From: an uncultured Hyphomicrobiales bacterium
GTDB taxonomy: Bacteria > Pseudomonadota > Alphaproteobacteria > Reyranellales > JAQSWP01
Assembly (NCBI GenBank): GCA_964458605.1
Contig: CAYWLS010000005.1
Coordinates: 81,244 to 145,243 of the forward strand
Direction: 5' to 3'
DNA: 64,000 nucleotides
Of this stretch, positions 1 to 64,000 are shown piece by piece (positions within the stretch are counted from its first letter, which is position 1; the number at the start of each line of letters is the position of its first letter). Position numbers and translations under genes: made by a program. The notes beneath the pieces were generated by a model. It was not told where the DNA came from and did not search any database. It was given only the letters and a program-made list of their open reading frames with translations.

Positions 1-1
1 G

Positions 2-760
2 AGTCTCGAGGGCCGCGTGGTCATGGTGACCGGCGCCGGCCAGGGCATCGGCCGGGCCATCGCCGAGCTGGCGGCCGGGCTGGGCGCCAGGCTGGTGCTG
101 GTCGACGTCAAGCAGCAGGGCATCGGCGCGCTGGCCGAGCAGCTCGGCCCCCAGAAAGCGCGCGCCTTTGCCGGCTCGGTGGCCGATGCCGGCTTCGTGC
201 AGGAGGTGGTGCAAAGCGCGGTCGAGGATTTCGGCGCCATCCACGGCCTGGTCAACAATGCCGGCATCGTGCGCGCGGCGATGATCGACCGGATGCCGGT
301 GGCGACCTGGCAGGCGGTGATCGACGTCAACCTGACCGGGGTGTTCCTGTGCCTGCAGGCAGTGGGTCGGCACATGCTGGAACGCGCCAAGGGTGGAAAC
401 AAGGAACCTGGGCGTATCGTCAACATCTCCTCCGACGCCGGGCGGCGCGGCACGGTGGGCCAGATCAATTACGGCGCCGCCAAGTCGGGCGTGCTGGGCA
501 TCACCATGAGCGCGGCGCGCGAATGGGCGCAGTCCGGCATCAACGTCAACAGCGTCTGCTTCGGCGTGGTCGAGACGCCGATGACCGAGACCATCCGCGG
601 CGAGAAGTTCCGCGACCGCTACATGGCGCAGATCCCGATGGGCCGCTTCTCTACGCCCGAGGAGGTGGCGCAGCCGGTCTGCTTCCTGCTGTCCGATGCC
701 GCCTCCTACATCACCGGGCAGCACCTGTCGGTCAACGGCGGCTACCAGATCGGCATGTAA
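2..760 (+). CDS. short-chain dehydrogenase/reductase (FabG-like), 5' end outside window
   Basis: Frame of ORF 17..760 stays open to the window edge. Shows TGAGQGIG Rossmann motif, NNAG, and YGAAK catalytic motif. Confidence 0.9.
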   Translation, partial: SLEGRVVMVTGAGQGIGRAIAELAAGLGARLVLVDVKQQGIGALAEQLGPQKARAFAGSVADAGFVQEVVQSAVEDFGAIHGLVNNAGIVRAAMIDRMPVATWQAVIDVNLTGVFLCLQAVGRHMLERAKGGNKEPGRIVNISSDAGRRGTVGQINYGAAKSGVLGITMSAAREWAQSGINVNSVCFGVVETPMTETIRGEKFRDRYMAQIPMGRFSTPEEVAQPVCFLLSDAASYITGQHLSVNGGYQIGM

Positions 761-782
761 CGGAAGCGAAGGAGAGCGCGAG

Positions 783-1583
783 ATGGGTCAGGTTCAGGGC
801 AAGGTGGCGCTGGTCACCGGCGGCGCGTCGGGCATCGGCGCCGGCTGCGCGCGCAAGCTGGCGCAGGAAGGCGCCCGGGTGATGGTGACCGATATCGACG
901 CGGCGTTGGGCCAGGAGGTGGTGGCCGGCATCATCCGCGCCGGCGGCAGCGCCGCCTTCCTCAGGCACGATGTCACGCAGGAAGACCAGTGGCAGAAGGT
1001 GATCGCCGACGTTGTGGCGCGCTGGAGCAAGCTCGACATCCTGGTCAACAATGCCGGCGTCGGCATGGGCGGGCCGATCACCGAGATGAGCCTGGAGGAT
1101 TGGCGCCGGCAGACCGCGATCAATCTCGACGGCGTGTTCCTGGGCACCAAGCACGCCGCACGCGCGATGCGCGAGAGCAAGGACTATTGCGCGATCGTCA
1201 ACATGTCGTCGGTGGCCGGCTTCAACGGCGCGCCCATGCTGGCCGGCTACTGCGCCACCAAGGGCGGGGTGCGGCTGTTCACCAAGGCCTGCGCGCTGGA
1301 ATTCGCCCAGCTCGGCTACAGGATCCGCGTCAACTCGGTTCATCCGGGCATCATCGACACGCCGATCTGGACCAAGATCCCGGCGGGCGGCGCGCAGCTC
1401 GATCCCAACGCGCCGCGGCCGAACGCCATGGATCCCAACGCGCTGGCCGCCATGGCTACTCCCATAAAGCGCGCCGGCACGCCGGAGGACATCGCCAACG
1501 GCGTGCTCTACCTGGCGTCGGACGCGGCCAGCTACGTCACCGGCACCGAGCTGATCATCGACGGCGGCATGGTAGCGCGCTGA
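783..1583 (+). CDS. short-chain dehydrogenase/reductase
   Basis: ATG at 783 inside ORF 696..1583, with GAAGGAG about 8 nt upstream. Shows TGGASGIG, NNAG and YCATK motifs. Confidence 0.9.
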   Translation: MGQVQGKVALVTGGASGIGAGCARKLAQEGARVMVTDIDAALGQEVVAGIIRAGGSAAFLRHDVTQEDQWQKVIADVVARWSKLDILVNNAGVGMGGPITEMSLEDWRRQTAINLDGVFLGTKHAARAMRESKDYCAIVNMSSVAGFNGAPMLAGYCATKGGVRLFTKACALEFAQLGYRIRVNSVHPGIIDTPIWTKIPAGGAQLDPNAPRPNAMDPNALAAMATPIKRAGTPEDIANGVLYLASDAASYVTGTELIIDGGMVAR

Positions 1584-1600
1584 GGGACGCGCCAAGCCGC

Positions 1601-2224
1601 TCAGCGGCGCAGCGCGGCGACATAGGCCTGGGCGATGGCGGCCGGGCTGTCGCCGCCGGGCCGATACCACACCGGCGTGGCATTGAGCGCCCCCAGTAGC
1701 ATCAGCCGCAGCAAGCGCCGGTCGCCGCTCCCGGGCAGGGGAAGCGCATCCACCAGGCCGGCGAACAGCTTTTCGTATTCGTCGCGCTGCGCCACCAGCC
1801 GGCGGCGCAGCGAGGGCGAGACGCGGCTGAATTCCTGGCGCACCACGGCGGCGAAATCGTCGGCGCCCAGCAGGCACTGCAATTGCGCCACGCAGGCCGC
1901 TTCCAGCCGGTGCCAGGGATCGTCCAGGCCGTCGATCGCCGCCGTCGCCGCCTCGATCACCCGGCGCACGCCCAGCCCATGGGTGGCCGCCACCAGCTCC
2001 TCCTTGGAGCGGAAATGGTAGTACATCGAGCCGGCCAGCATGCCGGCGGCGCCGGCGATGTCGCGCATCGAGGTGGCTTCGTAGCCGTGCCTGGCGAACA
2101 GCCGGGCCGCCACGCGCAGCAGCCGGTCGCGCCGGTTGTCGGCGTGGCGGATCGGCGCCGCCGATTTGCGCGGGGCGGACCGCCGGGTCTTGCGCTGCGC
2201 CAAGCAACCTCCGTCATTGGCCAA
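1601..2224 (-). CDS. TetR/AcrR family transcriptional regulator
   Basis: N-terminal HTH (RDRLLRVAARLFARHGYEATSMRDIAGAAG). Divergent from the P450 gene. Confidence 0.9.
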   Translation of the reverse strand: MANDGGCLAQRKTRRSAPRKSAAPIRHADNRRDRLLRVAARLFARHGYEATSMRDIAGAAGMLAGSMYYHFRSKEELVAATHGLGVRRVIEAATAAIDGLDDPWHRLEAACVAQLQCLLGADDFAAVVRQEFSRVSPSLRRRLVAQRDEYEKLFAGLVDALPLPGSGDRRLLRLMLLGALNATPVWYRPGGDSPAAIAQAYVAALRR

Positions 2225-2285
2225 ACGATTGTTTGGTAAACGGCCGTGTGGTAGAAATGGCCGTGGCCCATGATGGAGCGGTCCG

Positions 2286-3530
2286 ATGGCGCTTGTCGAG
2301 CCGGCAGCTTACGTATTCGATCTGTCAAACCCGCGCACCAACGCCGATCCCTTCCCGGAATTCGCCCGGTTGCGTGCCGAGGATCCGGTGCACTACTCGC
2401 CGCGCATGAAGGCCTGGATCGTCACGCGCTACGACGACGTCAAGAAGGTGGCGCTCGACAATGCCGGCATCTCCGCCGACCGGCTGACGCCGTTCTTCAA
2501 GGCCAATCCCGAGTTTCAGCGCAACACGGTGTCGGACCTGATGCGCTACATGAACCACTGGATGGTGTTCCGCGATCCGCCCGACCACACCCGCCTGCGC
2601 CGGTTGTTCACCAAGGCCTTCACGCCGACCGCGGTGGCGAACCTGCGGCCCAATATCGTCGAGATCGTCGACCGCCTGATCGTCGGCATGGAGGCCAAGG
2701 CCAAACGCGGCGAGACCGTCGACTACATCGCCGATTTCGCCTATCCGCTGCCCGCCACGGTGATCATGGACCTGCTGGGCGTGCCGCGCGGCGATCTCGA
2801 CCGCGTCAAGGTGTGGTCCGACGACATCGCGCTGTTCATCGGCACCGCGCAGGCGGCCGAGAACAAATACGCCCGCGCCGAACGCGGCGCGACTTTGATG
2901 TCCGGCTATTTCCGCGAACTGGTCGAGCAGCGCAAGGCGGCGCCGACCGGCGACATGATCAGCCAGCTTATCGCCGCGCGCGACGAGAAGGAAATCCTGA
3001 CCACCGACGAGATCATCGGCACCTGCATCCTGCTGCTGTTCGCCGGCCACGAGACCACCACCAACCTGATCGGCAACGGCTTCTACTACTCGATGAAGTT
3101 CCGCGACCAGTGGGAGCGGCTGCTGGCCGAGCGCAGCCTGGCGGGGCGCGCGGTCGAGGAATGGCTGCGCTACGACGGCCCGTCCGGCGCGCTGGCGCGG
3201 GTCGCCGCGCGCGACGTCGAGCTGGGCGGCCGCACCATCCGGGCCGGGCAGCGCGTGTTCGCCTTCGTCAATTCGGCCAATCGCGATCCCGATCAATTCG
3301 CCGACGCCGAGAGCTTCGACGTCGGGCGCAAGGAAAATCCGCACCTGACCTTCGGCCACGGCATCCATTTCTGCCTGGGAGCGCCGCTCGCCCGGCTCGA
3401 GGCCCAGATCGCCATCGACATGCTGGCCGAGCGCCTGCCGCGCATCGCGCTCGACACCGCGCAGATCGACTGGAGCGATTCGCTGATCCTGCGCGGCATC
3501 AGGAAGTTGCCGGTGCGGCTGAACGGTTGA
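2286..3530 (+). CDS. cytochrome P450
   Basis: Heme-thiolate loop FGHGIHFCLGAPLA, I-helix AGHETT, ExxR (EEWLRY). Confidence 0.95.
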   Translation: MALVEPAAYVFDLSNPRTNADPFPEFARLRAEDPVHYSPRMKAWIVTRYDDVKKVALDNAGISADRLTPFFKANPEFQRNTVSDLMRYMNHWMVFRDPPDHTRLRRLFTKAFTPTAVANLRPNIVEIVDRLIVGMEAKAKRGETVDYIADFAYPLPATVIMDLLGVPRGDLDRVKVWSDDIALFIGTAQAAENKYARAERGATLMSGYFRELVEQRKAAPTGDMISQLIAARDEKEILTTDEIIGTCILLLFAGHETTTNLIGNGFYYSMKFRDQWERLLAERSLAGRAVEEWLRYDGPSGALARVAARDVELGGRTIRAGQRVFAFVNSANRDPDQFADAESFDVGRKENPHLTFGHGIHFCLGAPLARLEAQIAIDMLAERLPRIALDTAQIDWSDSLILRGIRKLPVRLNG

Positions 3531-3540
3531 GGAGGACGAC

Positions 3541-4728
3541 GTGAACCACGAGATCATCCTGGCGGGCGGCGCCCGCACCGCTTTCGGCGATTTCGGCGGA
3601 TCGCTGAAGGACGTCAGGCTCACCGACATGGCGGCGCATGTCGCCAAGGCCTCGATGCAGCGGGCCGGAATAGCGCCGCAGGACATCGACCACATCGTGT
3701 TCGGCGGCACGATGTTCCCGGACAAGGACACGATGTTCAACGCGCGGGTGATCGGCATCAAGGCCGGCCTGCCCGAGGAGGCCAGCGCGCTGGCGGTGAT
3801 CCGCGCCTGCGGCACCGGTCTGCAGGCGCTGGTTTCGGCCGGCCAGCAGATCCAGACCGGCCATTCGCAGATCGCCGTGGCCGGCGGTGCGGAAAGCTAC
3901 AGCCGGGTGCCGTATGTCGTGACCAGCGCGCGCTGGGGCAAGAAGCGCGGCCCGCAGGTGCTGGAGGACCAGCTCGACTGGGCCTATCGCTGTCCCTTTA
4001 CCGACGAGTTCATGGGCGAGACGGCCGAGAACCTGGCTGAGGACTATCAGTACGAGCGCGAGGCAATGGACGATTGGGGCCATATGAGCCAGCAACGCGC
4101 CGGCCGTGGCATCGACTCCGGATTCCTGGCCAGGCAGATCGTCCCGATCGACGTGCCCGACGGCAAACGAACCCGCAGCTTCGCGGTCGACGAGTTTCCC
4201 CGTCCCGGCATCGGTCGCGACAAGTTGCGCAGCCTCAAGCCGGCGTTCAAGGCCGGCGGCAAGGTCACCGCCGGCAACTCCTCGGGCGTGACCGACGGGG
4301 CGGCCTTCCTGGTGGTGGCAGACCGCGCCGCCGCCGAGAGCAAGGGCGTGCGGCCCGAAGCGCGGATCGTCGACTGGGCGACGATCGGCGTACCGCCGCG
4401 CATCATGGGGGTGGGGCCCGTGCCCGCCATCGCCAGATTGCTCGAGCGCAACGGCCTCAAGATATCCGATATCGACTACTACGAGATCAACGAGGCCTTC
4501 GCGGTGGTCAATTTACATGCCGAGAGGCAGCTCGGCATCCCGCGCGACATCACCAATCTCTATGGCGGCGGCATATCGATCGGCCATCCGCCCGGCGCGA
4601 CCGGCGTGCGCATGACCATCACCGCCATGCACCATCTGGCCGAGACTGGTGGCAAGTACGCCGCGGTCAGCATGTGCCTGGGCGCCGGCCAGGGCATGGC
4701 GATGCTGATCGAGAACCTGGCACGCTAG
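3541..4728 (+). CDS. thiolase (acetyl-CoA C-acyltransferase family)
   Basis: GTG start 10 nt after the P450 stop. Shows motifs RACGTGLQA, NSSGVTDGAA, GGGISIGHPPGATG, CLGAGQG. Confidence 0.9.
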   Translation: MNHEIILAGGARTAFGDFGGSLKDVRLTDMAAHVAKASMQRAGIAPQDIDHIVFGGTMFPDKDTMFNARVIGIKAGLPEEASALAVIRACGTGLQALVSAGQQIQTGHSQIAVAGGAESYSRVPYVVTSARWGKKRGPQVLEDQLDWAYRCPFTDEFMGETAENLAEDYQYEREAMDDWGHMSQQRAGRGIDSGFLARQIVPIDVPDGKRTRSFAVDEFPRPGIGRDKLRSLKPAFKAGGKVTAGNSSGVTDGAAFLVVADRAAAESKGVRPEARIVDWATIGVPPRIMGVGPVPAIARLLERNGLKISDIDYYEINEAFAVVNLHAERQLGIPRDITNLYGGGISIGHPPGATGVRMTITAMHHLAETGGKYAAVSMCLGAGQGMAMLIENLAR

Positions 4729-4800
4729 GCGCCGCCGGCAGGACTGCCCGTCGCTTTCGCCGCGGCCGGGCGCCGCGCGGCCGCGTAAGCTCCGCGCGCC

Positions 4801-5664
4801 ATGAGCTTGCGCGACATGATGCTGGCCTGCCTGGTCTCGGCGATCTGGGGCCTGGCTTTCGTCTTCACCGCCTTCGGGCTGGAGAGCTTCTCCGCGCCGC
4901 AGCTCACCGTGCTGCGCTTCGCCATCGCCGCGCTGCCGGCGCTGGTACTGCCGCGACCGGCCATCGGCTGGCGGCTGCTGATCGGCACCGGCCTGTTCCT
5001 GTTCGCCGGCCAGTTCCTGCTGCTGTTCTTCGCCTATCGCGCCGGCCTGCCGCCCGGCCTGGCCTCGATCGCGGTGCAGATGCATGTGTTCTTCACGGTG
5101 GCGCTGGCAGCGGCGCTGCTGGGCGAGCGGCCGAGCCGCGCGCAGCTCTGCGGCATGGCGATCGCCCTGCTCGGCCTGGTGCTGATCGGCGCGACGATCG
5201 GCGGCGACCTGCCGCCGCTGGCGCTGATCCTGGTGCTGGCCGGCGCGCTGAGCTGGGCCATCGGCAATCTGCTGGTCAAGCGCATCGCCCATACGCCCGT
5301 GCTGCCGCTGATGGCCTGGCTCAGCCTGGTGCCGCCGCTGCCGGCGCTGGCGCTGTCGCTGGCGATCGACGACACGCCGATCTGGAGCGCGCTGGGCCAT
5401 GCCGCGCCGCTGTCGCTGCTGGGCGCGCTCTACCTGGGCGTCGTCGCCACGATCGGCGGTTACGGGCTGTGGAGCTTCCTGCTGGCCCGCTACAGCGCCG
5501 CCACCGTGGCGCCGTTCGCGCTGCTGTCGCCGCTGACCGGCGTGATCGCCGCCGCCATCGTGTTCGGCGAACGCTTCCCGCCACTACGCTATGCCGGCAT
5601 GGCGCTGATCCTGTTAGGCTTGGCGGCGGTGCTGGTGCCGGCGTGCGGATCGCGCCGGCCTTAA
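4801..5664 (+). CDS. EamA/DMT family transporter
   Basis: About 10 hydrophobic helices and two EamA-like halves. Typical length of 287 aa. Confidence 0.85.
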   Translation: MSLRDMMLACLVSAIWGLAFVFTAFGLESFSAPQLTVLRFAIAALPALVLPRPAIGWRLLIGTGLFLFAGQFLLLFFAYRAGLPPGLASIAVQMHVFFTVALAAALLGERPSRAQLCGMAIALLGLVLIGATIGGDLPPLALILVLAGALSWAIGNLLVKRIAHTPVLPLMAWLSLVPPLPALALSLAIDDTPIWSALGHAAPLSLLGALYLGVVATIGGYGLWSFLLARYSAATVAPFALLSPLTGVIAAAIVFGERFPPLRYAGMALILLGLAAVLVPACGSRRP

Positions 5665-5684
5665 GGAAAGAGAAAGGGAGAGAC

Positions 5685-6689
5685 ATGCGCGCTGTGGTCT
5701 GCCGCCGCTGGGGCGGCCCGGAAGATCTGACGATCGAGGACATGGCCGACGCGGCGCTGCAGCCCGATGAAATCCGCATCGCCAACAAGGCCGGCGGCAT
5801 CTCCTTCGGCTCCTCGCTGCTGATCGCCGGCAAGTACCAGCGCCGCCCCGCCTTCCCGTTCTCGCCCGGCACCGAATGCGCCGGCGACGTGATCGAAATC
5901 GGCAGCGCCGTGACCCGCTTCAAGCCGGGCGACAAGGTGGTGGCCTCGCTCGACTGGGGCGGGCTGTCGGAACGGCCGGTGGCGCGCGAAGCCAATACCT
6001 TTGCCCTGCCGCGCGGCATGGACTACGCCCCGGCGATCTCCCTGCCCCTGACCTACGCCACCTCGGCGGCGGCGCTGACCTGGCCGCACCTGCTGAACGT
6101 CAAGCAAGGCGACTGGCTGCTGGTGCATGGCGCGGGCGGCGGCGTCGGCCTGGCGGCCTGCGAGATCGGACGCATCCTGGGCGCCAATGTGATCGCCACC
6201 GCCTCGAGCGAGGAGAAGCGCGCCCAGGCCAGGGCGCATGGCGCGCAGCACATCGTCGACTACACCAAACAGGACTTCCGCGAGGTCGTGCTGGACCTCA
6301 CCGATGGCCGCGGCGTGCAGGCGATCTACGACCCGGTGGGCGGCGACGTGTTCGACCAGTCGCTGCGCTGCCTGGCGCCGGAGGGACGCATCTGCCCGGT
6401 GGGCTTTGCCTCGGGCCGCATCCCCTCGGCGCCGGCCAATATCCTGCTGGTCAAGAACGCCTCGGTGGTCGGGCTGAACTGGGGCTACTATATCGGCTGG
6501 AGCCCGCACGATGCGCGCATCGAGTGCTTTCCGCGCGTCAAGGCGCTGATGGACCGGCTGCAAGGCTGGGCCGAGGCCGGCCTGATCAGGCCGGCCGTTT
6601 TCGCGACCTACCGGCTGGAGCAGTATGTCGAGGCGTTCCGCAGCGTGATCGACCGCAAGGCGTTCGGCCGCGTCGCCGTCGTGCCGTAA
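5685..6689 (+). CDS. NADPH:quinone oxidoreductase / MDR-family zinc-type alcohol dehydrogenase-like protein
   Basis: ATG 5685 lies in frame within the artefactual 871-aa ORF 4074..6689, with AGGGAGAG upstream. Shows GAGGGVGLAA nucleotide-binding motif. Confidence 0.88.
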   Translation: MRAVVCRRWGGPEDLTIEDMADAALQPDEIRIANKAGGISFGSSLLIAGKYQRRPAFPFSPGTECAGDVIEIGSAVTRFKPGDKVVASLDWGGLSERPVAREANTFALPRGMDYAPAISLPLTYATSAAALTWPHLLNVKQGDWLLVHGAGGGVGLAACEIGRILGANVIATASSEEKRAQARAHGAQHIVDYTKQDFREVVLDLTDGRGVQAIYDPVGGDVFDQSLRCLAPEGRICPVGFASGRIPSAPANILLVKNASVVGLNWGYYIGWSPHDARIECFPRVKALMDRLQGWAEAGLIRPAVFATYRLEQYVEAFRSVIDRKAFGRVAVVP

Positions 6690-6695
6690 GGCGGT

Positions 6696-7616
6696 TCAGC
6701 TTCCGCTGGGCGGCGGCAGGCGACTGCCGCGCCCCAGGCACTTGAAGAAGCGCGCGAAGCCGGCCAGCACCGCCACTGCACCGATGATGAAGATCTTCTT
6801 GGCCGCCAGGATGAAGCCGATGATGACGGCGAAGAAGCCCACCTTCTTCAACGCCACGCCGGCGATCAGCGCGGCGATGCCGTATTCCGCCAGCTTGTCG
6901 TTGCCCGGTTCGTACTGGTCGTAACGGTTGCCGTCGGTGAAATTGACCTCGGCCAACACGCTGGGAATGGCGTTTTCGACCTGCTTGAGGCTTTCCATCG
7001 GCGCCACGAAGTTCAGCACCAGCACGCCGCGGCGGCCCAGCATGCGGACGTTGTAGTTGAGACTGTCGCCGCCGACCGACCTCAGATGCTTGGCCCAGTG
7101 CAGCTTGTGCGCCGCCTTGTCGTAATACGGCGGACGGGCCCAGCCGACCAGTTCGAGTCCCTCGAAGCCTTCCTTGCGACGCTCCTCGTTCTGGTCGCGC
7201 ACCGATTGCTGCATGCTTTTCAGCAGGTCGGCATAGTCGATCTTCTCGGCGTCGTCGTCGGCGACGTGGCCGTCCTCGGTATAGAACATGATGATCGCCC
7301 AGTCGCTGTCCGACAGGGCGTCGAAGCCTTGCGGCACCAGCGCGCCGAGATTGCCCTGGGCCACGTTGGGCGGATTGCCCCAGATATCGACCAGCAGCTT
7401 GCGCGTATCCTCCGGGGAGAGATAGGCCAGCCGACGGGCCTCGAAACGGGCCACGCCGTCGGCCAGGCTGACGCTGCCGGTTTGCGGTTTCAGCTCGGCC
7501 GCAGCCCGCCGGATCGCCGCCACGCGATCCGCCTGCGACGGCGCCTGCTGCGCCCAAGCCGACGCAGCCACGGCAACCAGCAGCGCGGCTGCCCACGCCA
7601 GGAACAATCCCCGCAT
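6696..7616 (-). CDS. DUF2167-like membrane-anchored protein
   Basis: Signal peptide (LLVAVAASAWA), soluble domain, then two C-terminal TM helices. The DUF2167/COG4714 assignment is from memory of that family. Confidence 0.6.
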   Translation of the reverse strand: MRGLFLAWAAALLVAVAASAWAQQAPSQADRVAAIRRAAAELKPQTGSVSLADGVARFEARRLAYLSPEDTRKLLVDIWGNPPNVAQGNLGALVPQGFDALSDSDWAIIMFYTEDGHVADDDAEKIDYADLLKSMQQSVRDQNEERRKEGFEGLELVGWARPPYYDKAAHKLHWAKHLRSVGGDSLNYNVRMLGRRGVLVLNFVAPMESLKQVENAIPSVLAEVNFTDGNRYDQYEPGNDKLAEYGIAALIAGVALKKVGFFAVIIGFILAAKKIFIIGAVAVLAGFARFFKCLGRGSRLPPPSGS

Positions 7617-7958
7617 CGCATCCCCCCGGACCCGCAGGTTGTACTAACGGTCCGAAGATAACCGCAATGGTTGCCGCCAGCAACGCGGTCGGACCGGCGG
7701 CGGCCGGTTTATCCGCATGACGCGCGCTTATACATCGGCATGGGCAAGAACGATGGTTGCAAATGATAACGGAGAAGAATACGCCGTGCCGCCGGCCGTC
7801 GCGCATCGGTCCCGCATCAGCCTAAAGTATTAGGAAAGGCTCGTTAGCCATTGAATCGAAACGATTCCAGGTTACAAGAAGAGTGGTTGCATCATCGAAC
7901 GGCCGGCAGATTGGTGTATGGTAAAGGGGCGCTGCAGGCGCGCCAATGGGGGGAGAGG

Positions 7959-9146
7959 ATGACGGTTCAGCAGGTCGATCTGGCATCGGGTCCGAGCGTC
8001 GCGACGATCGTCGGCGGACCGATGCTCGCCAAGCCGCGCGGCAAATCGTACCTGTTCGGGCCGGTGCTCGACTTCCTCGGCCTGGGCGGCGGTTCGGTGC
8101 TGGCGCTGATCGCCATCCTGCTGATCAAGCCGCCGCAGCAATGGCATGCCGAGGCCGCGACCTGGGCGATGATCCTCGCCATCTTCATCAACAACCCGCA
8201 CTTCGCCTACTCCTACCAGATCTTCTACGGCAATTTCCGCGAGAAGGCTTTCGGCACGTCCTATTCGCCGCTGCTGCGCGCCCGCTACATCGTCGCCGGC
8301 ATCGTCGTGCCGATCGTGCTGGCCGCGTTCTTCTACGCCTGCATTCGCAGCGGCGACGATGTGCTGCTGGGCGTTGCCGGCAATGCGATGAGCTTCTTCG
8401 TCGGCTGGCACTACGTGAAGCAGGGCTACGGCATGGTGATCGTCGATTCGGTGATGAAGAAGCGCTTCTTCACCGCCTTCGAGAAGAAGATCCTGCTGAT
8501 CAACGCCTATGCCGTGTGGGCCGCCTCCTGGCTGTCGGTCAACGCCTCGATCCAGGACATCGAATTCTGGGGCCTGCACTACTATCAGTTCGCCGTGCCG
8601 GCGATCGTCGTCACCATCGGCACCTATTTCGCCTATGCCTGCGGCGCGCTGACCCTGGGCATGCTGGGGTTGAAGGCGATGCGCGGCGCGGCGCCGCCGA
8701 TCAACGGCACGCTCGCCTATCTGGTGTCGCTCTATCTGTGGCTGCTGTTCGTGCAGATCAATCCGTTCTTCCTGCTGATCACGCCTGCCTTCCATTCGCT
8801 GCAGTACACGGTCGTGGTGTGGCGCTATCGGCTGAACAAGGAAGAAGGACGGCGCAACGCGCTGGCGGCGGCCCGGCCGGAACTGTCGCGCGGCGCGCTG
8901 ATGCGCGGCTCGCTGCTGCGGCATGCCGGATTCCTGGTGCTGGGCCTGGCACTGGGCGGGCTGGGCTTCTGGATCGTGCCGTCGGCGCTCGATGCGCTGG
9001 TGCCCTACCAGAAGGACATCTTCGGCACCGCGCTGTTCCTGTTCATGTTCTGGATCTTCATCAACGTGCACCACTACTTCCTGGACAACGTGATGTGGCG
9101 CCGCGAGAACCCGGACACCGGCAAATACCTGTTCGGCAGGGCCTGA
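7959..9146 (+). CDS. polytopic membrane protein with conserved His motifs, unknown function
   Basis: Multiple TM helices. Shows motifs NNPHFAYSY, GWHYVKQGYG, FHSLQY, NVHHYFLDNVMWR. Start is uncertain (ATG 7959 preferred over TTG 7851). Confidence 0.65.
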   Translation: MTVQQVDLASGPSVATIVGGPMLAKPRGKSYLFGPVLDFLGLGGGSVLALIAILLIKPPQQWHAEAATWAMILAIFINNPHFAYSYQIFYGNFREKAFGTSYSPLLRARYIVAGIVVPIVLAAFFYACIRSGDDVLLGVAGNAMSFFVGWHYVKQGYGMVIVDSVMKKRFFTAFEKKILLINAYAVWAASWLSVNASIQDIEFWGLHYYQFAVPAIVVTIGTYFAYACGALTLGMLGLKAMRGAAPPINGTLAYLVSLYLWLLFVQINPFFLLITPAFHSLQYTVVVWRYRLNKEEGRRNALAAARPELSRGALMRGSLLRHAGFLVLGLALGGLGFWIVPSALDALVPYQKDIFGTALFLFMFWIFINVHHYFLDNVMWRRENPDTGKYLFGRA

Positions 9147-9155
9147 TCCGGCGCT

Positions 9156-9974
9156 TCAGCGGCCGGTGAAGCGGGCCGGCCGCTTCTCCAGGAACGAGGC
9201 GATGCCCTCGCGGAAATCCTCGCTCTTCATCAGCGGCAGAAGCTGCAGGAAGACGTGATGCACATGGGCGTCGAACGGCTCGCTCCAGCCCATGCGCATC
9301 ATGCGCTTGGCCGCCTGCACGGCGAGCGGCGCGTTGCCGGCGATCTCCAGCGCCAGGGCGCGCGCCTTGTCGGCGACGGCGGCGGCGTCGACCACATGCG
9401 ACGCCAGCCCCATCTCCAGGCATTGCTGCGCGTCCAGGGTGCGGCCGGTGAAGATCAGCTCGGCCGCCTTCGACCAGCCCAGTAGCCGCGGCAGGATCCA
9501 GGTGCCGCCCGATTCGGGCACCACGCCGCGCTTGACGAAGGCGGCGGCCAGCTTGGCGCCGCGCGCCATGACGCGGATGTCGCAGCCCAGCGCCAGGTCC
9601 ATGCCGTAGCCCGCGGCCGAGCCGTTGAGCGCGCCGATGGTCGGCTTGTCCATGGCGAACAGCACGGTGGGCGGCGTGTTGCGCAGGTCGAGATTGGTCG
9701 GGCCCGCGCCGCTGCCGACCGAGATCGAGTCGCTGCCCTTCTGCTGCGCCTCCAGATTGAGTCCGGCGCAGAAGGCGCGTTCGCCTGCCCCCGTCAGCAC
9801 CACCGCGCGCACCGCCTCGTCCTCGTTGGCTTCGGTCAGGCGCCTTGTCAGCGCGCCCAGCATCGGGCCGGAAATGGTGTTCATGCGCTGCGGCGCGTTG
9901 AGCGTGATCGTCGCCACGCCATCCGCCACGGCATAGAGCACTTCGGTCGTCGCGGTCGATTGGCTGTGATCCAT
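9156..9974 (-). CDS. enoyl-CoA hydratase/isomerase family protein
   Basis: Crotonase motif VLTGAGERAFCAGLNL. 272 aa. Confidence 0.92.
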   Translation of the reverse strand: MDHSQSTATTEVLYAVADGVATITLNAPQRMNTISGPMLGALTRRLTEANEDEAVRAVVLTGAGERAFCAGLNLEAQQKGSDSISVGSGAGPTNLDLRNTPPTVLFAMDKPTIGALNGSAAGYGMDLALGCDIRVMARGAKLAAAFVKRGVVPESGGTWILPRLLGWSKAAELIFTGRTLDAQQCLEMGLASHVVDAAAVADKARALALEIAGNAPLAVQAAKRMMRMGWSEPFDAHVHHVFLQLLPLMKSEDFREGIASFLEKRPARFTGR

Positions 9975-10039
9975 CGCTGCCTCCCCGGCGGTTTCCCGCT
10001 ATTGTTGTGGCGATCGCCGCAAGGAGCAACCGTCCCAGC

Positions 10040-12367
10040 ATGAGCGTTCCGCCCGCCAGAACCGGCCGCCTGGAGGATGCCCGCTTCCTTACCGGACGCG
10101 GCCGCTTCATCGCCGACCGCCAGAGATCCGACATGCTGCATGCCGTGGTGCTGCGCTCGCCCGTCGCCCATGCCCGCATCGGCGGCATCGACACGGCAGC
10201 GGCAAAGGCGATGCCCGGCGTGGCCGGCGTGTTCACCGCCGCCGATCTGCAGACACTGGGCCCGCTGGCCTGCCCGGTCGAACTGACCGGCCATGACGGC
10301 AAGCGCTTCGTCGAGCCGGCCCGTCCGGTGCTGGCGGGCGCGCAGGCGAAATATGTCGGCGAGGCGGTGGCGCTGGTGGTGGCGCGATCCTTGGACCAGG
10401 CGCGCGATGCCGCCGAGGCGATCGCGGTAGCGTACCACGATCTGCCGGCGCTGAGCGATGCGCGTGCCGCGCTCGAGCCGGGCGCACCGCAGATCTGGCC
10501 CGAGGCGCCCGGCAATCTGGCGTTCGACTGGCGGCGCGGCGACGAAGCGGCCACCGCCCATGCCTTCGCCCAGGCCGCGCATGTGGTGCGACTCGACACC
10601 CGCAACAACCGGCTGGTGGGCGGCGCGCTGGAAACGCGCGGCGCCATTGCCGCCCACGACCCCGCCACCGGCGTCACCACCTTGTGGACACCCTCGCAGG
10701 GGGCGCATTTCCTGCGCGACCTGCTGGCCGATCGCGTGTTCGGGGAGCCGCGCGAAAAACTGCGCGTGGTGACCGAAGACGTGGGCGGCGGCTTCGGCCC
10801 CAAATTCTATCTCTATGCCGAGCAGGCGCTGATCGTGTGGGCGGCGCGACGCCTGGGCGGCACGGTCTGCTGGCAAGCCGAGCGCGGCGAGAACTTCCTG
10901 GCCGAGGCCCACGCGCGCGACCAGTGGACCGAGATGGCGATGGCGCTCGACGCCGAGGGGAAGATCCTGGGACTGCGCGTCGAGGCGATCGCCAATTTCG
11001 GCGCCTATGTCTCTTCCTTCGCGCCCGCCATCCCCACCACCGGCATGGCCAAGGTGCTGTCGGGCCTCTACGCCATCCCGGCGATCCACATGCGCATGCG
11101 CTGCGCCTTCACCAACACGGTGCCGGTCGATGCCTATCGCGGCGCGGGCAAGCCCGAAACCATCTTCGCCCTGGAGCGGCTGATCGATCTGGCGGCGCAG
11201 CGCATCGGGATGGATCGCTTCGAACTGCGCCGCCGCAACCTGATCCGGCCCGATGCCATGCCCTACAAGACCGCGACCGGCGCGATCTACGACAGCGGCG
11301 ATTTCCCGGCGCTGTTCGAGCGGGCGTTGCTGGCGGCCGACATCGCGGGCTTCGCGGCGCGGCGAGCCGACAGCGAAAGGCGCGGGCTGCGGCGCGGGCT
11401 GGGGCTGAGCTGCTACCTGCATGGCACCGGCGGCGCCGCCGACGAGAACGGCGTGGTCGAGATCCATGGCGATGGCCGCATCACGGTGCTGACCGGCACC
11501 CAATCGACCGGCCAGGGCCACGAGACGGCCTATGCCCAGGGCGTGGCCCGGGCGCTCGACGTGCCGCTCGAGCGGATCGAGATACGCCAGGGCGACACGG
11601 CGGCGATCGGGACCGGCGGCGGCACCGGCGGCTCGTCGTCGACCATCATCAGCGTCACCACCATCCATGCCGCCACCGAGAAGCTGGTCGAGCGCGTCAG
11701 GCTGCTGGCCGGCCATCTGCTGGAGGCCGCGCCGCAGGACATCGCCTTGCGCCAAGGCCAGGCGGAGATCGCCGGGACCGACCGGCGGCTGTCGCTGGCC
11801 GAACTGGCGCTGCAAGCCGCCGGCGATGCCCTGCCCGAGGCGCTGCGCGGGCCGCTGGAAGGCCGCGCCAGCTTCAAGGACCAGATCGCCTCCTTTCCCA
11901 GCGGCGTGATCGTGGCCGAGGTCGAGGTCGATGCCGATACCGGGTCGGTGCGGGTCGACCGCCTGATGGCGGTGCAGGATGTCGGCACGGTGATCAACCA
12001 ACAGCTGGTCGACGGGCAGATGCATGGCGGCATCGTCCAGGGCCTGGGCCAGGCGCTGACCGAAAACTGCGCCTACGAGGCGCAAAGCGGTCAGCTGATC
12101 AGCGGCTCGTTCATGGATTACGGCCTGCCGCGCGCCGACGACACGCCGGCGATCGGATCGCTGACCTTGTCGCTGCCTTCGCCGAACAATTCGCTGGGGA
12201 TCAAGGGCGTCGGCGAACTCGGACCGATCGGCGCGCCGCCAGCCATCGTCAACGCCATCGTCGACGCAACGAAGGCTCTGGGAGTATCTCATGTGGATAT
12301 GCCGGTGACGCCACACCGCCTATGGCATACGTTGCTCAGTCGAACGCGCGAGAAACAAACCGACTGA
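10040..12367 (+). CDS. xanthine dehydrogenase/CO dehydrogenase-family molybdopterin-binding large subunit
   Basis: N-terminus GRLEDARFLTGRGRFIADR and a GGGFG motif. Size about 775 aa. No FeS or FAD subunit genes are adjacent. Confidence 0.88.
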   Translation: MSVPPARTGRLEDARFLTGRGRFIADRQRSDMLHAVVLRSPVAHARIGGIDTAAAKAMPGVAGVFTAADLQTLGPLACPVELTGHDGKRFVEPARPVLAGAQAKYVGEAVALVVARSLDQARDAAEAIAVAYHDLPALSDARAALEPGAPQIWPEAPGNLAFDWRRGDEAATAHAFAQAAHVVRLDTRNNRLVGGALETRGAIAAHDPATGVTTLWTPSQGAHFLRDLLADRVFGEPREKLRVVTEDVGGGFGPKFYLYAEQALIVWAARRLGGTVCWQAERGENFLAEAHARDQWTEMAMALDAEGKILGLRVEAIANFGAYVSSFAPAIPTTGMAKVLSGLYAIPAIHMRMRCAFTNTVPVDAYRGAGKPETIFALERLIDLAAQRIGMDRFELRRRNLIRPDAMPYKTATGAIYDSGDFPALFERALLAADIAGFAARRADSERRGLRRGLGLSCYLHGTGGAADENGVVEIHGDGRITVLTGTQSTGQGHETAYAQGVARALDVPLERIEIRQGDTAAIGTGGGTGGSSSTIISVTTIHAATEKLVERVRLLAGHLLEAAPQDIALRQGQAEIAGTDRRLSLAELALQAAGDALPEALRGPLEGRASFKDQIASFPSGVIVAEVEVDADTGSVRVDRLMAVQDVGTVINQQLVDGQMHGGIVQGLGQALTENCAYEAQSGQLISGSFMDYGLPRADDTPAIGSLTLSLPSPNNSLGIKGVGELGPIGAPPAIVNAIVDATKALGVSHVDMPVTPHRLWHTLLSRTREKQTD

Positions 12368-12829
12368 TCGCAATTAATCATGACACTTCAGTCATTTGAT
12401 CGAATTGTCTTAACAAGCCCACAAGCTTGACCGTGTGCTTACTGCAACAGATGAAACATTTTTAGAGGCCAGAACGACGAATCGCCCGCCGATAATCGCG
12501 TCCTGATTTTCCGCATGATGGGTGCAAGTATTCTTCAGCCCTAGCCATGCAAAGCACGAATCGCTGGCGGAATATCGCTGTATTTCAAGGCATTTTCCGC
12601 GATATCGCAAGGCCGCGAGACAATCATTGCGCGAATGACTTTAGGTCGCCAGTTCGCAGAATCGAACGATGCCGTACGTTCGGCGACCATGCTTAATCCG
12701 ATATGTGAAGGATGGCGCGTATTTATTGACTTGGTTTACCTTCGTCCATAACCTATTCACAAAGTTGATCGATTGTCAGATAAGACGCGCGGGGGGACAC
12801 GCGCAGCGAGTTGGGGGACGGTCCAGCAA

Positions 12830-13540
12830 ATGGGCGACCGAGCTATTACCGTTATACTTGCCGACGACCATCGCATGGTTCGCGAGGCCTTGGTGCCGTT
12901 CGTGCGCCGGGTCGGCGACGACGTCACGGTGCTCGAGGCGGGCTCCCTGCCCGAAGTGCTCGAACTGGCCGCCAAGCCGGACCAGATCGACCTCATCGTC
13001 ATCGACCTGTACATGCCGGGCATGCAGGGCATCGCCAGCCTGCGCCAGGTCCGCGAGCGGCGGCCCAACGTGCCGATCGCGGTGCTGTCGGGCTCGGTCA
13101 ATCCCCAGGACATCGAGAGCGCGCTGGACTTCGGCGCCGCCGGCTACCTGCCCAAGACCATGATCGGCGCGGCCTTCGTCAACGCCCTGTCGCTGGTGCT
13201 GAACGGCGAGCGCTTCGTGCCGTCCGAGTTCTACATGGGGCTGCGCGATCGCGGCCCGACCGCCGCCGCCGAGGATCAGGCGTCGGGCGGCAGCAAGGTG
13301 CCGGTCGGCCTCACCTCCCGTCAGTGGGCGGTGTTGCGCGAACTGGTGCTGGGCCGCTCCAACAAGGAGATCGCCAAGGCGCTGGGCATCGAGGAGATCA
13401 CCGTCAAGGTGCATCTGCAGGCGGTGTTCAAGCGGCTGCAGGTTTCCAACCGCACCCAGGCCGCGACCTACGCCATGCAGCGGGGCTGGTTCAGCCGCGC
13501 CGAGGATCGCGGCAGAGGCAACGAGCCCCTGCAAGGCTAG
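12830..13540 (+). CDS. LuxR/FixJ-family response regulator
   Basis: Receiver domain (ILADDH, DLIVIDLYMPGMQG) plus a C-terminal LuxR HTH (SNKEIAKALGIEEITVKVH). ATG 12830 chosen inside ORF 12773..13540. Confidence 0.88.
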   Translation: MGDRAITVILADDHRMVREALVPFVRRVGDDVTVLEAGSLPEVLELAAKPDQIDLIVIDLYMPGMQGIASLRQVRERRPNVPIAVLSGSVNPQDIESALDFGAAGYLPKTMIGAAFVNALSLVLNGERFVPSEFYMGLRDRGPTAAAEDQASGGSKVPVGLTSRQWAVLRELVLGRSNKEIAKALGIEEITVKVHLQAVFKRLQVSNRTQAATYAMQRGWFSRAEDRGRGNEPLQG

Positions 13541-13543
13541 CCC

Positions 13544-14881
13544 GTGTCGTCGTCGCAGCCAGGCGCTACCGGCGCCGCCGCTGCGCCCCCGTCTTCCGAC
13601 CAGGACCAGAAGCCCGCCGCCGAAGGGGCGGATCGCGCCGGCACGCCCTCCCCTGTCGCCCCAGGCGAGCCGACAGCCGCCGGAACCGGCGAGACGCGCG
13701 GCCGCAAAGGCGCCTCCCCGCCCCGCCTGAGCGAAGCGCGCCTGGCCGAGATGCAGCGCCTGGAAACGGTCGGCCGACTGACCGGCGGCGTGGCGCACGA
13801 CTTCAACAACATCCTCACCGTCGTGATCGGCAATGCCGAGCTGCTGCTGGAAAACCTGCCGCCCGGCGACCCCAGCCGCCACCTGGCCGAGGTGACCCTG
13901 GCGGCGGCGCGCTCGGGCGCGGATCTGGTGCGCATGCTGCTGGCCTATTCGCGCAGCCAGCCGCTGCAGCCGGTCGAATTCAACGCCAACATGCTGGTCG
14001 AGGAGATGCTCGATCTGCTGGTGCGCTCGCTGGGGGCGCGGATCAGGATCGAGACCGCGCTGGATCCGGCGCTATGGGGCATCCGTGTCGATCGCGCCCA
14101 GCTCGGATCGGTGCTGCTCAATCTTGCCGTCAACGCGCGCGACGCCATGCCCCAGGGCGGCGTCCTGCACATCGCCACCCAGAACCTGACGCTCGACAAG
14201 CCGGCGGCAGCCGCGGCCAAGCTGGCGGCAGGCGACTATGTCGGCATCGCCGTCGCCGACAGCGGCACGGGAATCGCGCCGGAAGTAGCCGAGCGCGTGT
14301 TCGAGCCGTTCTTCACCACCAAGCAACCCGGTCGCGGCAGCGGGCTGGGCCTGGCCATGGTGCAGGGCTTCGTGCGCCAATCCGGCGGCCAGGTGCGTCT
14401 GTCGAGCAGGCAGGGCGCCGGCACCGTCGTGCGCCTCTATATGCCGCGCGCGCAGATCCAGCTCGACCTGCCCAATATCGGCGTCGGCGAGGAGATTCGC
14501 GTGGCGCGCCAGGGCGAGACGGTGCTGGTGGTCGAGGACAACGAGCGGGTGCGCAACTACGTGGTCGAGCGGCTGCGCCGGCTGGGCTACGGCGTGGTCG
14601 CCGCGACCGACGGCAAGTCCGCGCTCCAGGCGCTGCGCAAAGCCGAGCGGGTCGACCTGCTGTTCAGCGACATCGACATGCCGGGACTGGATGGGGCGAA
14701 GCTGGCGGAGCGTGCGCGGCGCGCCAGGCCGCGGCTGCGCATCCTCTTTACATCGGCCCACGCCGATGCCGGCAGCGAACCGGACAAGCGCTTCCGCCAC
14801 GGCCATCGTCTGCTGCTCAAGCCCTATCGCAAGTATGAATTTGCACGGATGGTGCGGATAGCATTGGACGAATTACTATGA
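13544..14881 (+). CDS. hybrid sensor histidine kinase/response regulator lacking TM or sensor domain
   Basis: GTG start 4 nt after the regulator stop. Shows H-box GGVAHDFNNIL, N-box LNLAVNARDAM, G-boxes DSGTGI and GRGSGLGLAM, and a C-terminal receiver (VLVVEDN, DIDMPGLDG). Confidence 0.9.
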   Translation: MSSSQPGATGAAAAPPSSDQDQKPAAEGADRAGTPSPVAPGEPTAAGTGETRGRKGASPPRLSEARLAEMQRLETVGRLTGGVAHDFNNILTVVIGNAELLLENLPPGDPSRHLAEVTLAAARSGADLVRMLLAYSRSQPLQPVEFNANMLVEEMLDLLVRSLGARIRIETALDPALWGIRVDRAQLGSVLLNLAVNARDAMPQGGVLHIATQNLTLDKPAAAAAKLAAGDYVGIAVADSGTGIAPEVAERVFEPFFTTKQPGRGSGLGLAMVQGFVRQSGGQVRLSSRQGAGTVVRLYMPRAQIQLDLPNIGVGEEIRVARQGETVLVVEDNERVRNYVVERLRRLGYGVVAATDGKSALQALRKAERVDLLFSDIDMPGLDGAKLAERARRARPRLRILFTSAHADAGSEPDKRFRHGHRLLLKPYRKYEFARMVRIALDELL

Positions 14882-15211
14882 AATCTTGTGCGTGGCAAAA
14901 AAGTCATAATTTTTAATTGGAACAACCCCTTGTGGATTGAATTTGCCATAAGACTCAAGAGACTCATCCGTTTTGTTGTCAGTCTAAACTAAAGCATTAT
15001 TCAGCTTTTATAACGATCTACTTAATTATCCAAAGTATTAATTCAACAGCACCAGCGAACTATCTGTCTGGAAAGCTTTTTTTAGCCTGAAAACCGCAGA
15101 AAATCAGCGCGTTGCGGCTTGCGCCGCTTCGACTCGGATATTGGGGGAGACAAGGCGGCAAACCCGCCCAGACCCGGTCCGATCTATTCGACCCAGAAGG
15201 AGACATCACTA

Positions 15212-15427
15212 ATGCGTTCCACGCTCGTTCGTTTGATGAAGGATGAATCGGGCGCGACCATGATCGAATACGGTCTGATCGCGGCCCTCGTTTCCGTCGC
15301 TGCCATCGTCGCGCTGACTTCGCTCGGCACGTCGATCCAGAGCATCTTTGGTGTGGTTTCGACCAAGTTGAGTGCCGCGGCCACCGCCGCTCAGGGTTCG
15401 ACTCCGAACCCGAACCCGGCGCCGTAA
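15212..15427 (+). CDS. flp: Flp family type IVb pilin (copy 1)
   Basis: 71 aa. Flp motif G/ATMIEYGLIAALVSVAAIV. GAAGGAG lies 9 nt upstream of the ATG. Confidence 0.93.
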   Translation: MRSTLVRLMKDESGATMIEYGLIAALVSVAAIVALTSLGTSIQSIFGVVSTKLSAAATAAQGSTPNPNPAP

Positions 15428-15454
15428 GGACCTCGCAACCAAACCTCGAAAAAG

Positions 15455-15482
15455 CGGCGCCTTGCCATAACAGGCGGCGCCG
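15455..15482 (+). terminator. GC-rich hairpin after flp copy 1 (possible attenuator)
   Basis: CGGCGCC (15455..15461) pairs with GGCGCCG (15476..15482). It is followed by a T-rich run, ttcctttctctc. Confidence 0.35.
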
Positions 15483-15656
15483 TTCCTTTCTCTCGGCCCG
15501 CAAGGCCGAAGGACCAAAACGTTCGGACGATGCTCCAGCAGCTGGCGCGACGGTTCCGAACACAAACCGGGCCGTTTGATAACGGTCCAAGGAAGAGCAC
15601 GGCGGCGCAAGCCGTCATCAACCGGTCGAAACATTCGACCCAGAAGGAGACAGTCA

Positions 15657-15872
15657 ATGCGTTCCTCGTTTATTCGTCTCATGAAGGACGAATCGGGCGC
15701 GACCATGATCGAATACGGTCTGATCGCCGCTCTGGTTTCCGTCGCCGCGATCGTCGCGCTGACCTCTCTCGGCAGCTCGATCGAAAGCATCTTCACGGTG
15801 GTCTCGACCAAGCTGAGTGCTGCCGCTACCGCAGCCCAGGGCTCGACGCCGAATCCGAACCCGGCGCCGTAG
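15657..15872 (+). CDS. flp: Flp family type IVb pilin (copy 2)
   Basis: 71 aa, with 6 substitutions relative to copy 1. The same attcgacccagaaggagaca leader is duplicated upstream. Confidence 0.93.
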   Translation: MRSSFIRLMKDESGATMIEYGLIAALVSVAAIVALTSLGSSIESIFTVVSTKLSAAATAAQGSTPNPNPAP

Positions 15873-15893
15873 TCTGCCGGCCGTCAGCAATGA

Positions 15894-15932
15894 GGGAACG
15901 GCGCGTGCAACCTCAGAGCGCCCGCCGTTCCC
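15894..15932 (+). terminator. hairpin between pilin genes and cpaA (possible attenuator)
   Basis: GGGAACGGCG (15894..15903) pairs perfectly with CGCCGTTCCC (15923..15932). There is no clear T-tract. Confidence 0.3.
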
Positions 15933-15956
15933 AAAATTCCCAAGAGTTGGGGAGCG

Positions 15957-16520
15957 TTGGGGAATGTCATGTTTGTCGATGCGGTACTTGCCGTCTATGC
16001 CGGGATACTGAGCTGGGCCGCCCTTAGCGACGCCCTGCGGCTGCGCATCCCCAACAACGTGCCGCTGGCTCTGCTGGCGCTGTATCCTCTCTATATTGCG
16101 ATTTCCCATGGCGACCCGATGCAGGCGCTGGCAGCGGCCGGCCTGGCGGCGGTCGTCTTCCTGGTCGGCTTCTTCTTCTTCGCCCGCGGCTGGATGGGCG
16201 GCGGCGACGTCAAGCTGATGAGCGTGGGCGCCCTGTGGGCCGGCCCCGCCCTGCTGCCCGACTTCCTGATCGTGACGGCGCTGGCCGGCGGCGTGCAGGC
16301 GCTGCTCAGCCTGGTGCCGCTTTACAAATTCCTCCCGCACTGGGCGACCCTGGCCTTCGCCATGCCCGGCAGCGCCACGTCGCCGGCCGGGGCGACCGCC
16401 AGCGCCGATGCCCCGGCCGCGGCCAAGCCGCCGCGCCGGCGCAACCTGCCCTACGGAATTGCCATCGCGATCGGCGGGCTCTACGTCGCGGGCCGGCTGG
16501 CCGGCCTGGTCGCGATCTAA
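15957..16520 (+). CDS. cpaA: A24-family prepilin peptidase CpaA
   Basis: Polytopic membrane protein with the GGGDVKLM aspartyl-protease motif. Located immediately after the flp genes. Confidence 0.88.
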   Translation: MGNVMFVDAVLAVYAGILSWAALSDALRLRIPNNVPLALLALYPLYIAISHGDPMQALAAAGLAAVVFLVGFFFFARGWMGGGDVKLMSVGALWAGPALLPDFLIVTALAGGVQALLSLVPLYKFLPHWATLAFAMPGSATSPAGATASADAPAAAKPPRRRNLPYGIAIAIGGLYVAGRLAGLVAI

Positions 16521-16535
16521 CAGGAGGATCTTGCC

Positions 16536-17405
16536 ATGCGCTTCGGAAGGATCGGACTGGTGGCAGCGGCCATCGTGCTGGCCATCGGCACCGCCCTGCT
16601 GGTGCAGAACTGGCTGGAGTCGCAACGCGCGGCGATGAAGCCGCAAGCCGCCAAGCCGGCGCCGACCGTGCGCGTGCTGGTGGCCAAGAGCGACGTCGCG
16701 ATCGGCCAGTTCATCACGCCCGACAACGTCAAGTGGATCGAGTGGCCGGTGGCGGGCGTGCAGCCCACCTTCATGGTCGAGGGCAAGCGCGCAGTCAGCG
16801 ACGTGGCGGGTTCGGTGGTGCGCTACGCCATCGCCGCCGGCGAGCCGATCACCGATGCGCGCATCGTCGCGCCGGGCGATCGCGGCTTCCTGGCCGCCGT
16901 GCTGCAGCCGGGCATGCGCGCCGTGTCGGCGCCGGTGACGGTTACGTCGGGCATTTCCGGCTTCATCTTCCCCGGCGACCATGTCGACGTGGTGCTGGTG
17001 CATGTGTTCAAGCCCGCCAGCGACGGCGACCGCGAACATCGCGCCGGCGAGACGATCCTCACCAACGTGCGCGTGCTGGCGGTCGACCAGAAGACCGACA
17101 GCAAGCCCGGCGAACCGATCGTGGCGCGCACCGTCACGTTCGAGGTCACGCCCAAGCAGGCCGAGACGCTGGCGCTGGTCGCCGACATGGGCAAGCTGTC
17201 GCTGTCGCTGCGCAGCCTGACCAACAACGGCGACGACGACAGCAGCGACCGCTCCGTGTCGTCCGGCGACAAGGGCATGATGCACACGACCTTCACGCTG
17301 GACAGCGACGCCTCGAGCCTGCTGTCCGGCAGCGGCAAGGGAGGCGGAACCGAACGCGTGACGCTGCTGCGCGGCAGCGGCGCATCGTCGGCGAAACCGC
17401 AATGA
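16536..17405 (+). CDS. cpaB: Flp pilus assembly protein CpaB
   Basis: N-terminal TM anchor and CpaB/RcpC-like sequence. AGGAGG RBS. Conserved position in the cpa operon. Confidence 0.88.
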   Translation: MRFGRIGLVAAAIVLAIGTALLVQNWLESQRAAMKPQAAKPAPTVRVLVAKSDVAIGQFITPDNVKWIEWPVAGVQPTFMVEGKRAVSDVAGSVVRYAIAAGEPITDARIVAPGDRGFLAAVLQPGMRAVSAPVTVTSGISGFIFPGDHVDVVLVHVFKPASDGDREHRAGETILTNVRVLAVDQKTDSKPGEPIVARTVTFEVTPKQAETLALVADMGKLSLSLRSLTNNGDDDSSDRSVSSGDKGMMHTTFTLDSDASSLLSGSGKGGGTERVTLLRGSGASSAKPQ

Positions 17406-19558
17406 AGCCCGGCAAGCTGAAAATCGTCGGCGGCCTGGTCGGCCTGGCTTTCGTGGGCGGCGTGATCGTCGCCGCCTCGGCCGACAGTTCGGTCGACTAC
17501 AACAGCGGACCGATCTGGATCGGCTCGCCGACCGGCACCGCCACGCCAAACGCAGCGGCGGCCAAGCCGCCGGCCAGCGGCGTCAACCTGCCCCGGCTCG
17601 AACTGGCTTCGGCCGACACCACTTTCACGCCGTCGCTGTCCGACGCAGCGATTTCGCCGGCCATGGTCAAGGCCGACCGGCCGCCACAGCTCATCGCGCC
17701 GATCCTGACGCCGCCGGCGGCGGCGGCGGCCCCAGCGTCAACGCCGGCGGCTGCCACGGCGCCGGACAACGCTCCTGACGCCGACAAGCCTTCCACGGCC
17801 GCCGCGCCGGGCGCCGACGACAATACCAGGGCCGCGGCCACGAGCGCCGGCGACGGCAAGCCTCGCACGGACCAGGCGGCAGCGGATGTGAAGTCCGCCG
17901 CCGGCAACGGCCCAATGCCGGGAGACCAGCCCAACAAGGACGACAAGCCGACCGCTGCCGGCAACCCGGGCACCGACGCTCCCAAGCCGGTCGACGCCGC
18001 CGTCGCGCCGCCTGCCCCGCCGCAGGACGCCGATGCCGGCAAGCCGGTGCAGATGGCGCAGGCGGTGCCGTTCCTGACGCCGCCGAAGGCGGTGATCCCG
18101 CAGATCAATCCGGTCGCCCCGCGGCAGACGCAGCTCGCGCCGCCGGCCGGTGGCGGATCGCCCACGCCCACTTCCGCCGCAGCCGGCGCCACCCCGCCCG
18201 CCACGCCGGCCAGCGTCACCTTCACCGGAACCTCCGGAAAGGATCTGCGCATCGAGATCAATCGCGGCGCGCTGGTGCGTCTGGATACGCCGGCCGACAC
18301 CGTGTTCGTCGCCAACCCCGACATCGCCGACATCCAGGTCAAGTCGCCGCGCCTGATCTACGTGTTCGGCAAGCGCGCCGGCGAGACGGTGCTCTATGCC
18401 GTCGACGCCAACGACAACCTGCTGCTCAACACCCGCGTGGTGGTCGACCACAATTTGCAGGCGCTGCGCGCCGCCATTTCCAGCGTCGCGCCTGGCAGCG
18501 GCGTCAACGTCTCGTCCGCCGGCGACGCGCTGGTGATCGACGGTTCGGTGCGCACCGCGACCCAGGCCGAAGACATCCGCAAGCTGGCCGTGCGCTTCGC
18601 GCCCGGCGACGGCGCGGTGGTCAACAACCTGCATGTGGTGGCGCCCAACCAGGTCAATCTGCGGGTCCGCATCGCCGAAGTGTCGCGCGACACGCTCAAG
18701 CAGTTCGGCATCAACTGGGAGAACGCGGTCAAGCTCGGCGGCTTCGTGTTCGGCCTGGCCCAGGGCGCCAAGGTCATCGACGACAGCGGCGGCAACAACA
18801 ACGGCAAGATCATCGTCGGCAACAACGGCACCAACAGCATCGTCGGATCGTTCCGCAGCAGCCATGTCGATCTCAACACGGTGATCGACGCGCTGGCCAA
18901 CGAAAACCTCGTCACGGTGCTGGCCGAGCCCAACCTCACCGCGATGTCGGGCGAGACCGCCAACTTCCTGGCCGGCGGCGAATTCCCCATTCCGGTCGCC
19001 CAGTCGGGCACCAATGCCGGCGCCATCTCGGTCGACTTCAAGAAGTTCGGCGTCAGCCTCGCCTTCACCCCGACCGTGATCGACGGCAACCGCATCAACC
19101 TCAGGGTGCGTCCGGAAGTCAGCCAGCTATCGACAGTGGGCTCGGTCACCCTGAATGGCATCACCATTCCGGCGCTGACCACGCGCAACGCGGAGACCAC
19201 GGTCGAACTGGCCAGCGGCCAGAGCTTCGCCATCGCCGGCCTGCTGCAGCACAATTCGCAGCAGGACGCCAGCAAGACGCCGTTCCTGGGCGACGTGCCG
19301 ATCCTGGGTGCGCTGTTCAAGTCCGACCGCTACCAGCGCAACGAGACCGAACTGGTCATCGTCGTGACGCCATACCTGGTCAAGCCGGTGTCGGCCAACG
19401 CCGTGGCCACGCCGGTCGACGGGCTGACCCCGCCCACCGACGTGCAGCGCATCTTCTACGGCACCAAGAATCAGCAAAAGCTTCCCGAAGCCGGCAACGC
19501 GCCGCGCGGCCGCGACGGCAACACGGTGATCGGGCCGGCCGGTTTCCAGCTCGATTGA
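17402..19558 (+). CDS. cpaC: Flp pilus secretin CpaC with long Pro/Ala-rich N-terminal extension
   Basis: ATG 17402 overlaps the cpaB stop (ATGA) and is in frame within artefact ORF 16235..19558. Secretin motifs LAEPNLTAMSGETANFLAGGEFP and PFLGDVPILGALFKS are present. Confidence 0.9.
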   Translation: MKPGKLKIVGGLVGLAFVGGVIVAASADSSVDYNSGPIWIGSPTGTATPNAAAAKPPASGVNLPRLELASADTTFTPSLSDAAISPAMVKADRPPQLIAPILTPPAAAAAPASTPAAATAPDNAPDADKPSTAAAPGADDNTRAAATSAGDGKPRTDQAAADVKSAAGNGPMPGDQPNKDDKPTAAGNPGTDAPKPVDAAVAPPAPPQDADAGKPVQMAQAVPFLTPPKAVIPQINPVAPRQTQLAPPAGGGSPTPTSAAAGATPPATPASVTFTGTSGKDLRIEINRGALVRLDTPADTVFVANPDIADIQVKSPRLIYVFGKRAGETVLYAVDANDNLLLNTRVVVDHNLQALRAAISSVAPGSGVNVSSAGDALVIDGSVRTATQAEDIRKLAVRFAPGDGAVVNNLHVVAPNQVNLRVRIAEVSRDTLKQFGINWENAVKLGGFVFGLAQGAKVIDDSGGNNNGKIIVGNNGTNSIVGSFRSSHVDLNTVIDALANENLVTVLAEPNLTAMSGETANFLAGGEFPIPVAQSGTNAGAISVDFKKFGVSLAFTPTVIDGNRINLRVRPEVSQLSTVGSVTLNGITIPALTTRNAETTVELASGQSFAIAGLLQHNSQQDASKTPFLGDVPILGALFKSDRYQRNETELVIVVTPYLVKPVSANAVATPVDGLTPPTDVQRIFYGTKNQQKLPEAGNAPRGRDGNTVIGPAGFQLD

Positions 19559-19568
19559 TGGAGCAGTC

Positions 19569-20276
19569 ATGAATACCAGGTTCTCCATCCTTCCGATCGC
19601 CGCTCCGTTCGCCGCCCTGCTGCTCCTCGGCGCCTGCGACCTGCAGCCCGACATGAACGTACGGCCCGACTGGACGCCGGTGCAGGCGCCCAAGACCAAC
19701 CAGGTCTCGGTGGTCCACAACGACGTGGTGATCCCCTTCGCGCCGGGCACCGCGCGGCTGGGCGCCTCCGAAGCGGCGCAGCTCGACCGCTTCCTGGCGC
19801 GCGACAGCGCCAACCGTACCCAAGTCTCGGTGCTGGTCGGGCCCAACACCGGTCCCGCCCCGCTGGCCGCCCAGCGCGGCCGCGAGATCCAGACGCAGCT
19901 GGCGCGCCGCGGCATCGATTCGACCCTGGTCCATGGCGACAGCGACCGGCTGGCGGTCAACACGGTGCTGGTCTCGATCGACCGCTACGTCGTCACCACG
20001 CCGCACTGCCCCGACTTCAGCAAGTCGACCGAGAGCAACTACACCAACACGCCCGACAGCAATTTCGGCTGCGCCACGGCGCAGAATCTGGGCCTGATGG
20101 TGGCCGACCCGGCCGATCTGGTGCGCGGCCGGGACCTGGGCCCGCAGGACGGCACGCAGTCGGTGCTGGCCATCCAGCGCTACCGCACGGGCAAAGTGAT
20201 CAAGCCCGCTACCACCGATACCGGCAGCGGCGGCAGCGGCAGCAGCAGCAGCAGCAGTTCAAGCGGGTCCAACTGA
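19569..20276 (+). CDS. cpaD: pilus assembly lipoprotein CpaD
   Basis: Lipobox LLLGAC. CpaD-like HCPDFS..NFGCATAQNL region. Poly-Ser tail. Confidence 0.85.
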   Translation: MNTRFSILPIAAPFAALLLLGACDLQPDMNVRPDWTPVQAPKTNQVSVVHNDVVIPFAPGTARLGASEAAQLDRFLARDSANRTQVSVLVGPNTGPAPLAAQRGREIQTQLARRGIDSTLVHGDSDRLAVNTVLVSIDRYVVTTPHCPDFSKSTESNYTNTPDSNFGCATAQNLGLMVADPADLVRGRDLGPQDGTQSVLAIQRYRTGKVIKPATTDTGSGGSGSSSSSSSSGSN

Positions 20277-21520
20277 TGACCCCCACCGTCCGCCAGGGTC
20301 AAAACCTTTCGGACGCCCGGGAAATGCGGCAGATCGGGCGTGCCGCCGCATTCCTGCTGGATGCCGATGCGCCGATCGGCACGGTGCTCAATCGCGCCCT
20401 GACGGCGCGCGGCGTCGAATTGACGCTGCACTCCGGCGGGCTGGAGGCGGCGCTGGGCGAGGCCGGCCAGAATTTCGCCTACGACAGCATCATCGTCGAC
20501 GTGCGCCACGTCGAGGATCCGGTCGAGGACCTGGCGGCGCTGCAGTCGATCCTGCCGCGGCGCTGCCGCATGATCGCCTTCGCCGAACGCCTGACGTCGG
20601 ACGTCCACCGCGACCTGATCGATGCCGGCGCCTACGCCGTGCTCGACGTCACGCTTCGCCCCGACACGCTCGACGCGATCTTCGGCACGGTGATCCAGAC
20701 CTCGGACAACAGCAGCCACCACGTCGCCCCTTCGCCGCGCAAACGCGGCCGCGTCGTCGTCCTGCTCGGCACGCGCGGCGGCGTCGGCACCAGCACCGTG
20801 GCGGCGGGCCTGGCCTGGCTGATGGCCCAGGAGAGCGGCCGGGAGACCGCGCTGCTGGATCTCGACCCGTTTTTCGGCTCCACCGCCCTGGCGCTGAACA
20901 TCGACCCGGGCGACGGCATGCGCCAGGCGCTGGAACGTCCGTCCCGACTGGACTCGGTGTTCGTCGACCGCGCCGTGCGCAAGATCGGCGACCGGCTCTA
21001 CGTGCTGAGCACGGAAAACGCGCTCGAGCAACCGCTCGAAACCGACGACAAGGCGCCGGTGGCGCTGGTCGAGGCGCTGCGCAACCAGTACGAACGCGTG
21101 GTGGTCGACCTGCCGCGCGGCCCGCGCGCCTGGCAGGCGGCGGTGCTGACGCGGGCCGACGAGGTGCTGCTGGTCACCGACCTGTCGCTGGCCGGCGCCC
21201 GCGACACCATGCGGCTGCTGGCATTCTGCCGCCACTGTTCCAGCTCGTCGCGTATCCGCATCGTCGTGGGCGGCGCGCGCCAGCCGCAGAACGAGATGCT
21301 CGATCTCAACGAGTTCCGCCGCGCCGTGGGCGCGCCGGTCGAGCTCAACATTCCATTCGACGCGGCGGCCGCCATGGCGGCGGGCCGGCGCGGCCAGCCG
21401 GTGCCCAAGGCCGGTCCGCGCAGTCCCGCCGGCAAGGCCTATCGCACCCTGCTCACCACGCTCGAAGGAGCCGGCGAGAGCCAGGGCAAGGGCCGTCGCC
21501 TGTTGCCGTGGCGGCGCTAA
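20276..21520 (+). CDS. cpaE: CpaE/TadZ pilus-assembly ATPase-like protein (receiver-like N-domain plus MinD/ParA-like domain)
   Basis: ATG overlaps the cpaD stop by 1 nt. Deviant Walker A GTRGGVGTSTVAAGLA. Confidence 0.88.
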   Translation: MTPTVRQGQNLSDAREMRQIGRAAAFLLDADAPIGTVLNRALTARGVELTLHSGGLEAALGEAGQNFAYDSIIVDVRHVEDPVEDLAALQSILPRRCRMIAFAERLTSDVHRDLIDAGAYAVLDVTLRPDTLDAIFGTVIQTSDNSSHHVAPSPRKRGRVVVLLGTRGGVGTSTVAAGLAWLMAQESGRETALLDLDPFFGSTALALNIDPGDGMRQALERPSRLDSVFVDRAVRKIGDRLYVLSTENALEQPLETDDKAPVALVEALRNQYERVVVDLPRGPRAWQAAVLTRADEVLLVTDLSLAGARDTMRLLAFCRHCSSSSRIRIVVGGARQPQNEMLDLNEFRRAVGAPVELNIPFDAAAAMAAGRRGQPVPKAGPRSPAGKAYRTLLTTLEGAGESQGKGRRLLPWRR

Positions 21521-21535
21521 CAAGGGGGAAGGAAG

Positions 21536-23451
<1,916 letters not shown>

Positions 23452-23455
<4 letters not shown>

Positions 23456-24420
23456 GCGCCGATCTCACCTCGCTGATGCCGCTGCTGGTGGGCGGCGCGC
23501 TCGGCCTGATCGCGCTGCTGGTCGGGCTGGCGTTCTTCACCGGCCGCACCCGCCGCGTGGTGGCGCTGCCGACACCGATCAAGGACGGCCCGCCGCTGCC
23601 CTCGCTGCGTCGCGACGAATCCGACAGCGGCATCACCGCCGTCGATCGCGCCGTCAAGCGCTGGCTGCCGCGCCGCGTCGCCTTGCGCGACCGGCTGGAG
23701 CGCACCGGCTACGGCATCTCGGTCGGCAGCTTCGTCATGGTCTGCGGCATCCTGGTCGGCATCATGCTGCTGATCGAAACCCGCATGTTCCAGCTGCCGT
23801 TCCTGGCGGCGCTGCTGCTGTCGTTCACCGTCGGCGTCGGCATTCCCTACTTCATCGTCGGCATACTAGGCGCGCGCCGGCTCGACCGGTTCAACCGGCT
23901 GTTTCCCGACGGGCTCGACATCATGGTGCGCGGCCTGCGCTCGGGCATGCCGCTGCAGGACAGCATCGCGGTGGTGTCGCGCGAAATCGGCGATCCGGTG
24001 GGCAGCGAGTTCCGCCGCGTGCAGCAGGCGGTCGAGTTCGGCCAGCCGCTCGACCTGGCGCTGGCCGATGCCGCGCAGCGCATCAAGACCACCGAGTTCC
24101 AGTTCTTCGTCGTCAGCCTGGCGCTGCAGCGCGAGACCGGCGGCAACCTGGGCGAGACGCTGGCCAACCTGTCCGACATATTGCGGCGGCGCCAGCAGAT
24201 GAAGCTGAAGATCAAGGCGATGTCGTCGGAGGCTCGCGCCAGCGCAGCGATCATCGGCGCCCTGCCCTTCATCATGTTCGGCATCCTGGTGATGGTGAAC
24301 GAACACTACGTCATGAAGCTGTTCAACGACCCGCGCGGCATGGTGATGATGGGCGTCGGCCTGGTGGCGATCCTGATCGGCATCGGCGTCATGATGAAGA
24401 TGATGAGGTTCGAGATATGA
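23452..24420 (+). CDS. tadB: type II secretion system F-family inner-membrane protein TadB
   Basis: ATG 23452 overlaps the cpaF stop (ATGA). T2SSF-like membrane protein. Confidence 0.88.
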
Positions 24421-25391
24421 AGATCGTCGACCTCCTGCCGGCCGGCGTGACGCCGGAAGACGCCGTGGTCGGCATGGCAGCCATGACCGCCGCCGTCACC
24501 ACGCTGGCGATCTGGAACACGCTGATCGTGCGCGACCGCTTCGGGCCCCGGCTGCGCCTGCTGTCGCGGCGCCGCGCCGCGATGCGCGGCGAATACCTGG
24601 CCGGACCGGACGGCTCGACCAACAGCCCGACCATGAACGGCATCCGCCGCCTGGTGGCCAAGCTCAAGCTGATCAAGGGCAAGGATGCCGAGAAGGCCGC
24701 CGCGCTGCTGGCCGGCGCCGGCATGCGCACCAAGGACGCGCTGGCCGTCTACCAGTTCATGCGGCTGTGCCTGCCCTTCGCCTTCGGCGCGGTCGGCCTG
24801 CTGCTGTTCTACGTGCTGCAGGTGCCCAAGCTCGGCGACGGCCTGCGCGCCTTGCTGACCATGGTGCTGGTCGTGCTCGGCGGCTATGCGCCCAAGGTCT
24901 ACATCAAGAACGCCACGCACAAGCGGCGTCACCAGCTCACGCGCGCCCTGCCCGACACGCTGGACCTGCTGGTGATCTCGGCCGAGGCCGGCCTCAGCCT
25001 GGATGCCGCCTTCAGCCGCGTGTCGAAGGAGCTGGGGCCGGCCTGGCCGGAGATGGCCGACGAGCTGTCGCTGACCGCGATCGAGCTCACCTACCTGTCC
25101 GACCGCCGCCGCGCCATGGACAACCTGGCCCAGCGCGTCGACCTGGAATCGATCCGCGCCGTGATCAACACCCTGCGCCAGAGCGAGAAGTACGGCACGC
25201 CGCTGGCCCAGTCGCTGCGCGTGCTGAGCGCCGAGTTCCGCAACGCGCGCATGATGAAGGCCGAGGAAAAGGCCGCCCGCCTGCCGGTGCTGATGACGCT
25301 GCCGATGGTGCTGTTCATCCTGCCGCCGCTGTTCATCGTGCTGATCGGACCGGCGATCCTCGAAACCATCGATCAGCTTTCCAAGCTGTAG
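24417..25391 (+). CDS. tadC: type II secretion system F-family inner-membrane protein TadC
   Basis: ATGA overlap with tadB. T2SSF domain and C-terminal TM pair. Confidence 0.88.
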   Translation: MKIVDLLPAGVTPEDAVVGMAAMTAAVTTLAIWNTLIVRDRFGPRLRLLSRRRAAMRGEYLAGPDGSTNSPTMNGIRRLVAKLKLIKGKDAEKAAALLAGAGMRTKDALAVYQFMRLCLPFAFGAVGLLLFYVLQVPKLGDGLRALLTMVLVVLGGYAPKVYIKNATHKRRHQLTRALPDTLDLLVISAEAGLSLDAAFSRVSKELGPAWPEMADELSLTAIELTYLSDRRRAMDNLAQRVDLESIRAVINTLRQSEKYGTPLAQSLRVLSAEFRNARMMKAEEKAARLPVLMTLPMVLFILPPLFIVLIGPAILETIDQLSKL

Positions 25392-25399
25392 CACCGACC

Positions 25400-25999
25400 A
25401 TGGCCGCGCCGCTGACATCGCGTTACGCAATCTGGCGACACTTCCGCCGCCTGGCGGCCGATCGCACGGCCGGCGCCGCCATCGAGTTCGCCTTCGCGGC
25501 CCCGCTTCTCATCGTGTTCCTGCTCGGCATCATCGAGGTGGCGATGGCGCTGTTCGCCAGCTCGCTGCTGGAAGCCAGCGTGCGCGAGGCGGCGCGCTAC
25601 GGCATCACGGGCTACACCTATAGCGGCGTCAGCCGCGAAACGGTGATCCGCAACATCGTGGCCAACGACACGGTCGGCCTGATCGACATCAACAAGGTGA
25701 CGGTCAGCAGCCTGACCTACAAGTCCTTCACCCAGATCGGCCAGCCCGAGCCCTATACCGACAGCAATCACAACGGCCAATGGGATTCCGGCGAGGCCTA
25801 TACCGACATCAACGGCAACGGCAAATGGGACGCCGACATGGGCGCATCCGGCGCCGGCGGGCCGGGCGACGTCGTGCTCTACACGGTGTCCTACAGCTGG
25901 CCGCTGATCACCGGCTACCTGTCGGACGCCATGGGTCTGCACATCCCGCTCAGCGCCAGCTACGCCGTGCGCAACGAACCGTGGAACCCGGGTTCCTGA
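25400..25999 (+). CDS. TadE/TadF-like pseudopilin
   Basis: ATG 25400 inside artefact ORF 24767..25999. TadE N-terminal motif GAAIEFAFAAPLLIVFLLGIIE. Confidence 0.82.
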   Translation: MAAPLTSRYAIWRHFRRLAADRTAGAAIEFAFAAPLLIVFLLGIIEVAMALFASSLLEASVREAARYGITGYTYSGVSRETVIRNIVANDTVGLIDINKVTVSSLTYKSFTQIGQPEPYTDSNHNGQWDSGEAYTDINGNGKWDADMGASGAGGPGDVVLYTVSYSWPLITGYLSDAMGLHIPLSASYAVRNEPWNPGS

Positions 26000-26001
26000 C
26001 C

Positions 26002-26640
26002 ATGGCGCCGACCACGCCCCATAGCCCGCGCGCCGCCACGGCGGGGCTGAAGCACCGCCTGGTGCGGCGCTGCGGCCGGCTGGCCGCGGCGTGGCGCCAG
26101 GGCCTGCGACGCCTGCGGCGCGATCGCTCCGGCGCGATCCTGGTCGAATTCGCCATCTGCCTGCCGCTGCTGATGGCGGTGCTGCTCTACGGCGTCGACC
26201 TGTCGCGCCTGATCATCGCCAGCCAGAAGATGGATCGCGTCGCCGCCGGCATGGGCGACCTGGTGGCCCAGGCCAATACCCTGAGCAGCACCGACCTGAC
26301 CAACATCTACGCCGCGGTCAACTACGTCGCCAAGCCGTTCGACTTCACCCATGACGGCGTGGTGATCCTGAGCTCGGTCAGCCTGGTCGGCGGCACGCTC
26401 AAGATCAACTGGCAGTCGCGCGGCGGCGGCAGCCTCGACGTCGCCAGCAAGATCGGCGTGTCCGGCGGCACCGCCACCCTGCCCAGCGGGCTGACCATCA
26501 CCGACAGCAATACGCTGATCGTCGCCGAGGTGTTCTTCAATTTCACGCCGCTGTTCGAACTGCCGCTGGTGCCGGCCAACCAGCTCTACCACACTGCCTT
26601 CTTCCGCCCGCGCCTGGGCGACCTGACCACCCTGAACTGA
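26002..26640 (+). CDS. TadE/TadF-like pseudopilin
   Basis: ATG 26002 lies 2 nt after the preceding stop. Motif SGAILVEFAICLPLLMAVLLYGVD. Confidence 0.8.
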   Translation: MAPTTPHSPRAATAGLKHRLVRRCGRLAAAWRQGLRRLRRDRSGAILVEFAICLPLLMAVLLYGVDLSRLIIASQKMDRVAAGMGDLVAQANTLSSTDLTNIYAAVNYVAKPFDFTHDGVVILSSVSLVGGTLKINWQSRGGGSLDVASKIGVSGGTATLPSGLTITDSNTLIVAEVFFNFTPLFELPLVPANQLYHTAFFRPRLGDLTTLN

Positions 26641-26642
26641 CC

Positions 26643-28208
26643 ATGGCCCGCCCCCCCGACCTCGAATCCCCGCGTCTCCGCCTCGATCGGGCGAGCGCCG
26701 GCCGCAGGCTGGCCGCAATGGCACGCCGCCTGCGTGGCGACCAGCGCGGCAGCACGGCCATCTTCGTGGCGCTGGGCATGGTGGCGCTGATCGCCGCCAT
26801 GGGCACGGCGATCGACGCCGGCCGCGGCTATCTGGTGAAGGCCCGCCTGTCGCAGGCGCTCGACGCCGCCGGCCTGGCGGGCGGACGCGTCATTTACGGG
26901 GCGTCGCTCAACAGCGACATCCAGATGTTCTTCAATGCCAACTTCCCGACCTCCTATCTCGACGCCACGGTCAGCGGCCCGACCATCTCCGTCAATGCCG
27001 ATGCCGGCACGATCGATCTCAGCGCCAGCGCCACGGTGCCGACCACCTTCATGCGGCTGGTCGGCCTCAACAGCATGACCATCAAGGCCCAGACCACCGT
27101 GCAGCGCACCAATCGGGGCATGGAACTGGTGCTGGTGATGGACAACACCGGCTCGATGGCCTCCAACACCGGCTCCGGCACCCCGACCAAGATCCAGGCC
27201 ATGAAGGACGCCGCCACCAGCCTGGTGAACATCCTCTACGGCAGCAACGAAACGCAGAACAATTTCTGGGTCGGACTGGTACCTTACGTGGCCACGGTCA
27301 ACATCGGCACATCGCATACGTCCTGGCTGACGGGCTACAATGCCGCGAGCTATTCGCCCGGCACCTGGAAAGGCTGCGTCGAGGCCCGCTCCTCGCCCTA
27401 CGAGGAGGACAAGGCGGAGACCCTGCCGTCGTCGGTGAAATGGACGCCCTTCCTGTGGGTGTCGACCAAGGGGATCGTCTACAAGGGCAGCGACGGCAGG
27501 ATCGCCAAGGATACCAGCGGCAATACGGCCACCGGCGACAACAACTGGACGCCGATCAACGAGACCACGGGTGCAGGCAACAACGCAACGGGCCCCAATC
27601 TCGGCTGCGGCCCGGCGATCACGCCGCTGCAGCCCAACAAGAGCACCGTGCTGACCGCGATCAGCGACATGGGGCCATGGAGCCGCGGCGGCACCATGGG
27701 CAATCTGGGCCTGGCCTGGGCCTGGCGCGTGCTGAGCCCGACCTGGCGCGGCATGTGGGGCAGTCCCTCGCCGTCCAACCTGCCGCTCGACTACAACACC
27801 GCCCTGATCGACAAGGTGGTGGTGATGCTGACCGACGGTGTGAACCAGTGGTACGACTGGGACGGCCATCCCCCTGGCTGCGCCGGCATCCAGAACTGCA
27901 AGCTGCCGGCCGATGCCGACTACACCGCCTATGGCCGCCTGTCGGAAAAGCGGCTGGGCACCAGCAGCAACAGCACGGCAACGACAACCATCAATTCGCG
28001 CATGACCACGCTGTGCACGGCGATGAAGGCCAAGGGCATCATCATCTACACCATCGTGCTGCAGGAAAACGACACCGCGACACAGAACCTCTACAAGAAC
28101 TGCGCCACCAAGCCGTCCTATTTCTTCTCTTCGCCCTCCTCCTCCGACCTGGCGGCGATCTTCAAGCAGATCGCCACCCAGCTCTCCAACCTGCGCGTCG
28201 CGCAATAG
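26643..28208 (+). CDS. tadG: TadG-like pilus protein with von Willebrand factor A domain
   Basis: TadG N-terminal motif GSTAIFVALGMVALIAAMGTAIDAGR. vWA MIDAS-like LVLVMDNTGSM. Confidence 0.85.
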   Translation: MARPPDLESPRLRLDRASAGRRLAAMARRLRGDQRGSTAIFVALGMVALIAAMGTAIDAGRGYLVKARLSQALDAAGLAGGRVIYGASLNSDIQMFFNANFPTSYLDATVSGPTISVNADAGTIDLSASATVPTTFMRLVGLNSMTIKAQTTVQRTNRGMELVLVMDNTGSMASNTGSGTPTKIQAMKDAATSLVNILYGSNETQNNFWVGLVPYVATVNIGTSHTSWLTGYNAASYSPGTWKGCVEARSSPYEEDKAETLPSSVKWTPFLWVSTKGIVYKGSDGRIAKDTSGNTATGDNNWTPINETTGAGNNATGPNLGCGPAITPLQPNKSTVLTAISDMGPWSRGGTMGNLGLAWAWRVLSPTWRGMWGSPSPSNLPLDYNTALIDKVVVMLTDGVNQWYDWDGHPPGCAGIQNCKLPADADYTAYGRLSEKRLGTSSNSTATTTINSRMTTLCTAMKAKGIIIYTIVLQENDTATQNLYKNCATKPSYFFSSPSSSDLAAIFKQIATQLSNLRVAQ

Positions 28209-28373
28209 CATCGTCCGGCAGCATCGCCTCGAACCAGCGCGCGACTGGAGGTCATCGCCGCTGGCACAAATAAACGCACAATCGATGCAAATAATTGCAC
28301 GCCAGCCTTACTCGAATTATTAGCCCTGCCGCGCAAATTCATGATATATAATGGGAAAGTCTGATTGGATTGC

Positions 28374-29219
28374 ATGATGTCTCGATGGCTCCTCCTCGCA
28401 ACGCTCGCGGTCGCCCTGGGGGCGGCCGTGGGCGGTTGCGCCGAGAGCGATCCGATGAACGCCTCGACTCGCGACGCCAACGGCACCGATGTCGCCAGCT
28501 ACGGCTCGCTGATGCGGGTGGCCGACGCGACGCGCGTGGCGGGCGACCTGCCCGGCGCGGTGGCGCTCTATCGCCGCGCCGCCACCGCCAAGCCGACCGC
28601 GGTCGATCCGCATGTCCGGCTGGGCGAGACGCTGACCCAGATGCGCGCCTACAACGAGGCCATCAACTCGTTCAAATGGGCGCTGCAGCTCGATCCCAAG
28701 AACGCCGACGCCATGCGCGGCTGGGGCCATGCCCTGGTCGGGCTCGACCAGTTGCCGCTCGCCGCCACGCAATACCAGGCGGCGCTGGCGATCAACCCCA
28801 ACGACTACCGCACCCTGAACGGGCTGGGCGTCATCAACGACATGCAGGGCAACCACGCCCAGGCCCAGGGCTACTACCAGCGCGGCCTGCAGATCGCGCC
28901 GGGCAATCTGGCGCTGCAGAACAATTACGGCCTGTCGCTGGCGCTGTCGGGCAACTACGACGAATCGATCCGGGTGCTGCGCGCGGTGGCGGTCAATCCG
29001 GCGGCGACGGCGCGCAATCGGCTGAACCTGGCGCTGGCCTATGGCCTGGCCAACCAGCCCGACGAGGCGGCGGGCGCCTCGCGCAACGATCTCGACGCGG
29101 TGTCGATCCAGCGCAATCTCGAATACTACGCGACCTTGCGCGCCATGAGCCAGGAACAGCGCAGCAGCGCCATCCGCAGCAATCCCAACTACTTCCCGCG
29201 CGGCTCGGGTGTCCAGTAG
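28374..29219 (+). CDS. tadD: TPR-repeat lipoprotein (TadD-like)
   Basis: Signal and lipobox LGAAVGGC followed by several TPR repeats. ATG 28374 preferred over TTG 28365. Confidence 0.78.
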   Translation: MMSRWLLLATLAVALGAAVGGCAESDPMNASTRDANGTDVASYGSLMRVADATRVAGDLPGAVALYRRAATAKPTAVDPHVRLGETLTQMRAYNEAINSFKWALQLDPKNADAMRGWGHALVGLDQLPLAATQYQAALAINPNDYRTLNGLGVINDMQGNHAQAQGYYQRGLQIAPGNLALQNNYGLSLALSGNYDESIRVLRAVAVNPAATARNRLNLALAYGLANQPDEAAGASRNDLDAVSIQRNLEYYATLRAMSQEQRSSAIRSNPNYFPRGSGVQ

Positions 29220-29289
29220 CGGCGTCCAGTAGCGGCGTCCGACGAGGACGCCCGGCAGAGACGCCCGGGAGCTGGCCGCCGCCTAGTCC

Positions 29290-30522
29290 CTATTCCGCCG
29301 GCGCCGGCCGCACCGCGGCCCGCAACTGCCGCTCCGACGGCAGAAAGCTGGCGCAGAGCGCCGCGACGGCGGCAATCCCCGCCAGCACGAACAGCAAGCT
29401 GGTGAAACCCGACGCCTTGACGAACGGGCCGAGCAGCCACACCGCGGCCGAGCTGAAGCCGAAGGAGATGGTAAAGCGCATGCCCGAGACGCGCGAGCGC
29501 AGCCGGTCGTCGACGAATTTCACGATCATGGCGTCGATGAACGGGATGGCGCCGAACACGAAGATCATGAAGGCCAGCAGCATGACGTAGAACGCCCAGC
29601 CCTGGGCCAGTGCGGCCAGCACGAAGAACGGGATCTGCAGCGCCAGGATCGACACGAACAAGGTGCGCAGCGACACCCGGTCGATCAGCTTGCCGACCAC
29701 GATCTGGGCGAACGACGCAATGGTGTAGACCACCGCCAGCAGAATGCCCAGCGAGGTCGGGTCGTCGACCAGATTGGCCAGGCGATCGCGGATCAGCTGG
29801 GTGTTGCCGTTGGTGGTGAAGTTGAACACCAGGTTGCCGCAGATCGCGGTGAAGGTCATGATCAGGAACAGCTTGGCCATCAGCGCATTGGGAATGTCGC
29901 TCTTTTTGGCGGCGCGCTTGGCCGGCGCCGCCAGTTCGCGCGGCGCCAGCACGGCAAAGGCGATGCCGGCCAGGATCGACAGGACGCCCGGCACCAGGAA
30001 GGCGGCGCGCCAGCCGAAGCGCACCACCAGGAAGCCGGTCAGCAGCGCGGCCACGGCGATGCCCAGATTGCCGGCCAGGCCGTTCAGCCCGATGGTGAAG
30101 CCCGGCCGCAGCGTGTTCTGCACCAGCAACGGAATGCCGACCGGGTGGTAGATCGAGGCGAACATGCCCATGAAGGTGAGCGCAGCCGCCATCTGCCACT
30201 TGTTCTGGCTCAGCGCCACCAGCATGCCGGCCAGGCCCAGCCCGATGAAGAACACGATCATCATCGGCCGCCGGCCCCACAGATCGCCGAGCCGGCCCGC
30301 GGGCAGCGAGCACAGGCCGAAGGCGGTGAAGGCGCCCACCGTGTAGGGCATCAGGTCTTCCCAGCTCGCCAGGCCGAAATCGCGCGCGATGGCCGCCACG
30401 GCGGTGGCGAAGACCAGCAGGAACAGGTGATCCAGCGCATGGCCGACATTGAGCAGCAGCGCGGTCGGGCTGAGATTGTTCAGCGGCTCGGTGCCGGAGG
30501 CATGGGTGGCGGTGACGGTCAT
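29290..30522 (-). CDS. MFS transporter
   Basis: 410 aa, about 12 TM helices, with an MFS-like GRLGDLWGRR loop. Confidence 0.88.
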   Translation of the reverse strand: MTVTATHASGTEPLNNLSPTALLLNVGHALDHLFLLVFATAVAAIARDFGLASWEDLMPYTVGAFTAFGLCSLPAGRLGDLWGRRPMMIVFFIGLGLAGMLVALSQNKWQMAAALTFMGMFASIYHPVGIPLLVQNTLRPGFTIGLNGLAGNLGIAVAALLTGFLVVRFGWRAAFLVPGVLSILAGIAFAVLAPRELAAPAKRAAKKSDIPNALMAKLFLIMTFTAICGNLVFNFTTNGNTQLIRDRLANLVDDPTSLGILLAVVYTIASFAQIVVGKLIDRVSLRTLFVSILALQIPFFVLAALAQGWAFYVMLLAFMIFVFGAIPFIDAMIVKFVDDRLRSRVSGMRFTISFGFSSAAVWLLGPFVKASGFTSLLFVLAGIAAVAALCASFLPSERQLRAAVRPAPAE

Positions 30523-30623
30523 GGCGCAATCCTCGAGCGAACGATTACCGCCGGCACTATAGGGGGAAGCGGCTTGTCCCGCCTTCGCGGATCGGCCTAG
30601 AATTGTTGCGAAACGGACAATCC

Positions 30624-31442
30624 ATGGCCAGCCGCCCGCCCCAGCCGCCTGCCGATCGCCCTGCCGCGCCGCGGTCGATCGATCCCCTGGACTACCAGCG
30701 GGTGCCGCGGCCGCTGGCCGCCATGGCCAAGGAGTTCAGCGACGGTTTTCGCATCCCGCAGCATGCCCATGAGCGGGCGCAGCTCATCTTCGCCATTCGC
30801 GGCGTGATGACGATCGGCACCGCCGCCTCGCGCTATGTGGTGCCGCCGCAGCGAGCGCTGTGGATGCCGTCGGGCATGGCGCATTCGATCCTGATGGCGG
30901 GCGACGTGTCGATGCGCACGCTCTATGTCGACGAGAAAGGCGCGCGCGGCCTGCCCGGCGATTGCCGCGTGCTGGCGGTGACGCCGCTGCTGCGCGAGCT
31001 GATCGTGCGCGCCACGGCGCTGCCGGTGCTGTACGACGAGCGCGGACCGGACGGGCGCATCATGCACACCATCCTGGACGAGATCGCCACCTTGCAGATC
31101 GTGCCGCTCGACCTGCCCATGCCGCAGGACCGCCGCCTGCTCAAGCTGTGCCGGGCGCTGGTGGCCGAGCCGGCCGATGCCCGCACCCTGGAGCAGTTCG
31201 CCCAGGCCGCCCATGCCAGCGCCCGTACCCTGGCGCGGCTGTTCCGCGCCGAGACCGGCATGAGCTTCGGCGCCTGGCGCCAGCAGCTGCGCCTGCTCGA
31301 GGCGGTGCGGCGCATGGCGGCCGGCGCCGCCGTGACCGAGGTGGCGCTCGATCTGGGCTATGCCAGCCCCTCGGCCTTCGCCGCGATGTTCAGGAAGAGC
31401 CTGGGCGTGCCGCCCAGCCGATATTTCGGCCAGGGCGGCTGA
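30624..31442 (+). CDS. AraC family transcriptional regulator (cupin N-domain)
   Basis: Cupin-like HAHERAQLIFAIRGVM and a C-terminal AraC double HTH (LDLGYASPSAFAAMFRK). Divergent from the MFS gene. Confidence 0.88.
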   Translation: MASRPPQPPADRPAAPRSIDPLDYQRVPRPLAAMAKEFSDGFRIPQHAHERAQLIFAIRGVMTIGTAASRYVVPPQRALWMPSGMAHSILMAGDVSMRTLYVDEKGARGLPGDCRVLAVTPLLRELIVRATALPVLYDERGPDGRIMHTILDEIATLQIVPLDLPMPQDRRLLKLCRALVAEPADARTLEQFAQAAHASARTLARLFRAETGMSFGAWRQQLRLLEAVRRMAAGAAVTEVALDLGYASPSAFAAMFRKSLGVPPSRYFGQGG

Positions 31443-31622
31443 GGCGGTTTGCACGGCGTCAAATGCCGCCACTGCCGATACCACCGTTCGCTGCACTGCC
31501 CCTGCACTTCGACGCTGCCGGTCGCCTTCGCGCGAGCATAAATTGCCAACAGCCCGGCCGGTCGCGTTGTCCGTCTGACCACCGCGCCGGTCGCCGGGAC
31601 CGGCCGCTTCGGCGGACCCGCC

Positions 31623-32471
31623 CTACAGCCGATCCTTGTCGCGCATGGCCAGCGACCGGCTCATCTGTTCGGCCGCCTTCTGCAGCCCGGGCAGGAATTT
31701 CTTCACCACCGCGTCCTTGCTGAGGCGCGCGCGGTTGAACGAGACGTTGAGGGCGGCGATGACATGGCCCTGGCCGTCCTTGACCGGCACCGACAGGCCG
31801 GAAATCTGCTCTTCCAGCTCGCCGTCGATCCAGGAATAGCCGCGCTCGCGGTCGGTGGCGACGATCTTGCGCAGCTTGTCGGGATCGGTGACGGTGGCCT
31901 TGGTGAAGGCGCGCAGGTTGACGGTCTTGAAATAGCGGTCGAGCTGTTCGGGCGACAGCCCGGCCAGCAGCACGCGGCCCATCGAGGTGGCATGCGCCGG
32001 CAGGCGCGAGCCGACCGACACGCCGATGCTGAGGATACGACGCACCGGGATGCGCAGGATGTAGACGATCTCGGTTTCGTCCAGCACCGACAGCGACACG
32101 GTCTCGTTCATCTCGCCCACCAGCCGCTCCAGCATCGGCTGGGCGAAGTTCCACAGCGGCATGGACGAGATGTAGGCGTAGCCCAGCGACATCACCTTGG
32201 GGGTCAGGAAATAGAGCCGGCCGGTATGGTCGGCATAGCCCAATTCCTCGAGCGTCAGCAGCAGGCGCCGCGCCCCGGCCCGCGTCAGCCCGGCGCGGGC
32301 CGCCACCTGGGTCAGGGTCAGCCGCTCGGCGCCTTCGCCGAAGGCGCGGATCACCCGCAGGCCGCGAGCGAAGCCGTTGACGAACTGGCGCGGCGAGCCG
32401 GCATCGGCATCTTCGCTGTTGTCGGCCATGGCGGCGCGGCGCGCGAGCGTGTCCAAACTGGTCCTGGGCAT
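31623..32471 (-). CDS. IclR family transcriptional regulator (PcaR-like)
   Basis: HTH LTLTQVAARAGLTRAGARRLLLTLEELGY plus an IclR effector domain. Start is uncertain (alternative ATG at 32429). Confidence 0.88.
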   Translation of the reverse strand: MPRTSLDTLARRAAMADNSEDADAGSPRQFVNGFARGLRVIRAFGEGAERLTLTQVAARAGLTRAGARRLLLTLEELGYADHTGRLYFLTPKVMSLGYAYISSMPLWNFAQPMLERLVGEMNETVSLSVLDETEIVYILRIPVRRILSIGVSVGSRLPAHATSMGRVLLAGLSPEQLDRYFKTVNLRAFTKATVTDPDKLRKIVATDRERGYSWIDGELEEQISGLSVPVKDGQGHVIAALNVSFNRARLSKDAVVKKFLPGLQKAAEQMSRSLAMRDKDRL

Positions 32472-32581
32472 GATGCTCGGTCTTTCCCTGGTCCGGCGAG
32501 CGCATCATGGGCAGCCGCGCGCGGCGGACTCGATTTATATGCAGGAGGCGTCCGGGCGGGTCAATCGCAGCTATGGGCCGC

Positions 32582-33210
32582 TCACGGACGCAGTTGCATC
32601 CATATGCTCTTGCCCTTGAAGTATTTTTCGAAGGCGGCGAAGCCGAAATTCTTGCCGAAGCCGGATTGCTTGCAGCCGCCGAATGGGCTGCCGACAGCGA
32701 GCGACCGGCCGTGGCTATTCACCCAGAGCATCCCGGCCGGGATGCGCCGCGGTCAGGGCTTGGTCGATATTCACAGTGTGCGCGGCGCCGGCCAGGCCGT
32801 AGGTCGAGCGACCGGCCTTGGCCAGGCCCTCCTTGACATCGTCGAAGGTCTGCACGCCAGCACCGAGCCGAACTCCTCCTCCGGCGATTTGCCGCGCGCC
32901 TCGATCACGGTGGGCTGGAAATAGGCGCCGCCGCTTCCGCCGTCCTCGCCCGGACCGCCGGCGGTCAGCGGCACGGTGTCGCCGGCGGCGCGGGTGCGCG
33001 CCACGATATCGGCGATGCGATCGGCCTGCTTGCGCGAGATGATCGGCGCCAGGGTGGTGCCGATGTTCCACAGGGAACCGGCGGTGGCGTTCTTCATGCG
33101 CGCGATCGCTTTGTCGACAAGTTCGTCGGCGATTTGCCGCTGCACCACCAGCCGCGAGCCGCAATGGCGGAGTTGGCCTGCGTTGCGGCCACGCACAAGC
33201 CCCGCCGGAA
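32582..33210 (-). pseudogene. aldehyde dehydrogenase, C-terminal half only, with at least 2 frameshifts
   Basis: ALDH-like segments lie in three frames: NAGQ..CGSRLVVQRQIADELV / FQPTVIEARGKSPEEEFGSVLA, then VQTFDDVKEGLAKAGRSTYGLAGA, then WVNSHGRSLAVGSPFGGCKQSGFGKNFG..*. The N-terminal half is absent. Confidence 0.8.
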
Positions 33211-33510
33211 GGGTGGTCCGGCGGGGCTGGCACGGAAGGCGGGGAAACGCCCAGCGCGCGTTGGCGTGAGCGTGGGCCATTTCGATCGTCGAGGGACCGC
33301 TTCCCGCGCCGATACGGTTTCGGTTTGCGGGATTGTTCCAGCTACGCCAGCCGGCCGCGCCGGTTCCGCCGCGATCCGGCCGTCATTCACTTATTTATGC
33401 CGCCGGACGCCCCCGCCGCGCGACGGGCAACGCGCCACGCGCCAGCGGGCGATACCGCGCCTCCGTATCCAGATACCTGATTTCGTTGACAATTTCGACC
33501 GTCTTCAAGC

Positions 33511-33534
33511 GAACCTTCGAAACTGCGGTCCGTT
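33511..33534 (+). promoter_or_regulatory. EcfG-type (general stress response sigma factor) promoter candidate
   Basis: cGAAC-N16-CGTT (GAAC 33511..33514, CGTT 33531..33534), about 30 nt upstream of the small ORF. The alphaproteobacterial consensus is GGAAC-N16/17-CGTT. Confidence 0.5.
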
Positions 33535-33568
33535 ATCTGGGTGTTCACCGTGAAATGAGGAGATGTCG

Positions 33569-33757
33569 ATGAACGACAAAAAGTCCTATAGCGCGCAGGG
33601 TAACCAGGGTAACCCGAGCGACCGGCCGAGCCAGCGCAACGATCAGGTCGGCAAGGATACCGACGGCGACGGCCGCGTGGTCCAGCCGGGTCACAAGCCG
33701 GGCGAGATCGACGGCGACAAGCAGCGCCAGAAACAGCAGCAGAACCAGAACCGCTAG
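33569..33757 (+). CDS. small hydrophilic Asp/Lys/Gln-rich protein, unknown function
   Basis: GAGGAG (33557..33562) lies 6 nt before ATG 33569; an alternative ATG is at 33563. A strong terminator follows. 62 aa with no hydrophobic segment. Confidence 0.65.
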   Translation: MNDKKSYSAQGNQGNPSDRPSQRNDQVGKDTDGDGRVVQPGHKPGEIDGDKQRQKQQQNQNR

Positions 33758-33816
33758 GCCGGTTCGCTTCGGCTCCCCGTCCGACGATCCCCAAGCGGTA
33801 TCGGAAAGACGGGCGG

Positions 33817-33850
33817 AAAGCCCACGGATCGCAGGATCCGTGGGCTTTTT
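33817..33850 (+). terminator. rho-independent terminator
   Basis: AAAGCCCACGGATC-gcag-GATCCGTGGGCTTT forms a perfect 14-bp stem, followed by a T run. Confidence 0.85.
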
Positions 33851-34012
33851 CATGGACCGGCCGCTGCCCAGTCAGGCAGCGGCGCCATTGCAGCCCCGGC
33901 ATTTCCGCCGGGACTGGCCGTCCAGCCGCCCCGCGCGCGAGGCCGGGCGGCGTGGCAGAATAAAAAGGCAAACGTCCGCGGCCCATTGCCCGGGCGCCCT
34001 CGCAACGAACGC

Positions 34013-34933
34013 ATGTTCACCGGCCGTCTGCGCGCCTTTCCGGGCACCGATCCCTGGCGCGAACAGTATTTCGAGGATCAGCCCGTGCCGCCGGGCGTGA
34101 CGGTGCCGATCGACGACGCGGCGGCCTGGCAGCTCTTTCCCCGCCACAACTGGATCTACAACAAGCTGCTGATCTGCCGGAGCCAGGGTCTGGCGCACGG
34201 CCCGCACGGCACCGAGCCGCCGGCCTATCCGGTGTTCTCCAAGCCGATCTACAACATGCGCGGCATGGGCACCGGCAGCCGGGTGCTGCACGACGAGGCC
34301 GAGTACCTGGCCAACCTGCAGCCGGGCTATCTGTGGATGCCGCTGTTCGAAGGCCGGCATGTCTCGACCGACGTGGCGCTGGAACGCGGCCGGCCGGTGT
34401 GGTGGCGCCATACCACCGGCAAGCCGGCGGGCGACGGCACGTTCGACTATTGGACCGTACACGCGACGGCCGAGCCGGCGCTGGAAACCTATCTGGCCGG
34501 CTGGATCGCCGACCACCTGCAGGAATTCTCCGGCATCGTCAATTTCGAGACCATTGGCGGGCATATCATCGAGTGCCATTTGCGCATGGCCGAGCAATGG
34601 ATCGACCTCAACGGGCCGGGCTGGCTGGCCGCCGTGGTCGGACTCTATGCCGACGGCGTGTGGCGCTTCGACGACAGCACGCGGCGCGAGGGCTATTCGG
34701 TGGTGTTGTTCGGCGCGCATGGCAAGCACTGGCATATCGACCGCCAAGCGGTGGCCCGGCTACTGCCCTGCCCGGGCGTGTCGTCGATCCAGATCACCTT
34801 CCTGGACGAGCTGGCGCCGGAGCATCACGCCATGCCCGAGGGCGGCTTCCGGCTGGCGATCGTCAATTGCTGGGACCTGGCCGCCGGCAAGGCGATGCGC
34901 GAGACCCTGCGCGGCCTGTTCCGCGCCGACTGA
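34013..34933 (+). CDS. ATP-grasp-like protein, unknown substrate
   Basis: VFSKPIYNMRGMGTG (Lys plus Gly-rich loop) and NFETIGGHIIECHLR (Mg-binding E.N-like motif) resemble the ATP-grasp fold. The assignment is tentative. Confidence 0.6.
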   Translation: MFTGRLRAFPGTDPWREQYFEDQPVPPGVTVPIDDAAAWQLFPRHNWIYNKLLICRSQGLAHGPHGTEPPAYPVFSKPIYNMRGMGTGSRVLHDEAEYLANLQPGYLWMPLFEGRHVSTDVALERGRPVWWRHTTGKPAGDGTFDYWTVHATAEPALETYLAGWIADHLQEFSGIVNFETIGGHIIECHLRMAEQWIDLNGPGWLAAVVGLYADGVWRFDDSTRREGYSVVLFGAHGKHWHIDRQAVARLLPCPGVSSIQITFLDELAPEHHAMPEGGFRLAIVNCWDLAAGKAMRETLRGLFRAD

Positions 34934-34957
34934 CGCCGGCGCGGCGGGGCGGCGTCC

Positions 34958-35899
34958 CTATTCCATTACCTGGCGCGGGAAATAGCAGCTCACCACCCAG
35001 TTGGGCACGTCGACGATCGAGCTGATCTTCAGGTCGGCGCAGACGCTGCACAGCATATAGGCCTCGACCGGCTTGAAGCCGTGCTTCTTGGCCAGCAGCT
35101 CGACCATGCCCGACAGCGCAGCGCGTGCGCCCTGCATCAGGTCGGGCCCGATGCCGGTGGTGACCTCGTAGCCCTTGGCGTCGATGTGGTCGTTGACCGA
35201 GCCCGCGGTGCGATAGGTCGGGAACTTCAGATTGGCGCGCTTCACCAGGTCGAATTTCAGCGCCACGCCGATCGGACTCTCGATCGCCGTGCCGCACACC
35301 TCGCCGTCGCCCTGGGCGGCGTGGGTGTCGCCGACCGAGAACAGCGCGCCCTTGACCTCGATCGGCAAATAGAGCTCGGTGCCTTCGCAGATGTCGCGCA
35401 CGTCCATGTTGCCGCCGACCCGGCGCGGCGGAATGATCGAGTGATGGCCCGGCTCGACCGGCGCCACGCCGATGGTGCCGGTGAACGGGCGGATCGGCAC
35501 CCGGCCGCCGGGACCGTACATCGCCGGCGTCCGGCCGTCGGTGGCGTATTTCCAGTGATGCAGCGCTGCGTCGGGGAACTGGTCGGCCAGCAGGCCGAAG
35601 CCCGGGATGTTGGCCGTCCAGCCCCAGCCCGTGGGCTTGAAGCCCAGCATGGTGACCTTCAGCGCATCGCCCGGCTCGGCGCCGTCGATATAGACCGGGC
35701 CGGTGACCGGGTTGACCCGGCCGAGATCGAGCTTGGTGACGTCGGCCGCGGTCGAATCCGGATTGAGCTGGCCGCCCGAGGCGTCGCGCGTCTCGAACTC
35801 GACGCTTTCTCCGGGCGCAATTGTCAGCACCGGCTTGAAGCTGTTGTCCCAGCCGTTATGGCCATGTTCCTTGTGGATGGTGTGCTTGTGGCCGACCAT
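34958..35899 (-). CDS. acetamidase/formamidase (FmdA/AmdA) family amidohydrolase
   Basis: ATG with GGGAGG RBS inside artefact ORF 34958..36508. Family-typical TGPVYIDGAEPGD, GGNMD and SVGDTHAAQGDGEVCGTAIE. Confidence 0.9.
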   Translation of the reverse strand: MVGHKHTIHKEHGHNGWDNSFKPVLTIAPGESVEFETRDASGGQLNPDSTAADVTKLDLGRVNPVTGPVYIDGAEPGDALKVTMLGFKPTGWGWTANIPGFGLLADQFPDAALHHWKYATDGRTPAMYGPGGRVPIRPFTGTIGVAPVEPGHHSIIPPRRVGGNMDVRDICEGTELYLPIEVKGALFSVGDTHAAQGDGEVCGTAIESPIGVALKFDLVKRANLKFPTYRTAGSVNDHIDAKGYEVTTGIGPDLMQGARAALSGMVELLAKKHGFKPVEAYMLCSVCADLKISSIVDVPNWVVSCYFPRQVME

Positions 35900-35964
35900 G
35901 ATCGCCTCCCTGGCTGCGTGATGGATGGCGCGGCGCGCCCCGGCGGCGCCGCCCCGTGATGTGG

Positions 35965-36726
35965 CTAGAACTGCACGCGCTTGGTCAGCGCGCCATCGAC
36001 CATCAGATTGGTGCCGGTGACGAAGCTGGCCGCCGGGCTGGCCAGGAACGCCACCGCGTTGGCGATCTCCTCCGGCCGGGCCATGCGGCCCATCGGGTTG
36101 GAGGCCAGCGCCGATTTGTAGAGATCGGGCATGCCCTGCTCGATCCTGTGCCACACGCCGTCCTTGAAATAGGTGTTGCCGGGCGACACCACGTTGGCGC
36201 GGATGCCCTTGGGCGCGAGCTGGCTGGACAGGCCAGAGGTGTAATGGATCAGCGCCGCCTTCATCGCGCCGTAGGGGCCGGCGGCGAAATCGATCTCGAC
36301 GCCGGAGACCGAGGAGATCACCACGATCGAGCCGGCCTTGGATTTCTCCAGGTAAGGCATGGCCGCCTCGATGGCGCGCACCGTGCCCATCATGTCGACG
36401 TTGAACTCGGCGGCCCAGGAGTCCTCGTCCTTGTTGATGGCCAGCGCGCTGACATTGCACACCACGATGTCGATGCCGCCCAGCGCCTTGGCCGAATCGG
36501 CCACCCATTGCTTGAGCGCGGCGCCGTCGGCGATATCGACCGCCGCGCCATAGGCCTTGACGCCCTTGGCCTGCAGCGCCTTGACCGTGGCCTCGACCTC
36601 GGCGGCGTTGCGCGCGCAGATCGCCACGTCGGCGCCCTCCATGGCCAGCCGCTCGGCGGCGGCGCGGCCGATGCCCTTGGTGCCGCCGGTGACGATCGCC
36701 TTCTTGCCTTTGAGCTCCAGATCCAT
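35965..36726 (-). CDS. short-chain dehydrogenase/reductase
   Basis: TGGTKGIG and YGAMK motifs. 253 aa. Confidence 0.9.
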   Translation of the reverse strand: MDLELKGKKAIVTGGTKGIGRAAAERLAMEGADVAICARNAAEVEATVKALQAKGVKAYGAAVDIADGAALKQWVADSAKALGGIDIVVCNVSALAINKDEDSWAAEFNVDMMGTVRAIEAAMPYLEKSKAGSIVVISSVSGVEIDFAAGPYGAMKAALIHYTSGLSSQLAPKGIRANVVSPGNTYFKDGVWHRIEQGMPDLYKSALASNPMGRMARPEEIANAVAFLASPAASFVTGTNLMVDGALTKRVQF

Positions 36727-36778
36727 GGCTGCCTCCCGGTTTGTCTCTTGATCGCCCGTGCCGGGCGAGGGAAAGGAA

Positions 36779-37495
36779 CTATCCCGCCATGCCGACGAAC
36801 TCGCCCACCATGTCGGGATTGGACAATTGCTCGGGCGTCACCTCGCGGGTGATGGCGCCCTTCTGGATCATCAGGATGCGCTGCGACAGCGCGGCGATGA
36901 AGTCGAGATTCTGCTCGACCAGGATCACGGTCAGGCCGCTCTTGGCCTTCAGCCGCTGCAGGGTCTCGACGATCTCGTCGATGATCGAGGGCTGGATGCC
37001 TTCGGTCGGCTCGTCCAGCAGCAGCAGCCGCGGCCGGCCGCACAGGCAGCGGGCAATGGCCAGGAGCTGCTGCTCGCCGCCCGACAGGGCCCCGCCCTGG
37101 CGGTCGAGCAGGCGCTTGAGCCGCGGGAACTCCTCCAGCACCGTCTCGATCAGCCGCGCATCGTCGCCCTTCTCCTTGGCGCAGCCCATGCGCAGGTTCT
37201 CCATGACGCTGAGCGCGGGGAAGATGTCGCGGCCCTGCGGCACGTAGCCCATGCCCAGCCGCGCGCGCCTGTAGGGCGCCAGGTGGGTGACGTCCTGGTC
37301 CTGGAAGCGCACCGTGCCGGCGGTGGCCGGCAGGAAGCCCATCAGGGTGCGCAGCAGGCTGGTCTTGCCCATGCCGTTGTGGCCCAGGATGCCGACGAAC
37401 TCGCCCTCGGCCACCGCAAGGGAGGCGCCGTGCAGCACCGGGATGCGGCCATAGGCGGCGCGGATATTGTCGACCGCCAGCATCGTGCCGCCCAT
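36779..37495 (-). CDS. ABC transporter ATP-binding protein (LivF/UrtE-like)
   Basis: Walker A GHNGMGKTS and signature LSGGEQQ. The start ATG overlaps the upstream stop (TGATG). Confidence 0.9.
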   Translation of the reverse strand: MGGTMLAVDNIRAAYGRIPVLHGASLAVAEGEFVGILGHNGMGKTSLLRTLMGFLPATAGTVRFQDQDVTHLAPYRRARLGMGYVPQGRDIFPALSVMENLRMGCAKEKGDDARLIETVLEEFPRLKRLLDRQGGALSGGEQQLLAIARCLCGRPRLLLLDEPTEGIQPSIIDEIVETLQRLKAKSGLTVILVEQNLDFIAALSQRILMIQKGAITREVTPEQLSNPDMVGEFVGMAG

Positions 37496-38241
37496 CACGC
37501 CACCCGCTTGCCGAGATAGACGTCGCGCACCCGGGGGTCGCGCAGGATGACGTCGACCTGGTCCTCGGCCAGCACGCGGCCCTGGTCCAGCACCGTGACC
37601 TTGGAGGCGATCATGCGGATGAACTGCATGTCGTGCTCGACCACGATCAGCGATCGCGTCCGGTTGATGTCGCGGATCAGCGCGGCGGTCTTGTGCACTT
37701 CCTCGTGCGTCATGCCGGCGGCCGGCTCGTCGAGCAGGATCAGTTCGGGCTCCGCCGCCAGCAGCACGCCCAGCTCGACCCATTGGCGCTGGCCATGCGC
37801 CAACTGGCCGACCAGCCGGTGCGCCACATGGGTAAGATCGGTGCGGGTCAGGATCTCGTCGACCATCCGCTCGGCGGCGCTGCGGCCGCGGGTGCGGCTG
37901 GCGCCGATCCAGACATTCTCCCGCACGGTCAGCCCGTCGAACACCGAGGGCACCTGGGTCTTGATGCCGATGCCCAGCCGCGCGATCTCATGGGTATTGG
38001 CGTGGGAGATCACCTTGCCGCGATAGAGCACCTGGCCCTCGCTGGGAACGAGCTGGCCGGTCAGCAGCTTGAAGAAGGTCGACTTGCCCGCGCCGTTGGG
38101 GCCGATCAGGCAGCGCAGCTCCCCTTCCATGAGCCGGAAGTTCACGCCGCTGACCGCCTGCACGCCGCCGAAGCGCATGCCCAGGTCGCGCGTTTCGAGC
38201 AGCACGTTGCCGTCGCCGGCCTGGGGCGAGGCCGCGCTCAT
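37495..38241 (-). CDS. ABC transporter ATP-binding protein (LivG/UrtD-like)
   Basis: Walker A GPNGAGKST and Walker B LILLDEP. ATGA overlap with the permease gene. Confidence 0.9.
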   Translation of the reverse strand: MSAASPQAGDGNVLLETRDLGMRFGGVQAVSGVNFRLMEGELRCLIGPNGAGKSTFFKLLTGQLVPSEGQVLYRGKVISHANTHEIARLGIGIKTQVPSVFDGLTVRENVWIGASRTRGRSAAERMVDEILTRTDLTHVAHRLVGQLAHGQRQWVELGVLLAAEPELILLDEPAAGMTHEEVHKTAALIRDINRTRSLIVVEHDMQFIRMIASKVTVLDQGRVLAEDQVDVILRDPRVRDVYLGKRVA

Positions 38242-39380
38242 GGCAGCTTCTCCGTCTCGAGCTGCTGCACCATGGGAGCGCGGCGCAGCGGCAGCCAGGC
38301 GCGGAACAGATCGGCGATGCTGGGCACGATGCCCTTGGGCACCAGCAGCACGAAGGCCAGCAGCACCGCGCCCAGCACCAGGTTGGAATTGCTGAGGTCG
38401 ATGGTGCCGGCGATCGAGCCCACCACATGGCCGAACTCGCCGCCGCCCAGCGCCTTGTCGATCCAGGCGCCCATGCTCTTGCCGCCCAGTTGCACGGTGC
38501 CGAGCCAGGCGGTCAGCCACTGGATGCCGATGCATCCGACGATCGGGCCGATCAGGGTGCCGCGGCCGCCGACGATGACCCAGATGATGATCTGCGCCGA
38601 CTGGGCCAGGCCGAAGATGGTCGGGCTGACGAAGGCGCCCCAATTGGCGAACAGCACGCCGGCCATGCCGGCGATGGCGCCGCCGATGGTGAAGGTGGCC
38701 AGCTTGTAGGCGCGCGCGTCGTAGCCCAGGAACTCGGCGCGGCGCTCGTTCTGGCTGATCGCCACCACGACGCGGCCGAAATGGCTGACCAGCAGCCAGC
38801 GCAGGCCGAAATAGGTCAGCAGCAGCAGGCCCATCGACAGGTAGAACATGTCGTTGAGATCGAGCGCGGCGGACGCGTCGAACGGCATGTTGAGCGGCGG
38901 GATGGCCGGCACGCCGTTGAAGCCGCCCAGCATGGCGCTGCCGATGTGGTATTCCGGCCCGGCCGTCGAATTGATCGCGTTGAACAGGATCAGGGTCACG
39001 GTCAGCGTGATGACGCCGAGATAGACGTCGCTGATGCGGCCGTAGAACATGAAATAGCCCAGCAGCGCGGCGAAGGCGGCGGGCAGCGCGATGCCGGCCA
39101 GCGCCGGCACGGTGCTCTCGCCCATGTTGAACATGACGATGGCGTAGGTATAGGCGCCCAGGCCGAAGAAGGCGGCCTGGCCGAAGCACAAGATGCCGCC
39201 ATAGCCCCACACCAGGCCCAGGCTGAGCGCCAGGATCGCCATGATGAAATAGACCGTGATGTCGAGCAGCGTGGCGAGTTCGACGATCTGCGGCAGCAGG
39301 ATCAGGGCGGCGATGCCGGCCACGCCGGCGATCGCCAGGCCGGCCAAGGTCCAGGCGCGGTTGGCGGCGGCGTCCATCAC
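38238..39380 (-). CDS. branched-chain amino acid/urea-type ABC transporter permease (LivM/UrtC-like)
   Basis: 380-aa polytopic permease that overlaps the neighbouring genes. Confidence 0.88.
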   Translation of the reverse strand: MMDAAANRAWTLAGLAIAGVAGIAALILLPQIVELATLLDITVYFIMAILALSLGLVWGYGGILCFGQAAFFGLGAYTYAIVMFNMGESTVPALAGIALPAAFAALLGYFMFYGRISDVYLGVITLTVTLILFNAINSTAGPEYHIGSAMLGGFNGVPAIPPLNMPFDASAALDLNDMFYLSMGLLLLTYFGLRWLLVSHFGRVVVAISQNERRAEFLGYDARAYKLATFTIGGAIAGMAGVLFANWGAFVSPTIFGLAQSAQIIIWVIVGGRGTLIGPIVGCIGIQWLTAWLGTVQLGGKSMGAWIDKALGGGEFGHVVGSIAGTIDLSNSNLVLGAVLLAFVLLVPKGIVPSIADLFRAWLPLRRAPMVQQLETEKLP

Positions 39381-40252
39381 AGGCCCTTGCGGAAGAAGCG
39401 GCCGGTGATGCCCTGCGGCAGCACGCGGATCAGCACGACGGCGGCGGCCAGCGCCGCCACCACGCCGAACACCGGGGTGGTGAAGTAGATCGCCACTTCC
39501 TGGATGGTGGCGAACAGGGTCGAGGCGGAGATGGTGCCGGTCAGGATGGCGGCGCCGCCGCCGATCACGGTGATGAAGGCGCGCGCGATATAGGCCGCGC
39601 CGATGGTCGGGATGACGCCGGAGATCGGCGCCAGCAGGCCGCCGGCCAGGCCGGTCAGCGCGGCGCCGATGCCGAAGGTGACGGCATAGACCTTGGGCGG
39701 GCTGAGGCCCAGCGCCGCCGCCATGTTGGCGTTCTGCATGGTGCCGCGCGCGAACAGGCCGAGCCGGGTATAGCGCAGCACCAGGAAGATGGCGAACAGC
39801 AGCGCCACGGTGATGCCGATCAGCACCAGGCTGTAGATCGAGGTCGAATAGGCCCCGATCGGCGTGGCGCCCAGCGGCGCGGAGATGCCCGCCGTGGTAT
39901 TGCCGAAGATGGAGGTGACCAGGCCGATCAGGAACAGGCTCAAGCCCCAGGTCGCCAGCATGGTGTCGATCATGCGGCCGTAGAGGAAGCGGATCAGCAC
40001 CCGCTCCACCACCACGCCGATGATGCCGACCACCACCGGCGCCACCACCAGCATGCTGATCCAGATATTGACGCCCTGCTGGGTGGCGAAGATGGCGCTA
40101 TAGCCGCCCAGCATGAGGAATTCGCCATGCGCCAGGTTGATCACCCGCATCATGCCGAAGATGATGGCCAGACCGATGCTGATCAGCGCCAGGCTGGCGA
40201 TGGCGTAGAGCACTTGGATAGCCAGGAACAGGACCAGATCCACGATACGCAA
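39377..40252 (-). CDS. branched-chain amino acid/urea-type ABC transporter permease (LivH/UrtB-like)
   Basis: 291-aa polytopic permease. Confidence 0.88.
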   Translation of the reverse strand: MRIVDLVLFLAIQVLYAIASLALISIGLAIIFGMMRVINLAHGEFLMLGGYSAIFATQQGVNIWISMLVVAPVVVGIIGVVVERVLIRFLYGRMIDTMLATWGLSLFLIGLVTSIFGNTTAGISAPLGATPIGAYSTSIYSLVLIGITVALLFAIFLVLRYTRLGLFARGTMQNANMAAALGLSPPKVYAVTFGIGAALTGLAGGLLAPISGVIPTIGAAYIARAFITVIGGGAAILTGTISASTLFATIQEVAIYFTTPVFGVVAALAAAVVLIRVLPQGITGRFFRKGL

Positions 40253-40429
40253 TCCCCACTGCAGACGAGCCGGACCTGCGCGCGGCTCCCTGTTCCTATT
40301 GTCTCCCCAACCCTGTCGCTTGTGACCTGGATTCTTGCGCCCAGGTATGTCCCGGCCCTGCCGCCCGTCCGGCGCCGCGCGCCGCGCGGTCGCCGGACCC
40401 GCGCACAGGGCGCGGGCCCGGCCGGCCGG

Positions 40430-41677
40430 CTAGAGCTTGATGTTGGTGTTGTACTGCTTGTTGTCGTTGGGGTTCTTGATCAGGTTGCAGACCGCCTCGG
40501 TGTCGGTCGGCTTCTGCTGCGGGAAGCTGGCCAGCACCTTGCACTTCTTGTTCTCGACCTCGGCCATGTAGATGTCGAGGATGCAGTGATGGGTCGGCGG
40601 ATCGATCGTCACCTTGCCCGAGGGGGCGTCGATGCTCAGCCCCTTCTCCAGCGTCTCGATCACCTTCATGCGGTCGATCGACTTGGCCTGCTTGACCGCC
40701 TCGGCCCACAGGTAGAAGCCCTGGTAGGTGCCGACCGCCAGGCCGGTGATGTAGGGGTAGTCGGCGCCGAAGCGCTTGTGGAAGCGATCGACGAAGGCCT
40801 TGTTGGCCGGGGTGTCGATCTCCTGGAAATAGTTGTAGGCGACGACGATGCCGTTGGCCTCTTCCGGCGCCAGCACGATGTGCTCGTTGCCCAGCGCGAA
40901 GGTGGTCGAGGCCATCGGGATCTTCTTGTTCATGCCGGCGGCGGCCCACTGGCGATAGAACGAGATATGCGCGCCGCCGACCAGCGCCGACCACACGTAG
41001 TCGGGCTTGGCGGCCTGGATCTTGGCGATCGACGGGCCGAAATTGGTGACGTCGAGCGGGAAGAACTCCACCGCCACCGTCTCGCCGCCGTTGTCCTTGG
41101 TGTATTTCTGCACCCACTGCGCGGTGATCTGGCCGTAATTGTAGTCGGCGGCGACGATATAGACCTTCTTGCCCCACTTCTTGATGTTGGCCGGCACCAG
41201 CTTCTCGACCTGCTGGGCCGGCGTGGAACCGACGGTGAATTCGTTGCGGTCGCAGACGCCGCCTTCGTACTGGGTGTTGTAGAAATACAGCGTCTTGAAG
41301 CGGTCCAGCACCGGGCGGATCACCTCGCGCGAGGCCGAGGTGATGCCGCCATGCACCACCGCGACCTTCTGCTTCAGCGCCGCGTCCTGGGCGTATTGGG
41401 TGTAGAGCTGCATGTTGGACTGCGGGTCGTAGTTGACCAGCTCGACCTTCTTGCCCAGCAGGCCGCCGGCGGCGTTGACCTCCTCGACCGCGAGCGTGAT
41501 GGCGTCGGACATCGGCTTGCCGTAGATGTCGAGACCGCCCGACAGGTCGTGGATCGAACCGACCTTGATGGTGTCCTCGGCGAAGGCGCGCGAGGAAACG
41601 ATGGCGGGAGCTGCCAGCACGGCGGCCGTGGCGGCGGTGGACTTGAGGAACTGTCTGCGATCGAGCTTGATATCCAT
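40430..41677 (-). CDS. periplasmic substrate-binding protein, urea/short-chain-amide type (UrtA/FmdD-like), Tat signal
   Basis: Twin-arginine signal DRRQFLKSTAATAAVLAAPA..AFA. Type I periplasmic binding fold resembling amide/urea binders. Confidence 0.88.
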   Translation of the reverse strand: MDIKLDRRQFLKSTAATAAVLAAPAIVSSRAFAEDTIKVGSIHDLSGGLDIYGKPMSDAITLAVEEVNAAGGLLGKKVELVNYDPQSNMQLYTQYAQDAALKQKVAVVHGGITSASREVIRPVLDRFKTLYFYNTQYEGGVCDRNEFTVGSTPAQQVEKLVPANIKKWGKKVYIVAADYNYGQITAQWVQKYTKDNGGETVAVEFFPLDVTNFGPSIAKIQAAKPDYVWSALVGGAHISFYRQWAAAGMNKKIPMASTTFALGNEHIVLAPEEANGIVVAYNYFQEIDTPANKAFVDRFHKRFGADYPYITGLAVGTYQGFYLWAEAVKQAKSIDRMKVIETLEKGLSIDAPSGKVTIDPPTHHCILDIYMAEVENKKCKVLASFPQQKPTDTEAVCNLIKNPNDNKQYNTNIKL

Positions 41678-41915
41678 TTGAATGTCACCTTATTGCGGGT
41701 TGGATATGGTGCAGCGTCCCGCCTCGATAATCCAGTGATTCGCGCAGGACATTACGTCTCTCACCGGTGAAATGCGACATGACACAGTTTTGCGTCTGGA
41801 CGACCAGCGCGCGTCGCGACCGCCGACGCTGCGACACCTTGAGGATACGCCGCCCGATGGCGCGCCGCATGGCGCCGCTGCCGAACTGCAATCTCGCCGC
41901 CATTTAAGGGCAGAC

Positions 41916-41940
41916 TATTTTACTTTTCAAGTAATTTTGC
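41916..41940 (+). promoter_or_regulatory. AT-rich operator-like motif, copy 1 (upstream of the ABC/formamidase operon)
   Basis: TATTTTACTTTTCAAGTAATTTTGC matches the copy at 45883..45907 at 23 of 25 positions. Confidence 0.55.
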
Positions 41941-41971
41941 GCCGCGTCGCGAACCGCGCGCCGGCCGCGCC

Positions 41972-43216
41972 TCAATGCGCGGGAAAGCGCTGCAGGATGC
42001 GGAAGTCCAGGCCGTCGGCCTCGGCCAGATAGATATCGGAACGCAGGTGGCGCGCCCGCATCGAGGCGTTGCCGCGCGCGCCGAAACCGGTCAGCCCCTC
42101 GCTGGCCTTGCCCAGCGCGGCGACGTCGAAGGCGCCGGCGCGGCGCACCAGCTCGCCGTAGAGCCGCACGCCTTCGTAGCAGGACTGGCCGATGGTGTTG
42201 GGCATCGGCGCATCGGCGCCGAAGGCGGCGTAGTAACGATCGAGGAAGGCCTCGTTCTCCGCCGTGCGCATGTTGGACAGATAGCCGGCGGCGAAATAGA
42301 GGTTCTCGGCATTGTCGGCACCGATGCCCAGCAGGGTGTTCTCCTCGCTGGCCGCCGACAGGCGCAGCATGTGCCGCGCCAGTCCCGATTCGGCGAAGGC
42401 GCGGTTGAAGGCGACGCAGTCGTTGCCGACCATCGACACCAGCACCGCATCGGCGCGCGACTTGCGAATGGCGTCGAGCGTGGCGTCGTAGTCCTCGGTG
42501 CCGAACGGCACGAAGGTCTCGCCGACGATCTCGCCGCCGTTCTTGGCGACGTAGCGGCGCGCCGCCTCGTGCGACACGCGCGGCCAGATATAGTCGTTGC
42601 CGGCAAGGTACCAGCGCCGCACATGGCGGTGCTCGGCCATCCAGGCGATCGACGGCCGCAACTGCAGCGCCGGCGTCTCGCCGATCATGAACACGCCGGG
42701 GGTCTGCTCGCCGCCCTCGTAGACCGGCGTATAGACATAGGGCACCCGCCCGCGCAGCGCGCGCACCAGCGCCAGGCGCACGGCGCTGATATGCATGCCG
42801 ATCACCGCCTCGGCGCCGCTTTCGGTTACCAGCTTCATGGTCTCTTCGGTGACGATCTCGGGCGAGCAGCCGGCATCGGTGAACAGCAGTTCGACCTCGC
42901 GGCCCTCGATGCCGCCGCGGGCGTTGATCTCCTGCGAGGCCAGCAGCGCGCTGGTCTGGCAGGACGGCCCCCACAATCCGGCCGGGCCGCTGAGCGGCGC
43001 CAGCAAGGCGATGCGCAGCTTGTCGAAACGACGGCGCGGCCCAGGCGTGAAATCGGGATGCAGGCTGCGCCGCGCCAGACGCCGTTCGATCAGCACATTG
43101 GGCGGCACGACGCGACCGGCCGCCGCGCCGGCGATGCCCCGCGCGCCGTTGCCGTGCCACAGCCGGGCCATGTCCCTGGCCGCTCGACCGATCGATTTGC
43201 TGGCCGACATTGCCAT
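41972..43216 (-). CDS. AmiC-like cytoplasmic ligand-binding protein (type I periplasmic-binding-protein fold, no signal peptide)
   Basis: ATG 43216 inside ORF 41972..43378. Leu/Ile/Val-binding-protein-like sequence preceded by a basic, non-hydrophobic N-terminus. Confidence 0.8.
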   Translation of the reverse strand: MAMSASKSIGRAARDMARLWHGNGARGIAGAAAGRVVPPNVLIERRLARRSLHPDFTPGPRRRFDKLRIALLAPLSGPAGLWGPSCQTSALLASQEINARGGIEGREVELLFTDAGCSPEIVTEETMKLVTESGAEAVIGMHISAVRLALVRALRGRVPYVYTPVYEGGEQTPGVFMIGETPALQLRPSIAWMAEHRHVRRWYLAGNDYIWPRVSHEAARRYVAKNGGEIVGETFVPFGTEDYDATLDAIRKSRADAVLVSMVGNDCVAFNRAFAESGLARHMLRLSAASEENTLLGIGADNAENLYFAAGYLSNMRTAENEAFLDRYYAAFGADAPMPNTIGQSCYEGVRLYGELVRRAGAFDVAALGKASEGLTGFGARGNASMRARHLRSDIYLAEADGLDFRILQRFPAH

Positions 43217-43263
43217 GTCGTCCCCGCCCCGTTTGTCAGCAAACCGTAGCACCCGGCTGGATG

Positions 43264-43277
43264 CTTGAAAAGTCAAA
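43264..43277 (-). promoter_or_regulatory. half-site copy of the AT-rich motif in the amiC-like/marR divergent promoter
   Basis: The reverse complement, TTTGACTTTTCAAG, matches TTTTACTTTTCAAG of copy 1 at 13 of 14 positions. Confidence 0.4.
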
Positions 43278-43332
43278 CTCTTTGGCTCATATAGGACGGC
43301 CAAGAGAACCGCCGTAAAAAGCAACCAACGCC

Positions 43333-43806
43333 ATGAAACAAGCCGCCAAGCAAGCCGCCAGGCCCGCCGAGAAATCACCGCGCAACCGCCCGATCGCCGA
43401 CTACCTGGCCTATCTGCTGACCCAGGCCGAGCGGCAGATCAACCAGCGGCTGGACGTCGAATTCAAGGCCGAGGGGGTACCGGTCGAACAGTGGCGCATC
43501 CTCAAGCTGCTGGCCGAGCGCAACGGCCGCTCGATGGTCGACCTGGCGCAGGCGGCGTTGCTGAAGCACCCGACCCTGACCAAGACCATCGACCGCATGA
43601 TCTCCCAGGCGCTGGTCTATCGCCGCGCCGACCGCGGCGACGGACGCAAGGTGCTGATCTTCGTTTCCGAGCGCGGCAAGCAGGTCAACGAGCGGCTCAA
43701 CCGGCTGGCCAATCTGCACCAGGACGAGATTGTGGAAAGCTGCGGCAACCGCGACGCCGAGGAGTTGAAGCGCCTGCTCGAGGGGCTAATCAAAAGGACG
43801 GCGTAA
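43333..43806 (+). CDS. MarR family transcriptional regulator
   Basis: Winged-helix MarR core (WRILKLLAERNGRSMVDLAQAALLKHPTLTKTIDRM). 157 aa. Confidence 0.9.
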   Translation: MKQAAKQAARPAEKSPRNRPIADYLAYLLTQAERQINQRLDVEFKAEGVPVEQWRILKLLAERNGRSMVDLAQAALLKHPTLTKTIDRMISQALVYRRADRGDGRKVLIFVSERGKQVNERLNRLANLHQDEIVESCGNRDAEELKRLLEGLIKRTA

Positions 43807-43811
43807 AAATC

Positions 43812-43846
43812 GTCACCCCGGCCGAGCGCAGCGAGAGCCGGAGCCC
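43812..43846 (+). repeat. REP-like palindromic element, left flank of GIY-YIG ORF
   Basis: GTCACCCCGGCCGAGCGCAGCGAGAGCCGGAGCCC closely resembles the reverse complement of 44227..44263. Confidence 0.6.
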
Positions 43847-43870
43847 ATGTCGCGCCACAACAGAGTTTTC

Positions 43871-44173
43871 CTAGGGCGGCGGCTGCAAGCTGTCGTAAAG
43901 ATCGACCCAGTGCAGGTTCGCCTTTTCGATCAGCTCGATCTTCCACTGTGGTAGCCACTTCTTCAGCCGTATCTCCTGCGCGATGGCGCCTTCGGCTGTC
44001 GCATAATTCTCATACCAGACCAGCAGCGTAATGTTGTGGGTCTTGGTAAAGCCCTCGACAGCTTTGCTGCGATGCTCCCAGATGCGCCGAGCGATATCAT
44101 TGGTCACGCCGACATAGAGCGTTCCATGCGGCTTATTGGTTGGGATGTACACGAAGTAGCTGCGGTCTTGCAT
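43871..44173 (-). CDS. GIY-YIG nuclease family protein (UPF0213-like, 100 aa)
   Basis: YFVYI..GTLYVGVTNDIARRIWEH GIY-YIG core. Confidence 0.88.
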   Translation of the reverse strand: MQDRSYFVYIPTNKPHGTLYVGVTNDIARRIWEHRSKAVEGFTKTHNITLLVWYENYATAEGAIAQEIRLKKWLPQWKIELIEKANLHWVDLYDSLQPPP

Positions 44174-44226
44174 AGCAGCAGATTACCAACTCTCTACTGC
44201 TCTAGGCCGTTCGTTGTATCGACATG

Positions 44227-44263
44227 GACCCCGGGGTCTCGCTGACGCTCGCCCCGGGGTGAC
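44227..44263 (-). repeat. REP-like palindromic element, right flank of GIY-YIG ORF (inverted relative to the left copy)
   Basis: GACCCCGGGGTCTCGCTGACGCTCGCCCCGGGGTGAC is internally a CCCCGGGG hairpin. Its reverse complement, GTCACCCCGGGGCGAGCGTCAGCGAGACCCCGGGGTC, aligns with 43812..43846. Confidence 0.6.
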
Positions 44264-44273
44264 GAATCTCAAG

Positions 44274-45806
44274 TCACCGCTTCTGCCAATCCCCCAACTG
44301 CTCGACCGCATGGGCGGCGCGGATGGTGGCGGCTTCGTCGAAGTGTTTGCCCACCAGCATGATGCCGATCGGCAGGCCGTCGACCGTGCCGCAGGGCGCG
44401 GTGAAGGCCGGGTGGCCGGACACGTCGAACGGACAGGTGTTCTGCTGCATGTTCAACGCCAGGTCGACATAGTCCTCGCGGCTGGCATCGAGGCCGGGAA
44501 TCTTGGTCGCCGGGAACGGCAGGGTCGGCATGGCCAGCACGTCGTATTTCCGCAGCGCCGCGTCGTAGGCGGCGCGCAGCCCGACGCGCAGGTTCTGCGC
44601 CTTGGCGTGGTAGCGGTTGTGGTAGTGGGTGTGCATGTAGTCGCCCAGCAGCAACACGAGTTTCACCGTCTCCGAGACATCGTCGGCGCGGGCCCGCCAG
44701 CCGCGCGCGAAAGCCTCCTGCAGGGAGGTGGTGTAGTAGCCCATCCAGTTGTTGCCCATGGCGTAGCCCTTGATCATCATCTCGGCCGCGCCTTCCAGGA
44801 TCACCCCGGTCCAGATATGCGGCGCGTCGAGATGCTCGGGGATCGACACCGCCTCGACGATGGCGCCGGCCTTCTTCAATGCCGCCAAGGTCTGCTTCAC
44901 CTTCCTGTCGGTCTGCGGCGTCAGCCTGTTGCCGGTGGGATGGCCGAAACCCTGCGGCAGCACGCCGATCTTCAGGCCCCTGACGCTCTTCTTCAGCGCC
45001 CCGCGATAGTCGCCGACGGCGGCGTTGATGGTGCGCGGATCGTGCGGATCGGGCCCGGCAATGACGCTCAGCAGCAGCGCCACGCTCTCGACGCTGTCGC
45101 AGATCGGCCCGCAGTGATCGACCGAATAGGAGATCGGCATGCTGCCGGTGGTCGGCACCAGGCCCCAGGTGGGCTTCAGCCCGTAGACGCCGCACCAGCC
45201 GGAGGGCGTGCGGATCGAGCCGCCCTGGTCGCCGCCGATCGCCATCGTTACCTCGCCCGCCGCCACCAGCGCGGCGCTGCCGCCGGACGAGCCGCCGGCC
45301 GAATGGGCGGGATTGCGCGGGTTGCGGATCGGCCCGGTGGCGCAGGTGTGGCTGCCGGCGGAGAAGCACAGATCCTCGCAGGCCGCCTTGCCGGCGATGG
45401 TGCCGCCGGCCTCGAGGATGCGCGTCACCACTGTGGCGTCGATATCGGGCACGTAGCCTTCGAGCAGCCGCGAGCCGTTCATCATCGGCACGCCGGCGAC
45501 GCAGATATTGTCCTTGATGGCGACGCGCTTGCCGGCAAGCGGCCCCTTGGCCGCGCCGGCGATGTCGCATTTCCAGTACCAGGCGTTGAACGGATTGTCC
45601 TTCACGTCCGGCCGATGGCCCGGCGTGCGCGGATAGGCGACCGGCAGCTTGGGCTCGGCCAGCTCGTCGAGCCGCGCATAGGACGCCATCGAGCCCGCCA
45701 TCAGGCCACGGAACGACACCGCGTCCTCCTGGGTCAGGGTCAGGCCGAATTTGCGGCCGATGGCGATGAGCTGCTCGGGCGTGGGCAGGCGCGGCGGAAT
45801 GGACAT
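44274..45806 (-). CDS. amidase-signature (AS) family amidase
   Basis: GGSSGGSAA signature and Ser-cisSer-Lys context. 510 aa. Confidence 0.92.
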   Translation of the reverse strand: MSIPPRLPTPEQLIAIGRKFGLTLTQEDAVSFRGLMAGSMASYARLDELAEPKLPVAYPRTPGHRPDVKDNPFNAWYWKCDIAGAAKGPLAGKRVAIKDNICVAGVPMMNGSRLLEGYVPDIDATVVTRILEAGGTIAGKAACEDLCFSAGSHTCATGPIRNPRNPAHSAGGSSGGSAALVAAGEVTMAIGGDQGGSIRTPSGWCGVYGLKPTWGLVPTTGSMPISYSVDHCGPICDSVESVALLLSVIAGPDPHDPRTINAAVGDYRGALKKSVRGLKIGVLPQGFGHPTGNRLTPQTDRKVKQTLAALKKAGAIVEAVSIPEHLDAPHIWTGVILEGAAEMMIKGYAMGNNWMGYYTTSLQEAFARGWRARADDVSETVKLVLLLGDYMHTHYHNRYHAKAQNLRVGLRAAYDAALRKYDVLAMPTLPFPATKIPGLDASREDYVDLALNMQQNTCPFDVSGHPAFTAPCGTVDGLPIGIMLVGKHFDEAATIRAAHAVEQLGDWQKR

Positions 45807-45882
45807 GCTTTCTCCTACTGGCTGGCGCGAGCCGCGGCGAGCGGCCGGCGCTGGCGGAACCGAGCCGGATTAGACGGCGCTT

Positions 45883-45907
45883 TATTTTACTTTTCAATCA
45901 ATTTTGC
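45883..45907 (+). promoter_or_regulatory. AT-rich operator-like motif, copy 2 (between divergent amidase genes)
   Basis: TATTTTACTTTTCAATCAATTTTGC. A CATAAT -10-like hexamer lies at 45915..45920, ahead of ATG 45963. Confidence 0.55.
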
Positions 45908-45962
45908 CCCAGGGCATAATGCGGCGACGCCAACCGCATTTCGCCATTTCGGAGGGAGCATC

Positions 45963-47477
45963 ATGACGATCAAGCGCGCCACTTTGGGCCAGTTGCAGGA
46001 CATCGCCCGCGATCTGGGCATCACCATGACCGACGAGCGCGCCGCCGAATTCCTCGGCCTGATGCAGGGCAATTTCGACGCCTACGAGATCCTCGAGCAG
46101 ATGCCGGACTACAAGCCGGTGGTGAAGTATCCGCGCACGCCCGGCTATCGGCCCGAGGGCGCGGAGAACAAATACAACGCCTGGTACGTCAAGAGCACGG
46201 TCAAGGGCGCCGATTCGGGCAAGCTCAAAGGCAAGACCGTGGTGCTGAAGGACAATGTCTGCCTGGCCGGCGTGCCGATGATGAACGGCGCCTCGACCCT
46301 GGAAGGCTACACGCCCGACATCGACGCCACCATCGTCACGCGCATCCTCGACGCCGGCGGCACCATCGTCGGCAAGGCGCATTGCGAATTCTTCTGCCTG
46401 TCCGGCGGCAGCCACACCAACGCCATTGCCCCGGTGCACAACCCGTGGAAGATGGGCCACTCCGCCGGCGGCTCCTCCTCGGGCTCGGGCGCGCTGGTGG
46501 CGGCGGGCGAGGTCGATATGGCGATCGGCGGCGACCAGGGCGGCTCGATCCGCATGCCCTCCTCGTTCTGCGGCATCTACGGCATGAAGCCGACCCACGG
46601 CCTGGTGCCCTATACCGGGGTGATGCCGATCGAAGCCACGATCGATCACACCGGACCGATGACCAAGGACGTGGCCGACAACGCGCTGATGCTGGAGGTG
46701 CTGGCCGGCGAGGACGGACTCGACCCGCGCCAATACGCGCCCAAGGTGCACGACTACACCAAGGCGCTGGGCAAGGACGTCAAGGGCCTGAAGATCGCCG
46801 TGGTCAAGCAGGGCTTCGGCCACGCCAATTCGGAGAAGGATGTCGACGACTGCGTGCGCGCCGGCGCCGCGCACTTCAAGACGCTGGGCGCCACGGTCGA
46901 GGAGATCGACCTGCCGATGCATGCGCTGGGCCCGGTGATCTGGACGCCGGTGGCGCTGGAAGGCCTGCAGGCGCAGATGATGTGGGGCAATGGCATGGGC
47001 TACAACTGGAAGGGGCTCTACACCACCAGCCTGCTCGACGCCCACGCCAACTGGCGCGCCAGGGCCGACGAGCTGTCGGACAGCCTGAAGATCTCGATGT
47101 TCGTCGGCGAATATTTCATCAAGCACTATCGCGGCCACTACTACGCCAAGGCGCAGAACCTGGCGCGCAAGCTGAAGGCGGCCTACGACGCGGTGCTGGG
47201 CCAGTACGACCTGCTGCTGATGCCGACCCTGCCGGTCAAGTCGACGCCGATCCCGCCGGCCGACGCGCCGCTGGCGCTCTACCTGCAGCGCGCCTTCGAG
47301 ATGATCGGCAACACCGCGCCGTTCGACGTCACCGGCCACCCGTCGATGACCATTCCCTGCGGCCTGCGCGAGGGCCTGCCGGTCGGGCTGATGCTGACGG
47401 GCAGGAGCTACGACGAGCCGACCATCTATCGCGCCGCCCATGCCTTCGAGCAGAGCGGCGACTGGAAGAAGATGTAA
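45963..47477 (+). CDS. amidase-signature (AS) family amidase (paralogue of 44274..45806)
   Basis: ATG 45963 with GGAGGGA RBS, in frame within artefact ORF 44214..47477. GGSSSGSGA signature. Confidence 0.92.
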   Translation: MTIKRATLGQLQDIARDLGITMTDERAAEFLGLMQGNFDAYEILEQMPDYKPVVKYPRTPGYRPEGAENKYNAWYVKSTVKGADSGKLKGKTVVLKDNVCLAGVPMMNGASTLEGYTPDIDATIVTRILDAGGTIVGKAHCEFFCLSGGSHTNAIAPVHNPWKMGHSAGGSSSGSGALVAAGEVDMAIGGDQGGSIRMPSSFCGIYGMKPTHGLVPYTGVMPIEATIDHTGPMTKDVADNALMLEVLAGEDGLDPRQYAPKVHDYTKALGKDVKGLKIAVVKQGFGHANSEKDVDDCVRAGAAHFKTLGATVEEIDLPMHALGPVIWTPVALEGLQAQMMWGNGMGYNWKGLYTTSLLDAHANWRARADELSDSLKISMFVGEYFIKHYRGHYYAKAQNLARKLKAAYDAVLGQYDLLLMPTLPVKSTPIPPADAPLALYLQRAFEMIGNTAPFDVTGHPSMTIPCGLREGLPVGLMLTGRSYDEPTIYRAAHAFEQSGDWKKM

Positions 47478-47501
47478 AGCGTCCGCGACCGACGAATACC
47501 G

Positions 47502-47530
47502 ACCGGCCTCGCCCAGACGGCGGGGCCGGT
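47502..47530. terminator. hairpin between convergent genes
   Basis: ACCGGCCTCGCC-cagac-GGCGGGGCCGGT forms a 12-bp stem with one G-U pair. It lies between the amidase stop (47477) and the stop of the ORF at 47548. Confidence 0.45.
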
Positions 47531-47547
47531 GCCAACTCAAATGTTAG

Positions 47548-47847
47548 TCAAAGCCGCTGCGATAGGCGGGCTTTGGCGTGGCGGTCTCTCCAGACGCGCT
47601 CGAACGCCTCGCGGCTGATTTCGACGGGCTCAAATACCGGATTGCTGGCGATCTCGGCAAGGGGCGGCACCGGATAGACGCCTAGACCGGTATCGCCGAC
47701 TTCTCCGGTCGCATCGGCATAGCCGCAGCTTCCATCGGCATGAAGCTCGACCTTGCGAACCTCATAGCGCTCCTCGTCCAGCTCGCTATAGAGCCAGACC
47801 GGCAGATCGGCGTCGGAATGGATCCATTTGACCTTGATATCGCGCAT
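47548..47847 (-). CDS. hypothetical 99-aa protein
   Basis: Clean ORF in lower-G+C DNA with an AT-rich divergent promoter shared with kptA. Function not recognised. Confidence 0.6.
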   Translation of the reverse strand: MRDIKVKWIHSDADLPVWLYSELDEERYEVRKVELHADGSCGYADATGEVGDTGLGVYPVPPLAEIASNPVFEPVEISREAFERVWRDRHAKARLSQRL

Positions 47848-47894
47848 AATGATCTATCAATATATTTACATTCCGCTTCGACGCCACTGCATGC

Positions 47895-48444
47895 ATGGCC
47901 AAGACTGACGAATCGCTGAGCAAATATCTCAGCTACATCCTGCGCCACCGGCCCGACGAGATCGGGCTGCAGCTCGATGGGCAGGGTTGGGCCGCGGTGG
48001 CGGAACTGCTGGCCAAGAGCGCGGCGCACGGCCGCCCTATCGACTTCGGCGCTTTGGTGAATGTCGTCGAGAACGGAGCCAAGAGCCTCGTCCTTGTCCG
48101 AAAACCGGACTCGGATCCGCGCATTGCAAGGGCATTCCGTCCCGATCGAGCTTGGCTTGCAGCCGGTGCAGCCGCCCGCGCTTCTGTACCACGGCACCGC
48201 CTTGAAGTTTCTCGATTCGATCCTGCGGACAGGGCTGGCGAAACAGGCGCGCCATCACGTCCATTTGTCGAGCACGCCGGACAGCGCCTGGATCGTCGGG
48301 CGCCGACGCGGCAAGGCCGCGATACTCCAAATACAGGCGGAACGGATGCACCGCGACGGTTTTGCGTTCATGCGAGCCGAGAACGACGTCTGGCTGACCG
48401 ATGCCGTGCCGACGAAGTATTTCAAACTGCTAGCTCAAGATTGA
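47895..48444 (+). pseudogene. kptA: RNA 2'-phosphotransferase KptA/Tpt1, interrupted by a single frameshift
   Basis: The N-terminal part is in the 47895 frame (LSKYLSYILRHRPDEIGLQLDGQGWAAV..VVENGAK). The remainder is in the 48061 frame (SENRTRIRALQGHSV..LLYHGT..HHVHLS..NDVWLT). The junction lies near 48075..48095. Confidence 0.8.
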
Positions 48445-48553
48445 GCCGCGGCGGCGATAGTGGACTCTGGCGATAGTGGACTCTAGAGCCCGACGCTCGC
48501 TTCAGGAACCGACTTTGTCACCCCCCGCATCAGCGTTTTGACCTCCGCCCGCT

Positions 48554-48904
48554 TCATGATAAGCCGAACTGGGCCTTGAATTCGCTCTCGCTGATGACGC
48601 TGACGGGTAGAAACAGCGACTTGTCGTCGGGATCGCGCAAGCCATCGATGTTCAACATGTGCGGCGTCGGCGGATAGGTGCACACGACCTGGGCCACGAA
48701 CGCTTTGCCCGCCAGATCGGGATTGTCCTTGGCCGCGCGGCCGGCTTCGGCGAAGTGCATGCACAGCCCCGGCTTCTTGTGTAGCAGTTCCTCACGCTCA
48801 CGCGGATCGCCGATCGGCTCGTTGTCGAAGATCACCAGCGCCAGGCGGTGGTCGTCGTTGGGCAGCCGCACCACCATGTCGATCGCATCGCTTCTCAGGC
48901 TCAT
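48554..48904 (-). CDS. immunity-like small protein (paralogue of 60865..61257)
   Basis: 116 aa. Shares the identical 13-mer QVVCTYPPTPHML and a C-terminal E.F.AQFG motif with 60865..61257. Downstream of the toxin-like gene. Confidence 0.7.
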   Translation of the reverse strand: MSLRSDAIDMVVRLPNDDHRLALVIFDNEPIGDPREREELLHKKPGLCMHFAEAGRAAKDNPDLAGKAFVAQVVCTYPPTPHMLNIDGLRDPDDKSLFLPVSVISESEFKAQFGLS

Positions 48905-48952
48905 GGTTTCACCGAAAGATAAGAGTTCGGATGGATTGGCATCGGTCAGGCA

Positions 48953-49714
48953 TCAATACCGATCGCGCAGCGACGGCAGATCGCGCGGCACGAAGCCATG
49001 ACGCTCTCGGAATTCGGCCTCGGTCACGAACTCGACCGGCAACACGATATCAGGGTATGTCGGATCGCTTACCGATGTGATCGCGCGCATTGCCGGGGTC
49101 GGCATCGCGGCATAGACAACTTCGATCAACGGCCTATCGCTAGAGAACACATAATTATATTCCTCGAAGTCCCCCGAGGCGACACGAGCGGCGCAGCGCA
49201 GCAGCTTTTCATGCAGCGTTGCCTCTCGCTGTGCGGCGCTGGCCACTCGGCCGTCATCCAGCACTACAATAGTGCCGCCGAGTTGCTGGCCCTTGACGTG
49301 CACAAGGAGATCTCCGGGAGATCGCCCGATCCACGTCAGCCATTCGACGCCCAGCTTGATCCGTTGCTGAACCTCATTTAGGGACAAAATTGTATACGAC
49401 TCGTTACCGGCCCAGACATCATCCCATGCTGGTAAGTGGAGCAGAAGAGGATCAGGACTTCTTCCTCTATAGGCCAATTGCGTGATGAACGGCCGAGGCG
49501 TCCCTGTCGCCGTTGCTAGATTTGCACGATCTTCGGGCAAGTCCCACTCAGATTCGGGCTCGCCGTCAAAATAGAGTTCCAGCCACGCCAAGTCATCAAC
49601 ATTACAATGCAAGACATTATTCCATGCATAGGTTTCTCCAAAATTCCGAAAGCACGCCGTAAGGACGCCGATATCCAGCGGCTTTTTGGAGAAGAAGAAA
49701 AAAGAGTTCGCCAC
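48953..49714 (-). CDS. immunity-like protein, fusion of two domains found as separate genes at 61257..61655 and 60865..61257
   Basis: 253 aa. The N-half aligns to the 132-aa ORF (NESYTILSLNEVQQRIKLGVEW vs NEYGVIFTVREIQRRLKSGEEW). The C-half aligns to the 130-aa ORF (EAEFRERHGF vs LEGFYAQFGM). It begins 15 nt after the toxin stop. Confidence 0.7.
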   Translation of the reverse strand: MANSFFFFSKKPLDIGVLTACFRNFGETYAWNNVLHCNVDDLAWLELYFDGEPESEWDLPEDRANLATATGTPRPFITQLAYRGRSPDPLLLHLPAWDDVWAGNESYTILSLNEVQQRIKLGVEWLTWIGRSPGDLLVHVKGQQLGGTIVVLDDGRVASAAQREATLHEKLLRCAARVASGDFEEYNYVFSSDRPLIEVVYAAMPTPAMRAITSVSDPTYPDIVLPVEFVTEAEFRERHGFVPRDLPSLRDRY

Positions 49715-49729
49715 GTTGAATCCTCAATC

Positions 49730-52384
49730 TCACTTAAATTTATCCAATAAATCCTGACGATTTTTGATAGGTGTATGGCCTTTACCAGCGATAGATTTCT
49801 CCGCGTGCCCCATATTGCGACTATACCCAATCCCGGGCAATCCAGACACACTCACCGCGCGATCAAGTTGCTCCGCAAGTCCACTGGCGCTGCTGCTTTC
49901 TTCAATGACATATTTCCTCGTGACGATATCAACTTCTTTTCTTAAAAGCGGGTTGTTCAAATCGATGATGAAGCAATGCACGCAGACCACTTCGTTTGGG
50001 TGGTTTTTCTCAATCTCATTGGCGAGCCCGGCTACTCGGCGCTGTGACCTGTTTTGGCCTGCATCAATCGCCGTTGCTTGAAATGATCTCGTGCCATCTG
50101 CACTACGCACTTCGCTGCCCTTATCCGCCCGCCAAAGAAACTGGCCAGGTGATTTTGTCGAAGTCGAAGGCATCGGCAACAGAATCGTATCGGGCTTGTA
50201 AGCTGCGGCAAATTTCGCCACATCCGCTTCGGTCTTGATCAAGCCTGCCGACTGAAATGCCTTCATCTGGTCGGCGAAATCGACATGGTAAGCCGGATCG
50301 ATGGCGCGCTTCCATGCCGCCGCCGGACTACCCCATCCGGGCAGCGGCGGCGTTGGGCTTGGCAATGGTCTGCGCGGCGCACCCGGCGGCAGGTCAGTTG
50401 ACGGCTTCGCCCCCGCCGTCACACCCGGCTGCCCGACACTCCCCGGAGATTGACCACCCGGGCTCGGCTGCCCGGACGACGACGATGCAGCACTCGCTGT
50501 ACCTGGCTTTCTCGGCGGCACCGCAGCGGACCCGCCACCGCCGCTGTCGCCGCCGGCCGGGGCGCGGGCGATGCGGCTGCCGAAGCCGCCCATCATTCCC
50601 AGGCCGAAGCCGGTGAAGCCAGCCATCAGCGAATCGATGCCGATCTGAGACCAGGGCACTTCCTCGCCCCATCGCTCCCGCCATGGCTTGGTCAGCGATT
50701 CGCTGGCGGCGGTCTTTGCGCTGACCGCCGCGCCGGTCTTCAGGGCGTCGAGGGCGATTCTTCCGCCCTGCGTCTTGACGACGTTGGCGAGTTCGCCGCT
50801 GCCGATCGCCCGCAGCACGCTGGGAATGCCGATCCGGGCGATGTTGAAGATCTGCTTGCCGGCCATCCCCAGCGGAACGATGTTGGTCGGGTCGCTGACG
50901 AAGCCCAGCGTCTTGCCCGCCGCGCGAATGAACGGATCGTCCGGCGCATGGCCGATCTGATAGATCCGGTCTTGCATGGCGTCGAACAGGTCGGCCTTGG
51001 CTCGCGCTCGCTCCCGCGTCATGAACGGCTCGAACGGCATGGCGCGCTTCAGCTCGGGATCGTTGTTCCACTCCTCTTCGGTCAGGAACTCCACGCCCAT
51101 GCCGCGCAGCGCCTGTTCGATTTCCGCCTGCTTGGCCTTTCGCTGGTCTTCCGGCAGCGCCGCCAGGTACGACGCGAAGCCCTGCCGCACGTCGATCGGC
51201 CAGGGGAAACTGGCGATCTGGTCGGGCTTGCGCTCCCCGTTGAGGACGAGGCCGTAGAGGCGCTTCGTCTTCTCCGCGTCGAGCTGCTGGATTGCCGAAG
51301 GCGGCAAGGCGATCTCGTCGAGACCGCGGCCAACCCATTGGTGGAAGCCTTGCCCTATCTCGGCGCCGAAATAGCGAAAAGTCGGCGCCACATAAGGCTT
51401 GCTGTTCACAACGGCTTCGATATCGCTTGCCGACACCGTCGAGGCTGGCGCCGGCGGCGCAGCGGGTGACGGCGGCGACGCAGCCGTCGAGCCGCTGGCC
51501 GGGATGGTCGATGGATGGTCGCCATCGCCGCTGGCGATCGGACCGATGTCGCCGCCCGGAGGCGTGCCAGCGGCGCCGCCACCGGCGATGTCGTCGCCGC
51601 TGTCCTTGGCAGCGATATAGTTGGCGCCGGCATCGGTGACGGCGGCGAGCCTGGCATAGGTCGCCGGATCGACCTGGCCGGCGGCCTGGGCCAGCACGAT
51701 CCGCGCGCCGGGCACATTGCCGCTGTCGAACTGGCTGGCGATCGCCGCGCCGAACAGATGGCCGTTCCATTCGCTGGCGCGGCGATTGGTTTCCTGCGCG
51801 CTCCAGCCGTTGCGCTGGCCGATCTTGCGCCATTCGCCATCGCCGCGCGCCACCGCCAGATCGAGCCGGAACGGATCGTGGCTCCAGTAATGCGCATCGT
51901 GCAGATCGGCCGCCAGTGTGCCGAGCGATCCCAGGTCGAGCATCTGGCGATGCTGGCCAATGCGATAGCTTTGGCCGTCCTGCAGGTGCTCCTCATGCGC
52001 CTGGTCCAGGCGCGGCTGCAGCAGCGGCAGCACTGCCGGCGAAACGCTGGCGATGGCCTGGTCGCGATGGCTTTCCAAGGTGTTTCGATAGGTGTCGTAG
52101 GCGTCGGCCGCGCCGTTCTGGCCGCTCTGGCTGCCGTAATCGCCCAGCGCCGTCAGCGCGGCGCGGCGATAGACGTTCAGCGCGTCGTTGGCGGCGCTGT
52201 CATTGGCCCTAAGACGTCGGTCGAGCGAATAGGTGCGGTACGGGTCCGGCCCGGCCGGAGCGGTGCCGGACGAGACCGGATCGAACGGGATGATGTCGGT
52301 GCCGGGATCGAGGGCGGTGTCGGGATCGGGAGGGGCGAAGATAAGGGCCATGCGCGTCGCGAGCGTTGGATGGGGTCCGCCCAT
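49730..52384 (-). CDS. large modular polymorphic-toxin-like protein (toxin A), 884 aa
   Basis: Modules: an N-terminal region, a core shared with 61663..63282 (MPFEPFMT.., DPTN.., Gly-rich hydrophobic stretch), Pro/Ser/Gly linkers, and a low-G+C C-terminal domain homologous to the C-terminus of 61663..63282. An alternative start lies at 52351. Confidence 0.75.
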   Translation of the reverse strand: MGGPHPTLATRMALIFAPPDPDTALDPGTDIIPFDPVSSGTAPAGPDPYRTYSLDRRLRANDSAANDALNVYRRAALTALGDYGSQSGQNGAADAYDTYRNTLESHRDQAIASVSPAVLPLLQPRLDQAHEEHLQDGQSYRIGQHRQMLDLGSLGTLAADLHDAHYWSHDPFRLDLAVARGDGEWRKIGQRNGWSAQETNRRASEWNGHLFGAAIASQFDSGNVPGARIVLAQAAGQVDPATYARLAAVTDAGANYIAAKDSGDDIAGGGAAGTPPGGDIGPIASGDGDHPSTIPASGSTAASPPSPAAPPAPASTVSASDIEAVVNSKPYVAPTFRYFGAEIGQGFHQWVGRGLDEIALPPSAIQQLDAEKTKRLYGLVLNGERKPDQIASFPWPIDVRQGFASYLAALPEDQRKAKQAEIEQALRGMGVEFLTEEEWNNDPELKRAMPFEPFMTRERARAKADLFDAMQDRIYQIGHAPDDPFIRAAGKTLGFVSDPTNIVPLGMAGKQIFNIARIGIPSVLRAIGSGELANVVKTQGGRIALDALKTGAAVSAKTAASESLTKPWRERWGEEVPWSQIGIDSLMAGFTGFGLGMMGGFGSRIARAPAGGDSGGGGSAAVPPRKPGTASAASSSSGQPSPGGQSPGSVGQPGVTAGAKPSTDLPPGAPRRPLPSPTPPLPGWGSPAAAWKRAIDPAYHVDFADQMKAFQSAGLIKTEADVAKFAAAYKPDTILLPMPSTSTKSPGQFLWRADKGSEVRSADGTRSFQATAIDAGQNRSQRRVAGLANEIEKNHPNEVVCVHCFIIDLNNPLLRKEVDIVTRKYVIEESSSASGLAEQLDRAVSVSGLPGIGYSRNMGHAEKSIAGKGHTPIKNRQDLLDKFK

Positions 52385-52487
52385 ACAGCGCCACCGCCCG
52401 GCGTCATGCGATCTTCAATTGTTCACAGCCCCGCACCGCCGCAGACCGAAGCGACGGCGCGCGAAAAATCGATTCGCAATGCTCCGG

Positions 52488-53018
52488 TCAGCCGATCTCT
52501 TTCAGATCCCGCACATAGCGCTGCCAGCGCTGCACATAGCTCAGCGCCGAGCCCTGCAGGAAGTTGGCCATGCCGGGATCGAGGGTACGCATCACCTTGG
52601 CCGGGCTGCCGACGATCAGCGAGAAGTCGGGGAACACCTTGCCCTCGGTCACCAGCGCGTTGGCGCCGACGATGCAGTTGTTGCCGATCTTCACGTCGTT
52701 GAGGATGGTGGCGCCCATGCCGATCAGCGAATTGTCGCCCACCGTGCAGCCATGCAGGATGGCGTGATGGCCGATGGTGCAGCCCTTGCCGATGCTGAGC
52801 GGCTTGCCGGGATCGGTGTGCATCATCACGTTCTCCTGCACGTTGGATCCCTCGCCGATCGTGATCGGCTCGTTGTCGCCGCGCAGCACGGCGCCGAACC
52901 AGATCCCGACATCTTTGCCCAGGGTGACCTGGCCGATGACATGCGCACCCGGCGCGATCCAGAATTCGCCGGCGGCCGGCACGGTCGGGCGGTGTGCGCC
53001 CAGCGCATAAAGGGTCAT
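52488..53018 (-). CDS. gamma-carbonic-anhydrase-like hexapeptide-repeat protein
   Basis: ATG 53018 inside artefact ORF 52488..54128. Left-handed beta-helix hexapeptide repeats and the family-typical HVIGQVTLG..VLRGD..IGEGSNVQ. Confidence 0.88.
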   Translation of the reverse strand: MTLYALGAHRPTVPAAGEFWIAPGAHVIGQVTLGKDVGIWFGAVLRGDNEPITIGEGSNVQENVMMHTDPGKPLSIGKGCTIGHHAILHGCTVGDNSLIGMGATILNDVKIGNNCIVGANALVTEGKVFPDFSLIVGSPAKVMRTLDPGMANFLQGSALSYVQRWQRYVRDLKEIG

Positions 53019-53231
53019 GATCCTCACTCCCGGTTGATCGCGACCGCCCGTCCATGGGGCGTCGCGCAAGGCGTTGGTCGTTTTACCGTTTCGACTGCAG
53101 AAAAGCCCGCACAAAACGGCGCGAAATTCGCCATTTTGCCGTCGCCGCAACGGCGCTAGATTGCCGCCAACCAACATTACCGTTCGCGCCCGACCCTGTC
53201 GCCCGCGGCCATCGCGAAATCGGAGGAGCCC

Positions 53232-54191
53232 ATGTCCGACCTGCCCGCATCCATCGATATCGAAGAGCAAGGCCCGCGCGAGGGTTTCCAGATCGAGCCC
53301 GGCCCGATCGCCACGCCGGACAAGATCGCGCTGATCGACGCGCTGTCGGCCACCGGGCTGAAGCGCATCCAGGTCGCCTCCTTCGTCAACACCAGGCTGG
53401 TGCCCGGCTGGGCCGATGCCGAAGCGGTGGTGGCCGGCTTCGCGCCCAAGCCCGGCGTCAAATACACCGCCCTGTTCTTCAACGAGAGCGGCATGAAGCG
53501 CGCCATGGCGTTCCACAACCGCCTGACCCTGGAAGGCTATGTGGCGATGTCCGCCTCCGAGGCGTTCCTGGTCAAGAACATGCATCGCCAGCGCGAGGCC
53601 CATCTGGAGGCGCAGCGCGCCACCATTCGCAGCCACCAGGCGGCCGGCGTGCCGATCAACGCGCTGCTGATCATGGCCTCGTTCGGCTGCAATTTCTCCG
53701 GCGACGTCAGCCCGCAGCAGGTGGTCGACGCGGTGCAGGACGGCATGGACCTGGCGCGCGAGTTCGGCCTGACCTACGAGCATGTCGGCATCGCCGATTC
53801 GATGGGCTGGGCCACGCCGCAGCGTGTCGCCAGGGCGGTGGGCGCAGTGCGCGAGCGTTGGCCCGATCTGGAGGTGTCGCTGCACCTGCACGACACGCGC
53901 GGCCTGGGCATCGCCAACGCCTATGAGGGCCTGCGGCTGGGCGTCACCAAGTTCGACGCCACCGTGGGCGGGCTGGGCGGCTGCCCGTTCGCCGAGCAGC
54001 CCGGCGCCCCGGGCAATATCGCCTCGGAGGAGCTGGTGCTGCTGTGCCAGGAGATGGGCATCGACACCGGCGTCGATCTCGACGCGCTGATCGAGGCCGG
54101 CCGGCTGGCCGAGCGCGTGATCGGCCATCCTCTGCCCAGCGCCGCGCTGCGCGCCGGCAGCCTCGACAGCTTCCGCCGGAGGGTGGCGTGA
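53232..54191 (+). CDS. hydroxymethylglutaryl-CoA lyase family protein
   Basis: LHLHDTRGLGIANAYEGLRLGVTKFDATVGGLGGCPF motif. Confidence 0.9.
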   Translation: MSDLPASIDIEEQGPREGFQIEPGPIATPDKIALIDALSATGLKRIQVASFVNTRLVPGWADAEAVVAGFAPKPGVKYTALFFNESGMKRAMAFHNRLTLEGYVAMSASEAFLVKNMHRQREAHLEAQRATIRSHQAAGVPINALLIMASFGCNFSGDVSPQQVVDAVQDGMDLAREFGLTYEHVGIADSMGWATPQRVARAVGAVRERWPDLEVSLHLHDTRGLGIANAYEGLRLGVTKFDATVGGLGGCPFAEQPGAPGNIASEELVLLCQEMGIDTGVDLDALIEAGRLAERVIGHPLPSAALRAGSLDSFRRRVA

Positions 54192-55423
54192 GCGCAGACA
54201 ACGAAGCGGCGGCGCCCCCCGCGCCGCCCCCTGCTCCCCTCGCCGGCCTGAAGGTTCTCGATTTCGGCCATACCATCATGGGGCCGTGCGCCGGCTTGCT
54301 GCTGGCCGATCTCGGCGCCGAGGTGATCAAGGTCGAGCCGATCGACGGCGATTCCACCCGCCGCCTGCCCGGCTTCGCGGCCGGCTTCTTCGCCACCTTC
54401 AACCGCAACAAGCATTCCATCGCCGTCGACCTGAAGCGCCCCGAGGGCCAGGCGGTGGTGCGCCGCCTGGCGGCGAGCGCCGACGTGCTGCTGGAGAATT
54501 TCGGGCCGGGCACGATCGAGCGGCTGGGCTGCGGCTGGGACGACCTGAAGGACATCAATCCGCGGCTGATCTACCTGGCGCTCAAGGGCTATCTGCACGG
54601 CCCCTACGAAAATCGCGGCGCGCTGGACGAGGTGGTGCAGATGCAATCCGGCCTGGCCTATATGACCGGACCGCCCGGCCGGCCGTTGCGCGCGGGCGCG
54701 CCGATCATCGACATACTGGGCGGCGTGTTCGGCGTGGTCGCGGTGCTGGCGGCGCTGCGCGAGCGCGACCGCACCGGCCAGGGGCAGCGTGTCGGCAGCG
54801 CGCTGTTCGAGACCGCTTCCTTCCTGATGGGGCCGTTCGCGGTCGGCAGCGCCGTGTCGGGCGAGCCGATGCCGCCGATGCCGGCGCGCAAGGGTGCCTG
54901 GGGCATCTACGACGTGTTCACCGCCAGCGACGGCAAGATGGTGTTCCTGGGCGTCACCAGCGACCAGCACTGGCAGCGCTTCTGCGACCAGTTCGACCTG
55001 CCGCATCTGTTCGGCGATCCGCGGCTGAAGAACAACGCCATGCGCACCGACCAGCGCGACTGGATGCTGCCGCAACTGCAGGCGCTGATGGCCAATTTGC
55101 CGAGCGAGGAGATCGTGCGTCGCGCCGAGGCGGCCAAGCTGCCCTGGGCGCGGGTCGGCCATCCGGCCGATCTGATGCACGATCCGCAACTGCTGGCCGG
55201 CGGGCTGATCGAGACCGCCCGCTCGGTGCTGGGCGGCGGCGGCCCCACCGTGGCGGTGCCCGGCCTGCCGCTGGAATTCGGCGAGGCCAGGGCGCGTACC
55301 GGGCTTAAGACCCAGCCGCCGCGCATCGGCGAGGACGCCCGGACGGTGCTGGCCGAGGCCGGCTTCGCAGCCGACGAGATCGCGACCTTGCTCAAGGACG
55401 GCGTGGTGCGCGAGGCGGCGTAG
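54188..55423 (+). CDS. family III CoA-transferase (CaiB/BaiF)
   Basis: GTG 54188 overlaps the upstream stop (GTGA). LKVLDFGHTIMGPCAGLLLADLGAEVIKVE N-terminal motif. Confidence 0.9.
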   Translation: MSADNEAAAPPAPPPAPLAGLKVLDFGHTIMGPCAGLLLADLGAEVIKVEPIDGDSTRRLPGFAAGFFATFNRNKHSIAVDLKRPEGQAVVRRLAASADVLLENFGPGTIERLGCGWDDLKDINPRLIYLALKGYLHGPYENRGALDEVVQMQSGLAYMTGPPGRPLRAGAPIIDILGGVFGVVAVLAALRERDRTGQGQRVGSALFETASFLMGPFAVGSAVSGEPMPPMPARKGAWGIYDVFTASDGKMVFLGVTSDQHWQRFCDQFDLPHLFGDPRLKNNAMRTDQRDWMLPQLQALMANLPSEEIVRRAEAAKLPWARVGHPADLMHDPQLLAGGLIETARSVLGGGGPTVAVPGLPLEFGEARARTGLKTQPPRIGEDARTVLAEAGFAADEIATLLKDGVVREAA

Positions 55424-55469
55424 CGCAACCGGGATGGAGGCAGCATGGGTTCGCTGCCATCCGATCCCG

Positions 55470-56213
55470 CTACGGCTCAGCGACCGCGCCCAGCATCGAC
55501 TTGAAGGCCTTGAGATCGACCGTCAGATGCGCCTGGTCGGTGTGCAGCACGATGGTGTAGCGCAAGGGCGCGGGCACCAGCGCCGGATCGCCCTTGGTCA
55601 CCACCAGCACGTCGATCCAGCCATCGGTGCTCATCACCGTGCGGTGCTTGCGCTTGCGCAGCTTCTCGGCCAGCGCGTCGCACACGATGCGCGGCACGGC
55701 GCAAGGCGCAACCGTCTCCGTCTCGAGCTCGCTGTCCAGGCCGGCATAAGTCTCGATGCGCCGCTGCGTCGGTCCGAAACAATCCTGCGCCTGGGCCGGA
55801 TCGAGGAAGATCACCGAGCGCAGATCCAGGCCCAGCCGCGCCGGTCCCCGCGCGCGGCAATCGACGCCGCCATCGGGCCGATCGAGCGTGACGATGGTGC
55901 CGTCCTCGAAGGTCTCGAATTTGGGAGCGATCTGGGTTTGAAGATCGGCCGGCGGCGACGGCGTGGTCTGCAATGGCCGACCGCCGGCGCCGACCGGCTG
56001 GCTGCCGGCGCCCGGCACGGGGGGCGACGGCGCGTCGCGGCCGGGTTGAACCGGCGGCGTGGTCTGCAGCGGCGGCCCGGTGGCCGGCGCGGGTTCGCTC
56101 GGCGTCGCCGCGACGGGCGACTGCAGCGGCGCGGCCTGGATCGGCGGCTCGGCGGCTCGGGCGGCGATCGCCGCCAGGCCCAGCGCCAGAACCAACACCG
56201 TCACACCCCGCAT
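55470..56213 (-). CDS. secreted Pro-rich hypothetical protein
   Basis: Start ATG 56213 gives the signal peptide MRGVTVLVLALGLAAIAARA. Repeated PLQ(T/S)(T/P)P segments are followed by a globular C-terminus. Confidence 0.6.
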   Translation of the reverse strand: MRGVTVLVLALGLAAIAARAAEPPIQAAPLQSPVAATPSEPAPATGPPLQTTPPVQPGRDAPSPPVPGAGSQPVGAGGRPLQTTPSPPADLQTQIAPKFETFEDGTIVTLDRPDGGVDCRARGPARLGLDLRSVIFLDPAQAQDCFGPTQRRIETYAGLDSELETETVAPCAVPRIVCDALAEKLRKRKHRTVMSTDGWIDVLVVTKGDPALVPAPLRYTIVLHTDQAHLTVDLKAFKSMLGAVAEP

Positions 56214-56290
56214 CGCCCGCCCGATCCCGTCACAAGCCATCGCCGGACTGTGGCGAGCGATTCCGGCGAGATCGGGGCAAGCCCGAGGCG

Positions 56291-57043
56291 CTACAGGAAA
56301 TTGTTGGGCCAGATCATGGTGCGCCACATATGGGCCACCGGCGAATTGTCGAAACCCAGCCCTTCGGCCGGCTGGCGGAAATGGCGGCCGACGATGTCGG
56401 TGAAGATCGCCGGGTCGAAATCGAGCGGCTGCTCGAAGGAATAGATGTCGTAGATCGTCACCAGCCGCGCGCTCATGTACCAGCGATGCCGGCGCGCCGC
56501 CTCGTGGTCGCGGCGGATGTAGTCGGGCGGCACGTAGTCGGGGCCGAAGAAGCGCAGATAGGAGGCGGGATATTCGTAGCCCACCGACGGGTCGGGGAAA
56601 TAGCGCAGCGCCTGGTGGTACTGCACCGCCCAGGCAATCTCATCATCGACATAGGGCGCGATCAGCTGCGCGCCCCAGTAGCCGTGGTCGGACCGGATCA
56701 GCGCGCCGTTGGCGATGTCGTGCAGCAGGCAGGCCACGACGATCTTCTCGTCCTGCCCGGCATCGAGCGCGTGCTTGGCGGCCATCAGCAGGTGACGGTA
56801 GGTGATGTCGCCGAAGCGCAGGCGGAAGAAATCCATCAGGGCCGGCCGCTCCGGCATCGGCGGCAGCGCCGGGTTGTCGCCCATCATCATCACGGTGGTG
56901 GCGCCGTCGAGCGCGCCCAGCAGCGCCTTCTCGTTGTCCGGAATGTCGGTGCCGATGCGGCCGACCGGCGCGGAATAGATCTGGCGCTTCAGCCCGGCCT
57001 GCGGCGCGGCTTTGGGCTTGGAAGAAGATTCGCGACCATCCAT
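56291..57043 (-). CDS. HD-domain-like hypothetical protein
   Basis: 250-aa ORF with CLLHDIANG (an HD-like motif). The assignment is tentative. Confidence 0.55.
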   Translation of the reverse strand: MDGRESSSKPKAAPQAGLKRQIYSAPVGRIGTDIPDNEKALLGALDGATTVMMMGDNPALPPMPERPALMDFFRLRFGDITYRHLLMAAKHALDAGQDEKIVVACLLHDIANGALIRSDHGYWGAQLIAPYVDDEIAWAVQYHQALRYFPDPSVGYEYPASYLRFFGPDYVPPDYIRRDHEAARRHRWYMSARLVTIYDIYSFEQPLDFDPAIFTDIVGRHFRQPAEGLGFDNSPVAHMWRTMIWPNNFL

Positions 57044-57087
57044 GGCGCATCATCGCGCCCGGACCGGCGCGGCGCAAGCCTGCCCCT

Positions 57088-57150
57088 AGAGCGGATCACG
57101 ATCGGACAGAAGCGCGACAACGCTTCCATCCGATCGTGTGAATCCGCTCT
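57088..57150. repeat. imperfect inverted repeat at the chromosome/prophage-remnant junction
   Basis: AGAGCGGATCACGATCGGA (57088..57106) versus TCCGATCGTGTGAATCCGCTCT (57129..57150). The two arms are complementary apart from a 3-nt insertion. Confidence 0.5.
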
Positions 57151-57185
57151 ATCTCTCTAAAGTGTAGAACAAATTCACACCTTTC

Positions 57186-57209
57186 GACGGAATCCGGAAC
57201 GATTCCGTC
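57186..57209 (-). terminator. hairpin downstream of the lysis cassette
   Basis: GACGGAATC-cggaac-GATTCCGTC forms a perfect 9-bp stem. It lies 16 nt past the spanin stop. Confidence 0.5.
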
Positions 57210-57224
57210 AAAAGGCGATTTGCT

Positions 57225-57497
57225 CTAGCGGGCGGCGGCGAGCTTCCTGATCTCGGCCATGTTGGCCTGGCAGGCATGCAGCGCCGCCAGCGCGATCTCA
57301 ACCACCGCGGCGGCGTCCTTCTGCGTCGCGATCGGCCGGGGCGCGGGGTCGTCGGGGCAGACCAGCAGCGCCTGGGGGATGGTGACGCGCTCGACTTTAG
57401 TGACGACGATCGGCGGCGCAGGCTGGGGCGTGCCACAGGCGGCTAAAGGAAGCGCACAGCACATCGGCCACAGGGCCATCCTGCTCGGGCGGCGCAT
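57225..57497 (-). CDS. o-spanin (Rz1-like outer-membrane lipoprotein), overlapped with the i-spanin gene
   Basis: Signal and lipobox ALPLAAC followed by a Pro-rich mature part. The gene starts inside the 3' end of 57397..57813 in another frame. Confidence 0.7.
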   Translation of the reverse strand: MRRPSRMALWPMCCALPLAACGTPQPAPPIVVTKVERVTIPQALLVCPDDPAPRPIATQKDAAAVVEIALAALHACQANMAEIRKLAAAR

Positions 57498-57813
57498 TCT
57501 GGATCTCCATCAGGCGTTGGTTGAGATCGGCGTTCTCCTGCTGCAGCCGGACCAGCCGCGCCGCGGTGGCGGCATCGGTCATCGCCTGCCAGGCCTTCAG
57601 CGCGGCGATCGCCTGCCGTTGCTCGAGCGCGGCCTGGGCGGCGATGCGCGTGCGGTAGTCGGCGAACGCCGCGCGCTGCTGCGCCAGCGCGCTGTCGCTG
57701 CGCTGCAGGCGCAAGGTCTGCACGCCCAGCAGCACGGCCAGCGCGATCAGCGGCCATAGCCAAAGCGGCAGCTTGCGCACCGCGGCCAGCGCAAGAGACA
57801 GGCTCGCGCTCAC
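57397..57813 (-). CDS. i-spanin (Rz-like)
   Basis: GTG 57813 overlaps the endolysin-like stop (GTGA). N-terminal TM LPLWLWPLIALAVLLGV is followed by a coiled-coil-like Ala/Gln/Arg-rich region. Confidence 0.7.
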   Translation of the reverse strand: MSASLSLALAAVRKLPLWLWPLIALAVLLGVQTLRLQRSDSALAQQRAAFADYRTRIAAQAALEQRQAIAALKAWQAMTDAATAARLVRLQQENADLNQRLMEIQNAPPEQDGPVADVLCASFSRLWHAPACAADRRH

Positions 57814-58589
57814 GACGTCGCCCTGGCCGGCCGGTTCTTCTGGCGCTGCAGCCACCAGTGCCAGGCCAGGCCGGCGGCGATCAGCGCCAGCAGCGCCACC
57901 CCGCCCCATTTGAACAGATAGCCGTATTGCTGCAGGAACGTCTGGCCGCGCTCGATGACGACGCCGGGATCGATCGGCGCCGGGATCGACCCCGGCGGCG
58001 CGGCCGGCAAGCCGGGCAGCGGCGGCGGATAGGTCGGCGCGATCGCGCTGCCGGTGGCGGCAGCGGTTGCCGCAGCCGCGCCGGCGGCCGGCGCCATCGT
58101 GCCCAGCGGCCTTGGCGGGCGCAGCACGCCGTATTGCGCCAGGCCCCAATCGATCTGCTGGTCGTTCCACCAGCGATAGGGATCGCCGCCCTGCTCGACC
58201 GCGGCCATCGCCAGCAGCACCGGCTTGAGATGCGCGTAGCGATGGAAGTCGAGGACGGCGTTGGCGGCAAAGCCGGTGGCGCCCGTCACGCGCGCGATAT
58301 AGGCGGCGGTGTCGTTGCGATCCTGCGGCGGCGCCCAGCCCGGCCGATAGTCGGGCTGGCCGTAGCTGCCGCTGCCGCCGATCAGCGTCGCGATGGTGTC
58401 GTGGCCCCAGCGGTCGTAATGGGCGATCACGTTGCCCGCCGCGCAGCGCCAGCCCTTGGCCGGCCCGTCGAAATGCAGGAAATCGCCGGCGCCGGTGTGT
58501 TCGACGGCGATCACGCCTTGCCATTTGCTGCGGCCATCGGGTCGCACATTGAGCGGATTGTTGAAGCGCACGCCGGAAGGAAGAGCCAT
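57810..58589 (-). CDS. putative endolysin-like protein with C-terminal TM anchor
   Basis: Positioned between the holin-like and spanin genes. N-terminal RFNNPLNVRP..W.G motif, a Pro/Ala linker and a C-terminal TM WGGVALLALIAAGLAWHWWL. Enzymatic class not established. Confidence 0.5.
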   Translation of the reverse strand: MALPSGVRFNNPLNVRPDGRSKWQGVIAVEHTGAGDFLHFDGPAKGWRCAAGNVIAHYDRWGHDTIATLIGGSGSYGQPDYRPGWAPPQDRNDTAAYIARVTGATGFAANAVLDFHRYAHLKPVLLAMAAVEQGGDPYRWWNDQQIDWGLAQYGVLRPPRPLGTMAPAAGAAAATAAATGSAIAPTYPPPLPGLPAAPPGSIPAPIDPGVVIERGQTFLQQYGYLFKWGGVALLALIAAGLAWHWWLQRQKNRPARATS

Positions 58590-58597
58590 CGGTCACC

Positions 58598-60309
<1,712 letters not shown>

Positions 60310-60443
60310 TCACGGCGCTCCTCCACCGGCATTGTCTTGGCGTCGCCGCTTGGCGCGGCGATCGTAGCCAGGGTGGTAAGCCCGCGACCGGTTGGCGAGC
60401 AACAATCAGCTATTCACAGGGGGGCGGAGGCGTGGCCAATTGG

Positions 60444-60750
60444 TCATGGCGGCGATCCAATTCGCCAACGGCTTGGACCAGGCGGCAAAGACGTGCTGGG
60501 TATTACCGCCGATGCCCCGGCTTCCGAGCAGCGGTGCATCACCGTCCGCAACGGCGCCCCGCCGATGCCGGCCAGCGCATTGTCCGGCAGCGATGCCGCG
60601 CCATGAACTGCCCCGGCAGCGAATGCCACCAGCCGTCGCCGAACTTCGCCGCCAGGTACTGGCCCAGCGGCGTCTCGTAATCCGTCAGCGCCTGAAAGTA
60701 CCCCCCGCATCCGCTACACGATCGCTCTCGATCGGATCAAGCAGGTCCAC
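60444..60750 (-). pseudogene. decayed duplicate of the 5' end of toxin B
   Basis: 60545..60750 aligns nearly base-for-base with 63068..63282. ATG is replaced by GTG, and single-base indels cause frameshifts and an early stop. Similarity decays with indels down to about 60444. Confidence 0.8.
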
Positions 60751-60864
60751 CAGCCCGGCCCCTCATGCTCGAAGCCGGCAACACAACGATATTTATGCCC
60801 GGCACTTTGCTCATCGACCACTCGATAGTCGCAACCATCGAGTGATACCAGAACAGCCGCTGCA

Positions 60865-61257
60865 TCAGGTCGGGTTTCGTTCCACAGATTGCGCCGCGCC
60901 GGGCGGCCTCATGCCGAACTGCGCATAGAAACCCTCGAGGCTCATCACCTCGACCGGCACGATCACCGACTTGTCCTCGCGGCTGCGCAACGCATGGATC
61001 TCCAGCATATGCGGTGTCGGCGGATAGGTACAAACTACCTGGATCACCGCCGCCTTGCCGACCACGCTGGCGTCGAAATTCTCCATGGCGCCCGACGTGA
61101 TGATCTTGAGATAGCCGGCGAGCTTCCTGTGCAACAATTGCTCACGCTCACCCGCGTCTGCGATCGGCTCGGCGTCGAAGATCACCATGGCGATACGTCC
61201 GTCTTCGTCCGGCAGCCGCACCGCCATGTCGAGATTGGTCGGTTCGTTCAATGCCAT
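60865..61257 (-). CDS. immunity-like small protein (B2)
   Basis: ATG 61257 overlaps the upstream TAA by 1 nt (TAATG). Paralogue of 48554..48904 (QVVCTYPPTPHML). Confidence 0.7.
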   Translation of the reverse strand: MALNEPTNLDMAVRLPDEDGRIAMVIFDAEPIADAGEREQLLHRKLAGYLKIITSGAMENFDASVVGKAAVIQVVCTYPPTPHMLEIHALRSREDKSVIVPVEVMSLEGFYAQFGMRPPGAAQSVERNPT

Positions 61258-61655
61258 TACAGGAACTCCTCGCCGACCGTCTCCCACTCCTCGCCGGATT
61301 TCAGGCGACGCTGGATTTCCCTTACAGTGAAAATCACGCCGTATTCATTACAAATGAATAAATTATCAGTAGCTGGAAGCCGGCTGACCGCTAAGTTAAC
61401 TGACACCGAGTTTCTGAACGGTAGACCCGCAAAAAAAGGGCGACCAATCAAAGCGAGTAATCTGACCTTCTCATCTGGTTCGAATTCTGCCAGCACAGAA
61501 TCCGTCCCTCCCAAATCGATATGAAACCAACCCCAGTCATCATTCTGAACCACCAACCTTTCACCATAAACCGCAGCTTTGCCAATATCGTGGTACAGAT
61601 CGGCAAGGGCGGGCAGGTCAAGATCTCTCTCGGAAACAATGATCATCTCTTTCAT
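61257..61655 (-). CDS. immunity-like small protein (B1)
   Basis: 132 aa in low-G+C DNA. Starts 7 nt after the toxin B stop. Homologous to the N-half of 48953..49714. Confidence 0.7.
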   Translation of the reverse strand: MKEMIIVSERDLDLPALADLYHDIGKAAVYGERLVVQNDDWGWFHIDLGGTDSVLAEFEPDEKVRLLALIGRPFFAGLPFRNSVSVNLAVSRLPATDNLFICNEYGVIFTVREIQRRLKSGEEWETVGEEFL

Positions 61656-61662
61656 GCGCGCC

Positions 61663-63282
61663 TCATGGTTTGATAACCTCTCTGAGCAGCTTTTCGTCTT
61701 TGGTCACCAGTCCCCCTGCATTGCCAATGCCTCGAATGATGCTAGGACCCAAATCTGGTCCATAGCCGATAGTCGGAAAGCCAGTTAGCTTTTCGTACCG
61801 TAATACTTGATGGGTAAGTTTTCCGCCTGTTCCTGCTTTTACCTGGATCACTGCATTGCGAGTCAAGATATCGATTTCTCCTACTTTATCTCCAGTATGC
61901 GGGTCGATTAGCTCGCAATTAGTGCAAACGACATGTCCCGGATTGTCCCGCTCGATTTCATTGGCGCGGTCAGCTACATGCTTATCGGTCGACGCAAAGC
62001 TTCGTCTGCCATCCTTGCCGATGCTGATCGGGGTCGTTTCCTTTAGCACGAGTTTAGGAGAGGTTATGCCCTTGGCATAGTTGGCCATGCCAAAATGTAC
62101 CTGGTCGGCCCGATATTTGTAGCCGTTGTCGATGAAATCTTGAATAGCGACACCAAACAATTTGTGTTTGTCTGCCAGACTCATCTGATCGAGGAGTTGT
62201 TCGATAGGCGTATTGCCTAATGCACCGGTCACCCGTGCGCCGGATTTTGCAGGAACAGAAGCTACTGAAAGTTGTTGGCTGGTTACTCCGCTCATCCCCG
62301 CAGGTGACTGCGTCGGTACAACGGTGTTTGGGCCTAGCCCAGATGCATTAGCCAAGGGATTTCCTGGAGTAACGCCACTTGGCATGCTCTGAGTTTGTAA
62401 TGAAACTTTCCCGCCAACCGGCTCCTGGGGCGACCGCAGGATGCGGACACCATGGGCGCCCGCGCCCACCACGCTGCCCAGCGCCGCCGCCAGCCCCGCA
62501 TTGCGCCAGATCTCGCTGTCGCTTAGCGTCTCGCCCCAGCGCGCCAGCGGCTGCTTGATCGCATAGCCCTGCACCACCGCCGGCAGCGCGCCGCTCAGCG
62601 CCCCGATGCCGCCAGCCTTCGCCAGTGTCAGGCCACCGGTACGCGCCAGCCCCAGCACCAGCTTGCCTCCCGCGCCCCAGCCCAGCAGGTTGGTCGGGTC
62701 CGCCGCGCCCCCCGCCATCCCCGCCAGGAACCCCAACGTGCCGCTCAGCACGCCATCCGGCCGATGCGCGATCAGCCAGTCCCGCACCCGGTTGGTGTCG
62801 TAGATCGCCGCCTTCGCCTTGGCCCGCGCCGGCGTCATGAACGGCTCGAACGGCATGTCCCGATAGTCCGGCGACGCCCGCCACTCGGCCTCGGTGTAGA
62901 ACCTGTAGCCCGCCTGCTTCAGCACCTGCTCAACCTGCGGCAGGACCTGCTGCCGCTGCCCCGCCGGCAGGGCGTTCAACCGCTCCATGACCAGGTCCTG
63001 CGGCAACGGCGTGCTGGGCATCGCCACCGACGCCCCCGGCTGCCGCGCGGCCACCGGGATCAGGTGCATCACCGTCCTCAACGGCGCCCCGCCGATACCT
63101 GCCAGCGCATTGTCCGGCAGCGATGCTGCCGCCATGAACTGCCCCGGCAGCGAATGCCACCAGCCGTCGCCGAACTTCGCCGCCAGGTACTGGCCCAACG
63201 GCGTCTCGTAATCCGTCAGCGCCTGAAAGTAGTCCCCCGCATCCGCCACACGATCGCTCTCGATCGGATCAAGCAGGTTCAT
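61663..63282 (-). CDS. polymorphic-toxin-like protein (toxin B), 539 aa
   Basis: ATG 63282 overlaps the stop of the upstream gene (ATGA). The core is homologous to toxin A. The low-G+C C-terminal domain has ANEIE, VVCTNC and EIDILTRNAVIQVK motifs. Confidence 0.75.
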   Translation of the reverse strand: MNLLDPIESDRVADAGDYFQALTDYETPLGQYLAAKFGDGWWHSLPGQFMAAASLPDNALAGIGGAPLRTVMHLIPVAARQPGASVAMPSTPLPQDLVMERLNALPAGQRQQVLPQVEQVLKQAGYRFYTEAEWRASPDYRDMPFEPFMTPARAKAKAAIYDTNRVRDWLIAHRPDGVLSGTLGFLAGMAGGAADPTNLLGWGAGGKLVLGLARTGGLTLAKAGGIGALSGALPAVVQGYAIKQPLARWGETLSDSEIWRNAGLAAALGSVVGAGAHGVRILRSPQEPVGGKVSLQTQSMPSGVTPGNPLANASGLGPNTVVPTQSPAGMSGVTSQQLSVASVPAKSGARVTGALGNTPIEQLLDQMSLADKHKLFGVAIQDFIDNGYKYRADQVHFGMANYAKGITSPKLVLKETTPISIGKDGRRSFASTDKHVADRANEIERDNPGHVVCTNCELIDPHTGDKVGEIDILTRNAVIQVKAGTGGKLTHQVLRYEKLTGFPTIGYGPDLGPSIIRGIGNAGGLVTKDEKLLREVIKP

Positions 63283-64000
63283 TGCGGCAGCCCATCGATG
63301 GCGTAGCTGGGGAGCTGATACTGCGCAGGGTAGCCCAATAGCATCCCGGGAGGCAGCACCGCCCAATCGCGGTGCTCCTTGCCGAGCGCCAGCACTTGAT
63401 CAAGTGTGAAGACGAGCGGGCGGCCGGTTTCGTCCGGCAGCAACTTGCCGCTGCTCAACACCAACGCATATTCGCCGTCCTTGCCGCTCTTGAAATCGAT
63501 CCAGCGGGCCTTGGCGCTCTCTTGCGCTGCCGTTGCTTTGGCCATTTCCACCAGTTGCGAATCATCCTCGGGCAATCGCTTGAGGAAGTAGTTGGCGATC
63601 AGTTGGCCGCGCAAATAGTGAAATCCTTGAATCAGGCGTTCTTTATCCCCTTCCGCCGCCCGAGGAATGAATGCCGCCACCAAATTCTGATCGATCAACG
63701 GCACACGATCGCCCATCACCGCGCCAATTCCCGCGCCTGGATCGGGCCGATCGCGCGCTACATTGGCGATCATCGTCGCTTCTTCTATGCCCCTGTTGCG
63801 ATAGTCTTCGTTATGCGTCCATTGTGTCGTCATCTCGTAAACGGCAAAATATGGCGCAAACGGACTCATCTTGCGAAGCAGGTCGGCATGCTCGTCTGGG
63901 CTCAGCTTATGATGGGCGACGATGCTGGATTGAAGGAGATCCAGGGCTCCATCCTCATTGCCGCGACCGGCGGCCTGCACTATGTAGGGCAGCGTCTTGG
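63279..64000 (-). CDS. hypothetical protein translationally coupled to toxin B, 5' end outside window
   Basis: The reading frame is open to the window edge. No family recognised. Confidence 0.6.
   Translation of the reverse strand, partial: KTLPYIVQAAGRGNEDGALDLLQSSIVAHHKLSPDEHADLLRKMSPFAPYFAVYEMTTQWTHNEDYRNRGIEEATMIANVARDRPDPGAGIGAVMGDRVPLIDQNLVAAFIPRAAEGDKERLIQGFHYLRGQLIANYFLKRLPEDDSQLVEMAKATAAQESAKARWIDFKSGKDGEYALVLSSGKLLPDETGRPLVFTLDQVLALGKEHRDWAVLPPGMLLGYPAQYQLPSYAIDGLPQ

Follow-up and report, generated by a model that had tools for sequence, protein, structure and literature searches.

The segment between positions 60295 and 60750 of the window (the whole stretch of DNA that was analysed, 64,000 nt) is likely a deletion scar on the minus strand, in which the 5' end of a gene for an internal virion protein is joined to the 3' end of another virion gene by a deletion of about 4 kb. 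The scar would lie in the late (virion) module of a podovirus-type prophage and would be non-functional. It is situated between a toxin-immunity block, headed by the gene toxB, and a tail-fibre gene. In the following, trunk denotes the N-terminal part of toxB and its homologues, stump the truncated trunk gene within the scar, and big the gene of the ~880-aa internal virion protein. The features are, in the direction of transcription:

63279..63980, minus strand: gene of the virion module upstream of toxB, matching the C-terminal part of L1_445 with 29% identity (E=1e-10); the stop codon runs into the start of toxB (ATGA)
61663..63282, minus strand: toxB, 539 aa, consisting of the trunk (62434-63282, aa 1-283), a linker rich in Pro, Ser and Gly and, at about aa 420-539, the C-terminal toxin domain
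61257..61655, minus strand: imm132, 132 aa, candidate cognate immunity gene; homologues adjoin the same toxin domain elsewhere
60865..61287, minus strand: second small cassette gene, DUF6572-like, 130-140 aa; likely start at 61257, overlapping the stop of the preceding gene
60751..60864, minus strand: spacer of 114 nt (57% GC) from the stop of the second immunity-like gene to the stump, distal end of the low-GC foreign block
60533..60750, minus strand: stump, 5' end of a trunk gene (internal-virion/ejected-protein gene), equivalent to codons 1-73; 96% identity to toxB 63057-63282
60482..60532, minus strand: further part of the stump, more strongly diverged (about codons 78-95), aligning to toxB 62999-63056 after a net in-frame difference of 12 nt
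60466..60481, minus strand: putative deletion junction between stump and big remnant, position approximate
60295..60465, minus strand: putative decayed 3' end of big, covering roughly the final 56 codons and interrupted by two in-frame stops; similarity to L7_885
58852..60288, minus strand: tail-fibre gene, 478 aa, adjoined by the scar; PHROG tail/tail-fibre families at the N-terminal domain (2e-23), Pfam Gly_rich_2
down to 57225, minus strand: lysis genes following the fibre, namely a holin-like ORF, an endolysin (phrog_873) and an Rz-like spanin (phrog_456)

A truncated copy of the 5' end of toxB

Local alignment and a repeat finder (matches D4, 97%; D7, 87%; D12, 96%) identify the minus strand of 60482-60750 as a direct copy of the 5' end of toxB (62999-63282, the first ~95 codons). 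The identity amounts to 96% down to 60533 and to about 80% past this position. Counted by alignment columns, 60545-60750 has 198 matches and 8 mismatches and 60482-60544 has 53 matches and 10 mismatches, a significant step in divergence from 4% to 16% (Fisher p=0.002). The near-identity of the former interval had already been pointed out in a preliminary description of this DNA and is borne out by the alignment; with 269 aligned nucleotides and a tblastn match to the toxB protein (E=6e-31, spread over three frames), the similarity goes beyond low-complexity sequence or chance. The weaker similarity past 60545 is also real, but its lower limit is about 60482 instead of the 60444 given there, the latter being merely the stop of a frame-shifted ORF. 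At the protein level the diverged segment 60482-60532 retains the match GAS..PST..LP; this segment is variable among homologues too.

The stump starts with GTG (60750-60748) instead of ATG and has lost one nucleotide in codon 17 (between 60702 and 60701) and another in codon 51 (between 60600 and 60599). An 11-nt gap after 60533 and a further 1-nt gap sum to a net length difference of 12 nt, which is in frame (codons 74-82). The GTG start, the single-base indels and the resulting reading V-D-L-L-D-P-I-E-S-D-R-V-A-D-A-G-G-T-F-R-R-stop are all reproduced, the first frame reaching its stop after 21 codons. With ~95 codons left out of about 540-630, the stump combines the similarity, the broken frame and the truncation that define a pseudogene. 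It comprises toxB codons 1-95 only, with no match to the C-terminal domains of toxB or toxA (the toxin gene of a second locus in the window). At its upstream side the homology ends within a few bases of the start codon, essentially where the boundary had been placed; the 114 nt of 60751-60864 show no resemblance to the 3' end of the gene upstream of toxB, except for a GGGCTG hexamer.

The substitutions that separate stump and toxB are mostly synonymous. In codons 2-73 this holds for 6 of 7, with one non-synonymous change (dN/dS 0.05, binomial p=0.0012; the start-codon change is counted separately), and in codons 2-94 for 11 of 17 (dN/dS 0.17, p=0.0007), compared to about 25% expected under neutral decay. 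The divergence therefore took place while the stump was part of a working gene, and the stump is probably not a rotting duplicate of toxB. Of the earlier interpretation as a decayed toxB duplicate, we retain that the stump is what is left of an older copy located 3' of the toxin-immunity block, but not that it is a simple duplicate. The synonymous divergence is uneven along the stump (dS 0.13 in codons 2-73 versus 0.49 in codons 78-94, both from small counts), for which a mosaic origin or gene conversion could be responsible.

Putative remnant of a second virion gene and gene order in relatives

Below 60465 the sequence is closer to the 3' end of big than to toxB. The aligned portion is 60307-60465, with one indel, and is extended by DNA alignment to about 60295; it ends about 10-20 nt from the fibre ATG. 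Compared with residues 826-881 of L7_885, the local BLOSUM62 score is 63; shuffled sequences score 27.0±3.6 and none of 1000 reaches 63, whereas 658 real windows of 193 nt score 27.7±4.2, the best match elsewhere being 48. All three big homologues have their best match at the remnant, in one frame and at their own extreme C-terminus. A hidden Markov model built from the three sequences ranks the remnant first in the window, with an E-value of 0.18 only, and tblastn with an 80-aa big query yields E=0.013 in a search space of 700 nt. We infer, with moderate statistical support, that 60307-60465 is the 3' end of big, a protein with 127 phage matches along its full length. The toxB similarity stops near 60482 and that to the big C-terminus sets in from 60465 in another frame, which places the putative junction between them. 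The interval 60289-60481 contains the putative big remnant only and is followed by the tail fibre; there is no immunity gene after the stump, and candidates for a remnant of a canonical trunk C-terminus in this interval score 29-34, none above background. An intact big gene is not matched by tblastn (E<=1e-3) in the 64,000-nt window, an absence that holds for the window; the source contig (157,920 bp) continues past position 64000 and may have a second copy of the missing genes elsewhere.

In relatives, trunk gene and big are neighbours. The loci L003 and L007 share the order trunk (595-630 aa), big (858-885 aa), fibre; in L001 a trunk gene (544 aa) is followed by big (880 aa), then the contig ends. 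In the cultured Pelagibacter phage HTVC203P, internal virion proteins of 490 and 856 aa, in this order, precede the tail fibre. The N-terminus of the fibre described here is homologous to the L003 fibre, and the 4-nt stop/start overlap in front of the trunk gene recurs in L001 and L003. The relatives from which the ancestral order proposed below is extrapolated share only 35-41% identity in the trunk. A close relative with the intact arrangement was not found among genome contigs, metagenomes, viral contigs or INPHARED: locus scans returned one distant locus of a metagenome-assembled genome among the genome contigs and two distant metagenome loci; L001 and L002 are Logan contigs from a look-up of homologous proteins. 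The viral contigs hold no trunk and no endolysin locus, and the fibre N-terminus matches two unrelated phages there, without trunk or big homologues. In INPHARED, toxB is without match, and matches at the DNA level are confined to collagen-repeat and fibre sequences.

The toxin-immunity block

The trunk of toxB is 41% identical to L1_544 and 35% identical to L3_595; its sole PHROG match is phrog_342, an internal virion protein. Residues 1-285 match proteins of about 550-1045 aa with differing C-terminal parts, either non-toxin or ddrB-ParB, Zeta toxin, PBECR3 and RelA/SpoT domains; the trunk family as a whole bears many different effector domains. The C-terminal part (about aa 420-539) matches the C-termini of RHS-repeat and pretoxin-HINT (PT-HINT) proteins with 45-59% identity. 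In a 33-sequence alignment (A3) of this domain, E74, D101, Q110 and K112 are invariant, giving an E..D..QxK signature. The best Foldseek matches of its AF2 model (pLDDT 82) are the PD-(D/E)xK nucleases Can2, Card1, VC1899 and NucS/EndoMS, but with E-values of 1e-3 to 6e-2 and TM-scores of 0.4-0.47 only; the toxin domain is predicted to be a PD-(D/E)xK nuclease. No family was assigned to toxB in Pfam (E<=0.01, MuF included), NCBIfam or PADLOC, and a sequence search of the PDB returned nothing.

In L008 and L012, two of three further contexts examined, homologues of imm132 are located directly 3' of this toxin domain; another homologue forms the N-terminal half of immA253, next to toxA. The product of the DUF6572-like gene matches Pfam DUF6572 with E=1.9e-5, below the curated cut-off, and is 53% identical to immA116 of the second toxin locus; the corresponding Logan gene call is 130 aa long. 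Judged from the sequences, toxB and the two small genes fit the layout of a polymorphic toxin: a conserved trunk, a toxin domain that is also found on other trafficking classes, and a candidate immunity gene. The toxin-immunity block is compositionally foreign, with 49-57% GC versus ~70% in the phage backbone. The toxB linker, the toxin domain and imm132 have a GC content of 49-52%, and the stretch from the linker to 60751 as a whole has 49-61%. Stump and big remnant, with 67-68%, resemble the trunk (71%) and the fibre and lysis genes (71-74%).

Proposed origin of the scar and related systems

The arrangement would be explained by an ancestral order (minus strand) of upstream virion gene, toxB, two small immunity-type genes, a second trunk gene, big, fibre and lysis genes. 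The second trunk gene may have been the canonical one or another toxin-tipped version. Both trunk genes would have shared a near-identical N-terminal trunk with ~13-19% divergence at synonymous sites, each under purifying selection; the mostly synonymous divergence shows that the toxin-tipped version of the ejected virion protein existed side by side with another copy, both as working genes. A single deletion, whose size we infer to be ~3.8-4.1 kb, would then have fused the second trunk gene, at codon ~95, to big, of which the last ~56 codons are left, and two 1-nt deletions would have built up in the stump either before or after this event. The cassette boundary at 60750 would represent a separate event, and the block itself may have come in as an insertion, or may go back to a duplicated trunk gene that later acquired a toxin cassette. 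Fibre gene, lysis genes and toxB-immunity block are all intact. The scar itself is expected to be without function; within the window the prophage has probably lost two internal-virion genes and probably does not make infectious particles.

The preliminary description had favoured a different origin, namely that a single incoming toxin-immunity block truncated or displaced a trunk or toxin gene immediately upstream of the fibre and that the stump is its footprint. The foreign composition of the block, the start of the homology at a gene boundary within a few bases of the start codon, and the placement of the stump between block and fibre gene are consistent with such an event. We nevertheless regard it as unlikely, since the truncation point (about 60465-60482) is roughly 270 nt away from the block boundary at 60750; arrival of the block would therefore not have cut the gene, and a separate deletion of ~4 kb would have done so. 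Furthermore, the ancestral copy most likely did not lie directly upstream of the fibre, as a gene of ~860-885 aa intervenes in L003, L007 and HTVC203P and has a likely 3' remnant here. A segmental duplication could also have copied the toxB 5' end recently, by replication slippage or unequal exchange in a concatemer; the copy would never have been functional and would be decaying neutrally. This reading would fit the 96% identity across 218 nt, the two frameshifts and the lack of an intact ORF. It is nonetheless quite improbable, being at odds with the excess of synonymous changes in both codon ranges (p about 0.001), the in-frame length difference of 12 nt, the stepwise divergence and the fusion of the stump to sequence that resembles another virion gene.

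We also considered that the stump is kept because it is useful, be it as a homology arm for cassette recombination in front of the fibre, as a carrier of signals for fibre expression, or as the gene of a small peptide (ORF 60444-60710). Polymorphic toxin loci are known to diversify via recombination in the conserved trunk (PMC3482391), and conservation of the copy is highest in its 5' 218 nt. However, no promoter-like or terminator-like site was found in 60100-60864, frameshifts and stops speak against a coding role, and there is no second example, the stump being present in no relative found; the scar is also young (two 1-nt lesions), which makes a selective explanation unnecessary. A useful stump is thus very improbable. 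A collapsed or mis-joined repeat, finally, is hardly credible. It is true that short-read assemblies break at this repeat, within which the Logan contigs on either side end, but the two copies can be told apart by 8 substitutions and several indels, and each unique junction is present at 100% identity in independent contigs from at least two sequencing runs. Contig L004 corresponds to window positions 63159..60717 (100% identity) and L005, from another run, to 63116..60717 (99.96%), both covering the junction of immunity gene and stump; L006 corresponds to 60628..57200 (100%) and covers the junctions from stump through big remnant to fibre. Logan contigs from other read sets also show the codon-51 frameshift, the 11-nt gap and the big remnant, again at 100% identity. 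The contigs break solely within the near-exact core of the repeat; the codon-17 frameshift is located in the 89-nt stretch 60628-60717, the interior of which is spanned by contigs from neither side.

The deletion scar has its closest counterpart in decayed ("grounded") prophages, in which structural genes are likewise left as truncated, frame-shifted remnants, the ends of two neighbouring genes become fused, and essential virion genes are gone while accessory toxin-immunity and lysis genes remain intact. Nothing essential sets it apart; the only oddity, and the reason why the scar looks like a cassette footprint, is the duplicated 5' end of the neighbouring intact toxin gene at one of its ends. 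As in the orphan modules of cdiA and rhs loci, the stump is situated downstream of an intact polymorphic toxin-immunity unit and has sequence in common with the conserved part of the toxin. Orphan modules, however, retain the 3' end of the conserved region together with a toxin domain and an immunity gene, whereas the stump consists of the first ~95 codons joined to the probable tail of an unrelated virion gene. That it is no classical orphan module had been recognized beforehand, and the lack of toxin domain and immunity gene confirms this. We therefore consider the scar to be the product of ordinary prophage decay beside an unusual, toxin-tipped copy of the trunk; it matters mainly for annotation, and the apparent footprint should not be taken as evidence for toxin swapping.

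Polymorphic toxins of temperate phages have been described for the MuF family (Jamet et al. 2017, PMC5576092; Zhang et al. 2012, PMC3482391; Bxa, PMC11699363). Like toxB, they combine the N-terminal domain of a virion protein with a variable C-terminal toxin and are encoded in the late region of prophages, and Bxa is also followed by two immunity-type genes. The trunk of toxB, however, is not MuF but belongs to a podovirus internal-virion family encoded between tail-tube genes and fibre. A second related group are the polyvalent proteins of phages, which are packaged and injected together with the DNA and whose catalogue includes ddrB-ParB, Zeta-toxin, PBECR3 and RelA/SpoT domains (Iyer et al. 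2017, PMC5512222). Such domains, either one or two of them, also follow the N-terminal module in homologues of the toxB trunk, whose genes lie among virion genes (P0093, for example, has Zeta toxin and ddrB-ParB). Unlike the polyvalent proteins, toxB has a single effector domain of RHS/PT-HINT type, accompanied by immunity-type genes in a polymorphic-toxin layout. Tentatively, we suggest that a working temperate podovirus once possessed tandem paralogues of an ejected protein, one canonical and one with an RHS-type nuclease as cargo and associated immunity genes. This would constitute a virion-ejected polymorphic toxin with a non-MuF trunk that arose from duplication of a structural gene. If true, it would represent a second, non-MuF route for polymorphic toxins in temperate phages, and a concrete case of such a toxin gene arising beside its structural parent.

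We note that the same trunk is also found in stand-alone chromosomal toxin-immunity loci without phage genes nearby, namely that of toxA (48.5-52.4 kb) and the metagenome locus L008, which raises the question of how the toxin is delivered there.

The fragment and its gene neighbourhood

The fragment adjoins a tail-fibre gene. Together with the other genes at 57225-63980, the two make up the distal end of a podovirus-type prophage's late region. The toxin B gene is referred to as toxB, its N-terminal virion-protein part as the trunk:

63279-63980, minus strand: 233-aa ORF, a homologue of a virion-module protein of the relatives (C-terminal part)
61663-63282, minus strand: toxB, predicted toxin
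61257-61655, minus strand: 132-aa ORF (imm132)
60865-61287, minus strand: DUF6572-like ORF, 130-140 aa
60295-60750, minus strand: fragment
58852-60288, minus strand: tail fibre with a T7-type N-terminal domain, a collagen-like tract and a glycine-rich domain
58598-58870, minus strand: small membrane ORF
57810-58589, minus strand: endolysin (phrog_873)
57225-57497, minus strand: Rz-like spanin (phrog_456)

The partial copy of toxB that the preliminary description placed next to the fibre gene is recovered there by alignment (60482-60750 against 62999-63282, minus strand) and corresponds to the first ~95 codons of toxB, a 539-aa ORF. Identity drops significantly along the copy, from 198/206 in 60545-60750 to 53/63 in 60482-60544 (p = 0.002). 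All lesions listed earlier are found, namely a GTG replacing the ATG start codon (60750-60748) and single-base deletions in codon 17 (between 60702 and 60701) and codon 51 (between 60600 and 60599). Within codons ~74-82, an 11-nt and a 1-nt gap together amount to a loss of exactly four codons, in a stretch that is also variable among homologues. As had been described, the 114 nt between the GTG and the stop of the preceding gene bear no resemblance to the 3' end of toxB's upstream neighbour. The start of toxB overlaps the stop of that neighbour (ATGA), likewise in two relatives (L001 and L003), so the upstream edge of the second copy coincides with a gene boundary. The lower limit of 60444 proposed earlier is merely the stop of the shifted frame; similarity to toxB ends near 60482.

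An assembly error is excluded for both junctions of the fragment by Logan contigs from other sequencing runs, obtained by exact-protein look-up. Contig L004 equals 63159..60717 (100% identity), L005 equals 63116..60717 (one mismatch) and L006 equals 60628..57200 (100% identity). They include the junction with the immunity gene as well as the whole fragment-to-fibre stretch with the frameshift in codon 51, the gap of 11 nt and the 3' sequence discussed below, and lack the interior of the 89-nt stretch 60628-60717, the site of the codon-17 frameshift. Contig ends fall only within the near-identical core of the repeat, as in de Bruijn assemblies. The far end of L006 (57200) lies 25 nt past the spanin stop (57225) and may mark where the prophage meets host DNA or where strains differ; no tRNA gene turned up in the window.

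The 233-aa ORF upstream of toxB matches only the last ~150 residues of homologues of 445-687 aa and may also be truncated; an in-frame stop precedes it (63981-63983), and the window ends at 64000, 20 nt beyond the ORF. An ATG at 61257 overlaps the stop codon that ends the 132-aa gene (ATGA), so that the second small gene is probably 130 rather than 140 aa long and translationally coupled to the first. The fibre gene contains a 9-nt periodic, collagen-like Gly-X-Y tract (59528-59833); deposited phages match at the DNA level only because of this tract (Gordonia minor tail genes). Further 5', the fibre gene is matched by tail-fibre genes of Xanthomonas and Xylella.

Gene order in relatives and a putative remnant

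The toxB family is rare: its relatives comprise one other protein in a word-indexed protein search, one locus in a genome scan and two loci in a metagenome scan, with none in a viral scan. The relatives compared, no close one being among those found, have an additional gene for an internal virion protein of ~880 aa (here the big gene). In L003 and L007 the upstream gene is followed by a trunk protein (595-630 aa), the big protein (858-885 aa) and a tail fibre that shares its N-terminal domain with the fibre of the window. The L001 contig breaks off after the upstream gene, a trunk protein of 544 aa and a big protein of 880 aa. The big protein matches virion proteins from 127 deposited phages over its full length, and Pelagibacter phage HTVC203P is annotated with the order internal virion protein D (490 aa), internal virion protein (856 aa), tail fibre. 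No tblastn match to the big gene is found in the window at E<=1e-3, and the gap between the toxB cassette and the fibre is just 576 nt.

The 3' part of this gap likely holds the 3' end of the big gene (60307-60465), as a short, decayed match. The 193 nt that separate the last toxB-like position from the fibre ATG, when translated, give a minus-strand frame (60465 to 60307) reading ANWIAAMTNWPRLRPPVNS, stop, LLLANRSRAYHPGYDRRAKRRRQDNAGGGAP, stop, which aligns to residues 826-881 of L007's big protein of 885 aa (...ARWVEGLTPFANLFYIKAPLDYLILNSMREALSPGYLRRQEKRMKQDYGQGYYMP...). This local alignment scores 63 with BLOSUM62, a value reached by 0/1000 shuffles (27.0+-3.6); real 193-nt windows tiled over the 64 kb (n=658) score 27.7+-4.2, the best outside the locus 48. 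All three full-length big proteins (3/3) have their best match to the region in the same frame and within their own last 60 residues. In a six-frame search of the window with an HMM of the three big C-termini the putative remnant ranks first, at only E=0.18; tblastn gives E=0.013 in a small search space. The DNA alignment suggests that the remnant extends to about 60295, just short of the fibre ATG (60288).

Divergence of the two copies and proposed history

The fragment was projected onto the codons of toxB and changes were counted by the Nei-Gojobori method. Codons 2-73 contain six synonymous changes (codons 12, 29, 52, 61, 62 and 69) and a single replacement, the conservative N2D, with the start-codon change (ATG to GTG) counted apart; dS is 0.13, dN 0.006 and dN/dS 0.05, a significant synonymous excess (p=0.0012). 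For codons 2-94, dN/dS is 0.17 (p=0.0007). Mostly synonymous differences are not expected from the neutral decay of a dead toxB copy, which indicates that fragment and toxB diverged while both were protein-coding. The frameshifts and the truncation of the fragment are late events. The greater divergence of codons 78-94 is due largely to weaker protein constraint, with some contribution of mosaicism or gene conversion possible.

The simplest history would start in a phage lineage that carried a tandem of toxB, with its immunity block, and a second trunk gene, both preceding the big gene and the fibre. The tandem trunk genes would have coexisted under selection, until, in this prophage, one deletion of ~3.8-4.1 kb fused the second trunk gene at codon ~95 to the big gene's last ~56 codons; the prophage would also have acquired two 1-nt deletions. 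The deletion size is taken from homologue lengths (trunk 544-630 aa, big 858-885 aa). The second trunk gene is known from 95 codons, which fit a canonical structural gene or a toxin-tipped one. The tandem could have arisen by trunk duplication plus capture of a low-GC toxin-immunity cassette, or by recombination with a related phage. Unless there are other copies, the prophage would be unable to form infectious virions; toxB with its immunity genes is intact, as are the fibre and the lysis cassette.

GC content is 71% in the toxB trunk, 67-68% in the trunk-gene stump and the putative remnant, and 71-74% in the fibre and lysis genes. It falls sharply to 49-52% across 61257-62433 (toxB linker, toxin domain and imm132), with 61% in the DUF6572 gene and 57% in the spacer. 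This contrast delimits a low-GC block (roughly 60751-62433) inside a phage backbone of ~70% GC, flanked by trunk codons 1-283 on one side and 1-95 on the other. The preliminary description had proposed that an incoming toxin-immunity block displaced or truncated an ancestral copy directly upstream of the fibre gene. Taken as a single event, this is contradicted by the position of the truncation, ~270 nt from the cassette edge, and by the gene order of the relatives. Equally, a recent toxB duplicate that was never functional fails to account for the synonymous excess. Retention of the fragment for a selected role, as homology arm, regulatory element or peptide, is an unlikely reading that finds no support; no promoter-like or terminator-like site was found in the scar, which is expected to be inert. 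The fragment is of an ordinary kind, a remnant left by deletion as a prophage decays. An orphan toxin/immunity module was also considered and rejected, the fragment having neither of the two defining parts.

Domains of toxB and the second toxin locus

By exhaustive HMMER search, toxB consists of two independent modules: the first (residues 1-285) matches the N-terminal part of proteins of mostly 550-640 aa, the second (residues ~420-539) the C-termini of proteins that vary widely in length (45-59% identity), including RHS-repeat and pretoxin-HINT proteins. Other trunk homologues bear ddrB-ParB, Zeta-toxin, PBECR3 or RelA/SpoT domains; Iyer et al. 2017 (PMC5512222) catalogued these in "polyvalent" phage proteins, which are packaged in the virion and injected. 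In a 33-sequence alignment of the C-terminal domain, E, D and Q-x-K positions are invariant. The best structural matches of its model (mean pLDDT 82) are PD-(D/E)xK nuclease domains of Can2, Card1 and NucS/EndoMS, all weak (E=1e-3 to 6e-2). Homologues of the 132-aa ORF follow the same toxin domain in two other contexts. Context justifies the label of toxB as a predicted toxin. By its architecture, toxB looks like a non-MuF, virion-ejected polymorphic toxin, with ~283 podovirus internal-virion residues and a ~120-aa C-terminal domain. With MuF polymorphic toxins (PMC5576092, PMC3482391, PMC11699363) the system has in common the phage-protein trunk, the variable toxin and the immunity genes, but it lacks the MuF domain, and its trunk is of a podovirus internal-virion/polyvalent-protein family. 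A non-exhaustive literature search found no description of this trunk as a polymorphic-toxin carrier.

A second locus (47548-52384) stands alone among host genes, with no phage genes nearby:

49730-52384: toxA, 884 aa, 330-aa N-terminal extension, trunk and a toxin domain of the same family as in toxB
48953-49714: immA253, fused imm132-like and DUF6572-like domains
48554-48904: immA116, DUF6572-like

The same GC dip is seen here at 49-50 kb, and a metagenome locus (L008) has the same stand-alone layout. At 44274-47477, two head-to-head paralogous amidase-like genes give rise to a 631-nt inverted repeat (45132-45762 / 46001-46631, 72% complementary), which is flanked by shorter inverted repeats.

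Follow-up and report, generated by a model that had tools for sequence, protein, structure and literature searches.

A predicted Rhs-type toxin-immunity cassette on the trunk of a podophage internal virion protein in an apparently damaged prophage

The window analysed here, a stretch of 64,000 nucleotides, carries towards its end part of a phage late operon, and all the features described below lie on the minus strand. Read in the direction of transcription, an upstream virion gene is followed by the gene of a 539-aa protein (w539), two small genes, a pseudo-copy, a tail fibre gene and lysis genes, which is the order described in the initial annotation of this DNA. The upstream gene ('up', 63279..64000) is the 3′ part of an internal-virion-protein gene that continues beyond the window, and a homologue of it precedes the trunk-family gene in each of four other loci (L001, L004, L012, and L013; tblastn, E-value down to 1e-8). 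The ATGA overlap reported between the stop codon of 'up' and the start codon of w539 (61663..63282) can be read directly in ctgccgcaATGAacctg, and because of it the 539-aa gene is likely to be co-translated with the virion genes.

The tail fibre gene (58852..60288) was recognised by phrog_1640, Pfam Gly_rich_2 and a 9-nt repeat array, its product consisting of a T7-type N-terminal adaptor domain (aa 1-130, phrog_1640 E-value 2e-23), a collagen-like G-X-Y array and a glycine-rich C-terminal domain. The N-terminal domain is common to the fibres in loci L005, L007, and L011-L013. Further downstream lie an endolysin with a C-terminal hydrophobic anchor (57810..58589; phrog_873 E-value 6e-26, hydropathy) and an Rz-like spanin lipoprotein (57225..57497; phrog_456 E-value 1.6e-11, lipobox LAAC), so that the earlier naming of fibre, endolysin and spanin stands. 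Between fibre and endolysin lies a 90-aa holin-like candidate (58598..58870), which has no family match and just a single C-terminal hydrophobic helix. A candidate i-spanin (57397..57813), with an N-terminal hydrophobic helix and a coiled coil, was predicted from its sequence and has no match in PHROG or Pfam. A terminator-like hairpin with a 17-bp stem (57178..57217) closes the late operon.

The w539 protein falls into three parts. Its trunk (aa 1-290, 62413..63282) is defined by HMMER relatives, phrog_342, synteny and a GC3 of 0.91. This is followed by a Ser/Pro/Gly-rich linker and pre-toxin region (aa 291-400, 62083..62412), apparent from the sequence, a GC3 of 0.43 and disorder in the AF2 model, and by a C-terminal putative toxin domain (aa 401-539, 61666..62082) with homology to an Rhs C-terminus over aa 425-539. 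Both the linker and the AT-richer DNA of the C-terminus had been noticed beforehand and are borne out, GC3 dropping from 0.91 (aa 1-285) to 0.43 (aa 286-360) and 0.50 (aa 361-539), with low-GC3 foreign DNA beginning at the linker/pre-toxin region. The break falls exactly at the trunk boundary in w539 and also in its 884-aa paralogue (w884), and the related Rhs gene shows a GC3 break as well; by its low GC3, the toxin-immunity unit is compositionally foreign. Glycine-rich hydrophobic stretches had also been described after the trunk. These are present, but as they are only weakly hydrophobic (best 19-mer Kyte-Doolittle 1.44), they are not classical transmembrane helices.

Searches with HMMER among 1.84 billion representatives placed relatives of the trunk in 253 clusters (E-value ≤ 1e-3), with a conserved core at aa 116-290. 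The w539 sequence matches phrog_342, "internal virion protein," over aa 183-309 (E-value 9e-8), a relative in locus L009 matches the same profile with an E-value of 3e-17, and comparison with ORF15 of phage Ab31 gave an hhalign probability of 90%. The gene context of the family does not vary across 11 loci, viral or genomic, or in phage Ab31, the order being capsid, tail tubular proteins A and B, internal virion proteins, the 'up' gene, the trunk protein, a phrog_684 protein of ~880 aa and the fibre. The upstream neighbour of w539 and its fibre agree with this order. In all related loci examined, the trunk-family gene lies in the internal-virion-protein block of a podophage. Homology and synteny identify the w539 trunk as the N-terminal module conserved in a family (phrog_342/phrog_3003-like) of internal-virion (ejection) proteins from podophages of the T7 supergroup, and the element is predicted to be a temperate podophage of that supergroup, with a structural module like those of Ab31, epsilon15, and HTVC010P. 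The family resembles the gp14/gp15/gp16-type core of phage T7 in lying between tail tubular proteins and fibre, in its PHROG annotation and in having neighbouring family members with lytic domains; it differs in that solved core proteins gave no match by sequence or by fold, the equivalence being one of synteny and PHROG profiles only. The AF2 model of the trunk (pLDDT 58.7) had no match in BFVD or the PDB, and tblastn of the trunk against isolated phages had none either.

With the trunk as their constant part, the relatives carry exchangeable effector domains, namely ddrB-ParB (16), PBECR1/3 (8), LPD3 (6), ART-PolyVal (5), Zeta toxin (4), RelA_SpoT (2), GNAT, and SLT. Domains of this kind are hallmarks of the injected polyvalent proteins of phages and conjugative elements (Iyer et al. 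2017, PMC5512222), and the relatives have their genes amid other virion genes and are themselves predicted to be injected along with the DNA. The initial annotation had recognised no known trafficking trunk in w539; the trunk is indeed not described in Pfam and does not belong to the LPD families of that database, but it is a scaffold of the known polyvalent-protein class (PMC5512222). The homologues, which it had proposed to examine for prophage location and variable C-termini, do occur in phage structural modules and do have variable effector regions, but the effectors are of polyvalent type and immunity genes were absent from the loci of canonical effector-bearing relatives that were examined. 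The term "immunity protein" is also not used in the main text of PMC5512222. The two proteins of the window depart from this pattern: they lack Pfam polyvalent domains, each having one recognisable effector domain, from the Rhs repertoire, together with dedicated immunity-like genes. Among 150 trunk-family representatives examined, a C-terminus of Rhs type was found in these two only. A conserved segment of ~50 aa at the C-terminus of canonical members is missing from both w539 and w884 (alignment A2) and may be required for assembly. The tails of representatives P0001 and P0017 do not cluster with 118 canonical tails.

Over its C-terminal ~115 aa (aa 425-539), w539 shares 55.7% identity (E-value 3e-29) with the C-terminal end of Rhs protein WP_024750100.1, encoded on plasmid pOB3b3 of Methylosinus trichosporium OB3b, a hit that came from the plasmid collection only. 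WP_024750100.1 carries the Rhs core TIGR03696 (E-value 7e-19), while neither w539 nor w884 has a TIGR03696 or RHS match. On the strength of this homology, the w539 domain is regarded as a polymorphic-toxin C-terminus common to an Rhs protein, and as a putative toxin. Its description as a polymorphic toxin (in the sense of Zhang et al. 2012) is partly borne out, in that the domain also occurs on an unrelated Rhs trunk and is followed by immunity-like genes; as to alternative C-termini, the trunk family does have variable effector regions, of polyvalent type, with two instances of an Rhs-type C-terminus among 150 representatives. No relatives of the domain were found by word-index search or by sequence searches of Pfam, NCBIfam, and the PDB. 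Two scans of JGI metagenomes returned only two chance matches, both with stop codons, there was no match in the phage collection, and scans of IMG/VR gave nothing related to the toxin or to the DUF6572 variant found next to it, a variant that the JGI metagenomes did not yield either.

Residues conserved in the toxin family are E442, E444, D460, D471, Q492, and R495, plus Q480-x-K482, the lysine of which is kept in the Rhs copy and lost in w884 (alignment A6). In the AF2 model (mean pLDDT 60.5, linker region disordered) the order of elements is that of a PD-(D/E)xK core (alpha-beta-beta-beta-alpha-beta, an acidic residue at strand 2 and (D/E/Q)xK in strand 3), with D471 and Q480-x-K482 placed accordingly at a pLDDT of only 60-86. 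The best Foldseek match was a weak one to EndoMS/NucS (E-value 8e-3, TM 0.35). The domain may be a PD-(D/E)xK-type nuclease, for which E442/E444, D471, and Q480-x-K482 would be the candidates for catalysis. A deaminase, suggested by a CxxC motif and low-probability APOBEC hits, was also considered and rejected, since these cysteines are located in a strand and the Rhs copy does not conserve them.

Since the other carrier found for the toxin domain is an Rhs protein, and w884 stands without phage neighbours, the trunk might be a recognition or adaptor module for another export machine, such as a type VI secretion system (T6SS) that fires related Rhs toxins, with no part played by phage particles. 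However, PAAR, VgrG, MIX, and Rhs-core matches are absent from w539 and w884, and all trunk relatives of known context sit in phage structural modules, which leaves this explanation very improbable.

The gene directly downstream of w539 encodes a 132-aa protein (61257..61655, GC3 0.53), which is the candidate cognate immunity protein. It has 31-32% identity (E-value 2e-16) to the protein encoded immediately behind the Methylosinus Rhs toxin; a further homologue lies in a Rhizobium island of small genes. The second small gene (60865..61287) is of DUF6572 type. It most likely starts at ATG 61257, giving 130 aa and agreeing with the gene call in locus L015, and not at GTG 61287, which would give 140 aa. 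Its match to Pfam PF20212 (E-value 1.9e-5, 25.3 bits) is just below the gathering cut-off of 27 bits, the matches in the window scoring 25.3 and 19.5 bits. Its product is nevertheless homologous to the NCBI-annotated DUF6572 protein of the Rhs cassette (28% identity, E-value 7e-10; alignment A8). DUF6572, an accessory domain of immunity proteins, is a conserved C-terminal region in those for type VII secretion system (T7SS) toxins (PMC12558993).

Genes of the 132-aa type and the DUF6572 type are kept, in this order, after all three copies of the toxin, those being w539, w884, and the Methylosinus Rhs protein. By homology and synteny, the ~115-aa toxin C-terminus, the 132-aa gene and the DUF6572 gene form a three-gene unit that also occurs on the Methylosinus Rhs core. 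The two cassettes agree in gene order, at identities of 56% for the toxin, 31-32% for the immunity protein and 28% for the DUF6572 protein, and in their low-GC3 signature. The difference is in the carrier, which is an Rhs core (TIGR03696) on pOB3b3 and a phage virion-protein trunk in the window.

This unit bears on two further explanations. One, raised in the initial annotation, is that the genes form a prophage-encoded abortive-infection or anti-phage defence module. The site near the lysis genes is one where prophages often carry accessory cargo, and a toxin with its antidote recalls the logic of toxin-antitoxin defence systems. Against this, nine proteins gave no match in PADLOC at E-value ≤ 0.1, the toxin is fused to a virion-protein trunk, and the identical three-gene unit, of interbacterial-toxin type, is present on an Rhs exotoxin; the defence module was accordingly set aside as extremely unlikely. 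The other is that w539 is an early effector of the polyvalent type, the injected domain attacking the nucleic acids or defences of the new host for the benefit of the phage, with the immunity genes protecting the cell only during virion assembly. Such effectors have been described (PMC5512222), and all other members of the trunk family carry domains suited to takeover or counter-defence (ddrB-ParB, PBECR, ART, Zeta). Canonical members, however, need no immunity genes, the cassette also occurs with an Rhs toxin, DUF6572 immunity partners belong to systems of interbacterial competition, and a stand-alone w884 outside the phage is ill-suited to a role confined to infection. An early effector is on this evidence unlikely.

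The w884 gene (49730..52384) lies outside the phage late operon and is flanked by metabolic genes. Its product has an N-terminal region of 330 aa, a trunk at aa 331-620, a Gly/Ser/Pro linker and a domain of the toxin family at aa ~761-884, and its aa 331-884 align with the whole of w539 (28% identity, E-value 2e-40). The sharing of the trunk between the two proteins, noted at first from short identical blocks, is confirmed, with MPFEPFMT at aa 143-150 of w539 and 449-456 of w884 and DPTN at 195-198 and 498-501; both also keep the invariant trunk residues of the family. The view that the two carry different C-termini proved mistaken, since these domains are homologous (38% identity, E-value 4e-15), as are the immunity genes. 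Downstream of w884 lies a gene for a 253-aa fused immunity-like protein (48953..49714; tblastn, alignments A7 and A8), the N-terminal half of which is homologous to the 132-aa protein (29% identity, tblastn) and the C-terminal half of which is DUF6572-like. It is followed by a stand-alone DUF6572-type gene of 116 aa (48554..48904; Pfam PF20212 E-value 1.2e-3), whose product is 53% identical to that of the 140-aa DUF6572-type gene. The alignments thus present w884 as a second, stand-alone copy of the same trunk-toxin design. The N-terminal 330 aa have no PHROG match, and a relationship of this region to the upstream virion protein was discounted (hhalign probability 0.1%). A tblastn search of plasmids with w884 gave no match. 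With only 28% identity and yet the same architecture and invariant trunk residues, the pair has the look of a maintained design.

The toxin-immunity unit of 2.53 kb is bracketed by a direct repeat. Its upstream arm (63000..63281; blastn, repeat families) is the 5′ end of the intact 539-aa gene, and its downstream arm (60482..60749) is a frameshifted pseudo-copy of trunk codons 1 to ~95 that needs three reading frames. The arms share 87-97% nucleotide identity with frameshifting indels (blastn 89% over 282 columns) and were detected as repeat families D4, D7, and D11 at a spacing of 2530-2532. The decayed copy of the toxin 5′ end reported earlier is therefore a real direct repeat of that end, limited to codons 1 to ~95; an extension to aa 179 proved spurious, with stop codons inside. 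The pseudo-fragment beside the cassette marks a rearrangement. Same-strain Logan contigs are 100% identical to the window and break at this repeat of 270 bp; an exact look-up of the 539-aa protein returned nothing, and its source genome is not one of the GTDB representatives. The phrog_684 gene of ~880 aa, which comes next after the trunk gene in all related loci with downstream sequence, is absent from the 64-kb window, and no remnant of it was found between the pseudo-fragment and the fibre. As this core gene is missing, the prophage is probably defective, and this copy has probably lost the capacity to form infectious virions.

The state of the prophage lends some weight to the possibility that the fusion is genomic debris, an orphan Rhs-type cassette having landed by chance recombination in one of the structural genes of a prophage in decay, to leave a chimeric ORF without delivery function, with its immunity genes kept only as protection against the Rhs toxins of neighbours. 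Apart from the missing core gene and the frameshifted fragment adjoining the cassette, the fusion is known from a single genome, the 132-aa protein has its homologue in the Rhizobium island, the Methylosinus Rhs homologue sits in an array of orphan Rhs fragments, and w884 is outside any phage context. Such an accident is less easily reconciled with two paralogues of 28% identity which both keep long intact ORFs, the order of trunk, linker and toxin, and the invariant trunk residues, or with a junction exactly at the trunk domain boundary and a start predicted to be translationally coupled to the upstream virion gene through the ATGA overlap. Debris is for these reasons thought unlikely, while still deserving some weight.

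The trunk homology, the Rhs-type C-terminus and cassette, the GC3 break and the existence of the paralogue together lead to the explanation that we consider the probable one, with a fair measure of doubt, which is that the N-terminal trunk of an internal-virion (ejection) protein has had an Rhs-type toxin-immunity cassette grafted onto it, the toxin replacing the usual end of the protein. The earlier idea of a virion or ejection protein carrying a toxin into target cells is in this respect supported by homology and synteny, but is weakened by the missing core gene. Internal-virion or ejection proteins are understood to leave the capsid and enter the envelope of the recipient cell. In the grafted protein, the trunk would steer the polypeptide into the capsid core and then through the ejection channel into the recipient, inside which the C-terminal domain would act. 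The 132-aa protein would neutralise the toxin in the producing lysogen, and the DUF6572 protein would assist as an accessory or handling factor, in line with what is reported of immunity proteins in T7SS. The sequence evidence suggests that phage particles could deliver the w539 toxin, from a prophage that looks damaged.

A more far-reaching proposal, which we put forward only tentatively and think possible rather than likely, is that interbacterial toxins of Rhs type have come to use the internal core protein of a podophage as a trafficking trunk. Phage particles, or particles of a defective prophage that has retained its fibre and lysis genes, would then be contact-independent toxin injectors, lysogens would survive by means of the cognate immunity protein and the DUF6572 handling factor, and the stand-alone 884-aa paralogue could be packaged in trans. 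If true, the polymorphic toxins of Proteobacteria would gain a new trafficking class, and toxin-immunity-DUF6572 cassettes would be shown to move between T6SS/Rhs, T7SS, and phage ejection systems.

Polymorphic toxins borne by prophages are already known, namely MuF in Firmicutes and Bxa in Bacteroides, and the present locus would, by analogy, be their podophage counterpart. The MuF toxins of temperate phages of Firmicutes combine a virion-associated N-terminal domain with a toxin C-terminus and a downstream immunity gene; as here, the gene is part of a prophage's structural or packaging module, and phage particles have been proposed to deliver the toxin (Jamet et al. 2017, PMC5576092). The w539 protein has no MuF domain match (Pfam scan, E-value ≤ 0.1), and its trunk is unrelated, being that of a podophage internal core or ejection protein in a high-GC alphaproteobacterium-like genome. 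MuF toxins are also widespread, with a large range of C-termini, against just two known fusions of the present trunk. Bxa likewise is a prophage-borne toxin with the conserved N-terminal domain of a polymorphic family and two protective genes after it, but has a different N-terminal domain, an ADP-ribosyltransferase toxin and other immunity proteins, one of them enzymatic (PMC11699363).

The locus offers a clean case, open to testing, of a Gram-negative organism in which phage particles may act as toxin injectors, and the unit shared by an Rhs protein and a virion protein is direct evidence of cassette exchange between secretion-system effectors and virion proteins. DUF6572 has so far been studied with the T7SS toxins of streptococci. 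Its occurrence here extends it to Rhs and phage contexts in Alphaproteobacteria, a spread which hints at a general role in toxin handling.

The right end of the window is occupied by a phage late operon on the minus strand. The first of its genes within the window is cut by the window edge (63279..>64000), and the stop codon of this gene overlaps, in the sequence ATGA, the start codon of the gene for the 539-aa protein w539 (61663..63282). These are followed by a gene for a 132-aa protein (61257..61655), a gene for a protein of 130 or 140 aa (60865..61257 or 61287), a frameshifted direct repeat of the first ~95 codons of w539 (60482..60749) and a 478-aa tail fibre gene (58852..60288). A 90-aa protein with a single hydrophobic helix is encoded between the fibre and the endolysin (57810..58589, phrog_873), and the spanin genes come next. 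The operon ends at a terminator-like hairpin (57178-57217, stem of 17 bp) immediately downstream of the spanin gene. The fibre gene and the lysis genes all have intact ORFs. The fibre gene contains a collagen-like G-X-Y array (59528-59833) with a 9-nt period and 18 in-register repeat copies, after which a glycine-rich C-terminal domain (Pfam Gly_rich_2) is found. The endolysin, here encoded by a gene of its own, is similar to the lytic portion of very large internal virion proteins (phrog_873, profile positions 354-504 of 1277); its C-terminus is a hydrophobic helix, which is unusual in a soluble endolysin.

The N-terminal part of w539 (aa 1-290), referred to here as the trunk, is by homology and gene order a phage internal-virion protein module. 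A HMMER search with w539 aa 1-300 against 1.84 billion representatives identified relatives in 253 clusters (E ≤ 1e-3), with proteins mostly of 550-640 aa and a conserved core corresponding to aa 116-290. Canonical members (alignment A2) have, after the trunk, a middle region that varies and then a C-terminus of ~50 aa that is conserved, and the C-terminal tails of 118 family members fall in one cluster. The trunk matches phrog_342, “internal virion protein with endolysin domain” (E-value 9e-8), as does its relative at locus L009 (E-value 3e-17). Synteny was compared over nine contigs from IMG/VR, one genomic locus each from a Rhodospirillales MAG and a Pseudomonadota MAG, Pseudomonas phage Ab31 and Logan contigs, and throughout this set the trunk gene lies in one and the same structural block. 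In L009, Ab31 and the related locus L020 the full order is visible: the capsid is followed by the tail tubular proteins A and B (phrog_394 and phrog_376), one or more small internal virion proteins, a ~700-aa internal virion protein (here termed “up”), the trunk protein, a ~880-aa virion protein (phrog_684) and the fibre. In shorter loci only the stretch that begins with “up” and ends with the fibre is seen. The window gene 5′ of w539 is a homolog of “up”, while the window fibre has the N-terminal adaptor domain common to fibres of several trunk-family loci. The “up” of the Rhodospirillales MAG prophage (L012, 7512-10004) has an M23-peptidase-like motif (GPHLHFEV), and its Ab31 equivalent, ORF14, carries an endolysin annotation, which suggests that in this phage group cell-wall degradation is a task of “up” and not of the trunk protein.

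A Pfam scan of 150 listed trunk-family representatives found polyvalent-protein hallmarks only, namely the effectors ddrB-ParB (16), PBECR1/3 (8), LPD3 (6), ART-PolyVal (5), Zeta toxin (4) and RelA_SpoT (2), as well as GNAT, SLT and FtsK-gamma domains. These effectors fit the polyvalent-protein class, for which packaging and injection with the DNA have been predicted (Iyer et al., PMC5512222). At the loci examined, relatives with polyvalent effectors have no immunity gene, the next gene overlapping directly.

The C-terminal domain of w539 had no match in Pfam, NCBIfam, PDB or PADLOC, nor in IMG/VR or JGI metagenomes. A tblastn search against plasmids, however, identified it as the C-terminus of an RHS repeat-associated core protein of Methylosinus trichosporium OB3b plasmid pOB3b3 (55.7% identity over query aa 32-146, E-value 3e-29), which carries the Rhs core TIGR03696 (E-value 7e-19). 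Residues E442, E444, D460, D471, Q492 and R495 are invariant across the three known toxin copies, whereas a CxxC motif is not conserved among them. In the AF2 model (mean pLDDT 60.5; 60-86 over the domain), three strands precede a helix with the conserved NEIE, which is followed by three more strands and then by alternating helices and strands. Within the second group of strands, strand 2 begins at D471 and strand 3 bears the motif Q480-V-K482. The best Foldseek match of the model is the RecB-like nuclease EndoMS/NucS (E-value 8e-3, TM 0.35), suggesting a tentative, nuclease-like enzymatic class.

Downstream of the Methylosinus Rhs gene are a 127-aa gene whose product is 31-32% identical to that of the window 132-aa gene (E-value 2e-16) and a gene annotated as DUF6572, homologous to the window 140-aa gene (E-value 7e-10). 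At this locus, orphan Rhs fragments are accompanied by Imm26 and further immunity genes. By homology and gene order, the w539 C-terminus and the two small genes are thus an Rhs-type toxin-immunity unit, and the sharing of such a cassette across systems is notable. In Streptococcus suis, DUF6572 is the conserved C-terminal region of T7SS-toxin immunity proteins. Toxin neutralisation is the work of the N-terminal part of these proteins and does not require DUF6572, which aids effector export (PMC12558993). The DUF6572 variant of the window had no match in IMG/VR or JGI metagenomes. Over positions 1-12400 of the Methylosinus locus (L022), three orphan Rhs C-terminal fragments, one of which bears the window's toxin domain, form an array, with IS66, IS6 and IS630 transposases as well as Imm26 and YrhB genes scattered among them. 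Another homolog of the 132-aa gene is found on Rhizobium sp. N324 plasmid pRspN324d (locus L023, 7001-7384) among small hypothetical, ankyrin-repeat and DUF4279 genes and an IS630 element, in what looks like an orphan immunity-gene island.

A second copy of this design is present in the window. Beyond the terminator, to its left, lie metabolic genes that encode HD-domain, CoA-transferase III, HMGL-like and hexapeptide proteins, and then the gene for the 884-aa protein w884 (49730..52384), next to which are genes for proteins of 253 aa (48953..49714) and 116 aa (48554..48904). Residues 331-884 of w884 align with the whole of w539 (28% identity, E-value 2e-40). Identity is 38% between the toxin domains, 29% between the immunity N-terminal domains and 53% between the DUF6572 genes. 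The two proteins are paralogues with a common design. Both retain the residues invariant across the trunk alignment and both lack the canonical C-terminal segment; among the 150 listed representatives, only these two have the toxin-type C-terminus. The w884 toxin domain lacks the Lys of Q480-V-K482. The immunity part and DUF6572 are split into two genes in the w539 cassette but fused in the 253-aa protein of the w884 cassette, with the 116-aa gene as an extra stand-alone DUF6572. The 330-aa N-terminal extension of w884 (51395-52384, minus strand) had no Pfam or PHROG match and no likeness to “up” proteins or other family members.

Base composition breaks within both proteins. GC3 is 0.91 in the w539 trunk, 0.43-0.50 in its linker and toxin and 0.53 in the 132-aa gene; in the second copy it is 0.86 in the trunk, 0.51 in the toxin domain and 0.55 in the N-terminal half of the 253-aa gene. 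The Methylosinus protein shows 0.83 in the Rhs core and 0.48 in the toxin domain. The toxin, immunity and DUF6572 genes form a 2.53-kb unit flanked by direct repeats of the 5′ ~270 bp of the trunk gene, the arms being 87-97% identical and the downstream arm frameshifted. This composition break, the coupling of the genes and the duplication are plain in the DNA. Every relative with downstream sequence has the ~880-aa phrog_684 gene 3′ of the trunk gene; it was not found in the window, nor was any remnant of it between the pseudo-fragment and the fibre. The simplest history would be that a trunk gene already in place underwent an insertion or duplication at its 5′ end, and that a later deletion took away the rest of that gene along with the core gene. 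The prophage is probably defective.

The initial annotation had proposed that the trunk is a virion or ejection protein which carries a toxin into target cells. The phrog_342 match and the synteny support the former, while the latter we infer: the trunk would place the protein in the capsid core and take it out through the ejection channel, the toxin domain would work inside the recipient, the 132-aa protein would shield the producer and DUF6572 may help in toxin handling. Such an arrangement would work like MuF toxins (PMC5576092) and the Bxa family (PMC11699363), although its trunk is unrelated to theirs. The case comes from one genome with function read from its sequence, in a prophage that is itself probably defective; the module identities, drawn from homology and synteny, are solid. 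The defining features of Rhs proteins, MuF proteins and defence systems were tested for and are absent, so the design belongs to none of these. This agrees with the earlier view that the trunk has no Rhs or MuF element. The lack of a PADLOC match speaks against the alternative that the three genes form a defence module. Both w539 and w884 are best described, on this comparative evidence, as an offshoot of polyvalent internal-virion proteins (PMC5512222) with acquired toxin and immunity genes of the Rhs repertoire.

Further genes lie beside the w884 cassette. A kptA/Tpt1 RNA 2′-phosphotransferase gene (47895-48476, plus strand) is broken between two reading frames, with PF01885 positions 2-62 in 47895-~48090 and 70-176 in 48061-48444, indicating a frameshifted pseudogene. 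This remnant is adjoined by a 99-aa DUF6881 gene (47548-47847, minus strand; PF21812, E-value 5.5e-33), and just left of this toxin island two divergent amidase-like paralogues with a GGSSGG signature sit back to back (44274-45806, minus strand, and ~45960-47477, plus strand).
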